Source of the DNA: an uncultured bacterium
GTDB taxonomy: Bacteria > JAGOEH01
Length of the DNA: 64,000 nt
NCBI GenBank assembly: GCA_964632485.1
Contig: CAZWDO010000011.1
Coordinates: 1 to 64,000, forward strand
Reading direction: 5' to 3'
The notes below the pieces were generated by a model that was not told the origin of the DNA, did no database searches, and saw nothing but the letters and a program-made list of their open reading frames with translations. The position numbers and the translations under genes are program-made. How positions within the stretch are numbered: the stretch's first letter is position 1; each line of letters begins with the position of its first letter. Shown piece by piece: positions 1 to 64,000 of the stretch.

Positions 1-530
1 GAATACTGCTGACCCTAACGGGCTAAAAAGTGGGGAATTCATGTGGCCCCTGACATGATAATTAATAAAACGGCTGAATTGCAAGGAACACTCCTTTTTA
101 ATAAGTTACGCTGGTCATGCCTAATAATAATATGCGTTTATTTTTTTTCAAAATGTAAATTTGCAAATATAAATGATTATTTATATCGAGCGCTTACCTA
201 TCTCTGCTGATCACATCAGTATTAAATATTCTAAGCTGAATATGCATACCAATGCGTCTAGCTGAACATAGAAAAACCCATAGGGGGTGCCCTGATAAAA
301 ATTGTGCAACAATTTTTATTAGGGATGATATGGTTATATTATTCAGATCATTGAAATTTAAATATACTACTATATGTACACATAAGGAATTTTGAACAAA
401 ATAATAAGATGAAGATAATTACTGAATAATGACTCTGAAGATTAAATATTGTTTTTTTTTTATTGTAATTTTATTTTTCTCATCATTTATTCTCCTTTTT
501 TCATGTTTTTTATGTCTTTTATCTTCTTTA

Positions 531-610
531 NNNNNNNNNNNNNNNNNNNNNNNNNNNNNNNNNNNNNNNNNNNNNNNNNNNNNNNNNNNNNNNNNNNNNN
601 NNNNNNNNNN
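531..610. other. Assembly gap (80 N)
   Basis: Run of N in the sequence; linkage across it is not guaranteed. Confidence 0.99.
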
Positions 611-976
611 ATCGGTAGCTAATAATAAGCTTTTACTGTTTAGCCCCCTTGGGGGGGGCTAACGTACACTCCTTAATGGCCTCCGGCCTCTTCTCTATTA
701 GCACCTATAATACTGTTAGTGTGTTTTCAAAAAGTGGTCATCCTTCATAGTAGGAAAATAATTTCTCATTGTATTACAACGGTTTAATTTTTTATGATTT
801 TCGATCACTTGTTATTATGCAAGTATTTATGGGAAATTTAAGCCGTTAAAATCATTATTTTTATCATTTTTTTAATTAAATTGAATATTTTTAGCTAATT
901 TTAATTAAATAATTAAATTAAACGATTGAATTAAATTGATTATTTTAATCGTTTAATTATTATAGAAAGGTTTTTT

Positions 977-1207
977 ATGGCCAGATTAATAAATCAAGAA
1001 AAAGTAAGAAATAATATTATTAAAAATTACACAAATACCATTGCAGATAAATATGCAAGGTATCTTGATTCAACACCAACGTTCTGCATATATTATTCAG
1101 GCGATTTAACTAACTCTCTGTCAGATGAGACGTTACAGAATACGGTAGAAATAGTTGGTTCAGAATCCCCGAAAAAATATGCTAAAATTAAATCGTTTAC
1201 ATTATGA
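977..1207 (+). pseudogene. Truncated phage-like protein fragment (resembles the N-terminus of a conserved AR9/PBS1-type jumbo-phage protein)
   Basis: RBS-like GAAAGG upstream. The motif RYLDSTPTFCIYY...D..L......G.ESPKKY.KI.SF.L is recalled from jumbo-phage proteins. The ORF stops after 76 aa. Similarity is from memory only. Confidence 0.35.
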
Positions 1208-1350
1208 AGTGCTTCCATCTATTCGCAAGCATGAAATTTATATGCCGGAAAAGCTGAGAAAATAATGACTGACCTGGACACAATTATTAAACCTTGTTAA
1301 AAAAATTGGATTATTTAAAATGGTTGAAGAAATAAAAAAGCAAAATAAAT

Positions 1351-1899
1351 ATGGGAGCTGATGAACGAATACAATGTATTGTGTTGTCCAACAATGATTT
1401 TATTTCAGAAGCTACTACTAGTAGCTTTAGAAAAATGGCGGATCAATTTTTTGTGTTCGGTAATGGTATCAATGTGTTTGAGGGTAGTGAAATCGAGATG
1501 TTGGAATTGAACGGGCAAATTTTATTTAATCCCTACGATGTGGGAAAAGCGTTGGATATTAAAAAACAAGGTGTGCGCAAAAACTGTTTAGCGATGGATT
1601 CAACACAGTGTATCATGTTGTATAACGACGATTTTATTTTAGAAGCTACTAATAGTAGCTTCCGAAAATTGAATAATCGCGGCGAATATTCCCTCACAGA
1701 ATCCGGCGTTTATCAATTTATTCTTCAATCTTATAGGCCCGTTACCATTGTGCTTAAAAATTGGGTAACCGATGATGAGTTGCCCACCATCCGTAGAACC
1801 GGGGAATATGTGAATAATACCAATCAATTCATTCAAGCATATTTTGGTTCATTGGAAAACAGTGTCAGAGGCCACATGAATTTTATAATGTATTTTTGA
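1351..1899 (+). CDS. Bro-N (BRO family / phage antirepressor-like) domain protein, possibly decaying
   Basis: FEGSEIEMLELNGQILFNPYDVGKALDI...LTESGVYQFILQS...NWVTDDELPTIRRTGEY is the Bro-N signature. Confidence 0.8.
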   Translation: MGADERIQCIVLSNNDFISEATTSSFRKMADQFFVFGNGINVFEGSEIEMLELNGQILFNPYDVGKALDIKKQGVRKNCLAMDSTQCIMLYNDDFILEATNSSFRKLNNRGEYSLTESGVYQFILQSYRPVTIVLKNWVTDDELPTIRRTGEYVNNTNQFIQAYFGSLENSVRGHMNFIMYF

Positions 1900-2086
1900 T
1901 ATTAAAATAATGGAAAAATATCAAAAGTTCCAGTTTGATGAATGGGATTAGTATTTCAAATCAGGGGGATTTGGAATATTTCCCGAAAAATAAAATCGAC
2001 AACAATATATATTATGGTCTTACGCTCGTACCCAGAATCTTTTTCTATATTAGGAAAATAGTGTTTCTCATTCGGTCCAGGATATA

Positions 2087-4450
2087 AACAAAGAATTAAA
2101 TCAATTTAATTCGAGCCAAAATCTGTTTTGTCCAATTATTGGTGTTATTTTATTTCCAGTGAATTTTAAAAATATTAACATATCAATAACGCATTAATTT
2201 TCATTGTATAATTCCGTTTATTAATTACTGAATATAATCCGCAACCGCTGTCATAAATTAAATATAATCCGGTATTTTAAATCTAAATGCCGTCTATCGC
2301 TTCATAAATGCGGTTTATGGCTCGTTCAGAATTTTATGTATAAGGGGACAAACATAAAAAGTCAAAAATGCCTTATCATTTAAATTTAAGCGGATTTCCG
2401 CTAAATCGGATTTCCGGATGGTAATTTTAAAATGTGTGTTGAATCATTAAATTTAATTGTTAGTATTTTCGATACCATAAAAAATATTGGAGAAGAAATC
2501 GGCAAATTTTAATTTAACACATTAAATTAAAACAATTAAATTAAAACACATAAATATTAAATCGATAACATACAATTAAATTTTGTCTTTTTCGTCTTCG
2601 TCTTAATATTCGTGGAATCGCATGTTATTAATGGTAACCAGGCATTAAATTTATTATTAACGTTATATTTTAATTTTATCGATAAATGGATTGAGTGTCT
2701 TCTCTTTAAATTTATACTTTTTATTTCTGACTACAACATATATATACACGAATAAAAATCAATTCCATCCGTTTTCGTCAGGGTCTCTAATATTCCTCAG
2801 CATAGATTTCATTGCCTGATTAAATACGAAAATTGGAGTGGATTATTAATAATGATTCAAAATATTCAAATTCATTCAAAATCGCTGAATTTTGATACTG
2901 AAAATATCAACAGTATTATTTAAGTATCCGGTATCGTTATATGCCAATTAATGAATAAGATTATTTTAAAACCCATATTTATTCATTATATATAAGGCTG
3001 TACGTTGATAGACGCCCATGAAAGAGCATATTCAGTTATCACCCCTGTTAATCGGGATTATTATATTTTCGATTTTTATTATTATGAATTTTTACATTGC
3101 CATAATCAGATACTAATAATATTTTTCGCTAACAATATATTATTGGTTATTCAAACCACAAATTTTGCATATTGGATTAAATGCCGATAAACACTCAGGA
3201 ATATAGCGACCTTGGAATATTAATTTTTCAGCTCAATAAATGCGAAAATTGATTAATGTAAAATGGAAATATTTATTTTCGGTAACATATATATAATGGA
3301 TTACAAGATCAGTATTTTATAAATTCAATTCTGAATATCTAAAATAAAAGAAGAAAATACGATGTTTTAAATTAATTTAAATTGGTAAAAGTAATTTATA
3401 ATTGAATTTTTAAATATTCAACAGTTCGAATATAATAGCTGCCGAAAGGATTATTTTTTATTTATCGATAACAGCAATATTAATGATAATAACCTCCAAT
3501 TATTTCGGCGCATCGACTAAACGTCCGTAAACACGAGGTTCGAGGAATATTTTTGAATTAAATCGGAGAATATTTAATAATCGAATTTCCCGGAATTAAA
3601 TGTTGAATTAATTTATCTAGAATCGATTTTATTTTTTTAATTTTATCATAACAGAATAATAATCATCGATGCCTTTCAGTATTGAATATGTCATAAACGT
3701 TGATGGAGACTGAATCTATGATTCTGTTCAGCATGTTATATAGGTCTGGAATTAGGATTTATTATAGCGTGAGAATTAGTAATTAATTAAAATAATACAT
3801 TTATAAAATTACTTTTTAATTTTGCTATAACAATACATTAATATTCAACAATCGCAAATGCTATATTGTGGTTCGAGCCGTCACGCTCAATATTGATTTG
3901 GTTTTATGCTGTTGGAGATTAAAAAAATAATGAAATCAAATTTAAATTGTCAATTCCAGCTCGCTGATCATTTTTGTAAATTGCCATAACACTATATTAA
4001 GCGACGTCCATAATGGCGGCTATTTCCAGTATCGATATTTTACCCCGGTACGGACGCACGCCATTATCGGGGAAAATAATTTTTTCACAGTCTGGCCTGT
4101 CCTGTACATTTTTTCAAATTCCAATAAACATATTATTAATGAATAAGGCCTGATATGCGCTCATTGACCAGGGAAACGAGAATAAATAATCGGGTTCAGC
4201 GAATATTTTCATCGTTAATGGTTGAAGCTTTTCAAAAATATATCAATTTTTTCTCTGAAAAAACTAACAAGATATTAAGAAGTGGAAGCCATGGGGTAAA
4301 TATGCCCGGAAAATAACATGGCCTTGTCCATTTTTTTTTCAACCCATGAACAATATAATAATGATAGGAGGCTCGCTTATGTTATAGCGATTTAATTTCT
4401 AACTGTTTTTGTTTTCCGTTAAAGGGTCGCCCGCTAGCTGGGGCCCTGTC
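2087..4450 (+). repeat. Degenerate tandem array of T-run + AACA-N6-TA motifs with unique hairpin-containing spacers
   Basis: Exact motif at 2087, 2177, 2545, 2567, 2735, 3131, 3284, 3650, 3829, 3988, 4127, 4266, 4349; near matches at 2909 and 3470; only one match seen on the - strand. Confidence 0.65.
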
Positions 4451-4492
4451 TTGATGAAGTGAACAATCGTAAACGAAAAGGTACTGATAACC

Positions 4493-4726
4493 ATGAAAAA
4501 ACTTGTCGATCAATACAGCCAGGATGTCGATCTGGTGACCACCTCCGAGCTGTCGCGCATGTTTAAAATCTCCAGGTCGAAAATCTATGAGCTGATCGAG
4601 GAGCATCAAATCCCGACCTTCCGCATCGGGAAGAAAATCATGCTCAACGCAAGCGATTGGACGTCGCGCGTTTTTGGCGGACAATATCAAATCAAGGAGG
4701 ATAATGACGAAATAACAGATTCATAA
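4493..4726 (+). CDS. Excisionase-family (HTH_17/AlpA-like) DNA-binding protein
   Basis: LVTTSELSRMFKISRSKIYELIEEHQIPTFRIGKKI is a winged-HTH excisionase pattern. Confidence 0.85.
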   Translation: MKKLVDQYSQDVDLVTTSELSRMFKISRSKIYELIEEHQIPTFRIGKKIMLNASDWTSRVFGGQYQIKEDNDEITDS

Positions 4727-4912
4727 TTTAGTTCCAGTATATTTCGAATATACAGAGTCTTTTTTTCAATTTAATATCTTTTTTCGTGAAACGATGAATA
4801 TCTAGATTATCCATCGCTTTAATTATTGGTTGGCGGGATGCTCGTCGGTAACCCTTCCGAGAAATCATCCCACCAACACAAATTAAAATGGAGAAATATA
4901 TATTAAAACAAT

Positions 4913-5315
4913 TGTTCGCGCGCGAACATTTTTTTTTAAATATTCTATCTCTATATTATTTATGTCATTACCGGTATTTTAAAAAGGTTAAAAAATGTTT
5001 TGCAATAAAAATAGGTAACTCATTGATAATGAATCGGTAATGAACCTCTATCCCGTTAAAAGTTAAAAAAGTTAAAAATGTTTGTATAATAGCCTCATAT
5101 ATTATCCATATTGAATTCTCATCTAAAATATATTAGAAGTTTCTTAATTTTTTAACTGAATCTGTATTAAGCTATTGGTTTTCAATGGGTAATCGATCTA
5201 TTTCGAACCAAAGTTTTTTTAACCATTTTTAACCTTTTCATCTATGAAAAATCCCCTTGAACGTAGTATTGATCGATGATTGAAGCAATATCACGCTCTC
5301 GTGAGATTTTTAACC
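4913..5315. other. Putative replication origin of the element (iterons plus palindrome)
   Basis: Perfect 16-bp palindrome TGTTCGCGCGCGAACA (4913-4928). GTTAAAA repeats at 4987, 5055, 5062, 5071 face inverted TTTTAAC copies near 5150, 5217, 5227, 5308. Lies directly upstream of the primase-helicase. Confidence 0.5.
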
Positions 5316-5367
5316 CGTTTTTTAAAAAAAACAACAATAACGTTAACCTTAAAAAGGATTAACACAC

Positions 5368-7632
5368 ATGAAATCAATATACCAACATGAGGCCATGACG
5401 CTGTTCGACCTTGGCCTGAAGCCGATTCCCTTGAATGGGAAAATCCCCTTCATTAGCGGATGGCAAACCATGGAGATTACAGCGGATGATGTGGAAACAT
5501 GGTCCACACAGTATCCCGATTGCAACATCGGTATTGTCTGCGGTCCATCCAGCGGCATTTTAGTCGTGGATTTTGACGATCCCGATGAAATGGCGCGTCT
5601 GAATACCGAAACCGGCATCAATCTGGATATCGTGACGCCGACTTGCATCACCAAGAAGGGTCTCCATAAATATTTCAAGTATCCGGCAATTGGAGCCACG
5701 TTTGGCAATCGCACCCATCTGAATGTGCAGGGCATCAAATTCAAGATTGATATTCGGGCGACTGGCGGCCAGGTGGTCGCGCCGCCCAGCATTCACCCCG
5801 AGGATACCACATTCCAGTATCATTGGGCGGAGGGGCTGGCATTCGGAGAGGTTCCGCTACAGGATTTACCAGATATGTTTATCGATGTATTGACGCAACC
5901 CTCGAAGCCGAAAATCACGAAGAAGAATAAAAAATCCACCGCTACCGCTACAGCGGCGACTTTACCGGCGCTTGATCCGCTTCCATCGTCACCCGTGGCC
6001 ATTGAGCCTATAGAGGCTACGACACAGGCAGTCGATTCACTTCCATCGATACCAGCGGAGGCCATCACACCCATGGCACCCTCGTCGCCCGCGATCGCCG
6101 ACGAAATTCCCGAAGGCGAACGCAACGATACACTCTTTCGCATGGCCTGCGCCTACCGCAACAAGGGATTGTCCAGCGAAGAAGCGCGAAATCTGATCGC
6201 TGCTGTCAATCAAACCCGCTGCCGCATTCCCTTGAATGACGAGGAATTGGACAAGGTGATGGGAAGCGCGTTTTCCTATGTGCATGAACATTTTGAGATG
6301 AGCGACCGCGGCTTCGCGCAAAAAGTCCTTGAGCAGTGTGGAAATCAGATTAAATATTGCATCGAGGACCATCATTGGTATATATGGAACGGCTTCATCT
6401 GGAGCCAGGACGCCAATGGGGAAATCAAGCGCATGGCAGACAGGGTGGCGGACCTGTTGAAAGCTAGCATCCAGGCGATGCCGGACAGCGATCCCATGAA
6501 AAAACCGTATCTCAAATATATTGCCGCAATGGGCAATACCCGAAAACGGGAAGATATGCTGCATTATTTGCAGTCATTACCCGGAGTCAGCGTTTCCAAC
6601 TCTCATTTTGATAAACGCAGTCATCTCTTGAATTGCCGCAATGGCGTCATCAATCTCCGTAGCGGCGAGTTGCTGGAATCGAACCCGGACTGGCTGTTGA
6701 CCCGGCAGATTGAAATCGAATACGATCCGACGGCGGCATGTCCGGTCTGGCTGGAATTTATGAAAACGATCACCCACGACGATATGGAGTTGATTGGGTA
6801 TTTGCAACGGGCCGCCGGATACTCCATAACCGGCGAGACGAACGAAGAAGTGGTGTTTTTTCTCTATGGCACGGGCTGCAATGGAAAATCGACCTTCATC
6901 AATGCGATCAATTCCGTATTGGGAAAATTCGCCAGGACCATGCCGTCAAAAACGCTGATGATAGTTCAAAACGATAACACAGCATCAAATGACATCGCCA
7001 TGCTCAAGGGCGTGCGCTTGGCGGCCACCACGGAACTGCCGGAAGGCAAGCGCTTCAATGAAGAATTGATCAAATCGCTGGCGTCGCAGGATATCATTTC
7101 CGCCCGCTATTTGTTCAAGGAATACTTTGAATTCAGCCCGACGCACAAATGGTGGATTTCCGGCAACCACAAACCCAAGATTGTCGGCCAGGACTACGGC
7201 ATCTGGCGCCGGTTGAAGCTAATCCCGTTTGAAATCACCATTTCTCCGGAAAAGCAAGACAAGAACCTCAAGGAAAAGCTGGAAGCCGAACTCCCGGGCA
7301 TCCTGCGCTGGATGGTCGAAGGCGCCGTTGAATGGTACCGCAATGGCTTGCGGGAACCGGCGAAAATCTCCGAAGCCGTTAAAGAATACCGCAATGAAAT
7401 GGATATTCTCGGCAATTTCATCGCGGAATGCTGCCAGACGGACTCCGACGCCATGATTCCGGTGAACAATCTTTACAATTTGTACAAGCAGTACTGCGAG
7501 ACGAACGGCCAAAGCACATTGGGCAAAAAGATGTTCAATTTGAAGATGGTGGAACGCGGATTCAAGAAAGATTTCGGAGCCAAAAACCAGGTTTGCTTGT
7601 TTGGCATCAAGGCGGCCGCTTCGCAAAAATAA
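5368..7632 (+). CDS. Bifunctional primase/polymerase (Prim-Pol) + PriCT + D5/P4-family SF3 helicase
   Basis: NIGIVCG..SGILVVDFD, GLHKYF, DIRATGGQVVAPPSIH (PrimPol); EGERNDTLF (PriCT); LLNCRNGVINL (D5_N); Walker A GTGCNGKS; WRRLKLIPF. Confidence 0.93.
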   Translation: MKSIYQHEAMTLFDLGLKPIPLNGKIPFISGWQTMEITADDVETWSTQYPDCNIGIVCGPSSGILVVDFDDPDEMARLNTETGINLDIVTPTCITKKGLHKYFKYPAIGATFGNRTHLNVQGIKFKIDIRATGGQVVAPPSIHPEDTTFQYHWAEGLAFGEVPLQDLPDMFIDVLTQPSKPKITKKNKKSTATATAATLPALDPLPSSPVAIEPIEATTQAVDSLPSIPAEAITPMAPSSPAIADEIPEGERNDTLFRMACAYRNKGLSSEEARNLIAAVNQTRCRIPLNDEELDKVMGSAFSYVHEHFEMSDRGFAQKVLEQCGNQIKYCIEDHHWYIWNGFIWSQDANGEIKRMADRVADLLKASIQAMPDSDPMKKPYLKYIAAMGNTRKREDMLHYLQSLPGVSVSNSHFDKRSHLLNCRNGVINLRSGELLESNPDWLLTRQIEIEYDPTAACPVWLEFMKTITHDDMELIGYLQRAAGYSITGETNEEVVFFLYGTGCNGKSTFINAINSVLGKFARTMPSKTLMIVQNDNTASNDIAMLKGVRLAATTELPEGKRFNEELIKSLASQDIISARYLFKEYFEFSPTHKWWISGNHKPKIVGQDYGIWRRLKLIPFEITISPEKQDKNLKEKLEAELPGILRWMVEGAVEWYRNGLREPAKISEAVKEYRNEMDILGNFIAECCQTDSDAMIPVNNLYNLYKQYCETNGQSTLGKKMFNLKMVERGFKKDFGAKNQVCLFGIKAAASQK

Positions 7633-7823
7633 TCCACCCGTGGCGGTGGAATGTAGGCATAGTTGACACCCATCACATCTTATCCTCAGCCAGGAGGCAC
7701 CTATGATCCGGGCTCCATAGCACGGAACTACTCCGTTTTGCTTCCGTTTTGTATTATCGGCACCTCGATGCGTAGAGACCGATAAAATTCAAAATTATTG
7801 CCATTTAAAAAAAGGATAATCAT

Positions 7824-8366
7824 ATGTATTATTTAGTCACCGATTATGCGCCCTGGATGATCCACAGGGAGCAATATTTGACAGTCTCGTTGATGACGTT
7901 GGATCAAATCACGTTTGCTGATGACTGCATCTTTGGATCGAAAATCGATTTCATGGAAATTTATGGAATGTTTATGGGCAATTGGATTATCGAAGACTCA
8001 CGCCCCAATTTTCGGCGAATTGTGGCTCCCCGTTTCCGTCCGCCACGGGGCAGGTATAATGATTTCTATGAACCCCAATCAGATTCGAAAATTCATGGAG
8101 AAATTGCGAAAGGGTCTAAGATTATCAGCGAATATCACGATCTTCCCATCGCGATAAACCTGACGCATAACCAAAGCCTATATGAAATTTCCGTTACCGT
8201 GGGTCTAAACACACCTGAGACCTTTCGTGTCGAACTGGTTATCCCCAAGGAATATTGGGTAAACTTCACAACTTATGACTATTGTAATTACATTCGGCTT
8301 GAAACGCATTCCACCTTATTATATGATGCTCCTGAAGAAACGAAGAAAAAGCCAAGCGATATTTAA
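7824..8366 (+). CDS. Hypothetical protein (element cargo)
   Basis: 180-aa ORF with AAGGA RBS between the replication and integration genes; no recognised motif. Confidence 0.6.
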   Translation: MYYLVTDYAPWMIHREQYLTVSLMTLDQITFADDCIFGSKIDFMEIYGMFMGNWIIEDSRPNFRRIVAPRFRPPRGRYNDFYEPQSDSKIHGEIAKGSKIISEYHDLPIAINLTHNQSLYEISVTVGLNTPETFRVELVIPKEYWVNFTTYDYCNYIRLETHSTLLYDAPEETKKKPSDI

Positions 8367-8632
8367 GGGTGAACCGCATCTATCGTATTCGTCAATTTTA
8401 AAAACCTATTATCATTAAATTATTTTAGATCGGAGAAATCCCATGTCCCTGATTCGGGCGCCGTAATGATACCGGCATGATTGAGCTAAACTCAGGGAAG
8501 GGTCAACACCATCATTATCAACATATAAATCCATTATAAACAAATATAGACCCTGAACCCGGAATGGCGAGAAACCATTCACCACTGTGTTATGAACGAT
8601 AGATTCCCAATCCCTATATACAAGGAAGCGAT

Positions 8633-8941
8633 ATGAAGAAGACCCTTCAAGAACGGATCGATGACTATCAGGCCAGAAAGGCCAATCCCAAGCGGAAATC
8701 CCAGAAAAAAACGGTGAAACCGGCTCAACCCGCGACCGGTGAAAACGCTTCAAACCTTGATAAAATGTATACAGTCAAGCAAGTCAAGAACTTGTTGCAC
8801 ATGTCCGACGAAACCGTGTATAAGCAGATTAGATCGGGAGAACTGGGTTATATTAAGATAAGTGAGAGACGGTATATAATCTCCGAATCCGATTTGAAGG
8901 AATACCTGGATGCTCATCGACACCATGCTATTGTCGCGTAG
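8633..8941 (+). CDS. Excisionase-family HTH_17 DNA-binding protein
   Basis: MYTVKQVKNLLHMSDETVYKQIRSGELGYIKISERRYIISESDLKEYL; AAGGA RBS. Confidence 0.88.
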   Translation: MKKTLQERIDDYQARKANPKRKSQKKTVKPAQPATGENASNLDKMYTVKQVKNLLHMSDETVYKQIRSGELGYIKISERRYIISESDLKEYLDAHRHHAIVA

Positions 8942-8952
8942 CTTTAGCTGGA

Positions 8953-8990
8953 GAAGGGATGGCTGGCTTCCATCCCTTCCCGTTTCGTTT
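8953..8990 (+). terminator. Rho-independent terminator after the excisionase
   Basis: GAAGGGATGG/CCATCCCTTC stem followed by a T-rich tract. Confidence 0.6.
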
Positions 8991-9009
8991 AATTTCAATA
9001 ACAATTGGC

Positions 9010-9038
9010 TTGACAATTCAACCAAAACCGCCTATAAT
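9010..9038 (+). promoter_or_regulatory. Consensus sigma70 promoter of the integrase
   Basis: TTGACA-17 bp-TATAAT, a perfect consensus. Confidence 0.8.
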
Positions 9039-9133
9039 ATAGATGAATGTCCACCCGGAGGGATTTACGGTCCCGCCGGTCGGAGCGGTCTGACACATTC
9101 CTTTACATAGGTGAAATGGAAAGGCTCCTTATT

Positions 9134-10243
9134 ATGAGCAAAAAAAAATTTCATTCGGACAATGTCTCGATTGTTCAAATCAACGGCCAGGATTGGTATC
9201 GGTTCGACCGGTACATCAATGGTGTTCGCATTCAGAAGCGGATCGGTCAGGTCGGCAAAATCACGGAGAAGGTCGCCAAAGAAACGGGAGAGCGTTTGTA
9301 TCGGGAATACATGGAGAAACCGGTACAAAAAGGCGCTCCGGCCAAAATAAAAGATTTGCGCTTCAATGAAGCCGTGGATCACTTCTTCGATGTTCTGGAA
9401 AAGCAGCCATACAAGATTACCGAAAAGACTCGCAAAATGGGTACTTATTATGTCCGCGATCATCGCAACAATGCCAAAAATCTGTTAAAACGGTTTGCTA
9501 GAAAATTGATTTGTCAAATCAAAAAGGACGATATTCTTGAATACATGTATCAACGCCTTTTAAATCATGCTCAATCGACCATCAATAAAGAAGTCGTATT
9601 TCTCAAGCTGCTCTGGAAGCTATTGGTTCGGGAAGGCTACCTGCAGGAAAACCTTATGAACCAGATCAAATTATCGAAACCGAGTAACAAGCGTACCGTA
9701 GTTTTCAACGAAGAAGAGTATAATCTTTTGTTGGAAAATTGCACTGGCGATAAATCCCATCTCACACCGATTCTGATCATAGCAGCCTTGACCGGGATGC
9801 GCAAGTCTGAATTGTTGAGTCTTCGATACGATCGGATTGATTTTGATCACAAAGTTGTGCATCTCGCAAAGACAAAGAGCGGTGAGCCTCAGGATGTCCA
9901 TTTGTGCGATACCGCGCTTGAGGAATTGGCGCGAATGAAGGCGAAGGCCCGGGATAAAAAAGGCTATGTCTTTCTATACAAAGGAAAGCCGATCAAGGAT
10001 ATCAAGACATCATTCGGTAAGTTGCTCAAAGCATGTGGCCTGGAAGATAAAGGGTATCGTTTCCACGACACCCGCAGCTTTTTCTGCACGGAATTGATCA
10101 AACACGGGGCGAATGTCGAAGCGGTTCGCAATCTGGCGCGCCATAAAGACGTCAATACAACCCTGCGCTATGTGCGAATGACAAAACCAGAGCTCAATAG
10201 TGCCGTCAATACGATGAACAACATTTTCAAGCCGAATCGATAA
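9134..10243 (+). CDS. int: Tyrosine recombinase / phage integrase (ORF open from 9047; likely start 9134)
   Basis: TGMRKSEL (R), KTKSG (K), FHDTR (HxxR), ARHK (H), TLRY (Y); adjacent to a tRNA. Confidence 0.95.
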   Translation: MSKKKFHSDNVSIVQINGQDWYRFDRYINGVRIQKRIGQVGKITEKVAKETGERLYREYMEKPVQKGAPAKIKDLRFNEAVDHFFDVLEKQPYKITEKTRKMGTYYVRDHRNNAKNLLKRFARKLICQIKKDDILEYMYQRLLNHAQSTINKEVVFLKLLWKLLVREGYLQENLMNQIKLSKPSNKRTVVFNEEEYNLLLENCTGDKSHLTPILIIAALTGMRKSELLSLRYDRIDFDHKVVHLAKTKSGEPQDVHLCDTALEELARMKAKARDKKGYVFLYKGKPIKDIKTSFGKLLKACGLEDKGYRFHDTRSFFCTELIKHGANVEAVRNLARHKDVNTTLRYVRMTKPELNSAVNTMNNIFKPNR

Positions 10244-10261
10244 ATAGCGTTGATCTGCAAA

Positions 10262-10290
10262 GTCATAGGAGGAGATTTTCCTCCTATGAC
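10262..10290 (+). terminator. Stem-loop after the integrase (probable terminator)
   Basis: GTCATAGGAGGA/TCCTCCTATGAC perfect 12-bp stem. Confidence 0.65.
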
Positions 10291-10516
10291 ATTATTTCAT
10301 TGAATAGTTGTCTAAAATCAAGCTTTGATCCCCAAAAAATCCCCATTGTATGTGGAGTATGTGGAATAATTGGTTATCGAAAACAAGGATAAACTGATTG
10401 AATGGCATACGGAAAACCCTAAAATTTAGCGTTTTGGTCAATATCGGATAAAACCTGACAAAAAGCCCCGTTTCGATGGGCTTTTAAATGTCTTAAGTCT
10501 ATGTTGTTCAGTTGGA

Positions 10517-10590
10517 TGCCCCTTAAAGGATTCGAACCTTCGGCCTACGGATTAGGAATCCGTTGCTCTATCCATCTGAGCTAAAGGGGC
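10517..10590 (-). tRNA. tRNA-Arg (anticodon CCT)
   Basis: Reverse complement GCCCCTTTAGCTCAGATGGATAGAGCAACGGATTCCTAATCCGT...GGTTCGAATCCTTTAAGGGGCA forms a cloverleaf. Confidence 0.97.
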
Positions 10591-10923
10591 TAAATTCCCG
10601 ATTAAGTCCAAAATTATAATCATACCATTGCTTATAGATACTGGTCTTGTTACACCTTATTGCACTTGAAATTCACCGCAATAGGGATTCGAATGAACTA
10701 CAGGATTTAATTAAATCATTTTTACAAATTTGTCAAGCTTTTTTTTAGTGTATCTGACTAATATATTCAATTCAGCAATCATTGCTGCGTCTGAGACGCA
10801 GCACTAAATACACCTGTTTTTTCATCCATTCTCCAAACTATTTCTAAAACATTTACCCATCAACTTCTACTTAAAATGTTCGTAGACCACCAACTTTGCT
10901 CCTGATATATTCTTGTGGTGATG

Positions 10924-11436
10924 CTAAATTTCCTTACTTTCATTACTCTCCGGATTCTTTCCCTTGCCGAAACTCCCTTTATGATAGTATTGGGGATACA
11001 AATTTTGACAGCATGTGGGGCACAGTCCATGAGTAAATTGCACATCTGTTAAATGCTGTGTGATATATTCCTCAACTTGATGCCAATACCCTTCATCATC
11101 GCGGATTTTTTTACAGTTTGAACAGATTGGCAAAAGTTTACTTAATGTGCTAATCTCTGACATTGCTTTTTCAAGGTCTTTATTTTGTTCATTAATTTTT
11201 TCATAAGCATCAATGAGTTTTTTTTCATAAAGATCACTAATCCTTGTTATCTTTATAGTATCCTTCAATAATTTCTCATATTGAACAATTAAATGCCGAA
11301 AATCAGCTTGGATTTTTTCAATATTGATTTCTGTGTTATTTAACGAGTTTTTTGCGTCATTTAGAATATTGAATTCGGATGAATAAATCAGATGAGTCGA
11401 ATCGCTTAATGTCTTTTTGGTTTTCATATTAATCAC
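10924..11436 (-). CDS. SiaD-like N-terminal coiled-coil fused to a C-terminal CxxC...HxxCxxC putative Zn-binding domain
   Basis: YEKLLKDTIKITRISD helix; LLPICSNCKKIRDDEGYW...FTHGLCPTC; last gene of the sia-like cassette. Confidence 0.7.
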   Translation of the reverse strand: MINMKTKKTLSDSTHLIYSSEFNILNDAKNSLNNTEINIEKIQADFRHLIVQYEKLLKDTIKITRISDLYEKKLIDAYEKINEQNKDLEKAMSEISTLSKLLPICSNCKKIRDDEGYWHQVEEYITQHLTDVQFTHGLCPTCCQNLYPQYYHKGSFGKGKNPESNESKEI

Positions 11437-12373
11437 CTTTTTCTAAAATAATCCGGATGGGCAAACCGATTTCATCACAAATCTCGGCGCCGGTTTCATA
11501 TATGATCTCGTCTCCCTCACGATAATACCAGTTGATGAATACTTCTCCCCCCATTAGATGATATCTTTTTAATATATGAAGCATATCGAGCAAACATTTA
11601 GAAGAACTGGTATTGATGAATGAAAAATGTAAATTAAGCGTAATGGCATTCCGTATTTGATGGATATAATTTTCAATCCATTTCATCAGTGGATTAAAAA
11701 ATTCAAAGGCATTGGGGGGATAAGAGGCTCCAGAAAGTTCTAATATTCCGCTATGAACGTTAAATTTTACTCCTAAAGTGGATTTTTGCGGTGAAATTGT
11801 CAAATCTGTACATACTATTTCTTTTTCAATTTTGACAGCCAATGACAGAAAATCCTGATTTTCATCAACCGATGTCAAATGATAATGGATAGGAAACCCT
11901 GATTTTCGAATGATTTCAATTAAACCGATACCCGCGCCATTACTTTCATTTTCTCTGGGTTCTCTTACTTTATCGCGATATGCTTTTTTTAGCGAGTCTT
12001 TATCCATTTGATTCAAATAATCAATATGTTCAACTAAGGTTTTTGATTTCAGTTTATGGATATAGTTCCCGGAAAGAATATTGTATTGTTGATCCAGTTC
12101 ACTCACTATAACGATACCGATTCCAGTGCTTTCTGTACCGAATTCATTTTTAATACGCTCAGCAGAGTGGTGATAGATATTTTGGACTAATTCGATAAAA
12201 ATTCCAAAAATTTTGCGCGCAATCATTACATTCGGCTCACTCTCGGAAATCTGATTATATATCATTTCCGCCATAGACTCCAGTATGGGATGAGAAATAA
12301 TCCCTTTGAAAGCCAAAACGATCTGTTTATCTGCCATGCGATTATATTGATCAAAAAGTTCATTCATTTTCAT
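11429..12373 (-). CDS. siaB: SiaB-family protein kinase (DUF6272) fused to a SiaC-family (DUF1987) domain
   Basis: IFIELVQNIYHHS and GAGIGLIEIIRKS (GHKL-like SiaB); C-terminal SGASYPPNAFEFF...FINTSSSK...INWYY (SiaC). Confidence 0.85.
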   Translation of the reverse strand: MKMNELFDQYNRMADKQIVLAFKGIISHPILESMAEMIYNQISESEPNVMIARKIFGIFIELVQNIYHHSAERIKNEFGTESTGIGIVIVSELDQQYNILSGNYIHKLKSKTLVEHIDYLNQMDKDSLKKAYRDKVREPRENESNGAGIGLIEIIRKSGFPIHYHLTSVDENQDFLSLAVKIEKEIVCTDLTISPQKSTLGVKFNVHSGILELSGASYPPNAFEFFNPLMKWIENYIHQIRNAITLNLHFSFINTSSSKCLLDMLHILKRYHLMGGEVFINWYYREGDEIIYETGAEICDEIGLPIRIILEKGD

Positions 12374-12404
12374 ATTATTGTCCTTTTCTTTTCAACCTGA
12401 AATA

Positions 12405-12782
12405 TTAATTAACACAAATTAGTTGAAATGAGAAAGTTGTATCTTCGCGGATTTCCTGCCCTGTTTCCAAAATGCTTTCATCATCATAAACATAATACCA
12501 ATTGATCGATACCGGACATCCAGACTGGAAATAATCTTCCAACAACAAAACAAGATCAATCATGCATTTGGTTGAGCTTGTGTTGAGGTAGGAAATACTG
12601 ATATTAAGCTCAATCGGTTTTTTTTTCTCGGTCATGTAACTTTTTAGCCAGCTCATCAGGGGATTAAAAAATTCAAAAGCGTTTTCCGGGTATGAAGAAC
12701 CGGAAAGTTCCAGGATACCAGTATCCCAATCAAAATTGATACCCAATGTCGATTTAGTTTTTTCCAAACTCAGATTATCCAT
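12405..12782 (-). CDS. siaC: SiaC-family regulatory phosphoprotein (DUF1987)
   Basis: LELSGSSYPENAFEFFNP, YLNTSSTK phosphoacceptor motif, INWYY. Confidence 0.9.
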   Translation of the reverse strand: MDNLSLEKTKSTLGINFDWDTGILELSGSSYPENAFEFFNPLMSWLKSYMTEKKKPIELNISISYLNTSSTKCMIDLVLLLEDYFQSGCPVSINWYYVYDDESILETGQEIREDTTFSFQLICVN

Positions 12783-12798
12783 ACCATCCTCCTAAAGT

Positions 12799-15700
12799 TT
12801 ATCGAAGCGCAACGCCGAAAATTGTAATATCATCTCGCTGTTCTTCTTGTTGTTGATGGGCTTTCAAAGCATGCAACAATTCCTTTTTCTGACTTTCCAA
12901 ATCGTATTCGGAAATATTCAATAACATATTTTTAAAACGAGATACGCCGAATTTACAGTCTTTATAATCTTGCTGATCAACAAATCCATCGGAAACCATG
13001 AAAAAAGTTTGAATAATATCCAGAGGTAGAATATGGGTAGTAAACATGCGTTTAGCTTCTTTTTGACGCCCGCCGATCGATTTTTGATCTCCTTTCAACT
13101 CAAACAATTTCTTGTCTGATACATAATACAGGGGACGTTTAGCGCCGGCAAAACTAAGATTTCCAGCTTCTTCATCGATCAAACACAGAGCAACATCCAT
13201 GCCATCCATGGTGTTTGCATCTATTTCATCCTGTTGCAGCACATAGCGTATGTAAGTGTGCATTTCTCCGAGTATCTGCGAAGGCTCCCAAATATTCTTC
13301 TCAACTACAATCTGATTTAATAAGGAATAGCCAATAATCGACATGAATGCGCCTGGAACACCGTGTCCCGTACAATCGACAACAGCTACAATTTTTTTCA
13401 TGTTTTTGCGATAGACCCAGTAAAAATCGCCGGATATGACGTCTTTAGGTAAATACACTATAAAAAAGCTATGCAAGATATCCTGAATATAATCCATAGT
13501 AGGCAGAATGGAGTTCTGAATTCGTTGAGCATAACGAATTCCAGCCATAATATTCTGATTTTTCTTTTCAATAATCCGATTTGCCAGAGAAATATTTTCT
13601 TTTTCCTGGTTCAAGGATGCCAGTGTGAGTTGCAAATCATGAGTTCTAATCTCGATAATCTGTTGCAATTCTAATTGACGATGGCGCATCTGTCTGATTC
13701 TAAATCCATAAAATCCAGACGCTAATATCAATAAAATAGAACCCATCAGCAAATAAAAGGGCCAGGTTTGATAAAATAGAGGTAATACTTTAAAATCCAG
13801 GCGAATACCCTCTGTATCCCAAATTCCGTCATGATTCATGGAAGTAACTTCAAACTGATAGTCTCCGGAAGGAAGATTTGAATAAAAAGCGGTACGTCGT
13901 GATTTAGCATGAACCCAGCGATCATCAAAACCCATAAGGCGGTACTTAAAGTAAATTTGTTCAGGCGTCTGAAAATGGATGGATGAGTAGTGAAATTCAA
14001 TATTTTTCTCATTGACTTTCCACTCGATTTTATTATTAACATCAAATGTCCGGCCATTAATCATGACGCGTTCAATCATGGTTTGAGGCGGTGGAGCGCT
14101 CTCCTTATTCGCTTGAATGGACATAACTCCTTTAAACGTGGGAAAATAAAATATCCCTTGAGAATCAAAGAATGCGGAGGGTTGGAATCCGCCGTTACAT
14201 TCTTCGTCTGACATACCTTCATTCAATCCATAATTCACGGGGTAGATATAATCCGTCTTACTCTGAACCAGATCGATTAAATCCGAACGCTCAATACACA
14301 TAATTCCTCGTTTGGAGCTGATCCAAAAGCGATGATTTTTTTCCAATATCCCCTGGATATAATCGTCAGGCAATCCCTGAGTAGTTGTAATGGTGTAAAA
14401 ATATCCATCCTTATAACAAGAAATTCCTCCTCCATCAGTGCCGATCCAAAGATAGTGATCTGCATCCTCATAGATCGATCTGATCACTCCATGAGCCAGA
14501 CCGTCAGTGGGTGTATAGTTATGATAATCATGATTTTTTAATGCAACCAATCCCCCACCGTTGGTTCCCACCCATAAAGTTCCCTGATGATCTTCCAGTA
14601 TTGCCGTGATGCCATTGTTAGCTTTTCCATCCCGATCGAGAAAACTGATAAAGTGGTTATTTTCATATTTCATCAAACCATCCTGGGTACCCAGCCAAAT
14701 TATATGCCGGCTATCTTCATAAATCACATTGTTGGTTAGACTTATCAATCCATCCCGGTAACCGAATTCCCGTAAATTTTGCTTTTCATAACAAAACAAC
14801 CCATTTCCCGCAGAGCCAATCCACAACCGATTGCGAGAATCTTTTAACACACAACAAACATTAATTTTCGCCGAAATTTTCGAAAAACTGCTTAACTGAT
14901 TCCGACGCAAATATTTTAGCCCTTGTCCGTTAGTCGCTATCCATATTATGCTATCCCCATCCAAAAACATTCCATTAATTATCGTCCCTTCCAATTCCTC
15001 AGAGAGACTTTTAACCTTACGATGGCGAATGCGTTTGAGTCCCCCTCCTTCCGAACCAATCCAAATACTTCCTTCCCGGTCTTCGAACAAAGATAAGATA
15101 CGCTGATTGGCAATGTTTTGTTTCTGTGTAAAATGGAAACTCTGTCCATGATCATATAGTAATAACCCTGAGGATTTGGTTCCGATCCAGTAGCGGCCGG
15201 ATTTATCGATCAACAAGCTGCTGATTGCTGAATGAGCCGAATAAAGCAATGTATAAATCCCATTTTGCAGGCGCCATAGTTCACCAGATTCCGTTCCAAT
15301 AATCCAATTTTCGGGTTTACCGGCGCAAGCGCTGATGGTATTAAATGGAGTTTGATCGCGGGCAAGAGAAATAATTGCTCCCGAACTCTCTATGCAAAAC
15401 AGTTGATGATTGGCATCGATAAAAAGAGGGATTCCAGTTGCCGTCATGGCAACAGCAGAAACCGTTTCGTAAAAATTGTCGTTGGGAAGGGTTACAGGTT
15501 TTAATTGATGGCGCCGATAAAGAGAAAATCCGTTGGACATGCTAATCATAATGCCGGAATCGTTTCGTACTCCCAGCCCTTTAATGAAATCAGAGGATAA
15601 TCCTTGATCGAGATTATAGCGGGTGAATTCTTCACCCTTTTTAATGATCAGCCCTCCCCCGTTCGTTCCAATCGCCAAATCTCCATCAAGATTAGTGATC

Positions 15701-15966
15701 AAGGTAGTTACTTCATTACTGACAAGTTCTTTAATATTGCGGCTATCATATTGATAAAAAGAAAAACCATCAAAACGCAATAACCCGGTAGAAACGCCAA
15801 CCCAAACATAGCCTTCCACGGTTTGAGTAATAGCGTTTATTGTCTTTTGGGGCAACCCATCTTCCCGATTCCAAATATCCAGCATATACTCCGAATTCAA
15901 TATTTGCGATTGATAAGCAGTTGTGAATGAACTTAAAACCAAAATCCAGCTAATAATTTTTAACAT
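12799..15966 (-). CDS. Membrane sensor PP2C/SpoIIE phosphatase (two-component regulator propeller repeats + Y_Y_Y + TM + SpoIIE); SiaA-like
   Basis: Repeated ED..G.LWIGT propeller blades; FKYRLMGFD...YSNLPSGDYQFEV (Y_Y_Y); SGDFYW, DCTGHGVPGA, DGMD, SDGFVDQ, QRDDIT. Confidence 0.92.
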   Translation of the reverse strand: MLKIISWILVLSSFTTAYQSQILNSEYMLDIWNREDGLPQKTINAITQTVEGYVWVGVSTGLLRFDGFSFYQYDSRNIKELVSNEVTTLITNLDGDLAIGTNGGGLIIKKGEEFTRYNLDQGLSSDFIKGLGVRNDSGIMISMSNGFSLYRRHQLKPVTLPNDNFYETVSAVAMTATGIPLFIDANHQLFCIESSGAIISLARDQTPFNTISACAGKPENWIIGTESGELWRLQNGIYTLLYSAHSAISSLLIDKSGRYWIGTKSSGLLLYDHGQSFHFTQKQNIANQRILSLFEDREGSIWIGSEGGGLKRIRHRKVKSLSEELEGTIINGMFLDGDSIIWIATNGQGLKYLRRNQLSSFSKISAKINVCCVLKDSRNRLWIGSAGNGLFCYEKQNLREFGYRDGLISLTNNVIYEDSRHIIWLGTQDGLMKYENNHFISFLDRDGKANNGITAILEDHQGTLWVGTNGGGLVALKNHDYHNYTPTDGLAHGVIRSIYEDADHYLWIGTDGGGISCYKDGYFYTITTTQGLPDDYIQGILEKNHRFWISSKRGIMCIERSDLIDLVQSKTDYIYPVNYGLNEGMSDEECNGGFQPSAFFDSQGIFYFPTFKGVMSIQANKESAPPPQTMIERVMINGRTFDVNNKIEWKVNEKNIEFHYSSIHFQTPEQIYFKYRLMGFDDRWVHAKSRRTAFYSNLPSGDYQFEVTSMNHDGIWDTEGIRLDFKVLPLFYQTWPFYLLMGSILLILASGFYGFRIRQMRHRQLELQQIIEIRTHDLQLTLASLNQEKENISLANRIIEKKNQNIMAGIRYAQRIQNSILPTMDYIQDILHSFFIVYLPKDVISGDFYWVYRKNMKKIVAVVDCTGHGVPGAFMSIIGYSLLNQIVVEKNIWEPSQILGEMHTYIRYVLQQDEIDANTMDGMDVALCLIDEEAGNLSFAGAKRPLYYVSDKKLFELKGDQKSIGGRQKEAKRMFTTHILPLDIIQTFFMVSDGFVDQQDYKDCKFGVSRFKNMLLNISEYDLESQKKELLHALKAHQQQEEQRDDITIFGVALR

Positions 15967-15992
15967 TCAAATAACGATTCCATTCTATAAAT

Positions 15993-16997
15993 CTAAAAGC
16001 GAAAAAGAAATGAAAAACGATGGGTATCACTGAATAGTGAAAAACGGGTGAAACTATAATCAATCTGCAAAAGGTAATCGCCCAGTGGTATATAAATCCC
16101 TGAACCCAGTGATAATCCCTCATCAGAATCGCGGCTATCATCCATTCGATTCTGATGATGATACCCAAATTTATATCCTCCCCGAAGAGATATTTCATCC
16201 CTGAATATGTATTCAAGTCCCCCGTAATATAATTGATGATAATCCTGCGGTTTGATCAAATCAGAATAGAGAATCAAGGAGGAATTCGCATCTTCTGCCA
16301 GCGCTAAGGATACACCCATTGCAAACTGAAGTGGAATAGGCGCATTGATCTGATAAAAACGAATGTCGGATCCCAAATTATTCAGGCGGGCCCCGATCGT
16401 CAAGTGACGCCAATCGACGGGATATAACACACCGAAATCCCAGGCGAATGCAGTAGCAGCCTGCCGGTCAATTGTTTCCCGTAGATATTTCAATGTCGCG
16501 CCAAAAACATAATTGCTTTTAAACTGGTAACTATAGGTTATTTGAAGAGATAAATCAGAAAAACCATAAGTTTCCGTCTGACGTTCATCCATTTGATATA
16601 TTTCAAATCCCGGAGGGGCCACATCCCGATCAGCGGGAATATCTCCGAAACCCAACCAATTAAATCCAATGCCGATTGTACCGGCACGATAATTTTTACT
16701 TACATAAGCCAAGGTTATATGCTGTAAATCCAATAGCCAGTTATTATAGGAAAAAGCGATTTGGGTTTTATGAGAAAGAGAATAGATTCCGGCAGGATTC
16801 CAGAACATATTATTGGGATCGTCTCTTAAAGTCGTCACTGCTGAACCGAGACTGGTTTGGCGAGCGCCTACTCCTATTTTTAAAAAAGCCAATCCCGTCA
16901 TTCCACTTTTGGAAGCATTCGCTTCAAGTCGCATAAAACTGCCTATCAAGAAAATTAATAAAAGTGTTCTCATCAACATTTTACAATCTTTCTTCAT
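15993..16997 (-). CDS. PorV/PorQ (UPF0164)-family outer-membrane beta-barrel
   Basis: FLKIGVGARQTSLG...FWNPAG; C-terminal THRFSFLFRF. Confidence 0.85.
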   Translation of the reverse strand: MKKDCKMLMRTLLLIFLIGSFMRLEANASKSGMTGLAFLKIGVGARQTSLGSAVTTLRDDPNNMFWNPAGIYSLSHKTQIAFSYNNWLLDLQHITLAYVSKNYRAGTIGIGFNWLGFGDIPADRDVAPPGFEIYQMDERQTETYGFSDLSLQITYSYQFKSNYVFGATLKYLRETIDRQAATAFAWDFGVLYPVDWRHLTIGARLNNLGSDIRFYQINAPIPLQFAMGVSLALAEDANSSLILYSDLIKPQDYHQLYYGGLEYIFRDEISLRGGYKFGYHHQNRMDDSRDSDEGLSLGSGIYIPLGDYLLQIDYSFTRFSLFSDTHRFSFLFRF

Positions 16998-19444
16998 TTA
17001 AGCACCGAGAAATAACCATATTGGGAACCACCAGGAAATTCCGCTACCCATAAATACACTCCGGACGCAATTTCCAATCCGTCACGGGAGTGCATATCCC
17101 AAAAGAGGCTGCCATTAGTGTAATTATTAGTGTGGAAATCAATGACATCGATTAATTGACCGGATATATCGAAAATTGAAATTTTACACCGTTCCGGCAA
17201 ATTGTAAAAAAATAGTTTACTTTCAGTTCCTACATCATGAAATGCCATTTTCTTATAGGGATTGGGCCGAACCTTGATCCTTTTCTCTTCTTTTAATAAT
17301 TCTGATTCTTTGCTGACCGGAGGAACGAGTACGAAAGGTGCGCCTATTTTTTTCAGACTGAGCAAATCATCAACGGAAGGATAGTAATTATTGAGCGGCG
17401 CCATGGGATAAGTGGATTCCCAGCTTCCACTGCGACCGTTAAAATTTAACTTGCCCGATTCAAGTCGGTTGTAAGAACCGATACCAGCAAAATTGCCAAT
17501 TTGGTTGGAATATGCCGCAACATAGTACCAAAATGTCATTCCCGGGATTGTTCCTGCAGTCGTATCCACCCACATATAGGGGTAGGTTGTGTGGTCTGAT
17601 TCCGAATTCTGGTAATTCGCCAAATCAGTTATGGATAAATCCGCCACGAGTTGGTAGGGACCCCACCATTCGCCACTGTGTTGCTGCAAGATGGAAAATG
17701 ATGCAACTTGAGATTCACGGGGATAGACAAAGAACGAATCCCCGGGAATCTCGGCCTGGTCATAATATTGAGAGGCAATAATTCCATTTTCCAGGGAATT
17801 GTATTTGGGCCAACTTCTTGATTTATAGATGCGATATCCGCTGGTATTTACTGTAGTATCGGTAATTTGACTCCATTTGATCTGAGGGCGAACCTCGGGG
17901 GATACCTCGACTTCCATATCCGGCGACGGGGGTTGTAGCGGTAGATTAAAGCGCCCATTGGCATCACGGCTATTCCAAACTGCCCGGGCCGCCTGCATCG
18001 ATTGCCGCAACCCCTCTAACCGAACACCGGCCCCGCGGGCATAAGCAATGGTAACGCTTTCTCCCACTTCCAGAGAAAAGGGCCCGATTCCCGTCAATAC
18101 CTCAAATGACTCTTCTGAGACTAATCCCTCGCGGATAACATCTTTTTCCCATTCAAACGTACGGCAATAAAGTCCAGAATAATATTTACTATCACCATTC
18201 GGCCGATTGATTTCTCCCGGGACAAACGTCAAGGGATTGCCTGCTAATGTTCCTGGATCAGTTTCATTAAAAAAAGCCGGATTTGGAAGCAAATCCACCG
18301 GGTTTTTATCGGGTGGAACACCCATGTTTTTAAACCAGGCGGCAATTGAACTATAAAATTGAATTTTACGGTAATCGGGGTCAGAAGCAAACCCTGAAAA
18401 ATACGGCATGGCGGCAAATGAGTTGTACCAACCACGAGATGCCCCTTCACCGATTCCATTGTAATTGGTTCCGATATTACGATCATCTTCGCCACTGTTT
18501 TCCGTACCGGCAGTCGGTCCTCGTGCATAAAAATAGAGATTCCAGGGAGCTCCCAGAGTATCCGGCGTCATATCCCAGCCTAAAATCCGGCGACGAATAT
18601 TATCATAGGCATATTGACGCATACCATCGGGCCCTACCCAGAAACTAAACGGGAAATCCGCCCATTGCAACATAGAGAGACAGGGGATGCGATGATTATA
18701 TAAATCCACATTTCCATCCCCATCAATATCGACTATACCGGTATTGGTAACAGTGATTTCAACCAAATTAAAATCATCCAAATGCCCCCAGTTCAAAGTA
18801 AACGAATGAACCCGAACAATAACGTCGATTCCCACATTGGTGGGCCAGCCAGCTTCGTAAATCAAATGCCGTCTGGCATTTTTATCCTCCCACCAGGCGA
18901 AACGGGAATCATTTTCGTAGGCTTTAATATAGTCCCGGCTTGGATCCCCGGCGCCCGGCAAATACGGCGAATACATAAGGTAGGACATTTCAGGAAAAGT
19001 GGCGGCAACGGATTGATTGGCGCGGATAAACGAACTGTCGGGATCGTAAACCATTGCTCGTAAACTCCAGCCAGCGGCATCGCCAAATTCAAATGACATC
19101 AGACCCATTGGCCAACTCCCCGCCGGATATCCATAGAGATTACCGCCGATGAAACCCTGGGTTAATAGAGTTTGCCGTCGATCAAACCGATTCAGAACAT
19201 TGTTCAGGTTAAACCAGGCGTCTAATGATAAGGCGCTACGCTCAGAAGGATTATAGCGATAAAAGTTAGGACAGCCGTTCGCAAATGATTTATGAGCAAA
19301 ATTGTTATAAGGCATCAAATTCGCAGGACGGTATGAAACCCAGTAATCACCAGCTACCATTACGCATAATCCATATTCAGCATCCGCCCAACATGTTAAC
19401 ACTCCACTAAAAAAAATGATTAATAGCAACACCCAGACTTTCAT
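16994..19444 (-). CDS. Large secreted protein with an FN3-like region and T9SS-like C-terminal domain
   Basis: Signal peptide; GYRIYKS...YYVAAY; C-terminal IKVRPNPY...FYNLPERCKISIFDISGQLI...WD...IASGVY. Confidence 0.75.
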   Translation of the reverse strand: MKVWVLLLIIFFSGVLTCWADAEYGLCVMVAGDYWVSYRPANLMPYNNFAHKSFANGCPNFYRYNPSERSALSLDAWFNLNNVLNRFDRRQTLLTQGFIGGNLYGYPAGSWPMGLMSFEFGDAAGWSLRAMVYDPDSSFIRANQSVAATFPEMSYLMYSPYLPGAGDPSRDYIKAYENDSRFAWWEDKNARRHLIYEAGWPTNVGIDVIVRVHSFTLNWGHLDDFNLVEITVTNTGIVDIDGDGNVDLYNHRIPCLSMLQWADFPFSFWVGPDGMRQYAYDNIRRRILGWDMTPDTLGAPWNLYFYARGPTAGTENSGEDDRNIGTNYNGIGEGASRGWYNSFAAMPYFSGFASDPDYRKIQFYSSIAAWFKNMGVPPDKNPVDLLPNPAFFNETDPGTLAGNPLTFVPGEINRPNGDSKYYSGLYCRTFEWEKDVIREGLVSEESFEVLTGIGPFSLEVGESVTIAYARGAGVRLEGLRQSMQAARAVWNSRDANGRFNLPLQPPSPDMEVEVSPEVRPQIKWSQITDTTVNTSGYRIYKSRSWPKYNSLENGIIASQYYDQAEIPGDSFFVYPRESQVASFSILQQHSGEWWGPYQLVADLSITDLANYQNSESDHTTYPYMWVDTTAGTIPGMTFWYYVAAYSNQIGNFAGIGSYNRLESGKLNFNGRSGSWESTYPMAPLNNYYPSVDDLLSLKKIGAPFVLVPPVSKESELLKEEKRIKVRPNPYKKMAFHDVGTESKLFFYNLPERCKISIFDISGQLIDVIDFHTNNYTNGSLFWDMHSRDGLEIASGVYLWVAEFPGGSQYGYFSVLK

Positions 19445-19453
19445 CTTTAGTCC

Positions 19454-22400
19454 TTAAAATTCAAATTTCAATCCGATATACATTTCACGAGCAATATCAT
19501 ACAACATGTTGCCATAGTCGTCCACCGGCATGGTCAACACCCCCTGCGGGTTGTAATTGCTTTGGGTTGGATCATCAATACTACTTTCCCAAATAGCATG
19601 ATCCTCAGACGACATGCTGAAACGCTTGGATATAGCCAACACATTTTCGCGATTGAAAAGATTGCGAATATCTATAAAAAATTGCATCTGATGGATTTTC
19701 ATAAAATTCAAACCCAATGTAATTTTTAAATCGGTACGATAAAACCAGGGGCCCTGTTCAATTTTCCGATTACGCTCAAACCAGAGTTCATTTTCTGAAT
19801 TCAGATTTTTCTGATAATAAAAACCACTATACGCCATGGAAAGCAGATTGATATTCATTAATTGGATAAATGAAAAGCGCCAGGGAAGACGGGCGATCAT
19901 ATCCAAATTGAATCGATGGGGTCGATCAAAACCGGAACCAATGGAATTGCTGGAATAATTTCCTAAGATATGTTCCTCATAAGTATTGATATGTTCCAGA
20001 TTCTCCCAGGGCAAACGGGTACCATATTGAATAGAGTCTATAGCGGCATTGAAACTGATTCGTTGATCCTCATCGCTACCTGGAGATGAAACGGATGTTT
20101 TAATATAGGAATAGGTGTAATTAAACCGTAAAGCAACTAAGCTGGAAAAGCTTTTAGAAAGTGAAAATTCAATTCCCCGACTATCTGCGTATCCGAAGGA
20201 TGTATAATACTCCACTCCATAATTTTCCACATTTGTCACCCGGAAAAAAGCGATATCATAATTGCGAATGTCCCGATAATAGGCTGTTGCGTCAACCAAT
20301 AACGAATTTGAAAATGCGATTTGCGCGCCAATTTCATACGCAGTGGAACGAATCGGCGGTTGACCGACCCGTTTTGCCGTCATGGTCGGAGATGAATTAT
20401 AATTTGTAAAATTGTAATCATCGTATAAAGCAGCAAAAGGGAGTTGCTGATATATAGAGGCATAGGAAAAATGCATGGCGAATTGATCCGAAATGGGATG
20501 AGAAACACCGATGCGTGGACTGAAATAAAATTTCATTGGTTCCTTAGCGCCCCTCAACGGTTCATAACGAATCAGTTCATGGGTTATCGAGTCAAGAACC
20601 GTGGTAAATGGAGCAAATTCATTAATATATTTGCGCATATCGGAATAAAAGCCATCCAGGCGGCATCCAATATTCATAATCAGACGATCAAACTCCATTT
20701 GATCCTGGACAAATGCAGACAACTCCACTGGATTGAAAAGATATTTATCCACATAAAAAAAACTGGTCGGATACTCCAGCCCTTTCCCGCCACGGCGGCT
20801 GGCTTTATAATCCTTATCAATTTCATGGTATTTAAATTGCAGACCTGATTTAAGTTGATGATTAAAATTGACCTGGTGGGTAATTTCCGCTTTAAGTCCC
20901 AAAGTTTCCCGTGAGTTGTATTCATAAGCTGGACTGGACCAAATTACCCGATAATATGACGGAAATTGGCCAATAGGGAAAAGATTCCAGGTTTGAGCCG
21001 CATCCAATTCCATTATAAAAAAAGCAGTCTGATTATAAGTTGTATCCATGAAACCATGATTGAAATTATTGGATCTCCACCAATAATTCATATCCTTGGG
21101 GTTCCCCACATATTTAAAATAGGTTTCCTTATCATTGAATTTGATAAACTCACCATTTTCATTGATATCACACTGTCCATCATTGTTATCATCGGCATAG
21201 CCCATCTCATTTAATTTGGAAAGATAAAAAAAACTAAGTTCATAAAATGTATTAGGAGATAATGTATGAGTAAATCGAAAAATATCCGTTAATCCCAGGG
21301 ATTTATATTTAGGAGAACCCTCCAAAAAAAACTTAAAGCGCAAATTAAAACGGGTATTGATATAGCTTTTGAATAATTTTCCGCCATCTTCAAGAATCCC
21401 GATATTGGAAAGTTTTATATCTGGGGAAGGTTGCCAGATCAGTTTCAAACAAGATGTCAAGCGTTTATCGGCCTCCAATGGCAAAGGTCCCAGGCGCTGG
21501 TAGGATTCGGATTGAAACACAAAACTCATTTTTTTGGTAAGAGGTCCGTTAATATTAAAACCGATCTGGTGGGAATGGCCGTTGGGATTTGCCGAACCAT
21601 ACGGGTATTTGCCCGGATACCAGGTAAAAAACCGAGATTTAATCGTATTCGGCTGCATGGAGGCTGGCAGTGTCTGATCCTCAAGTTGCGCCAGACTGTC
21701 GTAATAATGCTTTAAATTTAGATAATCATCGGCATCATTGACGCAAACTCCATCCCGCCTAATATTCTGGATATAGATGTCATTCCCTGAATGGTTTAAA
21801 TAATCTGCCCAGGAGGTTTTAAAATATCCGTTACCAGAAATAGTCGAACCCGGATCCTGTGAAATCATGCTAATGACACCGGATCCTGTTGATCCATATT
21901 CAGCATTTACCGTTCCCAAATACATATTGAGTTCCGATAAAATAAAGGGACTGACCGTTGTAAAATTATTTTCTTCGGCGTTGGAACGACGAAATCCCTG
22001 ATACGATTCACCCGTAGGCTCTATTCCATAGCCTCCGGTACCGCCTTGATAATAAATATCGGAAATATCGATTCCATCCAACAGATAGCGGGTTTCAAAC
22101 TGTTTCCCACCCCGGACAAACCCCCGGAATGCGCCCGCTGAAATATTAACCAACTCTTCAACCGAATGGAATTCACGATCGTCGATCTCTTCCTTTGAAT
22201 AATAGGTTTTTGTGGAGGTCAGCCTTTTCTCTACTAATTCTTGGGCGGCAATGATCAAAACTGTATCCTGCTCAATTATTTTCGATTGCATCGGGATTAC
22301 CTGAAATGTCGATAAATTTGAATAGACCTCTACATCCACAATAATCATTTCCTGGTAGCCCATCATCGTAATTCGCAAGTTATATTTTTTGGGCGAAAGA

Positions 22401-22603
22401 TTTAAAAAATAAAACCGTCCATTTGCATCCGTAACTGTTCCCAGGGCTTTATCCATAATTTCAATATTAGCGTAAGGAAGCGTTTGGCCAGTTTCATCAT
22501 CAATTATTCTGCCGGATATCTTGCCCAATGATAAAGCTATCGATTGTGAGCTGAATATCAATCCAATCCAAATTAGAATAAACAAATCTCTTTTTTTTAA
22601 CAT
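19454..22603 (-). CDS. TonB-dependent receptor with an N-terminal carboxypeptidase-regulatory-like domain
   Basis: GKISGRIID.ETG..LP.ANI; plug region VRGG...YLLDGI; SPRIGVSHPI; C-terminal F. Confidence 0.9.
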   Translation of the reverse strand: MLKKRDLFILIWIGLIFSSQSIALSLGKISGRIIDDETGQTLPYANIEIMDKALGTVTDANGRFYFLNLSPKKYNLRITMMGYQEMIIVDVEVYSNLSTFQVIPMQSKIIEQDTVLIIAAQELVEKRLTSTKTYYSKEEIDDREFHSVEELVNISAGAFRGFVRGGKQFETRYLLDGIDISDIYYQGGTGGYGIEPTGESYQGFRRSNAEENNFTTVSPFILSELNMYLGTVNAEYGSTGSGVISMISQDPGSTISGNGYFKTSWADYLNHSGNDIYIQNIRRDGVCVNDADDYLNLKHYYDSLAQLEDQTLPASMQPNTIKSRFFTWYPGKYPYGSANPNGHSHQIGFNINGPLTKKMSFVFQSESYQRLGPLPLEADKRLTSCLKLIWQPSPDIKLSNIGILEDGGKLFKSYINTRFNLRFKFFLEGSPKYKSLGLTDIFRFTHTLSPNTFYELSFFYLSKLNEMGYADDNNDGQCDINENGEFIKFNDKETYFKYVGNPKDMNYWWRSNNFNHGFMDTTYNQTAFFIMELDAAQTWNLFPIGQFPSYYRVIWSSPAYEYNSRETLGLKAEITHQVNFNHQLKSGLQFKYHEIDKDYKASRRGGKGLEYPTSFFYVDKYLFNPVELSAFVQDQMEFDRLIMNIGCRLDGFYSDMRKYINEFAPFTTVLDSITHELIRYEPLRGAKEPMKFYFSPRIGVSHPISDQFAMHFSYASIYQQLPFAALYDDYNFTNYNSSPTMTAKRVGQPPIRSTAYEIGAQIAFSNSLLVDATAYYRDIRNYDIAFFRVTNVENYGVEYYTSFGYADSRGIEFSLSKSFSSLVALRFNYTYSYIKTSVSSPGSDEDQRISFNAAIDSIQYGTRLPWENLEHINTYEEHILGNYSSNSIGSGFDRPHRFNLDMIARLPWRFSFIQLMNINLLSMAYSGFYYQKNLNSENELWFERNRKIEQGPWFYRTDLKITLGLNFMKIHQMQFFIDIRNLFNRENVLAISKRFSMSSEDHAIWESSIDDPTQSNYNPQGVLTMPVDDYGNMLYDIAREMYIGLKFEF

Positions 22604-22911
22604 TCATTCTCTCAAATCTAAAGTGTAATAGAAACCCATACAGATAAACTTTAGCAATTTCAATCCAAAGCCATTCTCAAAGAGTGTACTAAAACAACTT
22701 ACCGTTTTGGGCATACAGAACTTAGACACATATCTAATCTATCAGTGATTCTCAGATATAAAATTGGTTTTTGTTTTAAAAAAATGAACCGAAACCAATC
22801 AAATGCTCACTTTAAATTAATTTAATAAAAAAAAAGCAAAAAGTCCACAAATAATTTTTTTATAAAATTATTCTGAAAATTGTAAAGATTATAGAATGAT
22901 GAAAATCAAAA

Positions 22912-23469
22912 TCATTCAGGTTTTCCATTTTTCACATAATTTTTAAATCGTTTTAGTTGTAGGTTCAGAACATGGTCAACTTCAACCGCCAAGGATTGCA
23001 ATCCCTGAGGAACGTAACCACCCACCGTATAAGTCCATTCAACTATCGTTCCATTGGGAGTTTCTTTAAATTCCCAGGACATGACGCCATTGACCGCAAA
23101 TTGTTGTAAAGGACCCAGTCCTCCAACCAAACGGATAAGCTTCCCCGGCTCAATATAAACAACCGTTAAATGGCATGCGGAACCACCATTGATCAGTTTT
23201 TCGCAAAAACAGCCATTTGCTCGCGCTTCAAACGTCAGATTTGACGATTTTCCTGAAAAAGTATGCGCATTATCCCACCATAGACTTATTTTTTCGCACA
23301 TTGTCAGATAAACGACCTCGATTGATTCATCAATTTCGACTTTATTAACCACCGTAAAACCGCTATGAGATGAATCATTAATCTCTGCTTGGCTTGTAAC
23401 ATTCAACGTAAAAAAAATGAATACCAGAAAAAATTTTACAAAATGATTCATGGAATCAGTTCCTTTCAA
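22912..23469 (-). CDS. SRPBCC/AHSA1-like secreted protein
   Basis: WWDNAHTFSG...GCFCEKL...GGLGPLQ...VDHVL..QLKR pattern. Confidence 0.7.
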   Translation of the reverse strand: MKGTDSMNHFVKFFLVFIFFTLNVTSQAEINDSSHSGFTVVNKVEIDESIEVVYLTMCEKISLWWDNAHTFSGKSSNLTFEARANGCFCEKLINGGSACHLTVVYIEPGKLIRLVGGLGPLQQFAVNGVMSWEFKETPNGTIVEWTYTVGGYVPQGLQSLAVEVDHVLNLQLKRFKNYVKNGKPE

Positions 23470-23476
23470 AAAAAAG

Positions 23477-25579
23477 TCAATTCAATCCCCGTTTTTTCAG
23501 TAAAGCGTCCACTTTGGGTTCTGCGCCGCGAAATCTTTTATAAAGAACCATTCCATCTTCGGTACCACCTTTAGCCAGAATATGCTGACGGAACAGAGCA
23601 GCCAGTTTACTATTAAACAATTCAGTTTCCTTGAACGCTTCAAACGCATCAGAATCAAGGACTTCCGCCCAAATATAGCTATAATAGCCTGAAGCATATC
23701 CCCCGACGATATGACTGAAATTAGTGCTTAAATACCGGGATTTAATTTCATTAATTAACCCGATTCGTGTGAAGAGTTCATCCTCTAATTGAGGTGTGGA
23801 GTGAGAGACTGTGTCGGATAAGGTATGCCATTGCATATCGAGAAAGGAAGCGGCCAAATACTCAACAGTGGCAAATCCCTGGTTGAATTTAGCAGATTGA
23901 ACGATTTTATCGACCAATGATGGAGGAATGGGTTCTCCCGTTTGATAATGCTTAGCATAGAGTTTAAGAACTTCCGGCTCGAAGGCCCAATTTTCCATAA
24001 TTTGCGAGGGGAGTTCGACGAAATCGCGTGGAACGTCCCGTGAACCGCTATAGATTGTATTTGAAAAGAGGGCGTCCAAACCATGACCCAGCTCGTGGAA
24101 TAACGTTTCCACTTCATCCAGATTCATCAGAGAGGGTTCGTCAGTAGTCGGCTTAGAAAAATTTCCAACATTATAAACCAAAGGAGTTATAAAATTTCCA
24201 TCGATATTGGATTGACTGCGAAAACTACTTGACCAGGCTCCGCTGCGCTTTCCATCGCGGGGAAAATAATCGGCGTAAAAGATACCAATATGTTTACCAT
24301 CAGCTTCCTTTACTTCAAACGCGCGCACATCCGCATTCCAGGTCTGGATATCGGTTCGAGGGGTGAACGTAATGCCATATAGACGGTTAGCTACCATAAA
24401 TGCGCCTTCAAGGACATTCTCCATTTTAAAATAGGGACGTAGCATCTCTTCATCGAGGGCATATTTCTCCCGTTTCACTTTTTCTGCATAATACATCCAA
24501 TCCCAGGCCTCAAGCTTAAAAGGATTTGATTCTTCTTTATTAATGATAGTTTGCATATCGGCAATTTCCACTTCTGCCCTCTTTAATGCCGGTTGCCATA
24601 AATCATTGAGAAACTTCATGACGTTTGCAGTCGTTTTGGCCATATTCTCTTCGAGAACAAAATCTGCATGTGTTTTATATCCCAATAAATTGGCTCGCTT
24701 GACGCGCAAAGCGGCTATGCGGGAGATAATTGCTTTGTTATCAAATTCATTGTCATTGTTTCCCCGATTGATATAGGCATTAAAGAGGAGTTCACGCAAT
24801 GCTCGTTTTTGTGAGTACTGCAGAAATGGAATAAAACTTGGTTTTTGTAAAGTAAATGCCCATTTCCCTTCCATCCCCTTCCTATTCGCCATCTCGGCAG
24901 CGGCTTGAATGACATTTTCAGGTAATCCTGCCAAGTCTTCCTTATTTTCAACGATCAAGCCGACTGCATTCGTCTCCTTCAACAGATTCTCACCGAATTT
25001 TAATCCCAGCATCGAGAGTTCTTCATTGATTTCCCGTAATTTTTGTTTATCCATATCGGAAAGATTAGCGCCGTTGCGGATAAATCCCTTATAAAAATTA
25101 TTCAGTAACGTATTTTCTTCGGTAGTCAGTTTCAATTTATCTTTATTCGCATAAATCGCGTTGACGCGCGCAAACAATTCAGCATTCAGGTTAATATCGT
25201 CGCCATGTTTCGATAGCGCGGGCGTAATTTCTCGGGCAATTTTCTGAATTTCATCATTGGTATTAGCGCCGTTCAATCCCCAAAAAATGCGGCTGACACG
25301 GGAAAGAAACTTGCCTGATTTTTCCAGGGCAACTATTGTATTTTGAAAACTGGGTTTTTCTTTATTGGTGATAATCGCATCGATTTCGGTATTTTCAAGG
25401 CGCATCCCTTCTTCAAAAGCCGGAAGGAAATGCTCAACCTTAATTGCATCGAACGGGGGAGTCTGAAAAGGAGTTTTCCATTGCTGAAACAAAGGATTGT
25501 CCTGCGCGGGTGATTGAGCATAACTAATATACCCTCCGAGGATTGAAATTAAAACAATCATTAAAATACGTTTTTCCAT
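23477..25579 (-). CDS. dcp: M3 family metallopeptidase (peptidyl-dipeptidase Dcp)
   Basis: TLFHELGH, RDFVELPSQIMENW, GYASGYYSYIWAEVLD. Confidence 0.93.
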   Translation of the reverse strand: MEKRILMIVLISILGGYISYAQSPAQDNPLFQQWKTPFQTPPFDAIKVEHFLPAFEEGMRLENTEIDAIITNKEKPSFQNTIVALEKSGKFLSRVSRIFWGLNGANTNDEIQKIAREITPALSKHGDDINLNAELFARVNAIYANKDKLKLTTEENTLLNNFYKGFIRNGANLSDMDKQKLREINEELSMLGLKFGENLLKETNAVGLIVENKEDLAGLPENVIQAAAEMANRKGMEGKWAFTLQKPSFIPFLQYSQKRALRELLFNAYINRGNNDNEFDNKAIISRIAALRVKRANLLGYKTHADFVLEENMAKTTANVMKFLNDLWQPALKRAEVEIADMQTIINKEESNPFKLEAWDWMYYAEKVKREKYALDEEMLRPYFKMENVLEGAFMVANRLYGITFTPRTDIQTWNADVRAFEVKEADGKHIGIFYADYFPRDGKRSGAWSSSFRSQSNIDGNFITPLVYNVGNFSKPTTDEPSLMNLDEVETLFHELGHGLDALFSNTIYSGSRDVPRDFVELPSQIMENWAFEPEVLKLYAKHYQTGEPIPPSLVDKIVQSAKFNQGFATVEYLAASFLDMQWHTLSDTVSHSTPQLEDELFTRIGLINEIKSRYLSTNFSHIVGGYASGYYSYIWAEVLDSDAFEAFKETELFNSKLAALFRQHILAKGGTEDGMVLYKRFRGAEPKVDALLKKRGLN

Positions 25580-25672
25580 AATAACTCCTTGTTAATCAAA
25601 AATGAATCGGTCAATCGTTTTTCAGTCTAAACGTAATTCGAAAATTGTCGGGTTGCCGGACAATTTCTAAAC

Positions 25673-25701
25673 ATTATATAATGTAGAAATGAATTTGTCA
25701 A
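25673..25701 (-). promoter_or_regulatory. Consensus sigma70 promoter of dcp
   Basis: TTGACA-17-TATAAT on the - strand. Confidence 0.75.
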
Positions 25702-25841
25702 GTGAATTTATTACTAAATACATTTTTGAAAAGTTTTAGTCGGCCCGAAGATACTCTCCCGGCCGACTGAGCAACATGAATCATCAATTAACAGCAATTA
25801 TAGCGATTAAAATCAAACGTAATGGGGTTAAATTTAATGGA

Positions 25842-28800
25842 TTAAAAATTTTCCTCACTTTTCTTTTTACGCCAGCCTTTTAGTTCGAGGGTTGTGTATA
25901 ATGCAGGCACATAGAAAAGCGTTAAAATCGTGGATACGACTAAACCGCCAATAACAGATCGGGCCATTGGGGACCAGGCTTCCGCTCCTTCACCCATTTC
26001 AAGAGCTAAAGGAAAAAGCGAAATAATTGTTGTCAGGGCGGTCATTAAAATGGGCTTTAAACGGCGGCGCCCCGCTTCCTTAACCGCAGCAAAAAGTTCC
26101 ATTTTCTCTTTATGAATCAGTTGATTAATGGCATCTACCAATACAATACCATTATTTACAACAATTCCAACCAACATGATACATCCGATGAGAGCAATCA
26201 GGCTCAAGGTAGTATGGGTGAGAAACAACATCCAGAGCACTCCAATTAATGACAATGGAATTGTAAACAGAATAATGAACGGATCAATCAGGGACTCGAA
26301 TTGAGAGGCCATAACCATATAAACCATTAAAGCTGCTACCAATAAAGCCAGTCCGAGAAAAAGTTGCGATTCTTTCATATCAGCCGCTACACCGCCAATC
26401 AAATAGCGATACCCTTCCGGGAATGTAAGTTGATTGACTTTGGCTTCAATTTCAGCAGAAACACTCCCCAGATCGCGACCAAATACAGCGCAATACACAC
26501 GGCCGATCCGTTCCTGGGATTCCCGATAAATATTGGTCGGCGTCTTATCCGGTATGATAGTGGCCAGTTCTGTAAGAGGGATATATCCCTGCATGCTTTT
26601 GATAAATAGTTTTTGCAAATCCGATTTATGGCTGCGATATTCGGGAGCCAGCCGGAGAACAACATCATAATCATCGCCCCTTTCACGATAGCGGGCGACA
26701 ATTTCTCCCTGAAAACTTTTATAAATCGTATTCATGACCTGACTGACCGATAAATTATAATGATAAATCCGTTCCCGATTCAACTGAATCCGGAGTTCGT
26801 TGGCCGGTTCGGCAAATGTATTTTTAACATCGCGTGATCCATCGACTGTTTTGAAAATAGAATCGATTTTTTGGGTTAGCATTTGCAGCGTATCCAGATC
26901 ATCGCCAAAAAGTTTTACTGAAACATCCCCGGTTTCAGAATTAAACGCCCCCTGTTGTTGGAACTCATACGTTAAATCGGGCAGTATCGACAATTTACGG
27001 CGGACCAGTTCTTCAATTTCAGCCTGACTCCGTTGCCGTTTTCCAAGTGGACATAGTTTTAAACGAAAAAACATCGTATTGGAACCCGAGCCCCGGATTG
27101 CGGCAAACGTATTACCAGTCTGTCCATAACTGATCATGATATTAGTAACTTCAGGGATGCTATCTTTCACAAACTGTTCCAGTTCTTCCACCAGCGGGAT
27201 CGATTGACGGTAGTCGGAACCAGCGCTCCGTTCCATGGTTATAGCGATAAAAGCTTGATCCTGTTTTGGTGTAAATTCCTTGCCGATAAAGGGTAAAAGA
27301 AAAAAAGAAAGAATCAAGAGACTGAACATTGAAAAAATTGTCAATTTTCGGTGGTTCAGTACCCAGTCAAGGGAGTGATAGTAACGATTTGAGAAATAAT
27401 CGATGATACGAATGGCTGTTTTTTCAATTTTGCCAAAACGGCCGCCCGGTTCCTCCGTCACATTTTCTAAATATACCGAAGAAAGCATGGGGATCAAACT
27501 CAATGAAGCCAACAGGGAAACCGTAAGCGAAAAACAAACGGTCAAAATCATATCGCGAAACATAACTCCAGCGATCCCCGGCACGAACAGCAGGGGGATA
27601 AAAACCGCAAGGGTTGTCAACGTTGAAGCAGTAACAGCCATACCAACTTCGCTCGCTCCGTTATAGGCCGCCCGCTTGAGGGGTTCGCCCAGTTTGCGGT
27701 GACGGAAAATGTTCTCCAAAACAACAATTGAATTATCCACTAACATCCCGATTCCCAACGCTAATCCGGTTAAGGAAATAATGTTCAACGTAACGTTTGC
27801 CAGGTACATCACAAAAAAAGTCGCTACTAATGAGATGGGTATGGTTACCGCGACGATACTTGAACTGCGGAGATGGAGCAGGAAAAATAGAAGCACCAGG
27901 AATGTATAGACAATCGCTTGCAGGGCGGTATTTTTTAAATTATTGATGGAATTAGTGATATATTCGGATTGATTGAAAAATACGGAAAATTGGGCCTCAC
28001 TCTGATAAGTCGAATTAAGTTTTTCCAAAGCGGCCATAATGCGCTTGCATACTTCAACCGTATTGGCATCCGATTGCTTGGAAATATTGATCACCAGACC
28101 GGATCGATAATTGACGCGGGTATTTCCCAGCACATCGTCATAACTATCTTCCACCTGAGCCACATCTTTCAGATAGATAGTTTTACCCGCAACATTCGCC
28201 ACAGCCGTGCGGGCAATTTCTTTCACGGATGCAAACTCGCCCTGGGCTTGCAAATCATAATGGATCACGCCATCATCAATACTGCCGGTCGGCAACCGTA
28301 AATTTTCACGGCGAATTGCCATAGCCAAATCATTGATATCCAGATGATATTGCGCCAGTTTAAGCGGATTTACCCGAATCTGTACAGACCTTGCCAGTCC
28401 GCCCATCGTTTCCGCAGAAGCGACGCCATCGATTCGTTCCAGATAAGGTTCAATATCATCATCGAGGAATTTTTTTAACTGAGCGGGACCCTTGGTATCA
28501 GAACCCACGGAAAGCAAAACAACCGGGATACTGGAGGTTTCAAAGGCGAAAACCAGCGGCTTGTCAGCATCGTCAGGTAAGGCATTCAACGCAAAATCAA
28601 TATTTTTACGCACATTGATCTCGGCCTGATCCAAATCATCGCCCCAATTAAATTCCATTGTAACCAGACTGATACCGGAAGATGACCGTGAGGTCAATTT
28701 TTTGATATTCTTCACCGATGCCAGGATTTTTTCCAGGGGACGGCTTATAATGTTCTCAATATCATTGGCTCCGACTCCCGTATATCGGGTGATCACCATA

Positions 28801-28934
28801 ATCATCGGGAATTGCAGATTGGGATAAAAATCAAGCTTCAGCATCAGAAGCCCAAACAACCCGGCGCCAATAATCAACAAATATACCATAGTAAAGGTAA
28901 TGCGCCTGCGAATGGCAAGTTCAGCTAATTTCAC
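25842..28934 (-). CDS. RND efflux permease (AcrB/AcrD/AcrF family)
   Basis: GMLVDNSIVVLENI, GIVVNNGIVLVD, RLKPILMT; 1030 aa. Confidence 0.95.
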   Translation of the reverse strand: MKLAELAIRRRITFTMVYLLIIGAGLFGLLMLKLDFYPNLQFPMIMVITRYTGVGANDIENIISRPLEKILASVKNIKKLTSRSSSGISLVTMEFNWGDDLDQAEINVRKNIDFALNALPDDADKPLVFAFETSSIPVVLLSVGSDTKGPAQLKKFLDDDIEPYLERIDGVASAETMGGLARSVQIRVNPLKLAQYHLDINDLAMAIRRENLRLPTGSIDDGVIHYDLQAQGEFASVKEIARTAVANVAGKTIYLKDVAQVEDSYDDVLGNTRVNYRSGLVINISKQSDANTVEVCKRIMAALEKLNSTYQSEAQFSVFFNQSEYITNSINNLKNTALQAIVYTFLVLLFFLLHLRSSSIVAVTIPISLVATFFVMYLANVTLNIISLTGLALGIGMLVDNSIVVLENIFRHRKLGEPLKRAAYNGASEVGMAVTASTLTTLAVFIPLLFVPGIAGVMFRDMILTVCFSLTVSLLASLSLIPMLSSVYLENVTEEPGGRFGKIEKTAIRIIDYFSNRYYHSLDWVLNHRKLTIFSMFSLLILSFFLLPFIGKEFTPKQDQAFIAITMERSAGSDYRQSIPLVEELEQFVKDSIPEVTNIMISYGQTGNTFAAIRGSGSNTMFFRLKLCPLGKRQRSQAEIEELVRRKLSILPDLTYEFQQQGAFNSETGDVSVKLFGDDLDTLQMLTQKIDSIFKTVDGSRDVKNTFAEPANELRIQLNRERIYHYNLSVSQVMNTIYKSFQGEIVARYRERGDDYDVVLRLAPEYRSHKSDLQKLFIKSMQGYIPLTELATIIPDKTPTNIYRESQERIGRVYCAVFGRDLGSVSAEIEAKVNQLTFPEGYRYLIGGVAADMKESQLFLGLALLVAALMVYMVMASQFESLIDPFIILFTIPLSLIGVLWMLFLTHTTLSLIALIGCIMLVGIVVNNGIVLVDAINQLIHKEKMELFAAVKEAGRRRLKPILMTALTTIISLFPLALEMGEGAEAWSPMARSVIGGLVVSTILTLFYVPALYTTLELKGWRKKKSEENF

Positions 28935-28949
28935 GGGGCTCCCCTTTCC

Positions 28950-30077
28950 TTATTCCACAGTTTTGACAGGTTGATTGATTTTTAATCGGCGCTGGCCTTC
29001 GATTACGACTTTCTGATCAGGCGCAAGACCGCTTAGCGCTTCAGTCCAGCGGTCATTGACAATCCCTGCAACAATATCTTTCTGGACGGCTAACCCATTT
29101 TCCACAACAAACACAGTTTTCACCTTAATAAATCCCAGAGAACTTCCCCCTTTGTTTACGTCGGAGATACGGGTTTCCTCTACAATGGCGTTTCCAGGGA
29201 TCAATAAGGTCTTTTCCTTGCGCTGCAGTATAATCCAAATATCGCACCAGGTACCCGCCACTACCGGATAGGCGCCGGTATTCGTAATAAGTATTTCCGC
29301 ATTCCCTTTCCCCTGACTGGGATCGATACCCAAATCGGACCAGTCAATCCTACCCCGTAAGGTATCTGAACTCTCTGATGGAATAACCAGAGCGGACATC
29401 CCCGGGCGTATCCGCCGCATATCACTCGCAGAAAGGTCAAGTTTAACCCGCCACGATGTTGTATCAGCCACAACGATAACCGGAACAGCGGGATTGACCT
29501 GCGCGCCGATATCCGCGTTACAGGAGATGACAATTCCATCGAAAGGACTGGCTAAATAAGATTCCGCCAATTGCTTGCGAGCTGATATCCAACTCTGCTC
29601 ACCTGCCGTCATCGCGGCCCTGGCATTTTCATACTGCGTCATGACCATTTGGTACGTTTTTTGTGAACTGGCGTTGGCTTCAAATAAATGTTTTTGCCGG
29701 TTCAATTCGTCACTCATAGCTTGAAAATTTTGTTTTGCCGCATTGAGTTGCGCTTCCGCCGCTGACAATCGGGACTGATATACTTCGTTGTCAAGTCGGA
29801 TCAGACGTTGATTACGGACAACCCGTTCACCCGGCTGGACTAAAACCTGTTCAACTTTTGCGGCAAATGGCGGATAAAGCGATGCTTGCCGAGCGCCCGC
29901 TAACTTGCCCTGATAATAGATCATATCGTCGATTGGTCCAAATTGAACCGGTTGCACTTTGACAATGATGTCGCGTTGCGGCGCTTCCGCATTTTTTTTA
30001 TAAGTAGCAATACGCCAGATCGTAAGGGCAGCCAGGAACAGTCCCACAATAATTAAAAATTTTTTCATACTTATCAC
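28950..30077 (-). CDS. RND efflux periplasmic adaptor (membrane fusion protein)
   Basis: Lipoyl-hairpin pattern V.PGERV..NQ.L...SPFDG; position in the operon. Confidence 0.92.
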   Translation of the reverse strand: MISMKKFLIIVGLFLAALTIWRIATYKKNAEAPQRDIIVKVQPVQFGPIDDMIYYQGKLAGARQASLYPPFAAKVEQVLVQPGERVVRNQRLIRLDNEVYQSRLSAAEAQLNAAKQNFQAMSDELNRQKHLFEANASSQKTYQMVMTQYENARAAMTAGEQSWISARKQLAESYLASPFDGIVISCNADIGAQVNPAVPVIVVADTTSWRVKLDLSASDMRRIRPGMSALVIPSESSDTLRGRIDWSDLGIDPSQGKGNAEILITNTGAYPVVAGTWCDIWIILQRKEKTLLIPGNAIVEETRISDVNKGGSSLGFIKVKTVFVVENGLAVQKDIVAGIVNDRWTEALSGLAPDQKVVIEGQRRLKINQPVKTVE

Positions 30078-30095
30078 TCCTTCTATGATTTTTAA

Positions 30096-31436
30096 TCAGT
30101 CTTCTTTACCTAAATTTAACACCAACTGGAAATAGGACAGATTGTATTCCACTAAACCCTGCAAAAATTGCGTTTCAGCCTGAGTTAATGCCAATTGGCT
30201 GGTAATCAGATCAAGCTGGCTGATCCCCTTCTGTCCGAAAAGCAGATTAGCTAAACGATATCCTTCCCGCGCCTGTTGAAGATTTTTAGTATAGCTGTCG
30301 AGAATAGAGCGACTCAGCAAGTAACTCCGTTGCGCTTGTTCAACCTGGGTCAGCACTTGACGCTCTTTATCTTCTAACAGGTAGGATATCTGTTCGCGGT
30401 TTTTACGCGATTCAAGCCAGGTAGCAGTATTTTTAAAACCGGTAAAAATCGGGATAGTAATATTAAAAGTGGAACTGGAGGAATTGACCCAGTCTCCGGC
30501 AGGGATATGAAAGGTTTTCATTTCATCGGCATTCGCCTGAACCGATTTCTGCCAGGTATAAGAAAGTTTAGGCAAATAATTACTAAACGACAGTTTCACG
30601 CCGTAATCCGCAATTTTTTTTTGCCAATAAATTTGCTGCAAATCGGGTCGCAAATCAAGCGCAATCTTTTTTAATGCGGCTAAATCATTGATGGGCAATT
30701 CCGGATCCGGAGGTTGAATATTGAGAGTATCCAATAAGATAAGAGAATCATCCAGATTAATGCCCATAATGCGTTTTAAATCCTGCCGACTATTTTCATT
30801 ATTAGCCTGGATAGCCATTAATTGCGGTTCCAGATTGGACACTTCAACCTGGGCCCGAAGTTTTTCGTATTCCGAAGCGCCGCCCGCTTCATATAATACC
30901 ATGATAATTCTTAAATTTTCGCGAGCGCGGTTTAATGCTTCAATTTGGACATTCTTTAACCGATCCAATAAAAGTATTTGATAATAAGCGGCTCGCACTG
31001 CATATAAAAGCTGGTGTGTCTGATTAGCGAACGCTTCACTCTGAACTTTCAGATTGAGACGACTCATTTGATACGCGGACCAGATAGCGCCGCCTGCAAA
31101 CAGATTTTGAGTTACGCGGAGAGACCCTCCCAGATTATTATCGGTACCCATTTTAACCCGATTGACGCTACTTCCCATTTTGAATACAATTTCGCCCAGT
31201 TCATGGTTGTAGGTGCGAAATCCGTTAAATCCGGCCTGAGGTAAAAAATTGGCGAAACTTTGCCAGATTTGCAAATCAGCTTTATCGGCATTCAAGGCCG
31301 TGCTTTTTAACAACGGGCTGTGGATACGAGTGTATTCAATAGCCTGGTCGAGGGTGATCGCCACACTCTCCGCTAAGGAGAGCGAAAATGCCCCCAGAAC
31401 GCATAGCATACACCAAACAAAAAAACATCGTTTCAT
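30096..31436 (-). CDS. TolC-family outer-membrane efflux protein
   Basis: ITLDQAIE, VRAAYY, ALDLRPDL, IPIFTG. Confidence 0.92.
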   Translation of the reverse strand: MKRCFFVWCMLCVLGAFSLSLAESVAITLDQAIEYTRIHSPLLKSTALNADKADLQIWQSFANFLPQAGFNGFRTYNHELGEIVFKMGSSVNRVKMGTDNNLGGSLRVTQNLFAGGAIWSAYQMSRLNLKVQSEAFANQTHQLLYAVRAAYYQILLLDRLKNVQIEALNRARENLRIIMVLYEAGGASEYEKLRAQVEVSNLEPQLMAIQANNENSRQDLKRIMGINLDDSLILLDTLNIQPPDPELPINDLAALKKIALDLRPDLQQIYWQKKIADYGVKLSFSNYLPKLSYTWQKSVQANADEMKTFHIPAGDWVNSSSSTFNITIPIFTGFKNTATWLESRKNREQISYLLEDKERQVLTQVEQAQRSYLLSRSILDSYTKNLQQAREGYRLANLLFGQKGISQLDLITSQLALTQAETQFLQGLVEYNLSYFQLVLNLGKED

Positions 31437-31451
31437 AGTATCTCCTTTCAA

Positions 31452-32051
31452 TTACTGACCAGTCGGTATTTTTTTTATTAAAATATCCATAATGCGACGC
31501 GCTAAGGCAACTTTGTCGTCCAAAGTCCGATTTCTCATGAGCACTTGACCAATAATATAATTCAAAGTGCCGATGAGAGCAGATACGGTAATCGGGATAT
31601 CCGTATGCGGATCGATCTCCTTGCGCTGGATCGCCAATTGCAGTTGGTCAGACATCGCCTGGAATCGATACTGGTCATGGGCGCAAAGCTCACTGGTCTG
31701 CTCGCTCAAGAGCAATGGGAAATGCATGCGGATTATAAAACGCACATAATCCTCATTATCTTCCAAATAGCGGAAAAATTCAACGATAGCCCGTTCCATC
31801 TGCTCCAGTACTGTTAAATCCGACCGCCGCGCCGTTCCCATATACTGTTGCAGCAATTGCCAGGAATCTTCCCGCAAACGATCGTACAATGCCTGTTTCG
31901 ATTTGAAATAATAGTAAAGCGTCGGTTTGGTCACTCCCGCCGCATCACATATCTCCTGTACAGAAACGCCGTCAAATCCACGCCGGCTGAATAGCTGCGC
32001 CGCTGTGCGCAATACCCGCCGAGAACTGTCACTCTCCATAATTTTCTCCAT
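31452..32051 (-). CDS. TetR/AcrR-family transcriptional regulator
   Basis: AAQLFSRRGFDGVSVQEICDAAGVTKPTLYYYFKSK. Confidence 0.95.
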   Translation of the reverse strand: MEKIMESDSSRRVLRTAAQLFSRRGFDGVSVQEICDAAGVTKPTLYYYFKSKQALYDRLREDSWQLLQQYMGTARRSDLTVLEQMERAIVEFFRYLEDNEDYVRFIIRMHFPLLLSEQTSELCAHDQYRFQAMSDQLQLAIQRKEIDPHTDIPITVSALIGTLNYIIGQVLMRNRTLDDKVALARRIMDILIKKIPTGQ

Positions 32052-32058
32052 TCGTTTA

Positions 32059-32074
32059 TATACTAAACGGTATA
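32059..32074. promoter_or_regulatory. Candidate TetR operator
   Basis: Imperfect palindrome TATAC-TAAACG-GTATA just upstream of the tetR start. Confidence 0.5.
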
Positions 32075-32211
32075 ATTGAAAAAAAGTTCCAAAAAAAATT
32101 CCAATTTGAATAAAATTTGTGGCGGAATAATATTTTTTCTTGATTTTTCTTTTTTAAGTCATATATTAAATGCAAAGAGAGAAACCTCGACGGGATAATC
32201 AAAATATATAA

Positions 32212-34185
32212 ATGCAACGCGTAAACTATTATAATGATCAAAACTTATCAGAGACCTTCAAAGGAATAAAATTGACAACGCCTCTGCAGACCATTGAATT
32301 GGAACCGATTGATCATGTGTTGGCCGATAGATTAACCACTCATTCACAACCGGAATGGGTACGCGATGCGGTTTGTTTATTGAGTTATTTACTGCGCAAT
32401 AGCCATAGTTGCCTCTATATTCCGGATTGGGCCGGACAGCAGATCATACTTGCCGATAAAAACAGTGAAAAGCGCATCCATTTTCCGTTCAAGGAGGAAT
32501 GGGAATTCGAATTTTCAAACCCGCCATCCCTTTTGGCGAAGCAGGCGCTAATCTGCGAACACGGACGTCTTTTTTTTCAGCGTTTGTGGTTCTATGAAAA
32601 AGAGATCAGCCGTTTCCTCCTGGCCATGAAGCGCCAAATCTTCGACTTACCTTTTAAGCAGGAATTAACAACCGAAATAAATCGTATATTTCCAATAAAC
32701 ACTGCAATTGAATGGCAAAAAATTGCTGTCCTGACAGCATTAACTCATCAACTCACTATTATTAGTGGTGGTCCCGGTACTGGTAAAACCTATATCCTGG
32801 GCTATATCCTGCGCTTTCTTCAACAACTCTATCCCAATCTCCGCATTGCGCTAACAGCTCCGACCGGAAAAGCTGCCGCGCGTATGACCGAATCATTAAA
32901 GCAATTTAATAACAATTTAGCAAACGGTCTAAATCCGGCCGATCCTTTCAATTACAACGCCCAATCTCCATCGCTCGCAGGGCAGACGATCCATCGACTA
33001 TTAAAATATTCGCCGATTATCCGTGGATTCCACTTTAATACTCAAAATTCGCTCCCCTTTGATCTTGTTGTTGTGGATGAAGCTTCGATGTTGGATTTAT
33101 CGCTGTTCTACCACCTTCTGTCGGCAATGGATGCGGGCGCGCGATTAGTCCTTCTGGGAGACCGCTTTCAACTCGCTTCCATCGAAGCGGGTCATATTTT
33201 ATCAGACATTTGCCGTATTCCTGTCATCAATCGGTACACGTCTGAATTTGTCCGGACAATGATTCAAATTACATCGGACCCATCTATTAAATCCCTGGAA
33301 ATTGAATCAGTTGAGGCAGTCCCCTTACAAAATATGATGGTGGAACTCCAAAAAAGTCATCGAGTTAATAGCGATCATGCTTTATATCATCTGGCAACCC
33401 GTATCCGCGGCATAAATACCGAGCATGATATCGACGACACATTCGATTTTATGTCTCAGGCCGACAAAGATACCGATCGGTCCTTCCATTGGAAGATGAT
33501 CACTACTCGAACTGAGCTGTATCAACTGTTGAAAGGCTCGATTGAGGAACATTGGCGGGAATATTTTCATGCTCAGGAGATTAAACAATATTCTCTTTTA
33601 TTCAATCGTTTGAGGATTTTATTACCGTTTCGTGGGGGGCTCGGGGGAGTGGTACGGCTTAATCGGGATATTGAAAAATTATTGATTTCATTGCGCTGGA
33701 TTTCCCCATCCAAACATTCTGAGTTCTATCACCGGAAACCATTACTGATTACACAGAACGATTATAGCCTTGATCTTTTCAACGGCGATATCGGTTATTG
33801 TTATCAAGAAAAAAAAGAACTACTGGTATATTTTCATAGTGATGGCCCGGAAAAGCCTGCCCGTAACATCCCGGCAGCTCAATTGGCAACAGCGGAACCG
33901 GTTTATGCCATGTCAATTCACAAAAGCCAGGGTTCAGAATTTGACCATGTATGGGTAGTTCTTCCCTGGGAAGCAGAAATGATCAATAACCCATTATTGA
34001 CCCGTGAATTGCTTTACACAGCGATCACACGGGCCAGGAAGAGTGTTACCATTGTCGGGCACCCCGAAGTCATTAAAACCAGCTTGCGTAATAGTACTCA
34101 ACGCAGTTCTGGCCTTGGCTTCAGGCTTCATTCCAAAATCGTGGCCGTAGATGACGTCCCGAGCCGTTTAATTCCCATTTCATAA
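32212..34185 (+). CDS. recD: Exodeoxyribonuclease V alpha subunit (RecD helicase)
   Basis: EWQKIAV, ISGGPGTGKT, APTGKAAAR, TIHRLL, VVDEASM, LFNGDIG, AMSIHKSQGSEF, RELLYTAITRAR. Confidence 0.92.
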   Translation: MQRVNYYNDQNLSETFKGIKLTTPLQTIELEPIDHVLADRLTTHSQPEWVRDAVCLLSYLLRNSHSCLYIPDWAGQQIILADKNSEKRIHFPFKEEWEFEFSNPPSLLAKQALICEHGRLFFQRLWFYEKEISRFLLAMKRQIFDLPFKQELTTEINRIFPINTAIEWQKIAVLTALTHQLTIISGGPGTGKTYILGYILRFLQQLYPNLRIALTAPTGKAAARMTESLKQFNNNLANGLNPADPFNYNAQSPSLAGQTIHRLLKYSPIIRGFHFNTQNSLPFDLVVVDEASMLDLSLFYHLLSAMDAGARLVLLGDRFQLASIEAGHILSDICRIPVINRYTSEFVRTMIQITSDPSIKSLEIESVEAVPLQNMMVELQKSHRVNSDHALYHLATRIRGINTEHDIDDTFDFMSQADKDTDRSFHWKMITTRTELYQLLKGSIEEHWREYFHAQEIKQYSLLFNRLRILLPFRGGLGGVVRLNRDIEKLLISLRWISPSKHSEFYHRKPLLITQNDYSLDLFNGDIGYCYQEKKELLVYFHSDGPEKPARNIPAAQLATAEPVYAMSIHKSQGSEFDHVWVVLPWEAEMINNPLLTRELLYTAITRARKSVTIVGHPEVIKTSLRNSTQRSSGLGFRLHSKIVAVDDVPSRLIPIS

Positions 34186-34814
34186 TAGCGCCAGGCAGTG
34201 GCCCAATCACGTATCCCGCCAGAAGCTTTAACCTGAGAGACTGTACTGTGAGCCAGCATCAGTTGCAAGTTTGGAATTGTAGCGCCGGTAGCCGCCATAC
34301 ATCCGTTCGGTTGCCTGACAAATCCGAACCCGGTCGAAGTTTTAACAAAATCGGCGCCATTGGCATTACAGATTTTACAACACCAAACAATCTCTTCAGA
34401 ATTGAGGTAGCCGGTCTCAAAAATACATTTTATTAATAATGAGGTCTGATGAACCATCTGTATAAGTTCTTTCACCTCATTTTCAATGTAAAGCCAATCG
34501 TGGGAACAGATCTTGCCAATATTTAATACGACATCCATTTCCTTTGCTCCATCGTAAATCGCGCGTTCAATTTGATGCATCTTGGTTTCAAGCAGCGAAT
34601 TACCATGGGGAAAATCGATGACAGTACTGACGTTGACCACACTTTGATGGAGCAAACGTCCCGCTGCCGAAACATGATAAGGTTTCACGCAAACTGTCGT
34701 CACTTCAAACGAATCGGCTAAATGACACCCTCTCTCCAGTTCAGCATCGGTTAATTGGGGTGTCAATAAGGCGTGATCAATCATACCTGCAATTATTTTC
34801 TTTTGTTCATTCAT
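34128..34814 (-). CDS. deoC: Deoxyribose-phosphate aldolase
   Basis: IDHALL, VIDFPHG, GADFVKTSTGF, VKASGGIR, RLGTSS. Confidence 0.95.
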   Translation of the reverse strand: MNEQKKIIAGMIDHALLTPQLTDAELERGCHLADSFEVTTVCVKPYHVSAAGRLLHQSVVNVSTVIDFPHGNSLLETKMHQIERAIYDGAKEMDVVLNIGKICSHDWLYIENEVKELIQMVHQTSLLIKCIFETGYLNSEEIVWCCKICNANGADFVKTSTGFGFVRQPNGCMAATGATIPNLQLMLAHSTVSQVKASGGIRDWATAWRYYEMGIKRLGTSSTATILE

Positions 34815-34853
34815 CGCACAGCTCCTTTTATAGAATCTCTCGCGGGGCAATGG

Positions 34854-36287
34854 TCAAAGATTTTGTATCGCTTCGACGCCCAGGCGGATTGCGATGCGAT
34901 TCAATTCCTGCAGCGCCGCTTTTTTAAAAAATGATGGCAGCAGTTCCAGTATCAATTCGATTTCCAGCAAACCGCTATAGGCCAGGTAGGAGCCCAAAGC
35001 CACCATATTCGCGGCTTTTGGATTACCGGCTTGATCCGCTAATCCAGTGAAGGGAATGGCTACCACTTCACAATCGTCACGTTTAAATTCCACATCTATC
35101 AGAGACGTGTTATACAAAATGATCCCGCCTGATTTCACTTTAGGGCCGAATTTCTCCAATGATGGTTTATTCAAGGCAATCAAAACATCCGGAGTATTAG
35201 TAAGGGGCGAACCGATCCGTTTGTCTGAAATATTGACTTCACAATACGCGGTCCCTCCACGCATTTCGGGGCCATAAGAGGGAATCCAACTGACATGAAA
35301 CCCCTGATACATAGCCGCTTCCGCCAAGGCCTCTCCCAGCGATAAAATTCCCTGGCCGCCGAATCCGGCAATCCGAATACTTGGATTTTTATAATGAGGT
35401 TTTCGGAGAACTGTTTTAAAATTCCGGCTGAGTGGCTGCTCTTCCAAATCCAGGGCGTGTTTGAATTCTTTGTCTGCTAATTCATTTTTAGGCAAATAAT
35501 GAAATGTCCGATCTTTTGTCGTATCTTTATAAATACCCAACGGATAATAAGGGATCATCTGCTCTTTGATAAAATTCAAAGAAGTTGGGGCATCCATTTT
35601 CCAACCGGATGGGCATTGGGAAAGGATTTCGATTAAACTGTATCCCCTTTCATCGATTTGATTTTGCAATGCTTTTCGGATGGCGGTTCGGGTTTTAGCG
35701 CGGTGGGGGGCATCATGCAATGAGGTTCGTTCCAGATATGAACTATTTTCCAAAGAAGTCAGGAGTTCGCAGACCCGCATGGGATAACCGGCCTCTTCGA
35801 TGCGTCGGCCGAATGGAGAGGTCAGGGTTTTCTGTCCAATCAATGTTGTGGGAGCCATTTGACCGCCGGTCATGCCATAGATAGCGTTATTGATAAAAAT
35901 AACCGTTATATTCTCGCCGCGATTAGCTGTTTGTATCAAGTGATTGCCGCCGATAGCCGCTAAATCCCCATCTCCCTGATAGGAAATGACTATTTTGTCA
36001 GGATGCGCGCGTTTAATGGCGGTGGCTACTGCCTGGGCCCGACCATGCGCAACTTGAATATTGCCGGTATCAAAATAGTAATATACAAACACACTGCAAC
36101 CCACTGGGCTGATGATAATCGTACGGTCTTGGATCCCAAAATCGGTAATCGCTTCCGCCAGGTACTTATGGACAATGCCGTGACCGCAACCTGGGCAATA
36201 ATGGGTATTGCCTTTATCACTTCCGGGTCGACGATCGAATTGTGTATAAAAAGTTTTAGGTACATCCAATTTTAATGCCTGATTCAT
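34854..36287 (-). CDS. 2-oxoacid:ferredoxin oxidoreductase beta-gamma fusion subunit (Vor-like)
   Basis: HYCPGCGHG, YQGDGD, NNAIYGMTGGQ (TPP-binding beta), then AGFGGQG, SYGPEMRGG (gamma). Confidence 0.9.
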   Translation of the reverse strand: MNQALKLDVPKTFYTQFDRRPGSDKGNTHYCPGCGHGIVHKYLAEAITDFGIQDRTIIISPVGCSVFVYYYFDTGNIQVAHGRAQAVATAIKRAHPDKIVISYQGDGDLAAIGGNHLIQTANRGENITVIFINNAIYGMTGGQMAPTTLIGQKTLTSPFGRRIEEAGYPMRVCELLTSLENSSYLERTSLHDAPHRAKTRTAIRKALQNQIDERGYSLIEILSQCPSGWKMDAPTSLNFIKEQMIPYYPLGIYKDTTKDRTFHYLPKNELADKEFKHALDLEEQPLSRNFKTVLRKPHYKNPSIRIAGFGGQGILSLGEALAEAAMYQGFHVSWIPSYGPEMRGGTAYCEVNISDKRIGSPLTNTPDVLIALNKPSLEKFGPKVKSGGIILYNTSLIDVEFKRDDCEVVAIPFTGLADQAGNPKAANMVALGSYLAYSGLLEIELILELLPSFFKKAALQELNRIAIRLGVEAIQNL

Positions 36288-36300
36288 ATAAGTCCCCCGA

Positions 36301-37347
36301 TCAATCGAAAATTTGCTGAATTTTTGTGGTAATCTCTTCAATGGACGGAATGTTTCCTCCATAACGGCAAAAAAATTCAATCGGTTTACGAAACTGCGTC
36401 ACAAGCTGTACATCTTCGATCAACATCCCGGTACTCATCTCAACGACCAGAAATTTTTTAGCGCTATCGGCCAGCATTTCCAACGCCTTTTTCGGAAAAG
36501 GCCAGAGGCTGATTGGACGGAAAAGACCTACTTTGCGGCCTTGTTCGCGCATCTGTTCAACAACTGAATAAAGAACTCGCGAAACGATTCCATAGCCGAT
36601 TAAAACCAGTTCCGCATCAGCAGTTTGAAATTCTTCCCAAAGGGGTTCATTTTCTTCAATTTGGGCGTATTTTCGATAAAGATGTTGGATATGCGCTTCC
36701 TGTTCATCGGGATCGAGATTAATCGAAGTAACAAGATTTGAACGGGTTTCATTTGTACCGAGCAAGGCCCAGGGTTTCACTGGAGGTGTGATCGGAATAT
36801 CGGGAAATAAAACAGGTTCCATCATTTGGCCGATGACGCCGTCAGCAAGTAAAAACCCGGGATTTCTATACAGATCGGTCAATTCGAACATTTTGATCGT
36901 AAGATCGGCCATTTCCTGGGCGCTGTTCGGGGCAAGGGTAATCATACGATAGCTACCGTGTCCACCCCCCTTGACGGCCTGGAAATAATCGGCTTGTTCC
37001 GGCGCGATATTACCCAGTCCGGGGCCGCCGCGCATGATGTAAGCAATCACACAGGGCAGTTCGGCGCCGGCGCAATAGGATATTCCTTCCTGCATCAGGC
37101 TGATGCCGGGTCCGGAGGATGCGGTCATTGTCCGTTCCCCTGCGGCCGCCGCCCCGTAGAGCATATTTATGGATGCGATTTCGCTTTCTGCCTGGACAAA
37201 GGTGCGGCCCAGGAGAGGGAAATAATAAGCGGCAGCTTGCGCAATTTCGCTGGCCGGTGTGATAGGATACCCAAAAAAAGAATGACAACCCGCGATCAAC
37301 GCCGCTTTGACAATCGCCTCGTTTCCTTTAATCAGTTGTTTTGACAT
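36301..37347 (-). CDS. vorB: 2-oxoacid:ferredoxin oxidoreductase alpha subunit (VorB-like)
   Basis: [40 protein letters not shown]. Confidence 0.88.
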
Positions 37348-37363
37348 AATTGAATCCTCTTCT

Positions 37364-37603
37364 CTATTCTTCGATTTCACAGCCTTTTTTAAATATTGTT
37401 ATCGCCATGGGTTCCGGACATGTGTAATAACAGATGCCACAACCAATACAACCTTCGCCTTTATAACGGGTCGGATGATACCCCATGTGGTTGAATTCTT
37501 CAGCCGCTTCCAGGACTTTTTTGGGACATGCTATTATACAAAGCCCGCACGCTTTGCAATGCTCAGCATGAATCACAACTCGCGCTTCGGTGAGTACTGC
37601 CAT
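37364..37603 (-). CDS. 2[4Fe-4S] ferredoxin delta subunit of the oxidoreductase
   Basis: [12 protein letters not shown] and [12 protein letters not shown]. Confidence 0.92.
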
Positions 37604-37617
37604 CGCTAACTCCTTCC

Positions 37618-38418
37618 TTAATAACCGATCAACATGATATTTCCGACAATCACATCAACAAGAATCTGCCCTTCACCCAAATAATTTTTACCTACAATTC
37701 TACCAATTTGATTCTCCAATAACAACATATTTAGATTTGTATAGTTAATAGTTCCACTTGTCGCTCGGCACGTGATCATGGCTGAAATATTTTTGGGTAC
37801 CCATAAATCAACATTTCCGGTGGAAATTTCCATATCCCACTGAGGAGTGGCGACTGAATTTAAACGACCGTTTAAATTTCCAACGACCAGTATCAGTTTA
37901 AAAACCGGCGCAGCGACATAATCCACATACACATTTCCCACATTAACCGCGATCTCACAATTGCCAGTGATATCCTGAATCTGAATATTTCCCAATTCAT
38001 GATCAATCGTCAACGCCGTTTCCCGGGGTAAAAACAATTCAAAATCACAATAAAAGGAATAATCGCTTGCAGTATCCTTAGGAGCTTCAAAACGATAGCC
38101 ATCGATCAAATCAATGACCTGTATCTGTTTTGAATTCAATATAGCCAGCGCTGTCGCCTCTTCAGCGTCTTCAACCGTTTTATAGGCAATAGCCTGCCAT
38201 CGGGTCCGATTCGTATCCCCCCAAATGGTAATTAATCCTTTGTCTCCGTATAGTCGAATAGTCTGATTCGGAATGAAGGTGACATTCAACGTATCAGCTA
38301 CTGTTTTCCGATGGGTATCGTCCTGTTGATCGCTACAAGATATAAAAACGAAAACGATTAATACCGAAATATAAAAAAGTTTAACCATTTTCAACAATTT
38401 CACCGGCAGAAAATTCAA
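37618..38418 (-). CDS. Putative lipoprotein with DUF4097-like beta-strand repeats
   Basis: Lipobox FISC; repeated GNI/GNV/GTI units. Confidence 0.6.
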   Translation of the reverse strand: MNFLPVKLLKMVKLFYISVLIVFVFISCSDQQDDTHRKTVADTLNVTFIPNQTIRLYGDKGLITIWGDTNRTRWQAIAYKTVEDAEEATALAILNSKQIQVIDLIDGYRFEAPKDTASDYSFYCDFELFLPRETALTIDHELGNIQIQDITGNCEIAVNVGNVYVDYVAAPVFKLILVVGNLNGRLNSVATPQWDMEISTGNVDLWVPKNISAMITCRATSGTINYTNLNMLLLENQIGRIVGKNYLGEGQILVDVIVGNIMLIGY

Positions 38419-39049
38419 TTCTATCCCCGTTGTCCAGCCTTCCAGTCAATTGTCCATAAGAGGTTATTCCTTCAACCCGAATTGGGTAGCGTTTGTCTCC
38501 TGCATTGAAAATGACTTCTTCACCCACCATCTCTCCGTATTGCTGAAACGCTGAAACGACCATGGCCGACCCTTCTGTTTGCAAATGAGCGCGCAAACCA
38601 TCAAATTTATTGATGATTTGATGACGCAGCGAAGTTGAATCGGGTAAAGCGCTAAGGCATTGGTTCAAAGCTACTGCCGGTTTCCCAATTGTTCCGATTT
38701 GCTCTGCCGTCATATTATAATTGAAACCAACACCAATGATCAACGATGAATAATGGCGTTCAGCCAGAATCCCGGCGATTTTTTTAGTATGAATACGAAC
38801 ATCATTGGGCCATTTTATACGGGCGTCAAGGTTCCATTGCTTTAATACTTCTACAATAGACCAAGCCATAATAAAAGTATGCAATGGATAATACTGTATA
38901 TCGCAATCAACTTGAAACCCGTAGGAAAAGTATAAATTACCAGTTGGAGGCGAAACCCATCTTCTCAGAAAGCGCCCCCGGCCATCCAACTGTTCTTTTG
39001 CAACAACCAGCAGGGGAACCATATTTGCCTTCATGTATCGCAAAGCCAA
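38381..39049 (-). CDS. birA: Biotin-[acetyl-CoA carboxylase] ligase (type I BirA); 5' end uncertain
   Basis: Q..GRGR..R.W.SP..NLYFS, IKWPND, KKIAGILAE, GVGFN. Confidence 0.9.
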   Translation of the reverse strand: MALRYMKANMVPLLVVAKEQLDGRGRFLRRWVSPPTGNLYFSYGFQVDCDIQYYPLHTFIMAWSIVEVLKQWNLDARIKWPNDVRIHTKKIAGILAERHYSSLIIGVGFNYNMTAEQIGTIGKPAVALNQCLSALPDSTSLRHQIINKFDGLRAHLQTEGSAMVVSAFQQYGEMVGEEVIFNAGDKRYPIRVEGITSYGQLTGRLDNGDRIEFSAGEIVENG

Positions 39050-39118
39050 GCTCTGAGTAGACGAACTCTTATGGTAAAAACAATAGTACGTGGCAACCTC
39101 TTACAAAATAATTCATAT

Positions 39119-39355
39119 TTACGACCGTTTACCGAATGGTAATATCCGGCCGATTAAAAATCGAAGAATTTTCCAGAATAAACTGCGAAACACAAGAAAA
39201 ACAAAAGAGGATAGCGCAATCATCACCCATCGTTTATGCAATAACTGTTTCCATTGAAAAGATTGTACGACTGAATTCCGTAACTGATGAGTGCTGGAGT
39301 CCAATTCCAATTTTTTCCGTACAATCTTTTCTTCAATTAAATCGAGCTGATTCAT
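39119..39355 (-). CDS. Small membrane protein (YqjK-like position)
   Basis: Coiled-coil plus TM segment; overlaps the previous gene of a yqjD/E-like cluster. Confidence 0.5.
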   Translation of the reverse strand: MNQLDLIEEKIVRKKLELDSSTHQLRNSVVQSFQWKQLLHKRWVMIALSSFVFLVFRSLFWKILRFLIGRILPFGKRS

Positions 39356-39716
39356 GCTGAAATCCTATGTGTTTTTTGGTACGCTCAAAATTGAAAGAAT
39401 GCTTTTGAAAACGACGCATGGCAACGAGAATCATTGTCAACGCCAGGCACATTAAAACCAGAAACGTGATCAGGACCGATATCCATAAACTTTGAGTGAG
39501 GATATACAACATTACGGCAATAAAAACAGCGCCAAAAATTAAAGCGACCAGGAGAAGGAGCATTCCGCTTAGTATTAAAAGAAGACTTCCCAGCAATGGG
39601 GTCAGTTGTTGCCAAAATTCCTGAATAAACAGATTAAATTCAAGCCGAAATAAATTGATATACTCAATTAAGACATCTTTAATTTTTTGAAAAATCAGAT
39701 TCTTTCCTGAAAACAT
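39333..39716 (-). CDS. Phage-holin-family/YqjE-like two-TM membrane protein
   Basis: INLFRLEF then two hydrophobic helices; follows the DUF883 gene. Confidence 0.6.
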   Translation of the reverse strand: MFSGKNLIFQKIKDVLIEYINLFRLEFNLFIQEFWQQLTPLLGSLLLILSGMLLLLVALIFGAVFIAVMLYILTQSLWISVLITFLVLMCLALTMILVAMRRFQKHSFNFERTKKHIGFQHESARFN

Positions 39717-39743
39717 GATTATTTAATTCCGTTCATCTCGCGG

Positions 39744-40025
39744 TTAGCGGCGAAAAAGTTTGGATAAAATAAAACCAGCGCCAAAAGCGATCAATAACGA
39801 TTTAATTGGATTTTTCTTGACGTATTCGGTAGATTCATTCAACCAACGTTCCGCATATTGAGTTTTCCATTCCATTACACTTTCCTTCACGTCGCTATAG
39901 ATGTCTTCGCCTTTGTGTTTAATCTCCTCTGCGCGATCATTGATTTCAGTCAATAAATGTTCCTTGGTTTCTCCATAAGCTTCTTGCAAAGTTTCGGTTT
40001 TCATAGATTTGGCTTTTGCCGGCAT
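39744..40025 (-). CDS. DUF883 (ElaB/YqjD-like) tail-anchored protein
   Basis: C-terminal YVKKNPIKSLLIAFGAGFILSKLFRR. Confidence 0.8.
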   Translation of the reverse strand: MPAKAKSMKTETLQEAYGETKEHLLTEINDRAEEIKHKGEDIYSDVKESVMEWKTQYAERWLNESTEYVKKNPIKSLLIAFGAGFILSKLFRR

Positions 40026-40182
40026 GGATTCTCTCCTTTGGTAAAAATTTTTTAATTCAGAGTCTGTCTAAATCAGAATTCTGTAAGTTTTATTTTATAG
40101 CGTATGTTTTTCAAGCCATTAGCAAGACAGACTTGAATACAAACGCATATTAATAAAACAACTTACAGACTAACCCTATTTA

Positions 40183-40211
40183 ATTATAACCGAAAGTGAT
40201 CTCTTTGTCAA
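40183..40211 (-). promoter_or_regulatory. Consensus sigma70 promoter of the DUF883 operon
   Basis: TTGACA-17-TATAAT on the - strand. Confidence 0.7.
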
Positions 40212-40242
40212 TTCTTTTTTAAAAAAAAATAAAATTTGGGAT

Positions 40243-40277
40243 AAAAAAAAAGAGGCATTTTTAAATGCCTCTTTTTT
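40243..40277 (-). terminator. Rho-independent terminator of eno
   Basis: AAAAAAGAGGCATTT/AAATGCCTCTTTTTT hairpin with A/T tails. Confidence 0.85.
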
Positions 40278-40294
40278 ATTTAGAAGATAATCTA

Positions 40295-41590
<1,296 letters not shown>

Positions 41591-41601
41591 TTAAAGGTTA
41601 A

Positions 41602-41859
41602 TTATTCAGATTCAGCAATTTTTTTCTGCGCAAAGAACAGCAGCGCTGATCCCAAAATCAGAAAAAAGACGCCCATTATCAAAATACTGCCCTGTGGAAC
41701 ATGAGTCCACTCAGAGACAAAATGGTACTCAACTCCCCAGGAGTAATTCACTAAAACTTCCCACAGGGGCATGGAACCTAAACCAATCAACATGTAACTT
41801 AAAAGTTTTAACAAAAACATATTGCCTCCCAGCGTTCGTTTTTTTTTATTATAACACAT
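41602..41859 (-). CDS. Small two-TM hypothetical membrane protein
   Basis: Two hydrophobic segments; GGAGG RBS before an internal ATG (MFLLK). Confidence 0.5.
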   Translation of the reverse strand: MCYNKKKRTLGGNMFLLKLLSYMLIGLGSMPLWEVLVNYSWGVEYHFVSEWTHVPQGSILIMGVFFLILGSALLFFAQKKIAESE

Positions 41860-41986
41860 TTAACCTCAATTGGCAAGCATTTTTTTTAATTAGTTGAAAA
41901 TAAAAATAAAATATTGTCTTGATTTTTTACATATTTTTTTTTATTCTATGGCAGTTTGAAAACAAATTTGAAAGGAGATTTACACA

Positions 41987-42955
41987 ATGCGAATATTATC
42001 CGGCATCCAACCTTCGGGGCGTTTACACCTGGGCAATTATTTTTCCATGATGAAACGGATGATCCATTATCAGGATACCGCTCAACTTTTTTGTTTTATC
42101 GTCAATTTTCATGCCCAGACCACGGTGATTGACGGCGATACATTGAAAAATAATACGCAGGAAGCCATTTTGGATTTTTTATCTTTGGGTCTTGATCCGG
42201 AAAAAGCGATTTTTTGGGTGCAGAGCGATGTACCGGAAGTGTTGGAATTGGCGTGGTACCTTGGCAACTTCACACCAATCGGATTGCTTGAACGCAGCCA
42301 TTCCTATAAAGACAAATTAGCCAAGGGTGTGGCGCCCAATACAGGGCTATTTTATTACCCTGTACTTATGGCCGCCGACATTTTGCTTTATCAAGGCGAA
42401 AAAATCCCTGTGGGCAAAGATCAAAAACAACATATCGAGATATCCCGCGATATTGCTATTAAATTCAACAATACGTACGGCAATATTTTTATACTACCCG
42501 AACCTGAAATTGATGAGAATCTGGCATTAATCCCAGGCATTGATGGCCAAAAAATGTCAAAATCTTATAACAACACGATCGATATCTTCAGTGATCATGG
42601 CACCTTAAAAAAACGCATTATGGCCATCGTTACTGATGCCGCGCCGGTAGAAGCGTCTAAAGATCCCGATAAATGCAACCTTTATGCCATTTACAAATTA
42701 TTTCTGGACGAGGCTGGGAAACAATCACTTCGGGACCGCTATTTAGCGGGAGGGCTCAAATATAGCGTTGTAAAAAAGGAAATGGTCGAGGTCATTTATA
42801 GCCACTTCGAACCCTATCGAAAAAAACGGGAAGAATTAGCAGCTCATTTGGATCATGTGAATGCGATCATGCAAAATGGAGCGGATAAAGCCCGGGCAAT
42901 TGCGGTGGATACGCTTGATAAAGTACGTCAGGTAACCGGCATTTGCTATCGCTGA
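41987..42955 (+). CDS. trpS: Tryptophan-tRNA ligase
   Basis: SGIQPSG.LHLGNY (HIGH), PVGKDQKQH, KMSKS. Confidence 0.98.
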   Translation: MRILSGIQPSGRLHLGNYFSMMKRMIHYQDTAQLFCFIVNFHAQTTVIDGDTLKNNTQEAILDFLSLGLDPEKAIFWVQSDVPEVLELAWYLGNFTPIGLLERSHSYKDKLAKGVAPNTGLFYYPVLMAADILLYQGEKIPVGKDQKQHIEISRDIAIKFNNTYGNIFILPEPEIDENLALIPGIDGQKMSKSYNNTIDIFSDHGTLKKRIMAIVTDAAPVEASKDPDKCNLYAIYKLFLDEAGKQSLRDRYLAGGLKYSVVKKEMVEVIYSHFEPYRKKREELAAHLDHVNAIMQNGADKARAIAVDTLDKVRQVTGICYR

Positions 42956-42964
42956 GTGTAAAAT

Positions 42965-43648
42965 ATGTTCCCTGATCCAAAAACAAAAGCGATATTATTT
43001 GATTTTGACGGCATTCTGGTCGATTCGGAACCCTATTATTTTCAGGCTTGCGACCGGGCCCTGTCGGAGATCGGACTGCATATTGATGAAGCCGATTATT
43101 ACCGTGATTTAACGCAAGCCGGTCTGGGGATGGAATATGAACTGGAATTAATGGGCATTGAGATGAGCGCTGAAGCGTTTAATGATCTGGAACGTAAACG
43201 TATGAGTTATTATCACGAATATTGCGCGCAGGGCGCTATCAGGCTAATTCCGGAAATGGTTTACAGCGTCATGCGATTACTATCCGTCGGATACCAGGTC
43301 ATGATCGCTTCCAATACACCGCAGCCGCTAATTCAATTGCTGTTTGAAGTCAATCAGATAACCCCTCCCTGCCCTATAATCGGCAAACCAGTCGGCTTGC
43401 GAGGCAAACCCGAACCTGACATCTTCATTTATGCCGCTGGTCGGGCAAATTGTTCACCGGCTGAATGCCTGGTCGTAGAAGACGCTGCCAAAGGACTGGT
43501 GGCAGCTCAAAAAATTGGAATGCCCACAGCGCATATTGAAACCCCGCAATGGCAATATAATACACAGGAAGTTACCGGGGATTACCATTTCCCTGAACAC
43601 GAAAGTTTCATCCGCGCTGTCAAGCGCATCCCCCCCAAACACCCTTAG
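42965..43648 (+). CDS. HAD-superfamily phosphatase (beta-phosphoglucomutase-like)
   Basis: FDFDGILVDSE, GKPEPDIF, VVEDAAKG. Confidence 0.92.
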   Translation: MFPDPKTKAILFDFDGILVDSEPYYFQACDRALSEIGLHIDEADYYRDLTQAGLGMEYELELMGIEMSAEAFNDLERKRMSYYHEYCAQGAIRLIPEMVYSVMRLLSVGYQVMIASNTPQPLIQLLFEVNQITPPCPIIGKPVGLRGKPEPDIFIYAAGRANCSPAECLVVEDAAKGLVAAQKIGMPTAHIETPQWQYNTQEVTGDYHFPEHESFIRAVKRIPPKHP

Positions 43649-43682
43649 TCGGAGATCAATCCGGCATCCAGTAGTAAAAGAT

Positions 43683-43780
43683 GGATTCCTGCCTTCGCAG
43701 GAATGACGCCTTTGTCCCTCATGCCGGAGTGACTGAAGGGAGATACCCCCTCACCCTACCCTCTCCCAAGGGGGAGGGAA
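43683..43780. repeat. Two REP-like palindromic intergenic elements
   Basis: GGATTCCTGCCTTCGCAGGAATGAC and CCCCTCACCCTACCCTCTCCCAAGGGGGAGGG. Confidence 0.5.
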
Positions 43781-43781
43781 T

Positions 43782-43814
43782 AAAAAAAAGGGAGTCCCCA
43801 GCGGAACTCCCTTT
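43782..43814 (-). terminator. Rho-independent terminator of the second TBDR-PorV operon
   Basis: AAAGGGAGT/ACTCCCTTT stem with a T-run on the - strand. Confidence 0.75.
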
Positions 43815-43837
43815 AATTCATTCAAACGGATAACTAT

Positions 43838-44872
43838 TTAGAATTGCACGCTCATTGAAAAGCGATGAACATTGGTAAGAATGCCAAATTGTGAGTAAGC
43901 GTAATCGATTTTCAATCCCACCTGGTTGTTCATAATCGGATAAAGCACCCCGAAACCGGCGCTCAAACCTTCTTCAGAATCTTTCATAAATAAGGACTGA
44001 TACCCGGCGCGCAGGAACAATTTTTCCCAAATCCCGTATTCCATGCCCACATTCATCGATTCGGAATTATTGTTGGGATGAAGGGCGTCCACCGCCATGG
44101 TCAACCGCTGAAGATCATTCTTGAGCACGTCCATGGAAAGGCCGACGCGAAAAATAAGCGGTAAGGGATACTTTTCAGTCTGCAGATTGGAGTAGATGCG
44201 ATCGTTATTGCCTTGATTATCCACATCCGTGTCATAGTAGGTAAACACATCGCGACCTGAAAGCTGCATTTTTCCACCGTAATTGGACATGCTCATGCCG
44301 ATTTTCATGCCGCGGAACTGAGTGGTGAACAACGTACCCAAATCGAACGCAATCTGCGAAGCCGACATGTTCATAATATTCTGGCTGACGTACTTGGCAT
44401 TGAACCCAATGGAGAAGCGATCGGTCAGATTGCGGGCAAAGGATAGTCCGATACACAAATCGCTGGGGCTGAATTTCAATCCAGCGTTACCTTCCGGATC
44501 GGCAATCGTGGTTACCAACATATCATCCATTGAGAGCGCTGTGTAGGATGCACCCACCGTACCTATGCCAGCCAGAGGGATGACGATTCCCAGAAAATTG
44601 TAACTCACATCCGCCAGCCATTGCGTGTGGACGAAAACGAATTCGTTGCGGGCTACGCGGGAAATGCCTCCCGGATTCCAATAAAGAGCGGATGCGTCAT
44701 TGGCGATAGCGACAAATGCCCCGCCCATAGCAATCGCCCGGGGACCGGCGCCGATTTCTAAAAACGAAGCCGAGGTGGTCGCAACTTTGGTTACGGACTC
44801 AGCATGGCTGATTCCGACCAGCAACGCCAAATTCAGGATAATCAATCGGAAAAATTTTATCTGGTTTTTCAT
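43838..44872 (-). CDS. PorV/PorQ (UPF0164)-family outer-membrane beta-barrel
   Basis: SFLEIGAGPRAIAMGGAFVAIANDASALYWNPGG; C-terminal HRFSMSVQF. Confidence 0.88.
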   Translation of the reverse strand: MKNQIKFFRLIILNLALLVGISHAESVTKVATTSASFLEIGAGPRAIAMGGAFVAIANDASALYWNPGGISRVARNEFVFVHTQWLADVSYNFLGIVIPLAGIGTVGASYTALSMDDMLVTTIADPEGNAGLKFSPSDLCIGLSFARNLTDRFSIGFNAKYVSQNIMNMSASQIAFDLGTLFTTQFRGMKIGMSMSNYGGKMQLSGRDVFTYYDTDVDNQGNNDRIYSNLQTEKYPLPLIFRVGLSMDVLKNDLQRLTMAVDALHPNNNSESMNVGMEYGIWEKLFLRAGYQSLFMKDSEEGLSAGFGVLYPIMNNQVGLKIDYAYSQFGILTNVHRFSMSVQF

Positions 44873-44900
44873 ATCAATATGACTCCTTCGCGATCATAGA

Positions 44901-47900
44901 TTACTTGATTATGGCGAATTTGCCGATTTTTTCACCAATACCGGGTGCATCGACATGGAAAATATAAACACCATAGGAGATTTCCAAACCATCCTTGGAA
45001 ATCAGGTCCCACGATTCGGATCCATCGTTCATCGCTCCGTTATGCTCGATTGTATCGACCAAGTAGCCGTTGATGGTAAAAATTTTGATTGTACATTTTT
45101 GGGGCAGATGAATGAAATCGATTTTCTGCTCACCCCGGCCATAATCGAAGAAGTTCTGAGGTTCCCAACTGGCGACGACAACATAGGGGTTAGGGACGAC
45201 ATGAATGCGGTCCATTTGGCTCTTGGCCTGGGTATTATCCACATAGGCGGCAGTCGATCGAAACGCATAGCTATCCTGATGATCGAAGGGCTTGATGAAT
45301 ACCAGACTGTAAACATCGCCGCTTTGCGGGTCCACGTTGAGCGCGATGCGGGTAGTGTCGGGAGGTGTAACCATCGTATCAATAATCACCGAATCGGGTT
45401 TCACAGACAGCCGGAACTGCCAAGTTCCACGCGTTGAGGCGCTTCCGGTTCCAGGACGGACGATGATAATATCGTCCCCGCTGGAAAACTTCTTATCCTT
45501 GTCTCCATCGCGGTTAACGTATTCCCATTCCTCGTTTAATGACGTATTCATGATAATGAACGGCGATGGATATTTGTACTGGACATCCCGGGATACTGAA
45601 TCGCCGATGGCGCCCTGAAAACGGATTTCAAAATCGTAATTGATCCCGGCTCCGGCGCGGAATTCCTTAAAATTATCCAGAATCCAGTTACAATTTCCCA
45701 AAACCCATTTGGCTTTGGATGTATCTATTTCCAATTTCTCTTCGTTATAGACAAAAAGATGCATGCCCTCGAAAATCGGATTTGTCAGTTCGCCGTCAAG
45801 CAATCCACTATGAAAGACTGGATAGTATAGATAATCAATGGAATAGCTGGAGCCAAACGCCATGGTACCGTTGGCAAGCATGCGTATCTGGCCGGTGACA
45901 TAGTTGATCTCGTAATCGACGCCAGTCTGAAAGGAGCTGTTCTGTACCACGACCGAAGCGGAATCGAGTCCGGTATGTCCCAAATCGATCCAGGAAGTAT
46001 CGGCAATGAAGGATTCCGTAACAGGTTGCTCATTCTTCAATGAATAGACAAGGGCGTTAGAACCGGCTGTCGTATCCATAGCCGAATCAAAGTGGATGGT
46101 ATAATTCCAGCCATCCTGAACGACCAATGGATCGACAATGCGAACATCGATGCGGCCCGTGCCGAATCCGGCGGTCTGCTCAATGGCGCCATCGCTGGTG
46201 GAAAGATCGGAAGGGAAGATAAACCCGGCAGCCGGAGACTCGGGGGTAATCACCACGGTATTAATATCGGTGGAGAGCACTTTGCCCAAGGGGTCGGTGC
46301 GGATGATTTTGCTGCATTCGGAGGGAGCGATTTGGGGCAGATAGGGTAATGGAGAAATTCCTTTTTCGTAAAAATCGGAATAATAGCCCTGGTCGTAGGA
46401 AACCACGGCGTAGTAATAAGTCTGGCCGTTTTGAACATCAGTGTCGGTCCAAGAGTATTGCAGTCCGTTATCCGTGCCCATGTCGTACTGGATGCCGTTG
46501 AAGGCCACCGGATGGGGACCGCGCAGGCCATTGTTACGGTCGAACTGAGCCACCGGTTTGTTATAGGTCGGATTGCCCCAGGCGTCGGTGATCGACCAGC
46601 CTTCGAGGAAATTGGGATCGCGGGATTTGTAGATGCGATATCCCTCAAAATCATAACCGTAGATATGATCCTTGGAGATTTCTGCCTTGCGGTCCCAATA
46701 AAGGGTTACCTTGCCATCGCCGGCTATGGCCGCTACCATGGGCTTGTTCGGAGCTTTGGCGAAGGCGTAATCGGCGTCGTAGATTTTCTGCATGGTAGTG
46801 GCATTGCGTTTGATATCGTCGGCATCTTCGCCGAAGAGCATGGCAATGGAAAATTTACGGGTTTCATTGGGATAGAGGGGGAAATAGCCGGACCCGTAAA
46901 GGAACTGCAAGTCCTTGGTCTGTTGCGGAATATTGAAGCTCTCTCCGGTATTGGGCAGGGTCCATTCCCAAAGCATTTCATCCTCCTCGGCCGTAATATT
47001 GGGCCAGACGTCGGCCAGGAAGCTGGTCAAGCCGATCTGATCCGATTCATCATTATCGGTTAATTCGAAATTCGGCTCACCCAAATCCGGTACGCCATTA
47101 CCTTCGCTGCCGTCCACGTCCGGTCCCGGATATGCCGGGTCATCCTTGGGAATCCCATCGGTTCCGACATCGTCAGTTTCAGCATTCCAATCGCCATCAT
47201 TATCGATCCCATCGGATTGACTTTCATCGATGATTCCATCGCCATCATTATCAATACCGTCATTGGGATTGCCTGGAGATTCCAAAAATTTAAATCCGAA
47301 AAAAGCCGGCCGACCGCCCCAAACGCCCTTCATATCGGAATCATATTGGAACACCATGTTGAAAGTGGTGTCCCAATCTGCGTTATCGTCTTTCTGGTCG
47401 CCGTCATCACCGACGTCTGCATCGCCGTACATGCCAAAAACCACCTTTTCATAATTGGTCTTGCCCATATTGGTGATCATGTAGGTCCATATCAGGATGT
47501 CCTCGGCGGCGGGGTTGGACCACTGGTAACCGCGGACACTCACTTTAAGACCCAAACCAGCCATCGTAGTGTCGGACGGATCCGGATAAAATGGAAACTC
47601 GTTGTTGTAGAAATCATTCATTACGAAATAGGATTCCTGATCGGCGCGGCTGTATTTTCCGTATTGGCCGTTCCAGTCGCCATCCCAGCTCGCGTCACGA
47701 TCCGGCCAATGATTAGGCCAAGTGGTCGAATCGTCGCTCATGGCGATTTTCTCTTCGGCCGGCGATACCGTATGGTCCACACCGGTATAACCCGCATAGG
47801 GCCAGAAAATCAAGGGTTCCTTAGTGATCGGATGTTGATCGTTCAAGCTGGTGCTGCCGATGCCATCACTGAAAATATGGATGACTTTTTGGTTGTTATT

Positions 47901-48209
47901 GACAACTTCGGAACCGACCATGGGGCTGAATTCTGCCAAATAACTATGGCCCGAGCCTTTGGGATAGATTCCGCAGCGGATACGCGATCCCACCCACCAT
48001 TCGCCGATGGTGCCGTAATTGGTGAAAGCGGTTAAAATGCGGTTACCGTCATGCACGCCGAACAGTTGCCGGCCTTTCGACGAATCGCCCAGCATCGGTT
48101 TATACAAATTTTTAGGATAAACTGGTTTTTCATCTTCGTGATCGGCGGCGAAACCCGTCATCGCGCTGAATAAAACCAATATGAAGGAAAAAAGAAATAA
48201 TCGTTTCAT
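44901..48209 (-). CDS. Large secreted protein with Asp-rich Ca-binding repeats, an FN3-like region and a T9SS-like C-terminal domain
   Basis: Signal peptide MKRLFLF; DGIDNDGD twice; GDGKVTLYWD...FEGYRIYKS...YYYAVVSYD; IHVVPNPY...LPQKCTIKIFTINGYLV...WDL...GVYIFHV. Confidence 0.8.
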   Translation of the reverse strand: MKRLFLFSFILVLFSAMTGFAADHEDEKPVYPKNLYKPMLGDSSKGRQLFGVHDGNRILTAFTNYGTIGEWWVGSRIRCGIYPKGSGHSYLAEFSPMVGSEVVNNNQKVIHIFSDGIGSTSLNDQHPITKEPLIFWPYAGYTGVDHTVSPAEEKIAMSDDSTTWPNHWPDRDASWDGDWNGQYGKYSRADQESYFVMNDFYNNEFPFYPDPSDTTMAGLGLKVSVRGYQWSNPAAEDILIWTYMITNMGKTNYEKVVFGMYGDADVGDDGDQKDDNADWDTTFNMVFQYDSDMKGVWGGRPAFFGFKFLESPGNPNDGIDNDGDGIIDESQSDGIDNDGDWNAETDDVGTDGIPKDDPAYPGPDVDGSEGNGVPDLGEPNFELTDNDESDQIGLTSFLADVWPNITAEEDEMLWEWTLPNTGESFNIPQQTKDLQFLYGSGYFPLYPNETRKFSIAMLFGEDADDIKRNATTMQKIYDADYAFAKAPNKPMVAAIAGDGKVTLYWDRKAEISKDHIYGYDFEGYRIYKSRDPNFLEGWSITDAWGNPTYNKPVAQFDRNNGLRGPHPVAFNGIQYDMGTDNGLQYSWTDTDVQNGQTYYYAVVSYDQGYYSDFYEKGISPLPYLPQIAPSECSKIIRTDPLGKVLSTDINTVVITPESPAAGFIFPSDLSTSDGAIEQTAGFGTGRIDVRIVDPLVVQDGWNYTIHFDSAMDTTAGSNALVYSLKNEQPVTESFIADTSWIDLGHTGLDSASVVVQNSSFQTGVDYEINYVTGQIRMLANGTMAFGSSYSIDYLYYPVFHSGLLDGELTNPIFEGMHLFVYNEEKLEIDTSKAKWVLGNCNWILDNFKEFRAGAGINYDFEIRFQGAIGDSVSRDVQYKYPSPFIIMNTSLNEEWEYVNRDGDKDKKFSSGDDIIIVRPGTGSASTRGTWQFRLSVKPDSVIIDTMVTPPDTTRIALNVDPQSGDVYSLVFIKPFDHQDSYAFRSTAAYVDNTQAKSQMDRIHVVPNPYVVVASWEPQNFFDYGRGEQKIDFIHLPQKCTIKIFTINGYLVDTIEHNGAMNDGSESWDLISKDGLEISYGVYIFHVDAPGIGEKIGKFAIIK

Positions 48210-48222
48210 GTCATTCCTCTCG

Positions 48223-50893
48223 TTAGAAACTGACTTTGACGCCGAATTTGACCAAACGCGGTTCCGAATAATAATCCGGTCTGACCGGCCATTCGCGGAT
48301 ATAGTCCCGTACCGGAACCTTGGTTTGTTCATCCACTATATCATAGGTGGCGCGGCCCGTGGCATCGTACACCAGGTCTTCGTTTTTGGTATCAAACAAG
48401 TTATACACAGTGCAAAAGAGCGTATAATTCATGNNNNNNNNNNACATTGAAACGATTGGGTTTGCGCGCGCTGTTGACAATGCCTGAGGCCTGACTCAAC
48501 GAGGTTTTTTCCGGGGTATAGGGCAATCCGGTGCCGTAGTTGCCGATCAGGCTCAGCATCCAGTTGTTGAGCACGCCTATAGAGAGCGTACCATTGATGG
48601 TATGGCGCTGGTCCCAATCCAATGGCACCTTCATCTTGATGATATCATTGAAATCATCCACCACGGCGGCTTGTTCAGCATCGGTCTGGTTGCCTTCCGA
48701 CACAGCGTACGAATAATCAAGATGAGCGGAAAAGAAATTAGAAAAACGCTTGTCGAAGGCAAAGGTAATACCCTTCACATCGCCAAAATCCAGGTTGTAA
48801 TAAATCGAACGAGCCACTTCGCCGCCCTGCCACATCAGCTTACGGGTATATGAATTGGTCAGGTTGCGGATATCCTTATAGTAAGCCGTTACATCAAACG
48901 CGATATCCTGCGTCAGTTGCTGCTGTAGACCTACTTCATACTGCACGGTGAGCTGAGGCTTCAAGCTGGCGTTGCCAAAGGTGGATTGGCCATCGACTTC
49001 AAAATCGCTATTCAGATATAAATTCTGATATTCAGGCAATTGCTGGAAATGTCCATAGGAAAAATGAATGATACCCTGATCCGTGATCGGATAAGAAACT
49101 CCTAAGCGCGGGCTGATGAAATTGTTCACCTTGGCATCGGTTTTCGGCTGGGTGATATCATTGAAATCCGGTACTAAAGATGCCGGATCGAAATACTCAT
49201 ATCGAGCGCCGATGTTGACGATAAAATCTTCCAATTCGATTTTATCCTGGATAAAAGCCGCGAAATAAATTGGTTTCTTGTCATAAACATCGCGCGTCGG
49301 GGAGGTCTTGGCCGTTTCTTCATCGAAATACTTGAACAGGCTATCGTCATCATCGAAGAAAATTTCACGGTAATCATAGCTGATATCGCTAAATGATTGC
49401 TCGATACCAGCCTTGACCTGATGGTTCTTGTTGAGCTGGGAAGTGATTTCGCCCTTCAACTCGAATACCTTGGAATAACGGTTTGTCCGGTCGAGACGAA
49501 TCCCGGAAGCGTTAAACTCGGCGCCGTTAAAGGCATTGCTGATGGCTACGGGATTGTAATACTCGTCATTCAACCATTTGTTATTGGGTTCGGCGACCGC
49601 ATACTGATCAAAGTGGTTATAAAGATATTTCGCCCTCAATATATAGAACGTATTGGGCGATAAGGTATGATTCAAATTGGCGATGATGGTGTAATTGTTG
49701 TTGTAATAGGTATAATCCCCATCCGGATTGTATTTGTAGGCATGATGATAAAGCCGATATTCCTTATCGCCGACATTGGTGTTGAGATTGAATTTTAGAT
49801 TTGTCGAAATTTGCCAGGTCAGTTTGAACTGGCCGGAGTATTCACGACGATTGTTCAACGACACCACCTTGTCTGAACCGAACATTTCGTTCCCGTTTTC
49901 ATCCACATTGGGAATCAGATACCCATCCTCGTCCTTGTCAGACGAATAGGTGGTGGGTAGATATTTTCGTTTGCCGAAGTAGTAGCCGCCATCTTCCAAC
50001 CAGCGGCCGGAAGCGAAAAACGAAAGCTTGTTGTTGATGATCGGGCCTTCAATATTGAATTGTAAATCATTGATTGCTATGGGATTAAAATTATTGATAT
50101 TGAAAAAAATGTCATTGTGATTGCTCAAGTAATCGCCAAGAGATAAATTAAGATCGCCACTATAGCGGCTGAAATTGCCCTCTTTGGTGACGATATTGAT
50201 AATACCGGACATCGCCTGGCCGTATTCGGCATTAAAGGTGCCGCTGATCAACTGCAGTTCCTGAATCGAGTTGTTCTCGATGGAAACGCCCATTGAATAA
50301 TTGTAGGGATCGGTCACGGAAATGCCATCGACCAAAAATCCGACTTCGTTGGAACGGCCGCCGCGAATGTGCATTTCACCACTGCTACCAAGAACGACGC
50401 CGGCCTGCTGGTTGATCACATCGGCGAAATTGTCCACCGGCATGGCATCGATCTGATCGCTACCCACCATGGCCTGGCTCGAGGTTATATCCTTGCGCAC
50501 CAACATCTTCTCGGCAACAATTACCTGTTCTTCGCCCTGGATCGCCTCCACACCCAATGGAAATTCCAATTTGGTCGTCAAATCAATGTTCACATTGACC
50601 TGGGTGATCTTCATGGTCTTGTAACCAATCATCATGGCTTTGATCGTATAGATTCCTGGATCTATGTTCAAAATTGAAAAATACCCATCCATGTCTGTAG
50701 CCGCACCCATTTTTGATGCTATATCCACCTCAAATTCATCAAACCATATTGCATCAATGATCAAATTAGCGCTCGGTAACCCTTCACCCGTTTCCGCATC
50801 AATGACCCGTCCGGCAATTTTACCGGTTGTTCCGGCCAGCGCAAAACTGCACATAACCAACAACAAGGCACTAATCAACAATTTAGGTTTCAT
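48223..50893 (-). CDS. TonB-dependent receptor; interrupted by the 10-N gap, so split into two ORFs in the track
   Basis: GTTGKIAGRVIDAETG, HIRGGRSNEV, SGTFNAEYGQAMSG, SPRLGVSYPITD; the C-terminal ...YNLFDTKN...EPRLVKFGVKVSF lies after the gap. Confidence 0.9.
48434..48443. other. Assembly gap (10 N)
   Basis: Run of N. Confidence 0.99.
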
Positions 50894-51369
50894 CAACCCT
50901 CCTTGGTTTTGATTGTTTACTGAAACCGACTTAAAAAAGCATTTGCAAATCTACTACTGATTTTTTGTCAAAAGCACAATGTATTGGGAAACAATGAGTT
51001 AGGTCAAAATATCCCAAATACGTTATTATTAATATACTTAAAAAACAACAAATGTCAACATTTTTCTTTTGAATTATTTTTTTTTTTTGATATCGGTATT
51101 CAGTCCAGAGCCCCACTAAAAAAACTGATATTTTAAAATCGGATCAGTACCTGGATAAATTTGAGTTACTATTAAATCTCTTTTAGTTTTAATTGCGACA
51201 TTTCATTCCTCGATTTTAACATTCCTTGAATTAACTTATAGAAACCGGATCTGAGAGTTTATCGTATCAATTTCCTTAATTTTGAACACCCATTAATTTA
51301 AAATAACTCTTGACTTTTATCCATTAATTTTGTATGTTCAATACAACACTTCATCAAACAGAGGATATT

Positions 51370-53019
51370 ATGAAAACTAAATTTGTTCTCTATACAGTTG
51401 CTTTTTTTTTATTGACCAGCCTTTTCTGCCAAAAGAAAAAAGCCATAACGGAATATTCCACTTTGCTATCCTATCAAACAATAACGATTAGTGAGATTCA
51501 ATTTTTAGATTTTTATTATCCATTTATTGCCTTTCGGGGGGAGATTGATTCCGATTCAACCCGACTGGCTAAACTCAAAGATTTATTCAAACTCTACTGG
51601 TACGCTTCGAAATACAATGGGAAAGGTGTAGACACGGTTTACGATTTAAAATACCTTTCCTATCGGCAGGGTATGATATTGAAAGAACATTTTCACCGCT
51701 CAATTCTACAAACCATTCCAGATGCGGATGAATCGCAACTTCGTGGACTCTTTTTAAAGCAAAATTTCCAATTCCGTATTACCTGGGTGGAAAGTCAGGA
51801 TAGCAGTCAGATTGCCCTTTACCATCAGGAAATCATGCAGGGTTTAAAATTTGATTCACTACCTGGAGTTACTGTTTCGGATCCTTTGCAATGGGGCGTG
51901 TTGCCTCCCCTGCTTGACGAAGCCGTATTTTCCCTTAAGCCGGGAGAATATTGCGCTCCCTTGCGCACGCTTTCAGGTTGGTACTTAATCCAACTGAAAG
52001 AAATCAACCAGAACCCGCTTATTACTGAAGAAGATTTCAATAAACACAAAGAAAAACTGGCTAAACAATGGAAAAATTTTGAAGCGCAAAAGAAGAGCGA
52101 ACTTTTTCTATTGGAAAAACTTGCCGGAAAAGAGATCATCACCCATCCGGAAGTGATGCCCAAAATCAGAGAGTTCATCACACTCATGCAGGTTACGGAT
52201 CCAGCGCTTCGCGAAAAGGAGCGGGAAAATGCAATGTTCGGTACAAACCTTCAAAAGCTGATGGATGAAAGTAATGTCCCCTTGGCAGAAATGGCTGGGA
52301 TGACGTTAACTATGCGTGATTTTATGATCAATTATCTGAACATCCCGAAATCAACCCGCAATGGCCCGATAGCTCAAACTATTCAACAGGTATTGCGCGA
52401 TGAATATCTGATCCGCGAATCTATTCGCTTGGGTTACGATCAGAACCCTTATGTACAACAACTACTCCAAAATTACCATATATTCTATGGCGCCAATATG
52501 ATTCAACATCAACTCAAAGAAAATGTAAATCCTTCCATAGATGACTACCAAACCTATTACGAATCCCATCAAAATCAATTTATCGATTCACTTCATTATA
52601 AAGGATATGTTTATCATGTTACTAATAAACAAAAATCAGTAGATTTTTATGAGCAGTATCAATCCGATTTAGTGAATGCCGGTAGCCAAATGATATTCCT
52701 GGATACCACTATCAAACTGGAATCACATATAGATCCCGCGTCCACAATATTTTTAATCACTCGCAGCTATCACCAATTGAAAAGCGAACAACTGAATCCA
52801 CCTATCACCTGGAACAAGGGGTTTACAATTTTCTATCCGTTGCTGATGGAAACGGTGAGTAAACGACTGGAAAATATTAAAGCCCAAACCGAAGAACTGG
52901 TATTTCGTGAAAAAATGAAATCACTCATTGCCGATTCTTTGGAATATGATATTGAATGGGATCGGGTGAATATTGATATGGAAAAACTGAAAACACTGGA
53001 TTTTAAAAAATACCGTTAG
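51370..53019 (+). CDS. Parvulin-like peptidylprolyl isomerase / SurA-type chaperone, probable lipoprotein (degenerate)
   Basis: QWGVLPPLLDEAVFSLKPGEYCAPLRTLSGWYLIQL rotamase motif; N-terminal hydrophobic segment ending in C. Confidence 0.7.
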   Translation: MKTKFVLYTVAFFLLTSLFCQKKKAITEYSTLLSYQTITISEIQFLDFYYPFIAFRGEIDSDSTRLAKLKDLFKLYWYASKYNGKGVDTVYDLKYLSYRQGMILKEHFHRSILQTIPDADESQLRGLFLKQNFQFRITWVESQDSSQIALYHQEIMQGLKFDSLPGVTVSDPLQWGVLPPLLDEAVFSLKPGEYCAPLRTLSGWYLIQLKEINQNPLITEEDFNKHKEKLAKQWKNFEAQKKSELFLLEKLAGKEIITHPEVMPKIREFITLMQVTDPALREKERENAMFGTNLQKLMDESNVPLAEMAGMTLTMRDFMINYLNIPKSTRNGPIAQTIQQVLRDEYLIRESIRLGYDQNPYVQQLLQNYHIFYGANMIQHQLKENVNPSIDDYQTYYESHQNQFIDSLHYKGYVYHVTNKQKSVDFYEQYQSDLVNAGSQMIFLDTTIKLESHIDPASTIFLITRSYHQLKSEQLNPPITWNKGFTIFYPLLMETVSKRLENIKAQTEELVFREKMKSLIADSLEYDIEWDRVNIDMEKLKTLDFKKYR

Positions 53020-53033
53020 GTCTAAAAAAAGTC

Positions 53034-53062
53034 TTGACTTTTTACGCTGAATAGGTTAAATT
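53034..53062 (+). promoter_or_regulatory. sigma70 promoter of tRNA-Val
   Basis: TTGACT-17-TAAATT, 9 bp upstream of the tRNA. Confidence 0.6.
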
Positions 53063-53071
53063 GTACGTATC

Positions 53072-53145
53072 GGGCGATTAGCTCAGCTGGTTAGAGTACG
53101 TGCCTCACATGCACGGGGTCACTGGTTCAACTCCAGTATCGCCCA
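53072..53145 (+). tRNA. tRNA-Val (anticodon CAC)
   Basis: GGGCGATTAGCTCAGCTGGTTAGAGTACGTGCCTCACATGCACGGGGTCACTGGTTCAACTCCAGTATCGCCCA. Confidence 0.96.
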
Positions 53146-53149
53146 TCCC

Positions 53150-54151
53150 ATGCAACATAACCGGGCGCTTTTTCAGGTCGGTAAATGTATTGTTCAATAT
53201 CATTTACATAAATCTTACGCACGCATTTATATGCCCTATCAGTTCCATGATTTCCATATTGACGAATGCCACCAGGATTTATATGCGACCGCGTTGAACG
53301 TGGAATTTAAAAAAATCCGGTTCGACCGCCAACGTCAGAAAATCCTGCAGGGGGACACAAAAAAAATCAATCATTATCAAACCCAATTTCGCGAACTGGT
53401 TCAAGACTCACTACCGTTCAAGACTCTCGATCGGCTTCCGGATAGCCAAATCATCATGCATTTGAGCTATCGATTTTATATGAATAGTGAATATGCGGAA
53501 TGGATTGATTCATCCGCTTTTCAGTATTTTCAATATCAAAATCATACTATACTGATAAATTCCGCCGCCCGACGCGCCGTGGAATTGGTTTTCGACGCCT
53601 TTCCCGAAACTGTAGCCATCGATGGCAACAGCCTTTTTTTCCTTTTGAACCACTCGCTTTGGGCGAATCATGGCATGGCGCTGCATGGAACGGCATTTCG
53701 GCATAACGATTGTGCATGGCTGTTCTTGGGGGCATCTGGAAGCGGAAAATCCACACTAAAAAGAAGCTACCCGGATTTGGAATGCTACAGCGACGACGGG
53801 GTCGTTCTCCATTATGAACCAAATGGGGAATTCACCGTTTATCCCTCGCCCTTTTATCAATTCTCCCGGTCGAGGCATCAACTGGATATCCATCCATCTT
53901 CTCTCAAAGCAATTTTTTTTCTTTTCCATGGAGATCGGACCCATCAGATCCCCGCCATGGATAAATTCTCTAATATCAACCGCATAATGATTCAGCAACA
54001 GCATTTTTATGATTATCTATCTCCTGTCCAAAAACGTTTTCAGTTTGAGCAAATCTCGCATGTCCTCGACAAAATTGCTTGCCATAATCTATTTATATCG
54101 CTCACTGAAAAAAAATTGATAGAGATTTTGAATATCACAAATACCGAATGA
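53150..54151 (+). CDS. HPr-kinase-related P-loop protein (ScmC/HprK-rel type; start may be 53231)
   Basis: LHGTAF....AWLFLGASGSGKSTL...YSDD...PSPF. Confidence 0.75.
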   Translation: MQHNRALFQVGKCIVQYHLHKSYARIYMPYQFHDFHIDECHQDLYATALNVEFKKIRFDRQRQKILQGDTKKINHYQTQFRELVQDSLPFKTLDRLPDSQIIMHLSYRFYMNSEYAEWIDSSAFQYFQYQNHTILINSAARRAVELVFDAFPETVAIDGNSLFFLLNHSLWANHGMALHGTAFRHNDCAWLFLGASGSGKSTLKRSYPDLECYSDDGVVLHYEPNGEFTVYPSPFYQFSRSRHQLDIHPSSLKAIFFLFHGDRTHQIPAMDKFSNINRIMIQQQHFYDYLSPVQKRFQFEQISHVLDKIACHNLFISLTEKKLIEILNITNTE

Positions 54152-54252
54152 TTTTTTTTCTTGCCAAATTAGTTTATTATTATTATATAGTCAGAAAACA
54201 ATGGATAGCTATATATAATAGCTTGGGAAAATCGCCAACTAAGGAGTGTTTA

Positions 54253-55239
54253 ATGAAAAAAAAATATCAACCGCCATCGATTTTCGAATTCAACGTATTG
54301 TCCAGTGAAGCCATGGGTTTTACTTCCATGACGTGCACCATTGGCGACAATGCGGCGCGGGAATGCACCAGCGGTGGCAATCCGACGGAAACGTGCCAGG
54401 TTGGCGGCTATGCGGCCTACTGGTGCAATCCGGGCACCAATGCCGGTTTTTATTGCCGAACAGGAACATATGCGGATTCGAATGTCTGTCAAACTGGAAC
54501 CCGGGCAGAAATTGACTGCAATGCTGGCAACAACCCGCACCCAGTGGCGAGTGTATGCAACAACGGCAATAATCCCGGATGGATGCATTGCCTGGAGGGA
54601 AGCAATGCGGATTCGGCATGCAGCGCCGGTCAAAGCGCCACCTCCGCCTGCTCCGGAGGCGCTTACGACGACGGCCAGGATTGCAGCTACGGCAATGCGC
54701 CGACGTATGAATGCAACAACGGCAACAACCCGGATAGCTATCACGCTTGTAATCTCGGCAACCAGGCATCCTATGACAACTGCACCAACGGCAACAATGC
54801 CGGCGGCGATTGCATCAACGGGGACGGCACCTGTTACAATGGATACACGGCCGGATGGACGTATTGTACATTCGGCACCAGCGCCGAACAGGGCTGCCAG
54901 AACGGCTACACTCCGGAAGATGTTTGCTCTCCGGGCGCGAATGCCACTTCCACTCCCGGCGGAGAATGTGAAAACGGATTCCAGGCTTATAACGGCGGCG
55001 GATCCTATAATGATTGCAATTTGGGCGAAGAAGCCCGAGGCTCCTATTCCTGCAATATCGGCAACCTGGCGAACTACGGCGGCTCCTACCCCACCTGCCG
55101 CACCGGCAACTCCGCCTATGACGGAGGCGGCGGCAGCTCCTGCGGAGTGGGTAATTCACCCGATTCGCGCATGGCCTCGCCCGGCATCCATTTCGATGAT
55201 TTTGACGAAAGCTGGCACTCGCCTCAAATGGAACGATAA
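54253..55239 (+). CDS. Cys-rich RiPP-precursor-like protein: KKKYQPP leader followed by 25 CxxG repeats (ScmA-like)
   Basis: AAGGAG RBS at 54241; leader MKKKYQPPSIFEF; every Cys after this start lies in CxxG. Confidence 0.75.
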   Translation: MKKKYQPPSIFEFNVLSSEAMGFTSMTCTIGDNAARECTSGGNPTETCQVGGYAAYWCNPGTNAGFYCRTGTYADSNVCQTGTRAEIDCNAGNNPHPVASVCNNGNNPGWMHCLEGSNADSACSAGQSATSACSGGAYDDGQDCSYGNAPTYECNNGNNPDSYHACNLGNQASYDNCTNGNNAGGDCINGDGTCYNGYTAGWTYCTFGTSAEQGCQNGYTPEDVCSPGANATSTPGGECENGFQAYNGGGSYNDCNLGEEARGSYSCNIGNLANYGGSYPTCRTGNSAYDGGGGSSCGVGNSPDSRMASPGIHFDDFDESWHSPQMER

Positions 55240-55297
55240 ACCCGATGATTGAAAAATCCGGTTATTGTACCGCAATTCGGACAATCGCCGGATTCGA

Positions 55298-56653
55298 TCA
55301 GCCGATAGCGGACAAAAACCACTTGAAAAGTCCGGTGGCGTCCAGAAATACAATAATCAAAGCCGCCGGCGCTAAATATTTGATCAGGATAATCCAAATT
55401 CTTTTTAAGGGAAAAGAGTGTTTGCCATTTTGGACGATTTCACCCACGGCTTTATCCACACCCCAAACATATCCGATAAATATTGCCAACAATAATCCAC
55501 CCAGGGGCAGCATTATGTTGGATGCTAAAAAATCAAGCAGGTCAAAAAAAGTTAACCCAAAGAGAGTCGCATCCTTCATGGGGCCAAAGGATAATGAACA
55601 GGGAATTGCCAGCAGAAATACAATCAATCCCAACACAGCGACCGCTCTCCCCCGCTTCCAATTGAATTCATCCACAACATAGGCGATTGTGACTTCAAAG
55701 AGAGAAATCGATGAGGTCAGCGCGGCAAAAAATACCAGCAAAAAAAAGATAAAACCGAATAAATGGCTCAAAGGCATTTTATTAAAAACTTCAGGCAAAG
55801 TAATGAACATCAGAGAAGGCCCTGCCGACGGTTCGTAATTAAATGCAAACACGGCCGGCAAAATGGCAAATCCGCTCAATAACGCCACCAGTGTATCAAT
55901 CGAAGGAACAATCAATGCATTTTGGGCTAAATTTTCCTCTTTGTTCAAATAGCTTCCATAGGTGATCATGCACCCCATTCCCAAGCTCAGAGAAAAGAAA
56001 ACCTGGCCCAGGGCCGCCACTATCGTGGATGCCTTGAATTGAGACCAATCCGGCATTAAATAAAAGCGTATTCCTTCCATGGCATTATCCAGAGTAACGC
56101 TGCGAATGACAATAATAAGCAAGAGAATAAATAGACCGGGCATTAAAACCTGACTATAGGCTTCAATTCCGGAAGCGATCCCACGATAGACAATAAACAG
56201 ATTGGAAAGGACAAATAATGCTAAAAACAATAACGGATACCAGGGGTGGGTGATAAAAGATGTGAAAAATTCAGAAGGAGTTTGGTGAGTGGCCGGAGTT
56301 AGGTAAACCAGTATATAACGCATCACCCAACCGCCAATGACCGAGTAGAACCCCAGAATAAAAAATCCCGCCAGAACTCCCATGCCACCGACCCAGGACC
56401 ATTTCCGGTTTAATTGCCGATAAGCGCCATAGGAGTTCCGCTGGGTGGCCCGTCCAACAACCATCTCTCCCAGCATAATAGTGAAACCGACTAACATGAG
56501 AATGATGATATAAACCAGGACAAAGACTCCGCCGCCATTTTTTCCCGCCAGATAGGGAAATTTCCACAGATTGCCCAAACCCACAGCAGAACCGCTGGCC
56601 GCCATGAGAAAGCCAAAATGAGAACGCCATTGCGCCCGTTCCGGTGCCGCCAT
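55298..56653 (-). CDS. Sodium-dependent transporter (NSS/SNF family)
   Basis: GSAVGLGNLWKFPY, GGGVF, QVFFSLSLG, ALTSSISL.E. Confidence 0.95.
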   Translation of the reverse strand: MAAPERAQWRSHFGFLMAASGSAVGLGNLWKFPYLAGKNGGGVFVLVYIIILMLVGFTIMLGEMVVGRATQRNSYGAYRQLNRKWSWVGGMGVLAGFFILGFYSVIGGWVMRYILVYLTPATHQTPSEFFTSFITHPWYPLLFLALFVLSNLFIVYRGIASGIEAYSQVLMPGLFILLLIIVIRSVTLDNAMEGIRFYLMPDWSQFKASTIVAALGQVFFSLSLGMGCMITYGSYLNKEENLAQNALIVPSIDTLVALLSGFAILPAVFAFNYEPSAGPSLMFITLPEVFNKMPLSHLFGFIFFLLVFFAALTSSISLFEVTIAYVVDEFNWKRGRAVAVLGLIVFLLAIPCSLSFGPMKDATLFGLTFFDLLDFLASNIMLPLGGLLLAIFIGYVWGVDKAVGEIVQNGKHSFPLKRIWIILIKYLAPAALIIVFLDATGLFKWFLSAIG

Positions 56654-56749
56654 TGATACACTCCTTTCTGACTATTCATTTTTATATTACACAAACATTA
56701 GAATCCACTGCAAGACAAAATCAATCACCCGATACGCTTGATCAATCTT

Positions 56750-57685
56750 TCACCGTGGGTCAGTGTCCATTCCGTAATCCATTTCATTTCTTTGCAAATC
56801 CGGTTCTTCATGCACTGAAACGATGGTATCCGGACCGAATCTTTCTTTTAACAATTGTTCACTACGAGTCGCTAAGTTGTGAGCATCAACAATATTCATC
56901 CGCGCATCCACCCTGATATGGATGTCAATAGCATAAACATCCCCAACTTTTCGGGTTTTCAAATTATGGGGATGCTTAACACCGTTAATTCCGCTGATAA
57001 TATTGATGATTTGAGTTTCTTCTTCCGGTGAAAGAGAGCCTTCCAATAAATCATGGATAGTATCCCAAAATATATTCAAAGACACTTTCAGGATTAACGC
57101 GCTAACAATAATAGCCGCCAGAGGATCAAGAACTGTCCAATGGTCACCCAGGAGAATGGCCCCCCCAATGCCGAAAGCGGTACCGATAGAGGAAAAAGCA
57201 TCAGAACGATGATGCCAGGCATTGGCAATGACTGCCTGACTCGAAATTCTACGGCCCACTTTTATAGTATAACGGTAAAGAATCTCTTTAACAATGATGG
57301 AAAAAAAAGCAAAAAACAGCGCGATCCATCCCGGCTGAGGTAGATGCTCGCCTTGAATGGCTTTTGAAATTTGAATAACTCCCCCATAAAGCAATCCACA
57401 ACCAACCAGAAACAACATAATGCTCACCAACAAAGCTGCCATAGTTTCATATTTTCCATGTCCGTAACGATGATCACTATCCGCCGGTTTATTTACTGAT
57501 TTAAAACTGTAAACTACAACCAAATCCGTAGCAAAATCGGATAAGGAGTGAATCGAATCGGCAATCATCGCGCTACTATGGCCTATAATCCCGGCTACCA
57601 ATTTTCCTACTGTCAATATTGAATTAACCCAGAATCCGCGCCAGGTAATCTGGATCGCTGCGCCGCTTCGTAATTCTTTATCCAT
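56750..57685 (-). CDS. Cation diffusion facilitator (FieF-like)
   Basis: SSAMIADSIHSLSD, H.YGHGKYE, ANAWHHRSD, VHEEP. Confidence 0.95.
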   Translation of the reverse strand: MDKELRSGAAIQITWRGFWVNSILTVGKLVAGIIGHSSAMIADSIHSLSDFATDLVVVYSFKSVNKPADSDHRYGHGKYETMAALLVSIMLFLVGCGLLYGGVIQISKAIQGEHLPQPGWIALFFAFFSIIVKEILYRYTIKVGRRISSQAVIANAWHHRSDAFSSIGTAFGIGGAILLGDHWTVLDPLAAIIVSALILKVSLNIFWDTIHDLLEGSLSPEEETQIINIISGINGVKHPHNLKTRKVGDVYAIDIHIRVDARMNIVDAHNLATRSEQLLKERFGPDTIVSVHEEPDLQRNEMDYGMDTDPR

Positions 57686-57873
57686 AATAACTCCTTTCTG
57701 ATTTTAAAAATTTAATCATTCTCCGTATAAAAGTCAATCGATTTCTTACGATTGCATTTATTTTTTAACTTGTTTTTTTTAAAAAAATAACGCATATTGT
57801 ATTTGTTTTCTTCCTGACGTTTGCTAAACTTTGAGGGATACTTAAATGAATAATCACCAAATGGTTTTATAAT

Positions 57874-59703
57874 ATGAAAAAACTCAGTGTATATTTCTTA
57901 CAATTACCCGTACCGGATGTCAACAGCGCTTATTCAGAAGCTAATATTCCGCTGGCTGCCGGTTATTTGACGGCGCTGGCTCAAACCCGATATCCGGTGG
58001 ATCAATTTAAAGCGTTTATACCCACTGATAATTTCATGAACCACGCGAATGATCAAAGAGTGATCCATTCGATTCTTGAAAGCGACGCCGAATTGGTTTG
58101 TTTCACCAATTACATGTGGAATATTGAGCGGCATCTTTTTATTGCAAGGGAGGTCAAAGAGCGGAACTCCCGAATAAAAACGATCTTTGGGGGACCAGAA
58201 ATTGCGCAAGGTTCACCATTTATTAATGCGTCGGAAATTGACTGCCATTGTTTCGGGGAAGGGGAGACTATTTGGCTGACATTACTGGATGATTGGTACG
58301 GCTGTGGAGTATTAAAACCGGCCTATTACGCCACACATCCCATAGATCCCGGACAGCTTCCCAATCCTTATCTGGCGGGAATTCTCTCTATCAATAAAAC
58401 CCATTCCGCCTTACTCGAAACGATGCGCGGATGTCCTTATCACTGCCATTATTGTTTTTACGGAAAATCGAATCCGGATTTGCGTTTTTTCCCCGAGATA
58501 ATGATTGCCGATTTTTTCCAGTATTGTCAACAACATTTGCCGGAAGAAATTTATCTACTGGACCCTTCCTTTAATCTGACACCCAACCTGATTGAACGCT
58601 TAAAAAAAATGGCCGGGTGGAATAAGCGCTCCATCCCGATCCATACTGAAATCCGTCTGGAAAGTCTGACGGACGAAGCAGCGGAATGGATGAAAAAGGC
58701 CGGATTCCGTTCCATTGAAGTGGGACTGCAAACCACTCATCGCCAGGCGCTGGAAGCGATCAATCGCAAATGGTCCCGTTCCCGGTTCATTCAGGGAGCC
58801 CGATATCTACAAGCCCGCGATATCGATATTAAAACCGGCGTAATCCTCGGTTTGCCCCTCGATCGCTTTTCCGACTTCCAAAAAACCATTGAGTTCGTCG
58901 ATAGTCTGAATCTTAGCGAAAGCATGGAAGTATACCCACTTTCACTCCTTCCTGGAACTTATCTCAGAGAGCAGGCTCAACAACTGGGGATAAAATTCAT
59001 GAAGCTTCCCCCTTATTGGGTAACTCAAACTCCCTCATTCGGTTCTGTTGAGATGATACAGGCGATTGCCTGGCTTGAAGATTTACTCTCGATTGATTAC
59101 TATCCTGCGATGACGCCCACTTTTTCCAATTCTGTAACCCACCATGAATTCATTTCAAGTATTGATTTTAGAGAAAAAAACGCACAGCGCTGGCAACGAT
59201 GGACCGCTATGCCCCTTGCGAATCATCTCACCCTCATATTCAAACCTGAGGATATCCCGGATTCATTTTATCTCCAGGCGCGGGAATTAGTTGAGAAAAA
59301 TCCATTTATGACCTTCCAAATCGTGCTTGCCGTTAATGAAATGCCTTCAATATCCCTGGCTATTAAAATTGCCAATACATTTTATAACCCGGATCACTAT
59401 CTGAACCGTCTGCACTATTTCAAAAACGATACCCAAAAAAAATATTCTGCGCGAATCTATCATTTAACTTCCTCCCCGATTTCAGGGGAAAAATATCTCG
59501 AAAATCCCCAACCGTTTGATCTGATTATCGATTATCGTCCCGGGATGTTGCAAACCTCACGGAACCTATTTGAAGGACTGCCTATTGTGTTGCTCAATAC
59601 TCAAATATCGATTCCCGAAATCCAGGAACTTAAAGCGATGTATCGCGGATTTGAAAATCTATTGATCATGGACGATTCCAATTCAAGACACCAATCTTTT
59701 TGA
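57874..59703 (+). CDS. B12-binding-domain radical SAM protein
   Basis: NIPLAAGYL...CFTNYMWN...GGPE...GEGE (cobalamin-binding); ETMRGCPYHCHYC (CxxxCxxC); no SPASM motif seen. Confidence 0.9.
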   Translation: MKKLSVYFLQLPVPDVNSAYSEANIPLAAGYLTALAQTRYPVDQFKAFIPTDNFMNHANDQRVIHSILESDAELVCFTNYMWNIERHLFIAREVKERNSRIKTIFGGPEIAQGSPFINASEIDCHCFGEGETIWLTLLDDWYGCGVLKPAYYATHPIDPGQLPNPYLAGILSINKTHSALLETMRGCPYHCHYCFYGKSNPDLRFFPEIMIADFFQYCQQHLPEEIYLLDPSFNLTPNLIERLKKMAGWNKRSIPIHTEIRLESLTDEAAEWMKKAGFRSIEVGLQTTHRQALEAINRKWSRSRFIQGARYLQARDIDIKTGVILGLPLDRFSDFQKTIEFVDSLNLSESMEVYPLSLLPGTYLREQAQQLGIKFMKLPPYWVTQTPSFGSVEMIQAIAWLEDLLSIDYYPAMTPTFSNSVTHHEFISSIDFREKNAQRWQRWTAMPLANHLTLIFKPEDIPDSFYLQARELVEKNPFMTFQIVLAVNEMPSISLAIKIANTFYNPDHYLNRLHYFKNDTQKKYSARIYHLTSSPISGEKYLENPQPFDLIIDYRPGMLQTSRNLFEGLPIVLLNTQISIPEIQELKAMYRGFENLLIMDDSNSRHQSF

Positions 59704-59768
59704 ATTGAATAGTCATATCAATCCAATCTGCATTAATCATTTTATATGACGGATATTTTTTTCCTGTA

Positions 59769-59796
59769 TTGACAAATGATTTTTTTTGAGTATATT
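59769..59796 (+). promoter_or_regulatory. sigma70-like promoter upstream of the secreted protein gene
   Basis: TTGACA-16-TATATT. Confidence 0.5.
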
Positions 59797-60036
59797 GTAT
59801 ATAGAGAATGCCTAAAGATCACCACTATCTTCCTTCCGGCGTTAAGACCGGAATTCATGGGTAAAATAATTCCACTTTTATCCACGGCATTACGGAGACG
59901 ATTCATGCTTACGGACCCGTGATAATGGCAGACAGCAGATTTATTCCGGGAATTTTCAATGAATGGATTCCAGATAATTAATCGCTTATTTTTAACACAC
60001 CCTGCATGTTATCAATATTCTTAAAAGGAGTGTAAA

Positions 60037-61947
60037 ATGAAACACAGTTTAATTTTCAGCCTTGTTCTCTGCTTTACGTGGCCAACTGTTTCACTGTTGG
60101 CGCAAGTCCCAACAGCGCCACAGAATCTTACGGCAGCCGTTTCCGATCAGAATCAAAATTTTAAAAAAGTTACTTTAAACTGGGATGCAGTGGAACCAAC
60201 CTCCGGCCAACGCAACATTTATTATAAAGTTTATCGAAAAGACGGAGACTTGAGTAGTAGCCAACCCTTTGAGGTGATCCATCCTCACACTAATTTTACT
60301 TTTTATATTGATCGTCCCATAAAAGAATCAGCGACATTTTGCTATTATGTAACCGCTAATGAAAATAAAAATGAAAGTTCCCCATCAAATACGGTTGAAG
60401 TGCCGATCGAGATCGAAGACGGCGGTGAAAAAGGATTTATCGCAGGGAATGTAAGAGACGATTCCAATCAGGCAGGCATTGCCCAGGCCAGACTTTTTTT
60501 CATTCCGCATCAATGGAGTTTTCCGACACGAACAGAAACCGATTCCACTGGCTACTTTATAGTGGAGGCAGAGGCTGGTAATTACGCGGTCCATACCACT
60601 GCCATCCATTATTTCAGTGAATTTTACGACAACGCCGGTTCAGTATCAACAGCGACCATTGTAGCAGTACCCCCCGGCGATACCATTTTTCTCGATATCG
60701 CTTTAACCGCCAAAAACTCACCGATCACCTTTTCACTAAGCGGGAAGGTTATGGATACACTGGCCCAGGCTGTACCCTCTACCCTGCATGCGTTTTGCAT
60801 CGCGTCCTATGATCAACGTGGTCCCAAACATGCAGTAGCCCAAACGGACGATGACGGCGCCTATCAATTTAGTTTCAATCAGGGCGATACAGTCATTATT
60901 CTGGCAATTCCCCGAGATAAAACGATTCGTCCCGAATACTACCAGGATCAATATGATATAACAGAGGCCACCAGCATCGCTATTAATGGCGATATATCCG
61001 GAATCGATTTTATCGTCGCCGGGCCAACTAATTTCAATAACCAGCTCAGTGGCCGCATACTTAATGATTCCCTTCAGGGCGTTTATTCCTGGGTTACTGC
61101 CTACCGTTTAACGGATCGTAACCGCAGAAATTTTAAATACAGCATCAATTCGGATTCCAACGGTCACTACGAATTAACCAATTTGGATCCAGGACCTTAT
61201 ATCGTCCGCGCAATTCCTCAAGATGGATACCGACCATCGTTTTATCGGATCGATCAGACGACAACTGTTAAATGGAAAGAAGCCGACACAGTTTGGATCG
61301 ATTCAGCAAGTCAGATAGATTCGATTGATATTAGTGTCGATCCTTGCGGGGAAAATGGTTTAGCATCGATTGGCGGATCAATCCTTTTCCCTACTCTGAA
61401 CAATCTGAGCGCTCAAAGCGATTCAAACGAAACCGCAGGAATAATGGTTTACGCTTTCAATTCCAATCAGTATTTAACAGCATTTACGTTTACCGACGAA
61501 TTGGGCGACTATTCAATTCAAAACCTACCTCCGGATTCATACCGCTTAATCATTGATAAAGTGGGGTATGAAAATGATAGCAGGGAAAATATTGTAGTGG
61601 ATTATTTCCAAAACATCAGTCAATCCGTTGATTTTTCATTAATCCCAACCTCCATCAACACCGATCAACAGTTCCAGGCCAAAAAAGATATCATCGTTAC
61701 AGCGCCTTATCCAAATCCCTTCAATCAAGCTCTGCAAATCCGTTTCGTTCTTCTACAGAAAGAAAAAGTAACTGTTACGATTTTCAATTTATTGGGAGAA
61801 AAAATTACGGAATTAATTTCCCAAAAGCTCAATAGCGGTGAACATACGGTTGAGTGGCAAGCCGGACAACTTCCTGCCGGGATCTATTTCTGCCATATTC
61901 AAACTGCGCATTCAAGGATAACCGCAAAGCTTCTACTATTGAAATGA
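60037..61947 (+). CDS. Secreted protein: FN3 + carboxypeptidase-regulatory-like repeats + T9SS type A sorting domain
   Basis: Signal peptide; PTAPQNLTA...ESSPSN (FN3); repeated G.V...TD..G.Y; PYPNPFN...IFNLLGEKI...PAGIYF...KLLLLK. Confidence 0.85.
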   Translation: MKHSLIFSLVLCFTWPTVSLLAQVPTAPQNLTAAVSDQNQNFKKVTLNWDAVEPTSGQRNIYYKVYRKDGDLSSSQPFEVIHPHTNFTFYIDRPIKESATFCYYVTANENKNESSPSNTVEVPIEIEDGGEKGFIAGNVRDDSNQAGIAQARLFFIPHQWSFPTRTETDSTGYFIVEAEAGNYAVHTTAIHYFSEFYDNAGSVSTATIVAVPPGDTIFLDIALTAKNSPITFSLSGKVMDTLAQAVPSTLHAFCIASYDQRGPKHAVAQTDDDGAYQFSFNQGDTVIILAIPRDKTIRPEYYQDQYDITEATSIAINGDISGIDFIVAGPTNFNNQLSGRILNDSLQGVYSWVTAYRLTDRNRRNFKYSINSDSNGHYELTNLDPGPYIVRAIPQDGYRPSFYRIDQTTTVKWKEADTVWIDSASQIDSIDISVDPCGENGLASIGGSILFPTLNNLSAQSDSNETAGIMVYAFNSNQYLTAFTFTDELGDYSIQNLPPDSYRLIIDKVGYENDSRENIVVDYFQNISQSVDFSLIPTSINTDQQFQAKKDIIVTAPYPNPFNQALQIRFVLLQKEKVTVTIFNLLGEKITELISQKLNSGEHTVEWQAGQLPAGIYFCHIQTAHSRITAKLLLLK

Positions 61948-62056
61948 CCGTCTTGAATTGAGATATTTCCCGTTCATTTTATAAAGTTTGGCATAGCATC
62001 GCTTATCAGAAAAAGCGCTTGCTTTTTGCCTAAAAATTAGTTATTATTCAGAAAAT

Positions 62057-62129
<73 letters not shown>

Positions 62130-62724
62130 TAATAGTTACCGTCTCCGCGCCTTATGACTGGCTGTGTAAATTATGGTACTATGTTGTAGCTGGGGGAGTT
62201 GCTGCGCTTTCCCGGCTATATGGATTTTTCTCCACCTGTACTCTTACGGACACTAAAAATTAGATCAAAGCCTTCACTTGCCAGCCCATTAGCTACTGCA
62301 ACAAAGAATTCTTTACCTTTGTAACCTATTCAATTCACTACTTCAAGCGCGAATTTGCCGGGTGGACTAAAAAAAATAATTTCTTTTAAGCTTTACAGTT
62401 GCATAACTCAACAAAATGTATTAATATAAAAATTATCAGGAATCCTGCGATTCGTTGCTGAACGCGCGGGATGCGCCGTAATCAAGCAGTTGGTGGCAGG
62501 AAGGTCGGGACTATTGTGTTTGCTCTGGCGCGGATTATCGACGGTGATGAGAAAAAATAAGGTCAACCGGTCAATTCAAACGCTCAACAATCTGAATACC
62601 GGTTTTAATATCCCTGAAATTTTTTTTCAAAGAGACGGGAACAAATTTTTCAAGTGTCTTTTAATTAGAAAAAGGAGTGGATGTTTATGAGTGAAACCAG
62701 AACGAAAAAACCGCTCGCAAAAAA

Positions 62725-64000
62725 GTGAATACCGAAATAGTGGATAGCGGACTGGTAGTAGTGGGAATTGGCGCATCCGCCGGCGGGTTGGAAGCCCTTC
62801 AGGAGTTTTTCAAGGCTATGCCGTCCACGACCGGAATCGCCTTTGTCGTCATCCAGCATCTTTCTCCCGATTACCGAAGTCTCATGGATGAATTACTGGC
62901 TCGACAAACAACGATTCCGATACAAATTGCCATGGATGGCATGGCCGTGGAAGCGGATCATATTTACCTTATTCCCCCTGGGAAAAATATATCTATCTAT
63001 CATGAAAAGCTGTTTCTTGAAGAGCAGAGCCATCGAAAAGTTCCGAATCTACCGATCGACATCTTTCTCCGCTCCCTGGCCGCTGACAAAGGCAAGAATG
63101 CGATTGGCATTATCCTCTCGGGCACGGGCAGTGACGGGACGCTCGGCACCCGCGCCATCAAAGAAGCCGGAGGCATGATCATGGCGCAGGATGAGCATTC
63201 TGCTAAATTCGACGGTATGCCTAAGAGCTCGATTTCTACCGGATTGGTCGATTATATTTTAACCCCGGCTAAGATGCCCGAGGCGCTGATCAACTTTATC
63301 AAACATCCTTTTGTAAAAAAAAGCGAGAGTTTGGACCGCATCTTAGCGGAAAATATTGCTACCCTGACCAAGATCATCATCATTTTACGGGATTTCAGCG
63401 GCATCGATTTCTCCTACTATAAAGAAAACACCCTGATTCGGCGCCTGGAACGGCGCTTGAGCATCAACCGTTTCGATAGCATGGAACAATATCTGATTTT
63501 TCTTTCCGAATCCGATAAGGAAAAAGATATCCTCTACCGGGAATTGCTGATTGGAGTTACCCGGTTTTTCAGAGATCAGAAAGCGTTTGAGAGCATTGCC
63601 AAACATGTGTTGCCCGATTTATTGTCGAAAACGAGTTATCGGGTTTGGTCCGCGGCCTGTTCGACCGGTGAAGAAGTTTACTCTCTGGCGATGATGATTT
63701 ATGAGTTTCTGGATAAAAACAAACTGAATTGTGAAGTAAAGATTTTCGCGACCGATATTGACCGGCATTCCATTGAACTTGCCGGGCAGGGATTTTATCC
63801 CGACAGCATAGTCGCTGACGTGGACTCGACGTTTCTGACCAAATATTTCCACCGCAAGGAAAATGGGTATCAGGTCAATGAATTAATTCGCAAGATGATC
63901 ATTTTCGCCACACATAATCTGCTCAAAGATCCGCCCTTTTCCAAAATTGATCTGCTGGTATGCCGCAATCTCTTTATTTATCTAAAACCGGATGTCCAGA
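62725..64000 (+). CDS. CheB methylesterase-CheR methyltransferase fusion protein (partial, runs off the window; not in the ORF track)
   Basis: Own translation: VVGIGASAGGLEAL, VIQHLSPDYRS, LSGTGSDG (CheB); RVWSAACSTGEEVYSL, IFATDID, HNLLKDPPFSKIDLLVCRN (CheR). Confidence 0.93.
   Translation, partial: MNTEIVDSGLVVVGIGASAGGLEALQEFFKAMPSTTGIAFVVIQHLSPDYRSLMDELLARQTTIPIQIAMDGMAVEADHIYLIPPGKNISIYHEKLFLEEQSHRKVPNLPIDIFLRSLAADKGKNAIGIILSGTGSDGTLGTRAIKEAGGMIMAQDEHSAKFDGMPKSSISTGLVDYILTPAKMPEALINFIKHPFVKKSESLDRILAENIATLTKIIIILRDFSGIDFSYYKENTLIRRLERRLSINRFDSMEQYLIFLSESDKEKDILYRELLIGVTRFFRDQKAFESIAKHVLPDLLSKTSYRVWSAACSTGEEVYSLAMMIYEFLDKNKLNCEVKIFATDIDRHSIELAGQGFYPDSIVADVDSTFLTKYFHRKENGYQVNELIRKMIIFATHNLLKDPPFSKIDLLVCRNLFIYLKPDVQ

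Follow-up and report, generated by a model that had tools for sequence, protein, structure and literature searches.

Whether a small tRNA-integrated element that adjoins part of a jumbo-phage virion gene exploits or resists such phages, or instead lies beside the debris of one, is the question raised by positions 611-10590 of contig CAZWDO010000011.1 (assembly GCA_964632485.1). We analyzed this region within a window of 64,000 nucleotides (positions 1-64,000, forward strand), for which an initial annotation had proposed a satellite core joined to captured or mimicked DNA of an AR9/PBS1-like jumbo phage, serving to parasitise or defend against it. We judge it probable that the locus is instead an ordinary element resembling PICMIs and tycheposons, lying next to eroded and recombination-scarred DNA derived from a phage or another mobile element.

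An integrative element at tRNA-Arg and an adjoining AT-rich arm

Domain searches confirmed the core as initially placed, with two excisionase-type genes, a PrimPol-D5 primase-helicase and an integrase at tRNA-Arg surrounding a putative origin region (Table 1). The primase-helicase carries a P4-family C-terminal domain (TIGR01613, E 1.8e-92), whereas family scans and an Atlas search of orf180 gave nothing informative and the Rfam scan matched the tRNA alone. Upstream of the primase-helicase gene, the AT-rich region combines a palindrome that has a GC core (4898-4943) with GGTTAAAAA-type repeats in both direct and inverted orientation (5058-5082 and 5216-5238), and is a candidate origin or promoter, more probably an origin. 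We consider it probable that the 4.4-10.5 kb segment is an intact, small, self-replicating integrative element, a view we hold jointly with that of the arm as eroded DNA. Its integrase would target the 3' end of tRNA-Arg(CCT), the integrase and HTH proteins would excise the element, and the primase-helicase would replicate the excised circle, starting at the repeats that precede the gene encoding it; since there are no transfer or capsid genes, spread would need a helper phage, vesicles or another element.

Table 1. Annotated features of the study region and the contig start
Feature	Position	Strand	Description
Contig start	1..55		Exact match to an interior segment of contig C66
AT-rich non-coding stretch	611..976	+	Upstream of stub
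Neck-gene stub, 76-codon ORF	977..1207	+	N-terminus of a ~400-aa jumbo-phage neck/virion structural protein
Bro-N antirepressor-type gene, 182 aa	1351..1899	+	Pfam PF02498, E 4.3e-7
20-nt sequence	1863..1882		3' end of Bro gene
Probable decayed reading frame	2054..3331	+	426 codons, no family match
14-nt tandem array	2509..2561		TTAAATTAAAACAA, 3.7 copies
53-codon ORF	4155..4316	+	No family; followed by a terminator-like hairpin, 4373-4390
xis1, HTH_17/excisionase-family, AlpA-like	4493..4726	+	HTH_17, E 2.7e-9
AT-rich intergenic region	4727..5367		Repeats, palindrome
PrimPol-D5 primase-helicase	5368..7632	+	PrimPol + PriCT_1 + D5_N + DUF5906 + Pox_D5
orf180, 180 aa	7824..8366	+	Matches no family
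xis2, second HTH_17/excisionase-family gene	8633..8941	+	Domain match
Tyrosine integrase	9047..10243	+	Phage_integrase
Integrase-proximal element end	10244..10516		Hairpin at about 10260-10292
tRNA-Arg(CCT), intact	10517..10590	-	Rfam 72.6 bits; 3' end toward integrase

The genome holds at least five related tRNA-targeting integrase elements, including the one studied here, with integrase paralogues adjoining tRNA-Arg(ACG), tRNA-Lys(CTT), tRNA-Met and tRNA-Thr. The last ~90 nt before 10516 are kept beside tRNA-Arg(ACG) on contig C17 and tRNA-Lys(CTT) on C28, and the xis1 protein is 77% identical to a paralogue on C41, where the similarity begins exactly at the xis1 start codon (4493). This sister element has a DnaG/DnaB-type replication module and a ~50-nt partial tRNA-Met, and its contig displays tandem accretion and degenerate remnants. 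Outside this genome, the two closest primases (62% and 55% identity) lie on contigs of 3.4 and 4.4 kb, a single-primase search of genome_contigs found no close relative, and integrase relatives in metagenome_contigs reached only 25-27%. An alignment search with the primase recovered 584 relatives, of which the 80 retained have 30-44% identity and come from many phyla; these relatives were of no use for comparing arms.

At its far side from the integrase the core joins an AT-rich arm of ~3.8 kb, in which GC content is 24-30% across most of 611-4000, as against 48-55% in the core and ~43% in host contigs. No N occurs within 611-10590, so that core and arm are uninterrupted as first described, and the N run ahead of 611 corresponds to no scaffold gap in the genome sequence. 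The window comprises the first 64 kb of its own contig, and the arm therefore extends to the contig end in this fragmented, metagenome-type bin of 66 contigs. Contig C66, which shares the opening 55 nt, holds remnants of an IS66-family transposase, and the assembly breaks at this IS66-type repeat; the 20-mer at the end of the Bro gene also matches an inverted copy at 36-55 and C66:1385-1404 at 19/20 bases.

The initial annotation had proposed looking for a second att copy upstream of the window, and had noted that an att site at 4400-5300 would exclude the arm from the element. Neither was found: the assembly contains no second att copy anywhere, and 1-10243, including 4400-5300, is free of partial tRNA-Arg copies at a minimum length of 10 nt. 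A repeat terminates the contig 4.4 kb past xis1, and the element may be larger, with more genes beyond the contig start. As no attL was found, the arm is only a putative part of the element. We read a 31-nt direct repeat (1023-1053 and 10610-10640, 77% identical) as chance, because the left copy is part of the stub's conserved coding region.

A truncated neck gene and the remainder of the arm

The phage-like fragment, the Bro-N gene and the motif arrays reported for the arm are all real, the arrays comprising 30-nt and 13-nt tandem units at 846-936 and the 14-nt array listed in Table 1. The fragment is the 5' end of a gene of the AR9 gp164 / phrog_3013 / phiKZ neck type, and homology ends at its stop codon. 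By tblastn all 21 of the 21 matching phage records were jumbo phages of 220-275 kb, with AR9/PBS1 the closest, at 40.8% identity across the full 76 residues (E 3e-14), and the best metagenomic relative reached 55% identity. Among 118 library representatives of the family at E <= 1e-3, 79 have 370-470 aa and most align via their own residues 1 to about 76; the stub is 17-19% of the full-length protein. A profile of the 79 full-length members matched the six-frame translated arm at 935-1204 only (profile positions 1-76); a full-length ~400-aa neck-fold protein is absent, and the rest of the protein beyond residue 76 occurs nowhere in the genome. The family folds like phiKZ neck chains (PDB 9xps; Foldseek E 1e-13). 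Modelling of the full-length relative closest to the stub places residue 76 among successive strands (35-42, 68-77, 87-149), from which the stub is predicted to break off inside a beta domain.

We then compared the locus with phage AR9 and found one significant tblastx match between positions 1-5400 and 250 kb of the phage genome, while the stub was the sole virion-specific match of 291 AR9 ORFs in the bacterial genome. The proposed capture of AR9/PBS1-like DNA thus holds for 228 nt, for which jumbo-phage virion genes are the only relatives detected, but not for the whole arm. Searches of 611-4450 at the DNA level gave no match in 50,697 phage or 72,556 plasmid records and only chance-level matches of 33-57 nt in 40 other genomes; an exact 24-mer from the arm had zero matches in viral_contigs and metagenome_contigs, and a search of viral_contigs for the neck family with a single protein returned nothing. 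The start of the stub is intact and its frame open, which counts against decay and means that it may be expressed. Nevertheless, we picture the stub as a fossil of illegitimate recombination with the DNA of a jumbo phage once inside the lineage, rather than as a working module.

The Bro gene encodes a Bro-N domain (PF02498, 30.9 bits; cut-off 25.6) and matches PHROG anti-repressor families with E values down to 2e-19. A 70-nt segment within the gene is duplicated (1368-1437 and 1602-1671), and a Pfam scan detected no C-terminal ANT/KilAC-type domain; PF03374 is carried by 6 of the 23 relatives listed, which are ~260 aa long and align to just 60-76% of the query. The gene thus appears rebuilt and C-terminally cut, with a probable loss of function, although the Bro-N domain itself is intact, a point against decay.

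Downstream, the 2054-3331 frame contains 16 TAA, zero TGA and zero TAG codons and displays weak three-base periodicity. A frame this free of TGA and TAG was reached by 0-3 of 1000 simulations, which implies some past constraint and also counts against a reading of decay. A code with TAA as sense opens this frame, yet we rejected it, since the Bro gene and the stub (258 codons together) have no in-frame TAA, variants from a second sample disrupt the frame, and it has no homologue. Recoding TGA as tryptophan or TAG as glutamine gave ORFs no longer than before. The AR9 early-promoter motif ATATATTAT has four occurrences, each of them on the plus strand, where 0.8 would be expected, a count of four being reached in 8 of 500 simulations (uncorrected); with a best 13-mer match of 12/13, estimated to be near chance level in such AT-rich DNA, we judged it not significant. 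A sigma-70 promoter scan was likewise uninformative. Overall the coding fraction of the arm is 0.23, compared to 0.74-1.0 in nine other AT-rich islands.

Variation between samples and competing readings

To follow the join and the arm across samples we relied on depths taken from assembled contigs rather than raw reads. In run X1, which is possibly the source sample and so not fully independent, an independently built contig spans 3796-4989 at 100% identity and depth is even over arm, core and flank (about 5-6). In a second sample the arm has a depth of 10-18 and the core 0-5, making the arm 2-4 times deeper, with a step near 4500-4770; the high-depth contigs stop near 4490-4535. The check for a chimeric join therefore came out clean in the likely source sample but not in the second. 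The depth of the second-sample arm exceeds that of the host flank too, so the arm is not simply chromosomal flank. Over 1255 nt it retains 98.6% identity, and it outnumbers the core; this is unexpected of dead DNA and may indicate that the arm is maintained or mobile. The same sample also carries 1-nt and 8-nt insertions within the 2054-3331 frame, a form in which 25 nt replace 2225-3788, and 21 listed arm substitutions that fall at codon positions 1, 2 and 3 in the numbers 3, 9 and 9. A joint from 927 to 10834 in run X3 was dropped (depth 2, with 21 letters on one side).

An artefact of assembly or binning at the arm-core join might be suspected from the position of the arm at a contig end, the sharp difference in composition and the fragmented bin, but is scarcely credible given the spanning X1 contig, the even X1 depth and the second-sample contigs that pass from the arm into xis1, to about 4535. 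It is unlikely, though less strained, that the arm lies outside the element altogether, either as old elements or a prophage piled at a tRNA-Arg hotspot or as a separate module recombining at xis1, their adjacency being incidental. The second-sample depth step with its contig ends, the onset of C41 similarity at 4493, and the accretion and remnants seen on C41 and described for tycheposon islands (available text of 10.1101/2020.12.28.424599) would all fit such an arrangement; however, 1-10243 lacks the partial tRNA-Arg that might be expected of an integrase family leaving ~50 nt on C41, and the second-sample arm exceeds the host flank in depth.

We regard it as very unlikely that the arm functions as cargo for a satellite of jumbo phages or a defence island. 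In that scenario the neck-gene promoter and 5' stub would sense infection or poison neck assembly, and Bro-N would derepress the element for excision, replication and either hitch-hiking or a phage block. Such cargo would accord with a core equal to the PICMI mandatory set (as given in the available part of PMC10803314), with a stub that begins at residue 1 and lies open on the same strand 144 nt upstream of Bro, with the exclusively jumbo-phage matches, and with the abundance and conservation of the arm in the second sample. Against it, the stub ends inside the predicted beta domain and was not seen to recur as a stand-alone gene: the ten short relatives checked either come from contigs only 0.7-4.1 kb long or lack a recorded contig, and none was present in 60 other genomes. 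The AACA-(6N)-TA late-promoter motif found at AR9 gp164 is missing upstream of the stub, though such motifs vary from phage to phage. Bro has undergone rearrangement and truncation, and ~77% of the arm is non-coding and indel-variable between samples. Pfam, PHROG and NCBIfam scans of all ORFs identified no terminase, capsid, packaging, neck-interference, helper-interference or defence family, and PADLOC on 10 ORFs returned two weak HTH matches to mad1 and nothing else. The suggested satellite core is therefore upheld, in that its genes are those of small integrative elements of a satellite-like kind, but it lacks a packaging or helper-interference gene, while parasitism of or defence against a jumbo phage finds little in a truncated stub, a near gene-free variable arm and a locus with no defence gene. 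A bolder version, which we hold to be highly improbable, would cast the locus as the first island, of satellite type or carrying a decoy, to be directed against a jumbo phage. Here the captured neck 5' end and its phage promoter would signal infection or poison neck assembly and would drive Bro-N, Bro-N would turn on excision and PrimPol replication, and the second-sample arm excess would represent the active form. Our literature search found no jumbo-phage satellite, and a 2026 jumbo-phage review uses the word 'satellite' zero times, so this version would matter if true; the evidence favours decay.

Collectively, the truncated stub, the rearranged Bro gene, the low coding density and the variability between samples point to an ordinary element beside eroded DNA. 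On this view the arm would contain a neck gene reduced to its opening 76 codons, a Bro-N gene that was rebuilt and cut at its C-terminal end, a dead 1.3-kb frame and scars related to IS elements. As a rare physical link between a phiKZ/AR9-type jumbo phage and its uncultured host, the stub could help assign hosts to metagenomic jumbo phages.

Relation to known integrative elements

The core represents a further member of the 'minimal' integrative elements built from an integrase, an AlpA-type regulator and a primase, in a poorly sampled lineage. PICIs carry a small terminase and capsid-morphogenesis genes, neither of which was found in the studied element. P4-like satellites combine an integrase at a tRNA with a primase-helicase bearing the P4-family C-terminal domain, as here, but also encode the capsid-size and helper-control genes psu, sid and delta and possess cos; no Psu, Sid or Delta-type genes or cos region were detected in the element.

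According to the available text on PICMIs (PMC10803314), their mandatory genes are an integrase, an AlpA-type regulator and a DUF5906 primase, and the element has this set (PF00589, PF12728 twice and PF19263) within 5.8 kb. The same source describes a minimal gene set without capsid-remodelling genes, extensive non-coding DNA in which small ORFs or pseudogenes occur, and an accessory locus distal to the integrase; the element is alike in each respect. PICMIs differ in integrating downstream of fis rather than at tRNA-Arg(CCT), in being bounded by short direct repeats where we found no att direct repeat, and in having Vibrionaceae hosts and a virulent helper phage, whereas the element has a non-Vibrionaceae host and is not known to have a helper phage; its two HTH_17 genes are a further difference (PMC10803314).

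Tycheposons are elements of marine cyanobacteria, with tandem accretion and degenerate remnants in islands, in the available text of their description (10.1101/2020.12.28.424599). That description includes a distal partial tRNA, no copy of which was found for this element in the window or the assembly, though one may lie past the repeat in which the contig ends; tycheposon cargo is niche-adaptive, whereas the corresponding side of the element carries decayed DNA. Within these limits the element is tycheposon-like in its tyrosine recombinase adjoining a full-length tRNA gene, in its excisionase and primase/helicase modules reassorted between elements, and in the presence of several elements together with degenerate remnants (partial tRNA, cut integrase) in one genome (10.1101/2020.12.28.424599).

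The integrative core and its relatives in the genome

The core genes lie where the initial annotation placed them, with Pfam, NCBIfam and tRNA-Arg calls in agreement, and its observation as described is confirmed. Both HTH_17 genes belong to the excisionase family by NCBIfam, which also assigns the primase C-terminus to 'phage/plasmid primase, P4 family'. The 640-nt gap 5' of the primase gene has 28% GC and contains a GC-cored palindrome together with direct and inverted GGTTAAAAA-type repeats, and we infer that this AT-rich repeat gap is the replication origin. The orf180 gene had no family match in Pfam, PHROG, NCBIfam or PADLOC scans. On the minus strand of the host flank a large Reg_prop/Y_Y_Y/SpoIIE phosphatase gene is followed by two genes of the SiaC family, one fused to DUF6272; the string looks like partner-switching-type regulation.

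Coordinates of the features discussed (contig C11 unless stated)
Feature	Position	Strand	Call	Source
Stub	977-1207		76-codon ORF	
Bro-N gene	1351-1899		Bro-N domain intact	Pfam, PHROG
TAA-only frame	2054-3331		426 codons, 16 TAA, zero TGA/TAG	
xis1	4493-4726		HTH_17	Pfam
Primase-helicase	5368-7632		Prim-Pol + PriCT_1 + D5_N + DUF5906 + Pox_D5	Pfam
orf180	7824-8366			
xis2	8633-8941		HTH_17 (second)	Pfam
Integrase	9047-10243		Phage_integrase	Pfam
tRNA-Arg(CCT)	10517-10590	minus	3' end toward integrase	
Host-flank genes	11429-15966	minus		
Sister element	C41, 10400-16661		xis1 homologue, DnaG-like primase, DnaB-like helicase, two unknown genes, HTH_17 gene	

Integrase paralogues adjoin tRNA-Arg(ACG) on C17 (78% identity), tRNA-Lys(CTT) on C28 (89%), tRNA-Met on C38 (45%) and tRNA-Thr on C27 (31%), and the integrase-to-tRNA spacer of ~90 nt is conserved across C11, C17 and C28. 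The integrase genes at the start of C17 and the end of C28 have an identical stretch in common, where both contigs break. The xis1 homologue of the C41 sister element, 103 nt upstream of which the contig ends, is 77% identical but is joined to DnaG-like and DnaB-like replication genes with no PrimPol, indicating that element modules reassort. After its HTH_17 gene, C41 carries a partial tRNA-Met(CAT) 3' half (~11549-11600) and then an N-terminally cut integrase; the att scar of this integrase family is thus a long partial tRNA, readily detectable by BLAST. A second att copy was nevertheless not recovered: no copy of 10481-10600 of at least 10 nt was found in 1-10243, and no partial tRNA-Arg(CCT) elsewhere in the assembly.

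A neck-gene fragment in a gene-poor arm

In tblastn searches the 76-aa stub matched 21 phage records, every one a jumbo phage (220-275 kb): AR9/PBS1 and kin, jumbo phages of Staphylococcus, a Listeria phage and phiR1-37. The top match has 40.8% identity across all 76 residues (E 3e-14), and in AR9 the stub aligns with gp164, a structural protein of the virion that is 395 aa long. An exhaustive HMMER search returned 118 representatives at E <= 1e-3, the best 443 aa long and 55% identical. These relatives are mostly ~400 aa (370-470 aa in 79/118), and most align by their own residues 1 to ~76. Ten short relatives that we inspected look like fragments, their contigs being 0.7-4.1 kb long or not recorded; four of six full-length relatives looked up have a cluster member on a 66-275 kb contig. 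The family is phrog_3013, and its profile matches phiKZ gp99 as well as a 'tail adaptor' chain of the PDB. When the closest relative was modelled with AlphaFold (pLDDT 75.6), Foldseek matched the model to phiKZ neck chains (E 1e-13) and, more weakly, to T4 gp13/gp14-type neck proteins (E 0.005-0.03). Judged by these profile and predicted-structure matches, the stub family is a neck protein. Residue 76 falls inside a beta-strand run of the predicted model (35-42, 68-77, 87-149), so the stub falls short of a complete domain.

When all 118 family members were compared with the genome by tblastn, 111 of 112 matches fell on the stub, the other being a weak match from a single 217-aa member near 85 kb of the same contig; other matches of 291 AR9 ORFs were to housekeeping genes (topoisomerase, PhoH, RNA polymerase, ligase, GroEL, ribonucleotide reductase). 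A profile of the 79 full-length members found nothing beyond the stub in the six-frame arm, and a tblastx comparison of 1-5400 with 250 kb of AR9 gave the stub match alone. The interpretation in the initial annotation is thus partly supported: capture of jumbo-phage DNA holds for one piece, the stub, and these searches gave no such likeness for the rest of the arm.

Within the Bro-N gene, the part encoding the first ~30 residues is repeated 234 nt further on (70 nt, 81% identity). The closest relatives of this gene do not exceed 52% identity and cover 60-76% of the query; they are mostly ~260 aa long, and several have an ANT domain. Those in phages are ordinary temperate-phage antirepressors, not jumbo-phage proteins. 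No ORF exceeds 66 codons in 1900-4150. Markov simulations reached a TGA/TAG-free run such as that of 2054-3331 in 0-3 of 1000 trials for each model order, and a weak three-base periodicity is present in the frame (chi-square 20.3, p 0.0025). We rejected a recoded, TAA-sense gene here because the Bro gene and stub have no in-frame TAA, second-sample variants break the frame, the 21 substitutions counted, from a listing with 189 further rows, split 3/9/9 over codon positions 1/2/3, and no Pfam or PHROG family matches; the frame is read as a dead AT-rich gene. Open frames of at least 80 aa cover 23% of the arm, against 74-100% of nine other AT-rich islands of the genome and 98% of the host flank, so what is unusual in the arm is its lack of genes, AT-richness alone being ordinary in this genome.

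Contig start, join and variation between samples

The contig (C11) is 124 kb long, with the window its first 64 kb, in a 4.45-Mb assembly of 66 contigs (98% complete; host contigs ~43% GC). The host lineage is poorly sampled, as among 60 other genomes compared one shares its family and one its order. Bases 1-55 recur unchanged inside C66, a contig of 1.5 kb that carries IS66-family transposase remnants (zf-IS66 and the end of DDE_Tnp_IS66), which places the assembly break at a repeat; for the N run upstream of 611, the genome sequence has no scaffold gap. A 20-nt inverted pair at 36-55 and 1863-1882 (19/20 bases) flanks 1.8 kb with the stub and Bro gene, the second copy forming the final codons of the latter, and may record a transposition or recombination event. 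At C66:1385-1514 the same 20-mer adjoins the IS66 remnant, followed by three GGGTCA...AATTCCCCA repeats. Separately, the bin of this genome includes a piece of a crAss-like phage, the 1.5-kb contig C65 (32% GC), on which the minus-strand locus L112 (530-1288) encodes a crAss-type tail ring protein 3/4 (PF25710, E 6.6e-24).

Depths and variants were taken from assembled contigs, not raw reads, of three metagenome runs. In X1, an aquatic metagenome in which 93% of the sampled words occur and which is possibly the source sample, an independently built 1194-nt contig spans 3796-4989 at 100% identity and contig depth is flat (arm 4.9-6.5, core mostly 4.6-7.5, host flank 5.3-5.4); the arm-core join shows no sign of a chimera in this run. 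X2 and X3 derive from a different, marine sample of 2012. There, contigs at least 90% alike span 1700-4600 at depth 10-18, against 0-5 for the core and 3.5-9.5 for the host flank, an arm depth 2-4 times that of either; a 1255-nt contig among them, over 2035-3287, matches the arm at 98.6% identity. The deeper arm contigs stop near 4490-4535, the start of xis1. In one variant form (depth 13-14) 25 nt stand in place of 2225-3788; further differences are insertions of 1 nt at 2152 and of 8 nt at 3314, and the sequence left of 2195 is also unlike that of the window. The depth step, contig ends and arm variants indicate that arm and core are separable in the population.

Weighing a satellite role against known systems

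The most likely reading, which we consider reasonably probable, is that an ordinary small element able to integrate and replicate lies beside eroded phage or mobile-element DNA scarred by recombination. A functional satellite of a jumbo phage, or a decoy island, would be notable if true. The scans gave no sign of defence or hijacking functions: PADLOC returned nothing but weak HTH matches for 10 ORFs, and Pfam, PHROGs and NCBIfam turned up no family of terminase, capsid, portal or interference proteins. The AR9 late-promoter motif, AACA-(6N)-TA (PMC5312081), is present upstream of gp164 and not upstream of the stub, a weak test as motifs differ between phages. We regard such a satellite or island as very improbable.

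No satellite of a jumbo phage was described in the literature found, and the word 'satellite' is absent from a 2026 review of jumbo phages. The element we favor, an ordinary integrative one, differs from P4 and PICI in having a core without their hallmark genes, as these are generally listed. The core has the genes of the PICMI model (PMC10803314), an integrase, AlpA (PF12728) and a DUF5906 primase, and resembles PICMI in the absence of capsid genes and in non-coding stretches with pseudogenes, but differs in not lying at fis and in having no mapped repeats. It resembles tycheposons (10.1101/2020.12.28.424599) in targeting a tRNA gene, in having modular genes for replication and excision, and in sharing its genome with degenerate remnants.

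Follow-up and report, generated by a model that had tools for sequence, protein, structure and literature searches.

Directly upstream of an alpA-like gene on a small candidate phage satellite, an ORF-free, AT-rich tract (positions 2087–4363, + strand, ~26% GC) carries eleven evenly spaced promoter-like modules, all pointing towards that gene and forming a cluster unique in the genome. Our leading, though still tentative, reading of the sequence is that at least 11 diverged promoters for the host RNA polymerase stand here in tandem, and that they lack a −35 box and need an extra, probably infection-borne, factor. The tract had been singled out in a first-pass annotation by the short motif AACA-N6-TA, and all 13 exact + strand copies lie where they were reported (2087, 2177, 2545, 2567, 2735, 3131, 3284, 3650, 3829, 3988, 4127, 4266 and 4349); the only − strand copy in the tract is at 3717–3728. 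Two further near matches are genuine sites, but their spacers measure 7 nt (AACA at 3470) and 8 nt (AACA at 2909). Across the whole 64,000-nt stretch of DNA analysed (the window), the motif is not enriched; its 39 copies compare with an expected 35.1, and a count of 39 is reached in 28 of 100 shuffles. The interval 1900–4492 (2,593 nt, 28.6% GC) holds 13 copies on the + strand and one on the − strand, and in the shuffling control that the annotation had proposed none of 2,000 dinucleotide-preserving shuffles of this interval reaches 13 (+ strand mean 1.35, s.d. 1.14, maximum 7). AT-rich DNA elsewhere in the genome is far poorer in the motif: eleven segments with GC below 30% (34.5 kb in all) contain 19 + and 23 − matches, or 0.61 per kb per strand, against 5.7 per kb in the array. 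Throughout the 4.45-Mb assembly, 2.5-kb windows with at least seven matches occur only at the array locus, the next best holding six. The enrichment of AACA-N6-TA and its strand bias at the array are real.

The repeated unit is longer than this motif. It comprises a run of five to nine T, then (AT)AACA, then nn-ATATTAA, and 11 such modules, all in the same direction, span 2718–4363 with the extended consensus TTTTTTTATnTTnCnATAACAnnATATTAATnAT and no conservation beyond its limits. The T runs that had been noticed before most copies are confirmed, as nine of the 15 sites have at least five T ending 4–13 nt upstream, compared with 8.5% of all tract positions. The outermost sites at 2087, 2177, 2545 and 2567 may be chance or decayed copies, since neither the T run nor most of the extended motif is present there. 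The conserved ATATTA part of the module is the host's own −10 box: the host promoter pattern, seen at 28 of 45 tRNA genes, consists of an A tract, cTTGACt, about 17 nt and TATATT-A. A host-type −10 hexamer (xAnnnT) lies 0–4 nt after AACA in 10 of the 11 modules, seven of which match TATATT at five or more of six positions. The host-type −35 element (TTGAC(A), 16–18 nt upstream) is missing, since nine of these ten modules match TTGACA there at one to three of six positions; in an unbroken series of seven (AACA at 3470 to 4349), the hexamer at −35 contains five or six T and again matches TTGACA at one to three positions.

Individual modules, all on the + strand, fit this geometry to different degrees. 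Module 1 (2718–2749) reads T5, 12 nt, AACA and TATATATA, with no clean −10-type hexamer. Module 2 (2890–2923), the near match with AACA at 2909, is the only one with TTGATA at −35 and can also be read as a classical TTGATA-16-TATTAT promoter. Module 3 (3122–3145) has AACA-A-TATATT preceded by a T5 run just 4 nt upstream, which is therefore off the −35 position, and module 4 (3276–3298) has TATAAT 4 nt after AACA but no T run at −35. The remaining seven place the T run at −35: T6, a 16-nt spacer and AATATT in module 5 (3454–3484, the near match with AACA at 3470); T7, 16 nt and AATAAT in module 6 (3632–3664); T5, 16 nt and TACATT in module 7 (3813–3843); T5, 16 or 17 nt and TATATT, identical to the host −10 box at all six positions, in module 8 (3971–4002); T6, 16 nt and TATTAT in module 9 (4109–4141); T6, 16–18 nt and GATATT in module 10 (4247–4280); and T9 lying over −35 with TATAAT in module 11 (4331–4363). 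Module 11 is likely to be the promoter of the alpA-like gene, as it ends 130 nt before the start codon. That the full geometry is present in only seven of the 11 modules, with 1, 3 and 4 fitting poorly, counts against the promoter-series reading. Separately, we rejected the module as a general host promoter or regulon; a position weight matrix built from it has 247 genome-wide matches at 11 bits or more, and among the best 70 of these a T run lies upstream in nine, five of which are the array itself.

The first-pass annotation had likened the motif to late promoters of the jumbo phage AR9, and the accessible text of two reports agrees with its description. AR9 late promoters follow AACA-(6N)-TA/G, in which transcription starts at the final base and AACA lies at −11 to −8, followed by six nucleotides, T at −1 and A or G at +1 (PMC5312081), and the non-virion RNA polymerase requires uracil, not thymine, at −11/−10 of the template strand (PMC7598289). 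That the array consists of late promoters for an AR9/PBS1-type jumbo-phage non-virion RNA polymerase, read through the template strand and starting at the last A of AACA-N6-TA, is nevertheless very improbable. In its favour are the 13 literal matches to the 12-nt consensus (PMC5312081) and an AT-rich core that recalls the AR9 early motif AAATATATATTAT (PMC5312081), 11 of whose 13 positions are matched by AACAATATATTAT at 3131. The array and the AR9 late promoters also have in common an AT-rich setting and the absence of a −35 box. However, the six bases that are free in AR9 are conserved here (nn-ATAT, then TAA) and spell the host −10 box TATATT-A, so that AACA-N6-TA is a by-product of AACA-n-TATATT-A. 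The T run at −35 in seven of the 11 modules is absent from the AR9 consensus, and the AR9 enzyme fails on thymine promoters (PMC7598289), whereas the array sits in a chromosomal island in which thymine is expected. Furthermore, the assembly contains only the host rpoB and rpoC, one locus each (contig C35), although a free phage would fall outside the bin; no phage record or listed viral contig holds repeated copies of the module; and the host is not Bacillus-like and belongs to a sparsely sampled lineage. The match to the AR9 consensus is literal and probably coincidental. What stands of the proposed tandem battery of phage-type promoters is a codirectional, promoter-like series without intervening genes, but its link to an AR9-type polymerase is weak.

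The regular spacing described in the annotation is borne out, with a mean gap between the 11 modules of 161 ± 37 bp (coefficient of variation (CV) 0.23), an evenness reached by only 2 of 100,000 random placements. Spacing of 140–190 bp raises the prospect that the inter-module DNA could have a function of its own. Each module might be an ordinary, weak-to-moderate host promoter driving a short product, either a small non-coding RNA or a micropeptide of 10–50 aa, in a diverged family comparable to tandem sRNA paralogues or type I toxin arrays, with the spacing corresponding to product size. We regard this as unlikely. The regularity of the gaps speaks for it, as does a weak residual similarity among some spacers (3131 with 3470, 3284 with 3470; local score at best 21, null 95th percentile 16), consistent with diverged duplicates. 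Taken together, however, the inter-module stretches are mutually unrelated, with a mean pairwise score of 10.7 against a null of 10.0 and no shared k-mers beyond the null. Small ORFs follow some modules, including one of 53 aa at 4155–4316 with AAGG 8 nt upstream and a hydrophobic one of 32 aa at 3018–3116, but most small ORFs in the tract lack a ribosome-binding site and none of eight examined matches a PHROG family in a scan of 15 proteins that also covered seven other island ORFs. Folding of the 11 inter-module payloads, with z from −2.2 to +0.7 relative to shuffles, is likewise divided: two fold better than shuffles (z −2.2 and −1.5) and nine do not (z −0.5 to +0.7). Rfam returns only three tRNAs at gathering thresholds in the whole window and no match in 611–5400 even at an E of 1 or less. 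Terminator-like sites are missing between modules, the only one in the tract lying after the last module at 4373–4390. The annotation was right that the tract has no credible ORF, the longest stop-free frames among the six being 49–66 codons. Reading TGA or TAG as sense yields at most 88 codons, with 32–52 TAA in every frame, and an alternative genetic code was rejected. A VIPR guide-RNA array, defined in the available text as tandem 5-bp GG[C/T]NN units with at least four in succession (bioRxiv 10.64898/2026.10.15.759431), was also rejected, as positions 1–11000 contain no run of three or more units on either strand.

The array lies directly upstream of, and codirectional with, genes for an alpA-like protein, a P4-type primase-helicase and an integrase, and no island gene downstream lies on the opposite strand. 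The first gene after the array (4493–4726, +) encodes a 77-aa alpA-like, excisionase-family helix-turn-helix (HTH) protein (PF12728, 2.7e-9; TIGR01764, 4.7e-8). It is followed on the + strand by a 754-aa P4-family primase-helicase with PrimPol, D5_N and DUF5906 regions (5368–7632), a second excisionase-family HTH protein of 102 aa (8633–8941) and a 398-aa tyrosine integrase (9047–10243), such that PF00589, PF12728 (twice) and PF19263 occur together within 4493–10243. A tRNA-Arg(CCT) gene (10517–10590, −) flanks the integrase end. To the left of the array, a 182-aa Bro-N or anti-repressor-like ORF (1351–1899, +; PF02498, PHROG Ant families down to 2e-19) overlaps in its final codons a solitary sequence (1863–1882, −) that matches, at 19 of 20 positions, the terminal 20 nt of a multi-copy mobile-element end; it is inverted relative to the copy at 36–55 and is a possible left boundary of the array-bearing segment. 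If 1863 and ~10459 are the correct ends, the array occupies about 29% of the candidate island (roughly 2.5 of 8.6 kb). A search of 1–5400 for attL found no 10–13-nt direct repeat of the tRNA-side sequence. As an empty site, a joint 927→10834 in run X2 was too weak (depth 2, side 21), and the AT-rich contig ends C20, C24 and C65 were ruled out as a missing left part of the element. The island is a candidate minimal phage satellite, similar to those known as PICMI. No candidate activating factor emerged from it; a 180-aa ORF has no family and a poor Atlas model, a 92-aa ORF has no match in family and PHROG searches, and both are uninformative.

This gene content also bears on whether the modules are repeated protein-binding sites instead of promoters, serving as a replication enhancer, centromere, packaging site or silencer. 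Candidate binders are the primase-helicase, the alpA-like protein, the Bro-N protein, or a partition, packaging or nucleoid protein, and two HTH proteins and a Bro-N protein without known targets are indeed encoded nearby. In phage P4, the ori and crr iterons are bound by the alpha primase-helicase, and the array resembles them in consisting of short direct repeats, in one orientation, in AT-rich non-coding DNA beside the primase gene of a P4-family element; the T run and core may further resemble bent-DNA binding sites. However, known iteron and centromere arrays are spaced about ten times more closely than the 140–220 bp seen here. Four GTTAAAA and four inverted TTTTAAC repeats at 4987–5314, which differ from the array motif, already provide a more typical iteron cluster between the alpA-like and primase genes and are a candidate for an origin or operator. 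The best conserved part of the module is, moreover, a host −10 box in register with the T run, which binding sites do not predict, and we judge this explanation to be quite unlikely.

Contigs of runs X2 and X3, from a different sample (S2, dated 2012; X1 is dated 2018), carry the array at ~98–99% identity. In a 1,255-nt contig, none of 17 differences falls inside a module, which is not significant as 1.4 would be expected. X2 and X3 also contain, at similar depth, a variant with 25 nt in place of 2225–3788 that lacks six of the 11 modules (2718–3664); most of the array is therefore dispensable. Beyond this population we found no relatives. Single-protein scans detected none at related primase loci. 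Alignment-based scans returned 80 + 80 loci at 30–45% identity, and none of the 166 loci examined for the motif (our own L001 and L008 left out) exceeds six matches per 2.5 kb. Of the primase homologues, the closest two share 62% and 55% identity and lie on contigs of 3.4 and 4.4 kb, and searches with the Bro-N and alpA-like proteins yielded no related loci. A homologue of the alpA-like gene is present on contig C41, which breaks off 103 nt before the gene on its upstream side. The two nearest genomes have no match (G001) and one match (G002) to the module pattern, and the 60 other genomes searched include one of the host's family and one more of its order. Blastn of phage records with the array gave no match, an exact 24-mer gave none in IMG/VR, and a pattern scan of IMG/VR found at least 117 stretches, with one module match in each of the 80 stretches listed. 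The annotation had looked to a related phage using the motif; none was found in phage records or IMG/VR. With no relatives of the array, conservation can be judged only within one near-identical population.

Such isolation would suit a functionless relic, in which tandem amplification of an AT-rich, promoter-bearing unit of ~160–180 bp has given way to decay. Promoter-like sequences abound in AT-rich foreign DNA, signs of degradation are visible in the distal modules (1, 3 and 4) and at the four outermost AACA sites, and the natural variant without 2225–3788 points the same way, as does the lack of counterparts in phage records, the 166 primase loci and the two nearest genomes. Decay, however, should be no slower in the 35-bp module than in the spacers, yet the spacers resemble one another no more than background and 11 copies of the module persist, with a strict bias to one strand. 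No such cluster exists in other AT-rich DNA of the genome, and the tract differs by only ~1.4% in a sample from another year. We therefore consider a decaying relic improbable.

None of the sequencing runs listed as holding the array stretch is recorded as RNA; for this reason, and for lack of relatives, the function of the array is inferred. In the promoter series that we tentatively favour, the modules would all fire to the right, where the genes for the alpA-like protein, the primase-helicase and the integrase of a small, PICMI-like integrative island lie. Each would couple the host −10 box (TATATT-A) to an island-specific AACA at about −17 to −14, with the T run standing in for the host −35 box TTGAC in the seven modules nearest the genes. 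Host RNA polymerase could open the −10 boxes while binding poorly without a −35 box, and the modules would stay weak until an extra factor recognised the AACA and T-run part. This factor may be a phage activator, a sigma-appropriating protein or a phage sigma, most plausibly arriving with an infecting helper phage. Modules acting in series would then produce a steep, additive read-through burst of the alpA-like (excision) and primase (replication) genes, and could soak up the factor as a side effect. Our best guess retains the annotation's infection-only idea in a generalised form, with a phage-supplied factor acting on host polymerase, but a strong −10 box in AT-rich surroundings might already be sufficient for host polymerase alone. 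Rather improbable is a stricter version in which modules are read only by phage-brought machinery (a polymerase, a sigma-like factor or an appropriating factor), the battery serving both as an infection sensor, to fire the genes for excision and replication, and, through competition with phage promoters, as a sink. In its boldest, AR9-like form, the sites would become active only after the island primase-helicase had copied them with uracil in a phage-altered nucleotide pool.

About eleven evenly spaced, codirectional, promoter-like copies in gene-free DNA, aimed at excision and replication genes, form a layout that we call undescribed because the papers listed on promoter arrays and decoys, polymerase sequestration and tandem promoters in satellites yielded nothing relevant. 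Among the closest known systems are phage middle and late promoters that lack a −35 box and use host polymerase with a phage factor, including those of T4 (MotA/AsiA), phi29 (A3 with p4) and P2/P4 (Ogr/Delta); P4 late promoters are located in the satellite and switched on by the helper. The array resembles these in combining a good match to the host −10 box with a short upstream motif specific to the element, and in lacking the host −35 box. Factor-dependent promoters of this kind, however, stand singly before genes, whereas the array has 11 copies in 1.6 kb without genes, and its motif (AACA at −17 to −14 plus the T run) matches none of theirs. Clusters of early promoters at one end of a phage genome are known from T7, where the three promoters A1, A2 and A3 lie together, and from the SPO1 host-takeover region, where promoters are parted by small genes and terminators. 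Like these, the array would place several codirectional promoters within a few hundred base pairs, firing into the first genes; unlike them, it has 11 modules, no genes or terminators between them and no −35 box, where both phages have full host boxes. Spurious promoters in AT-rich, horizontally acquired DNA titrate RNA polymerase and offer a precedent both for −10-like boxes in foreign DNA and for sequestration of polymerase, but they occur on both strands, unevenly and with no shared upstream motif, in contrast to the strict strand bias, common 35-bp module and even spacing seen here. If host polymerase alone suffices, or if the modules are binding sites, the array would represent unusual selection for a 35-bp signal in 11 copies amid drifting spacers.

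As a whole, the island recalls PICMI, minimal satellites of marine Vibrionaceae that integrate next to fis, commonly have large non-coding regions and have a mandatory core of an integrase (PF00589), alpA (PF05930 or PF12728) and a primase (PF13148 or PF19263) (PMC10803314). Integrase, alpA (PF12728) and primase (PF19263) are likewise combined here in a small island with large non-coding regions from a marine habitat, but gene order differs, tRNA-Arg(CCT) replaces fis and the host is not Vibrio. The available text of the PICMI report describes no promoter array; it treats alpA, up1 and prim as an early regulon induced by the helper phage through a mechanism unknown to its authors (PMC10803314). 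The array of −35-less modules points at exactly these genes, alpA and primase, whose trigger in PICMI is unknown according to that text (PMC10803314). Should a phage factor prove to act on the modules, they would provide a simple design for a steep, infection-gated switch and a sequence handle for the helper phage, whose own genes should carry the motif.

The first-pass annotation had recorded 13 exact AACA-N6-TA matches on the + strand against one on the − strand; all 13 stated coordinates proved correct, and the − strand match is at 3717-3728. In dinucleotide-preserving shuffles (n = 2,000) of 1900-4492 (2,593 nt, 28.6% GC; 13 + strand sites, 1 − strand site), the + strand mean was 1.35 (s.d. 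1.14, maximum 7) and the observed 13 was never reached, confirming a large local excess over shuffled sequence. Across the full 64-kb window the motif is not enriched (39 versus 35.1 expected; 39 was reached in 28 of 100 shuffles). When 2.5-kb windows were slid across the assembly (66 contigs, 4.45 Mb), all those with at least seven matches fell in the array locus, and the runners-up elsewhere held six. Elsewhere in the genome, 11 segments of less than 30% GC (34.5 kb together) carry 19 + and 23 − strand matches, or 0.61 per kb per strand versus 5.7 per kb in the array. Low GC alone is therefore insufficient to explain the array, and the far lower density in other AT-rich host DNA bears out the local clustering seen at first pass. 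The genome contains just one copy of the array DNA.

Alignment of the copies defines a module of about 35 bp with the consensus TTTTTTTATnTTnCnATAACAnnATATTAATnAT, outside which there is no conservation (mean column identity 39%). We identified 11 modules, with AACA at 2735, 2909, 3131, 3284, 3470, 3650, 3829, 3988, 4127, 4266 and 4349. Two of these, 2909 and 3470, had been listed as near matches; both are modules, with spacers of 8 and 7 nt rather than 6. The outermost four exact sites (2087, 2177, 2545 and 2567) have no T run and are missing much the greater part of the extended motif. A run of at least five T ending 4–13 nt upstream of AACA occurs at 9 of 15 sites versus 8.5% of tract positions, as the annotation had claimed for most copies. 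Module gaps of 174, 222, 153, 186, 180, 179, 159, 139, 139 and 83 bp (mean 161, CV 0.23) are matched in evenness by only 2 of 100,000 random placements. The inter-module stretches are essentially unrelated to one another (mean pairwise local score 10.7 versus 10.0 in shuffles, no k-mers shared beyond the null), with faint collinear similarity in a few spacer pairs (3131 with 3470, 3284 with 3470). The pattern is that of an ancient tandem duplication from which the 35-bp module alone survives.

The conserved 'ATATTA-A' of the module is the host −10 box. At 28 of 45 tRNA genes, the host promoter consists of an A tract, cTTGACt, about 17 nt, TATATT and then A (−10 column counts T28 A28 T26 A23 T17 T28, then A15); AACA is not a feature of these promoters. 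An xAnnnT hexamer lies 0–4 nt after AACA in 10 of 11 modules, and seven modules match TATATT at five or six of six positions. AACA-N6-TA is thus the shadow of AACA-n-TATATT-A, with AACA at about −17 to −14 when the hexamer is set as −12 to −7. The −35 box is missing: in seven consecutive modules (3470 to 4349) the hexamer 16–18 nt upstream of the −10 box comprises five or six T and agrees with TTGACA at just 1–3 of six positions. Module 2 contains a real TTGATA-16-TATTAT promoter sequence, and modules 1, 3 and 4 fit the −10/T-run geometry poorly. A weight matrix of the module revealed no module regulon elsewhere in the genome; among its 247 matches, 9 of the best 70 have a T run upstream, and five of those nine are the array.

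The first-pass annotation had read the sites as late promoters of an AR9/PBS1-type jumbo phage. The literal match is real: AR9 late promoters share the consensus AACA-(6N)-TA/G, whose final base is the start, and the early consensus is AAATATATATTAT-(6N)-G (PMC5312081). Beyond the literal match the reading fares poorly, because the 'N6' is conserved and spells the host −10 box, a T run occupies the −35 position, and neither such a phage nor a second polymerase in the assembly was found. There is also a thymine problem: the AR9 non-virion enzyme reads from the template strand and tolerates no thymine for uracil at −11/−10 (PMC7598289). The AR9 reading predicts a transcript start at the 12-mer's final A, whereas a host-type promoter would start 6–8 nt downstream of the TATATT box. 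The array DNA is absent from phage records, an exact 24-mer of it was not found in IMG/VR, and an IMG/VR pattern scan returned no module cluster, with one match each in 80 loci among the matches listed; neither source thus yielded the related motif-using phage that the annotation envisaged. We consider AR9-type promoters very improbable. The two closest kin genomes hold 0 and 1 pattern matches, and no module cluster lies near related primases (30–45% identity) at any of 166 loci. The two closest primase homologues (62% and 55% identity) come from short contigs, 3.4 and 4.4 kb long.

That the tract holds no credible ORF, another first-pass claim, stands: the longest stop-free frames span just 49–66 codons, each frame contains 32–52 TAA, and reading TGA or TAG as sense yields at most 88 codons. 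The tract has no Rfam match at E ≤ 1, fold z-scores of the 11 module payloads lie between −2.2 and +0.7 and drop below −1 in just two cases, and the array is not a VIPR array. The even spacing favours a rival reading in which ordinary promoters each drive a tiny RNA or peptide gene, but we regard this as unlikely; the majority of small ATG ORFs in the tract lack a ribosome-binding site, and none of eight tested matched a PHROG. No terminator-like sites lie between modules; the tract's only such site (4373-4390) comes after module 11.

The modules and all island genes share the + strand, and 130 nt separate the last module from an alpA-like/excisionase-family HTH gene (4493-4726). Beyond it lie a PrimPol-D5_N-DUF5906 primase-helicase (5368-7632), ORFs without assigned function, a second excisionase-family HTH gene (8633-8941), a tyrosine integrase (9047-10243) and tRNA-Arg(CCT) (10517-10590). 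GC is 26% in the array and reaches 43–51% in the replication arm. A protein-binding array, for example a replication enhancer or centromere, is a quite unlikely reading of the modules. Four GTTAAAA and four inverted TTTTAAC copies at 4987-5314, in the 640-bp gap between the alpA-like and primase-helicase genes, make a more conventional candidate origin or operator, and likely the island's own. In the 130-nt leader of the alpA-like gene, a small hairpin precedes a T-rich run (4373-4390) and a near-palindrome of high GC spans about 4425-4447, together a possible attenuator. To the left of the array are a 76-aa ORF and a Bro-N/anti-repressor-like ORF (1351-1899), in which a 70-nt direct repeat (1368-1437 and 1602-1671, 81% identity) duplicates a protein segment of about 23 aa. 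Clusters of AATTAAAT-type short repeats, including tandem units of about 14 bp (ACAATTAAATTAAA), lie upstream of the 76-aa ORF (870-960) and just left of the modules (2500-2585). Two copies of CGGATTTCCG, 16 bp apart (2391-2416), lie in non-coding DNA to the left of the array and may form a regulator binding site.

Islands of this type form a family in the genome and break its assembly. Besides the island's own integrase, at least four more, 45–89% identical to it, occur at tRNA genes and contig ends: those at C17:1-940, C28:40260-40823 and C38:18183-19313 lie beside tRNA genes and also reach contig ends, and contig C41 encodes an integrase and an alpA-like homologue (10394-11266 and 16452-16661). 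The homologue is 77% identical and shares parts of the leader, and its contig breaks off 103 nt before the gene, at the place expected for an array. The window, whose start is the contig end, opens inside a multi-copy mobile-element end, in which three to four sub-repeats GTGGGGAAT...GACCCT lead to a terminal ...GGCCCCTGACA; nucleotides 1-55 of the window match C66 exactly. Other copies occur on C30 (16615-16735), C41 (2278-2330), C43 (2234-2260) and C49 (about 3507), with flanks that vary by copy (OmpA-like, beta-lactamase-like, TPR and IS66 genes). A solo inverted copy of the terminal 20 nt (19/20) covers the last Bro-N codons (1863-1882) and may mark the insertion point of the array-bearing segment. 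The integrase-side end near 10459 has only TGTCAGG and degenerate sub-repeats in common with this element end. The short, fully coding contig C65 (1,553 nt, locus L291; 32% GC, an internal N run, phage-like-looking ORFs) may be a piece of phage DNA that was placed in this genome's bin.

The array recurs at about 98–99% identity in contigs from two runs, X2 and X3, of another sample (S2, dated 2012; X1 dates from 2018). One 1,255-nt contig over 2035-3287 shows 17 differences plus 2 gaps. No module contains any of these differences, but with 1.4 expected this says little. A variant in these runs replaces 2225-3788 (1,564 nt) with 25 unrelated nt, losing 6 of 11 modules (2718-3664) at a depth of 13–14, much like that of the full-length form. 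The array thus varies in length, and most of it is dispensable. A decaying relic is improbable in our estimate. In X2 and X3 the left arm (611-4400) is about three times deeper than the primase/integrase arm (pieces at 10–18 versus 3–6.5), which, summed contig depth being a rough measure, hints that it is linked to other right arms in the S2 population. No RNA run contained the array stretch.

Our favoured reading, tentative and somewhat less likely than not, is that the modules are transcribed as −35-less promoters for which host polymerase needs an extra factor, most plausibly supplied by an infecting helper phage. Such a factor would act on the AACA and T-run part of the modules, and 11 serial modules without intervening terminators would sum to read-through transcription of the alpA-like and primase genes. 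Parallels include T4 MotA/AsiA, phi29 p4, P2/P4 Ogr/Delta and T7 A1-A3, as well as P4 crr and the titration of RNA polymerase by AT-rich DNA. Neither a satellite with a battery of many promoter copies nor a promoter decoy was described in the literature searched. The observation is solid and odd, and its base is one locus in one uncultured organism.

Among known elements, the island resembles PICMI, minimal phage satellites of Vibrionaceae, whose mandatory core of integrase, alpA (PF12728) and primase (PF19263) it shares (PMC10803314). Large non-coding regions are reported to be common in PICMI, where a virulent helper phage switches on an early regulon of alpA, up1 and prim by an unknown mechanism (PMC10803314). 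The island differs by the fis and Vibrionaceae criteria and is therefore PICMI-like rather than a member. Its modules would be promoters of a familiar type, the factor-dependent ones of phages or satellites, and what would be new is their multiplication into an ORF-free array, which bears on how minimal satellites sense their helper.

Follow-up and report, generated by a model that had tools for sequence, protein, structure and literature searches.

A gene on the forward strand of the window, the 64,000-nucleotide stretch of DNA analysed here, encodes a protein in which a Cys-x-x-Gly (CxxG) motif recurs 25 times behind a leader-like N-terminus. This raises the question of whether a protein of this size can be the precursor of a RiPP and, if so, which enzymes act on it. 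A first-pass annotation had read the gene in this way and had proposed a profile search with its leader and repeats, and a comparison of the neighbourhoods of its homologues, as checks.

Gene and protein structure

Translation of positions 54253-55239 of the forward strand gives 328 residues and a stop codon, with the N-terminus MKKKYQPPSIFEF. The locus has the following features:

53150..54151, + strand: ScmC-like P-loop protein of 333 AA with a predicted HprK/PEPCK-like fold (motif, weak TIGR04249 match, AF2/Foldseek)
54241..54246, + strand: Shine-Dalgarno-like AAGGAG, 6 nt before the ATG (read from the sequence)
54253..55239, + strand: putative giant ScmA-like precursor gene (translation, paralogues, orthologue, homology to short ScmA-type precursors)
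54253..54324, + strand: leader, residues 1-24, MKKKYQPPSIFEFNVLSSEAMGFT (invariance among paralogues, hhalign alignment to the short ScmA-like leader)
54334..55170, + strand: core of 25 units of the form C-x-x-G-x-x-[A/P]-x-x-x, from Cys28 up to and including the unit of Cys297 (Cys positions and spacing)
55171..55236, + strand: acidic, Cys-free C-terminal tail, residues 307-328 (read from the translation)

The open reading frame of 328 AA, its ribosome binding site and the 25 CxxG units, as described in the first-pass annotation, were confirmed by translation, by the Cys count and by the AAGGAG at 54241-54246. Every Cys of the protein (25 of 25) lies in a C-x-x-G motif, and the proposed extension of this motif to CxxGxx[AP] agrees with the translation, in which 23 of the 25 units carry Ala or Pro at position +6. 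The spacing had been given as mostly 10-12 residues, which holds for the bulk of the gaps, 16 of 24 being 10 or 11 residues long, while the full range of 7-16 is wider. Shuffling the protein 100,000 times gave a mean of 3.87 and a maximum of 14 CxxG motifs, compared with the 25 observed, and 16 gaps of 10-11 residues were reached in none of 20,000 shuffles. The tail is acidic, as had been noted, and the protein as a whole contains 33 Asp and Glu and 10 Lys and Arg residues, with a pI of 4.15.

The gene was also correctly described as more GC-rich than its flanks, with a G+C content of 0.58 in 300-nt windows within the gene compared to 0.33-0.45 on either side, and of 56.3 % for the gene compared to 43.8 % for the genome. 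Since all six giant paralogue genes of this genome are G+C-rich (50-56 %), this is best explained by the Gly, Ala, Cys and Asn composition of the proteins and not taken as a sign of foreign DNA. Tandem Repeats Finder detected no DNA-level tandem repeat in the gene, which indicates that the units are old and diverged. A scan for promoters and terminators between 52900 and 55500 returned sites no more numerous than in shuffled sequences.

An open reading frame in such a G+C-rich stretch could be spurious, as other long open reading frames, both in different frames and on the opposite strand, overlap it, and its exact protein sequence is missing from a collection of 15 billion proteins. However, the ribosome binding site, the conserved leader, the six paralogues and the orthologues from two further genomes, whose Cys and Gly columns are invariant, reduce the probability of a spurious gene to a negligible level. 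An alternative in-frame ATG at 54148, which overlaps the stop of the upstream gene, would extend the reading frame to 363 AA. The 328-AA reading was kept because all paralogues and orthologues start at MKK and the ribosome binding site precedes 54253.

The AF2 model of the protein has a pLDDT of 32.4 and a pTM of 0.13 and is without secondary structure, although the underlying alignment of only six rows makes this weak evidence of disorder. The Atlas model is likewise poor (pLDDT 0.43). The best feature scores in the ESM Atlas were 0.76-0.78, all for hypothetical proteins some 100 AA long, and serve as leads only. The lack of a predicted fold fits a substrate chain and not an autonomous beta-solenoid, so that the metal-binding beta-solenoid suggested by the first-pass annotation found no support.

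Paralogues and relatives of the precursor

The window is contig C11 of a 4.45-Mb assembly (G000), in which a six-frame scan found six open reading frames with 16-30 CxxG motifs, including the gene in the window. The next-best open reading frame, encoding a protein of 1017 AA, has six. The six giants are 214-377 AA long, contain 16-31 Cys and have a common 24-residue leader, in which K2, Y5, P8, I10, F13, L16, G22 and T24 are invariant, whereas their C-terminal tails are not conserved. A sequence logo of their units shows three constrained positions, namely Cys (100 %), Gly at +3 (95 %) and Ala or Pro at +6 (81 %), whereas positions +7 to +9 between the units are variable. Scanning all six frames of G000 for this leader followed by at least three CxxG motifs returned the six giants alone, and hence no short precursor of the ScmA-like type. 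The YxxP motif of the leader recalls the leaders of lasso peptides. The Thr of penultimate type recalls them as well, according to the available part of the literature (PMC10368454).

Sequence searches with the precursor of the window alone were uninformative. A word-indexed protein search at near length found nothing at E<=1e-3, and no NCBIfam model, including TIGR04252 (ScmA), matched at E<=0.1. The proposed profile search was productive: a profile of the six giants found 163 matches at E<=1e-3 among 1.84 billion representative sequences. Among the best 150 of these 163 matches, 115 are short proteins of at most 160 AA (64-160 AA) with a YxxP leader and 3-11 CxxG motifs, with a median of six. 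Their Cys lie in CxxG in 729 of 776 cases, the gaps are 10-11 residues long in 503 of 661 cases, and the same three positions of the unit are constrained as in the giants. Three longer proteins with a leader were found among the same 150 matches (214-280 AA), two of them from G000 itself and the third being P0007 with 280 AA. The remaining 32, which include P0005, a further giant of 264 AA whose library sequence is N-terminally incomplete, are mostly unrelated tandem repeats. The long library matches P0004, P0008 and P0011 were rejected as relatives, as these multidomain proteins are unrelated and their repeats are perfect tandem copies.

TIGR04252 belongs to the SynChlorMet set of NCBIfam, which comprises ScmA (TIGR04252), ScmC (TIGR04249), ScmD, a PqqD protein (TIGR04248), ScmE (TIGR04250) and ScmF (TIGR04251), with cut-offs of 35 bits for TIGR04252, 125 bits for TIGR04249, 100 bits for TIGR04248 and 400 bits each for TIGR04250 and TIGR04251. 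Of the 115 short relatives, 28 match TIGR04252 at E<=0.01, two of them above the cut-off of 35 bits, and no other family recurs. An hhalign comparison of the giants with 18 short relatives gave a probability of 98.8 % and an E-value of 5e-17 over 81 columns; the two leaders align with each other and the units are in register. Together with the TIGR04252 matches of the short relatives, this alignment suggests that the giants are expanded ScmA-type precursors. The family is that of the catalogued SynChlorMet cassette, and the "undescribed class" of the first-pass annotation had to be given up.

The distribution of the system was assessed in 41 genomes, consisting of G000 and 40 others, 38 of which share no more than the domain with it. 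Four of the 41 are matched by the precursor profile, namely G000, the same-family genome G001, the same-order genome G002 and G024, and these are the same four that a ScmF-like query matches at E<=1e-40. Since kin are not independent, the four genomes count as roughly two independent lineages in this co-occurrence. All three genomes of the phylum in the GTDB-based collection carry giants. In G024, the cassette is compact, with a precursor of about 100 AA between two ScmF-like genes and beside a mini ScmC of 237 AA.

Several observations bear on the age of the giants. The precursor of the window and that on contig C28 of G002 are reciprocal best BLAST hits and colinear, with 45 % identity over 245 columns and unit-specific residues kept. 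For the neighbouring ScmC-like partners the match is one-way, from the G002 partner to that of the window, whose own best hit is a paralogue in G000. The G000 module C3a and the module of G001 are orthologous, with reciprocal best hits for both the precursors (53 % identity) and the partners (50 %). Of the external giants, P0007 is closest to one G000 paralogue and P0005/P0152 to another, at 36-37 %. The orthologues in G002 and G001 and the different best matches of the external giants indicate that both the giant form and the paralogy are old. Maximum likelihood trees of nine partners and nine precursors support only the pair of G000-C3a and G001 in both, with the rest unresolved, so that co-diversification of precursors and partners rests on the best BLAST hits.

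With one leader and 25 repeated units, the protein could also be a multi-core precursor, the modified chain of which is cut into many cyclic peptides of about 10 residues. The short relatives with 3-11 units are in line with this, as they identify the unit as the functional module. However, the variable positions +7 to +9 hold no conserved cleavage motif, the units differ from one another without any repeat at the DNA level, and the modules have no conserved protease gene next to them. In addition, the colinearity of the G002 orthologue and its unit-specific residues imply that the position along the chain is conserved. A precursor of many separate peptides is quite unlikely on this evidence.

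Maturation enzymes and genomic linkage

No SPASM enzyme is encoded near the precursor gene within the window. In the whole genome of G000, 11 SPASM and five PqqD matches were found, and contig C2 carries an operon encoding two PqqD proteins, one of 138 AA with a twin-arginine-like N-terminus and one of 99 AA, together with a ScmE-like and a ScmF-like enzyme. TIGR04250 is the top family of the ScmE-like enzyme with 219.4 bits, and TIGR04251 that of the ScmF-like enzyme with 316.6 bits, both below the cut-off of 400. The Radical_SAM and SPASM Pfam domains of both enzymes score above their cut-offs, as do the two PqqD proteins for PF05402 (37.2 and 43.7 bits, cut-off 23.4). For ScmD (TIGR04248, cut-off 100), a protein of G001 reached 22.8 bits, and no G000 match was found at E<=0.001. 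The nearest solved relatives of the ScmE-like and ScmF-like enzymes are PqqE, CteB (5wgg/5why), SkfB and anSME, in addition to BlsE and MoaA. PqqE, CteB, SkfB and anSME are peptide-modifying SPASM or twitch enzymes, none of which decides the chemistry of ScmE and ScmF.

No precursor gene lies beside the operon on C2, and in G002 these four genes likewise form an operon of their own, unlinked to precursors. In G001, two PqqD genes are followed in order by the ScmE-like and ScmF-like genes, a gene for a precursor of 236 AA with 20 CxxG motifs, and a ScmC-like gene. The two enzymes there reach 225.5 bits for TIGR04250 and 287.3 bits for TIGR04251, each the best hit and below its cut-off, and the ScmF orthologues of G000, G001 and G002 share 67-72 % identity. 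Since the core operon is unlinked in G000, the assignment of the gene in the window to these maturases depends on homology, on the synteny in G001 and on co-occurrence. The proposed comparison of neighbourhoods is borne out, as a giant abuts PqqD, ScmE-like and ScmF-like genes in G001 and a short precursor lies between ScmF-like genes in G024. The reading as a RiPP precursor, with a KKxYxxP leader for recognition by PqqD or an RRE and Cys repeats as substrates of radical-SAM/SPASM enzymes, holds in part: the conserved leader, the homology to ScmA and the linkage in G001 speak for it, whereas in G000 there is no maturase beside the gene and the core operon lies on another contig.

Two groups of radical-SAM genes in G000 were assessed separately. 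A B12-binding radical-SAM gene at 57874-59703 was not counted as part of the system, as two transporter genes on the opposite strand intervene before the precursor gene and its product is merely 19 % identical to a B12-radical-SAM fusion adjoining another module. Downstream of the paralogue on contig C8 and in the same orientation are three short radical-SAM/SPASM genes. They have no close orthologues in G001 or G002 and are for this reason regarded as lineage-specific extras.

The linkage in G001 also bears on the possibility that the giants are unmodified structural or metal-binding Cys-repeat proteins, beta-solenoid or metallothionein-like, with an unrelated or regulatory ScmC-like neighbour. 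A regular period of 10 residues with a single Cys in each, a Gly- and Asn-rich sequence, the acidic pI and the fact that no maturase adjoins the gene in the window would suit such a protein, and metal binding was also considered by the authors of the CrpA study, as far as the available part of their report goes (PMC13692751). On the other hand, neither structural model yields a fold, and the leader is of RiPP type and common to short precursors inside cassettes of radical-SAM/SPASM enzymes and PqqD. Furthermore, the long library matches without a leader turned out to be unrelated repeats, and in G001 a giant is linked directly to the maturases. A structural or metal-binding protein that is left unmodified has a low probability given these data.

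The ScmC-like partner

The gene at 53150-54151 lies directly upstream of the precursor gene, and each of the six giants of G000 is adjoined by its own ScmC-like P-loop protein of 301-354 AA. These modules of precursor and partner are scattered over the three contigs C11, C8 and C3. All partners contain a GxSGxGKST motif and an invariant Asp downstream of it, while the other G000 partners are only 23-26 % identical to that of the window. For the precursor L018 in G002, no ScmC-like gene is among the open reading frames listed there.

The partner in the window matches TIGR04249 (ScmC) with 19.7 bits and an E-value of 4.2e-4, at a cut-off of 125. Seven of the nine partners from three genomes match this model at E<0.05, all far below the cut-off, the best being the partner in G001 with 37.5 bits. 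Other partners match HPr-kinase models weakly, and Pfam PF07475 was found in the partner of one paralogue with 19.5 bits, below its cut-off of 33.3. An AF2 model of the partner in the window, based on a 9-row alignment, reached a pLDDT of 70.8 and a pTM of 0.71. Foldseek with this model returned only PEP carboxykinase or HPr kinase/phosphorylase among the matches listed, with E-values of 2e-6 to 1e-3 and low TM-scores of 0.22-0.50. With a Walker A motif, a downstream acidic residue and a modelled PEPCK/HprK fold, the partner is predicted to be HPr kinase/phosphorylase-like. A complex prediction of the partner with residues 1-60 of the precursor gave a score of 0.00 at a mark of 0.32, which speaks neither for nor against an interaction.

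The ScmC-like gene is the sole invariably adjacent gene, and the core operon is without a neighbouring precursor in both G000 and G002. Both observations would be expected if the giants were phosphoproteins, substrates of the ScmC-like kinases only, with the unlinked ScmD/E/F operon modifying something else. However, no other open reading frame in G000 combines the leader with CxxG units, the core lies directly upstream of a giant in G001, and precursor and ScmF-like enzyme coincide in four of the 41 genomes. A purely kinase-dependent role of the giants is very unlikely in light of this.

Proposed explanation and significance

The gene in the window is probably a protein-sized ScmA-family substrate of a SynChlorMet-type radical-SAM system, with PqqD, ScmE, ScmF and ScmC in their respective roles and a single chain as the product. 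The main support is genomic and consists of the paralogues, the homology to ScmA-type precursors, the linkage in G001 and the co-occurrence with ScmF, all of which point to this assignment. The free-standing PqqD protein or proteins would bind to the leader that the paralogues share and deliver the unstructured core to ScmE and ScmF, which could then travel along the chain and modify each unit. The likeliest modification would be a thioether within the unit, from the Cys to a nearby acceptor, for which the candidates are the conserved Ala or Pro of position +6 and the Asn often present at +4 or +5. The paralogue-specific ScmC may use ATP to phosphorylate its cognate precursor or to act on it otherwise. 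The product would be one long, multiply cross-linked chain and not 25 separate peptides.

Regarding the poly-thioether substrate of the first-pass annotation, the genomic data support a substrate of radical-SAM/SPASM enzymes, whereas thioether cross-links in each repeat of the giants are the part of this claim that we infer. The enzymes may also act otherwise, since the proteins similar to ScmC, ScmD, ScmE and ScmF all score below the curated equivalog cut-offs and appear to be divergent relatives.

A wider and more tentative reading, possible but so far less than probable, is that this small and thinly sampled phylum has an old multigene family of RiPP-like chains of 200-380 residues. One PqqD/ScmE/ScmF machine would serve all of their 16-30 units, each chain would have its own HprK-like enzyme, and export might proceed by hitch-hiking on the twin-arginine PqqD protein. 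If this were true, a single chain would contain far more links installed by radical-SAM enzymes than the described substrates compared here.

As the SynChlorMet cassette itself is catalogued, the novelty lies in the giant, protein-sized precursors of the system. They would be unusually informative substrates for SynChlorMet chemistry, with 25-30 copies of the unit per chain multiplying mass shifts. In the modular layout, the core enzymes, which depend on the leader, stand apart from the paralogue-specific partner. The giants also raise the question of how a leader-bound enzyme would reach sites up to 300 residues distant.

Comparison with known systems

The closest known system is SynChlorMet, which has the same five kinds of components. 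ScmE and ScmF are the top NCBIfam matches of the enzymes described here, ScmC recurs among the partners, and short ScmA-like precursors have the same type of leader and the same CxxGxx[A/P] unit. The components found here score below every curated threshold of the set, and they do not form a single cassette in G000 and G002, while they are linked in G001. The precursors differ in size, being 214-377 AA long with 16-30 units compared to a median of six, which corresponds to four to five times the size of the family median. Another difference is the arrangement as six dispersed modules of precursor and ScmC with a single core operon, detached in G000 and G002. No exporter, peptidase or other protease gene was found beside the precursor modules. 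A full-text search by the cassette name and by TIGR04248-04252 returned no literature on the product or chemistry of SynChlorMet.

The ScmC-like partners resemble the kinases of lasso peptide pathways such as the paeninodin kinase. There, according to the available part of the report, a P-loop HprK-like protein is likewise encoded beside a RiPP precursor, and this HPr-kinase homologue phosphorylates the precursor before folding (PMC8498205). In contrast to these kinases, which target a C-terminal Ser as far as described in that part, the giants end in varied residues, with Ser in one of the six in G000. They also differ in that each paralogue here has its own kinase-like partner.

With a leader and a Cys core, radical-SAM/SPASM enzymes in the genome and a PqqD protein in the role of the RRE, all linked in G001, the giants would class as thioether RiPPs as judged from their sequences. 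They share Cys cores, radical-SAM/SPASM maturases and RRE-type recognition with the sactipeptides and ranthipeptides made by PapB (freyrasin), NxxcB and CteB. An Asn or Ala acceptor also has a precedent, as NxxcB is described in the accessible part of its report as making a Cys-Asn beta-thioether and accepting Ala too (PMC9389541). However, the known precursors are short and have few cross-links, compared with at most 30 candidate sites here, and the enzymes lie outside the characterised families, with 70 bits for the PapB model at a cut-off of 340.

The nearest counterpart in size is CrpA of Methanococcus voltae, a protein of 28.8 kDa with ten Cys repeats that, according to the available part of a 2026 report, receives ranthionine cross-links from the radical-SAM/SPASM enzyme CrpC (PMC13692751). 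As a substrate, CrpA likewise combines a leader, a C-terminal series of Cys motifs and the size of a protein with adjacent RiPP-type machinery. As far as that part describes them, the two systems differ in the repeat, which is a 17-residue motif with C-x-x-Q/D present ten times in CrpA and a 10-residue unit with C-x-x-G present 25 times here. They also differ in the enzymes: that of CrpA belongs to TIGR04463 and has a fused RRE, whereas separate PqqD proteins, two radical-SAM/SPASM enzymes of ScmE/F type and an HprK-like partner occur here, and TIGR04463 is absent among the 25 best families of each radical-SAM enzyme. Nevertheless, CrpA as described there shows by experiment that thioethers can be installed on a protein of about 29 kDa. 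If the proposed reading is true, the giants would take this result beyond CrpA: substrates the size of a protein would receive radical-SAM thioethers in bacteria as well, from enzymes of another family and at far more sites.

Window precursor and neighboring genes

The 328-aa precursor of the window, a giant ScmA-like protein with CxxG repeats, has an alternative start codon upstream of the preferred one.
54148-54252 (+): region upstream of the 328-aa form, opening with an in-frame ATG, which overlaps the ScmC-like gene's stop codon
A precursor ORF starting from this ATG would comprise 363 aa. This extension may be the reason why the exact 328-aa sequence was absent from a collection of 15 billion proteins; the same sequence is present in the ESM Atlas.

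The window also contains type IX secretion-related and outer-membrane genes at 43838-50896 and 60037-61947. They encode a PorV-like protein, a protein of 1143 aa that has no Pfam match, a TonB-dependent receptor-like protein and a protein of 636 aa carrying a C-terminal T9SS sorting domain. The start region of the receptor-like gene includes a run of 10 N bases (48434-48443); the listed translation shows this run as XXXX, close to its C-terminal end.

Radical SAM genes beside other precursor modules

Precursor genes are paired with a gene for a ScmC-like P-loop protein, with a sole exception in the same-order genome G002, where no ScmC-like gene was found among the ORFs listed at the locus.
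L018 (G002, contig C57) 9828-10430 (+): precursor, 200 aa, 16 CxxG

Radical SAM genes also lie beside some modules.
L002 (contig C8 of the window's genome, G000) 4493-8088 (-): three radical SAM/SPASM genes, 268-303 aa, and a 319-aa gene without a known family
L003 12028-14796 (-) and L017 (same-family genome G001) 4781-7567 (-): fusion protein, 922-928 aa, combining GT2 glycosyltransferase, B12-binding radical SAM and SAM methyltransferase domains

The C8 genes are located downstream of one precursor and ScmC-like pair and share its orientation. For all three short radical SAM/SPASM proteins, the top NCBIfam match was a tungsten-cofactor-oxidoreductase maturase model, with scores under the cut-off, and no close orthologs were found in G001 or G002. 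The fusion gene is convergent to the orthologous precursor and ScmC-like module (C3a in G000) in both genomes. It may encode a tailoring enzyme or may merely reflect conserved synteny.

PqqD domains in the core operon and in a library protein

The core operon, which includes the ScmF-like radical SAM/SPASM gene, opens with the gene for a second PqqD-domain protein.
L021 (G000, contig C2) 10549-10965 (-): core operon gene 1
L023 (G002) 9224-9622 (-): core operon gene 1
L017 (G001) 3-380 (+): core operon gene 1, cut by the contig end

At all three loci, the N-terminus carries a motif resembling the twin-arginine consensus, followed by a hydrophobic stretch. Judged by sequence, this region could serve an RRE protein as a Tat signal or anchor and, if so, might account for the missing exporter beside the modules.

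PqqD-like sequence also occurs in the library protein P0026 (514 aa), a match to the profile of the six giant precursors. Its N-terminal PqqD domain spans residues 26-87 (PF05402, 23.9 bits; cut-off 23.4). Behind it come CxxG-type units, frequently of the form CxxGxxP, at intervals of mostly 10-15 residues. A second match, P0132 (466 aa), begins similarly to P0026 and had no match in Pfam. The layout of P0026 resembles a fusion between an RRE and a giant repeat substrate.
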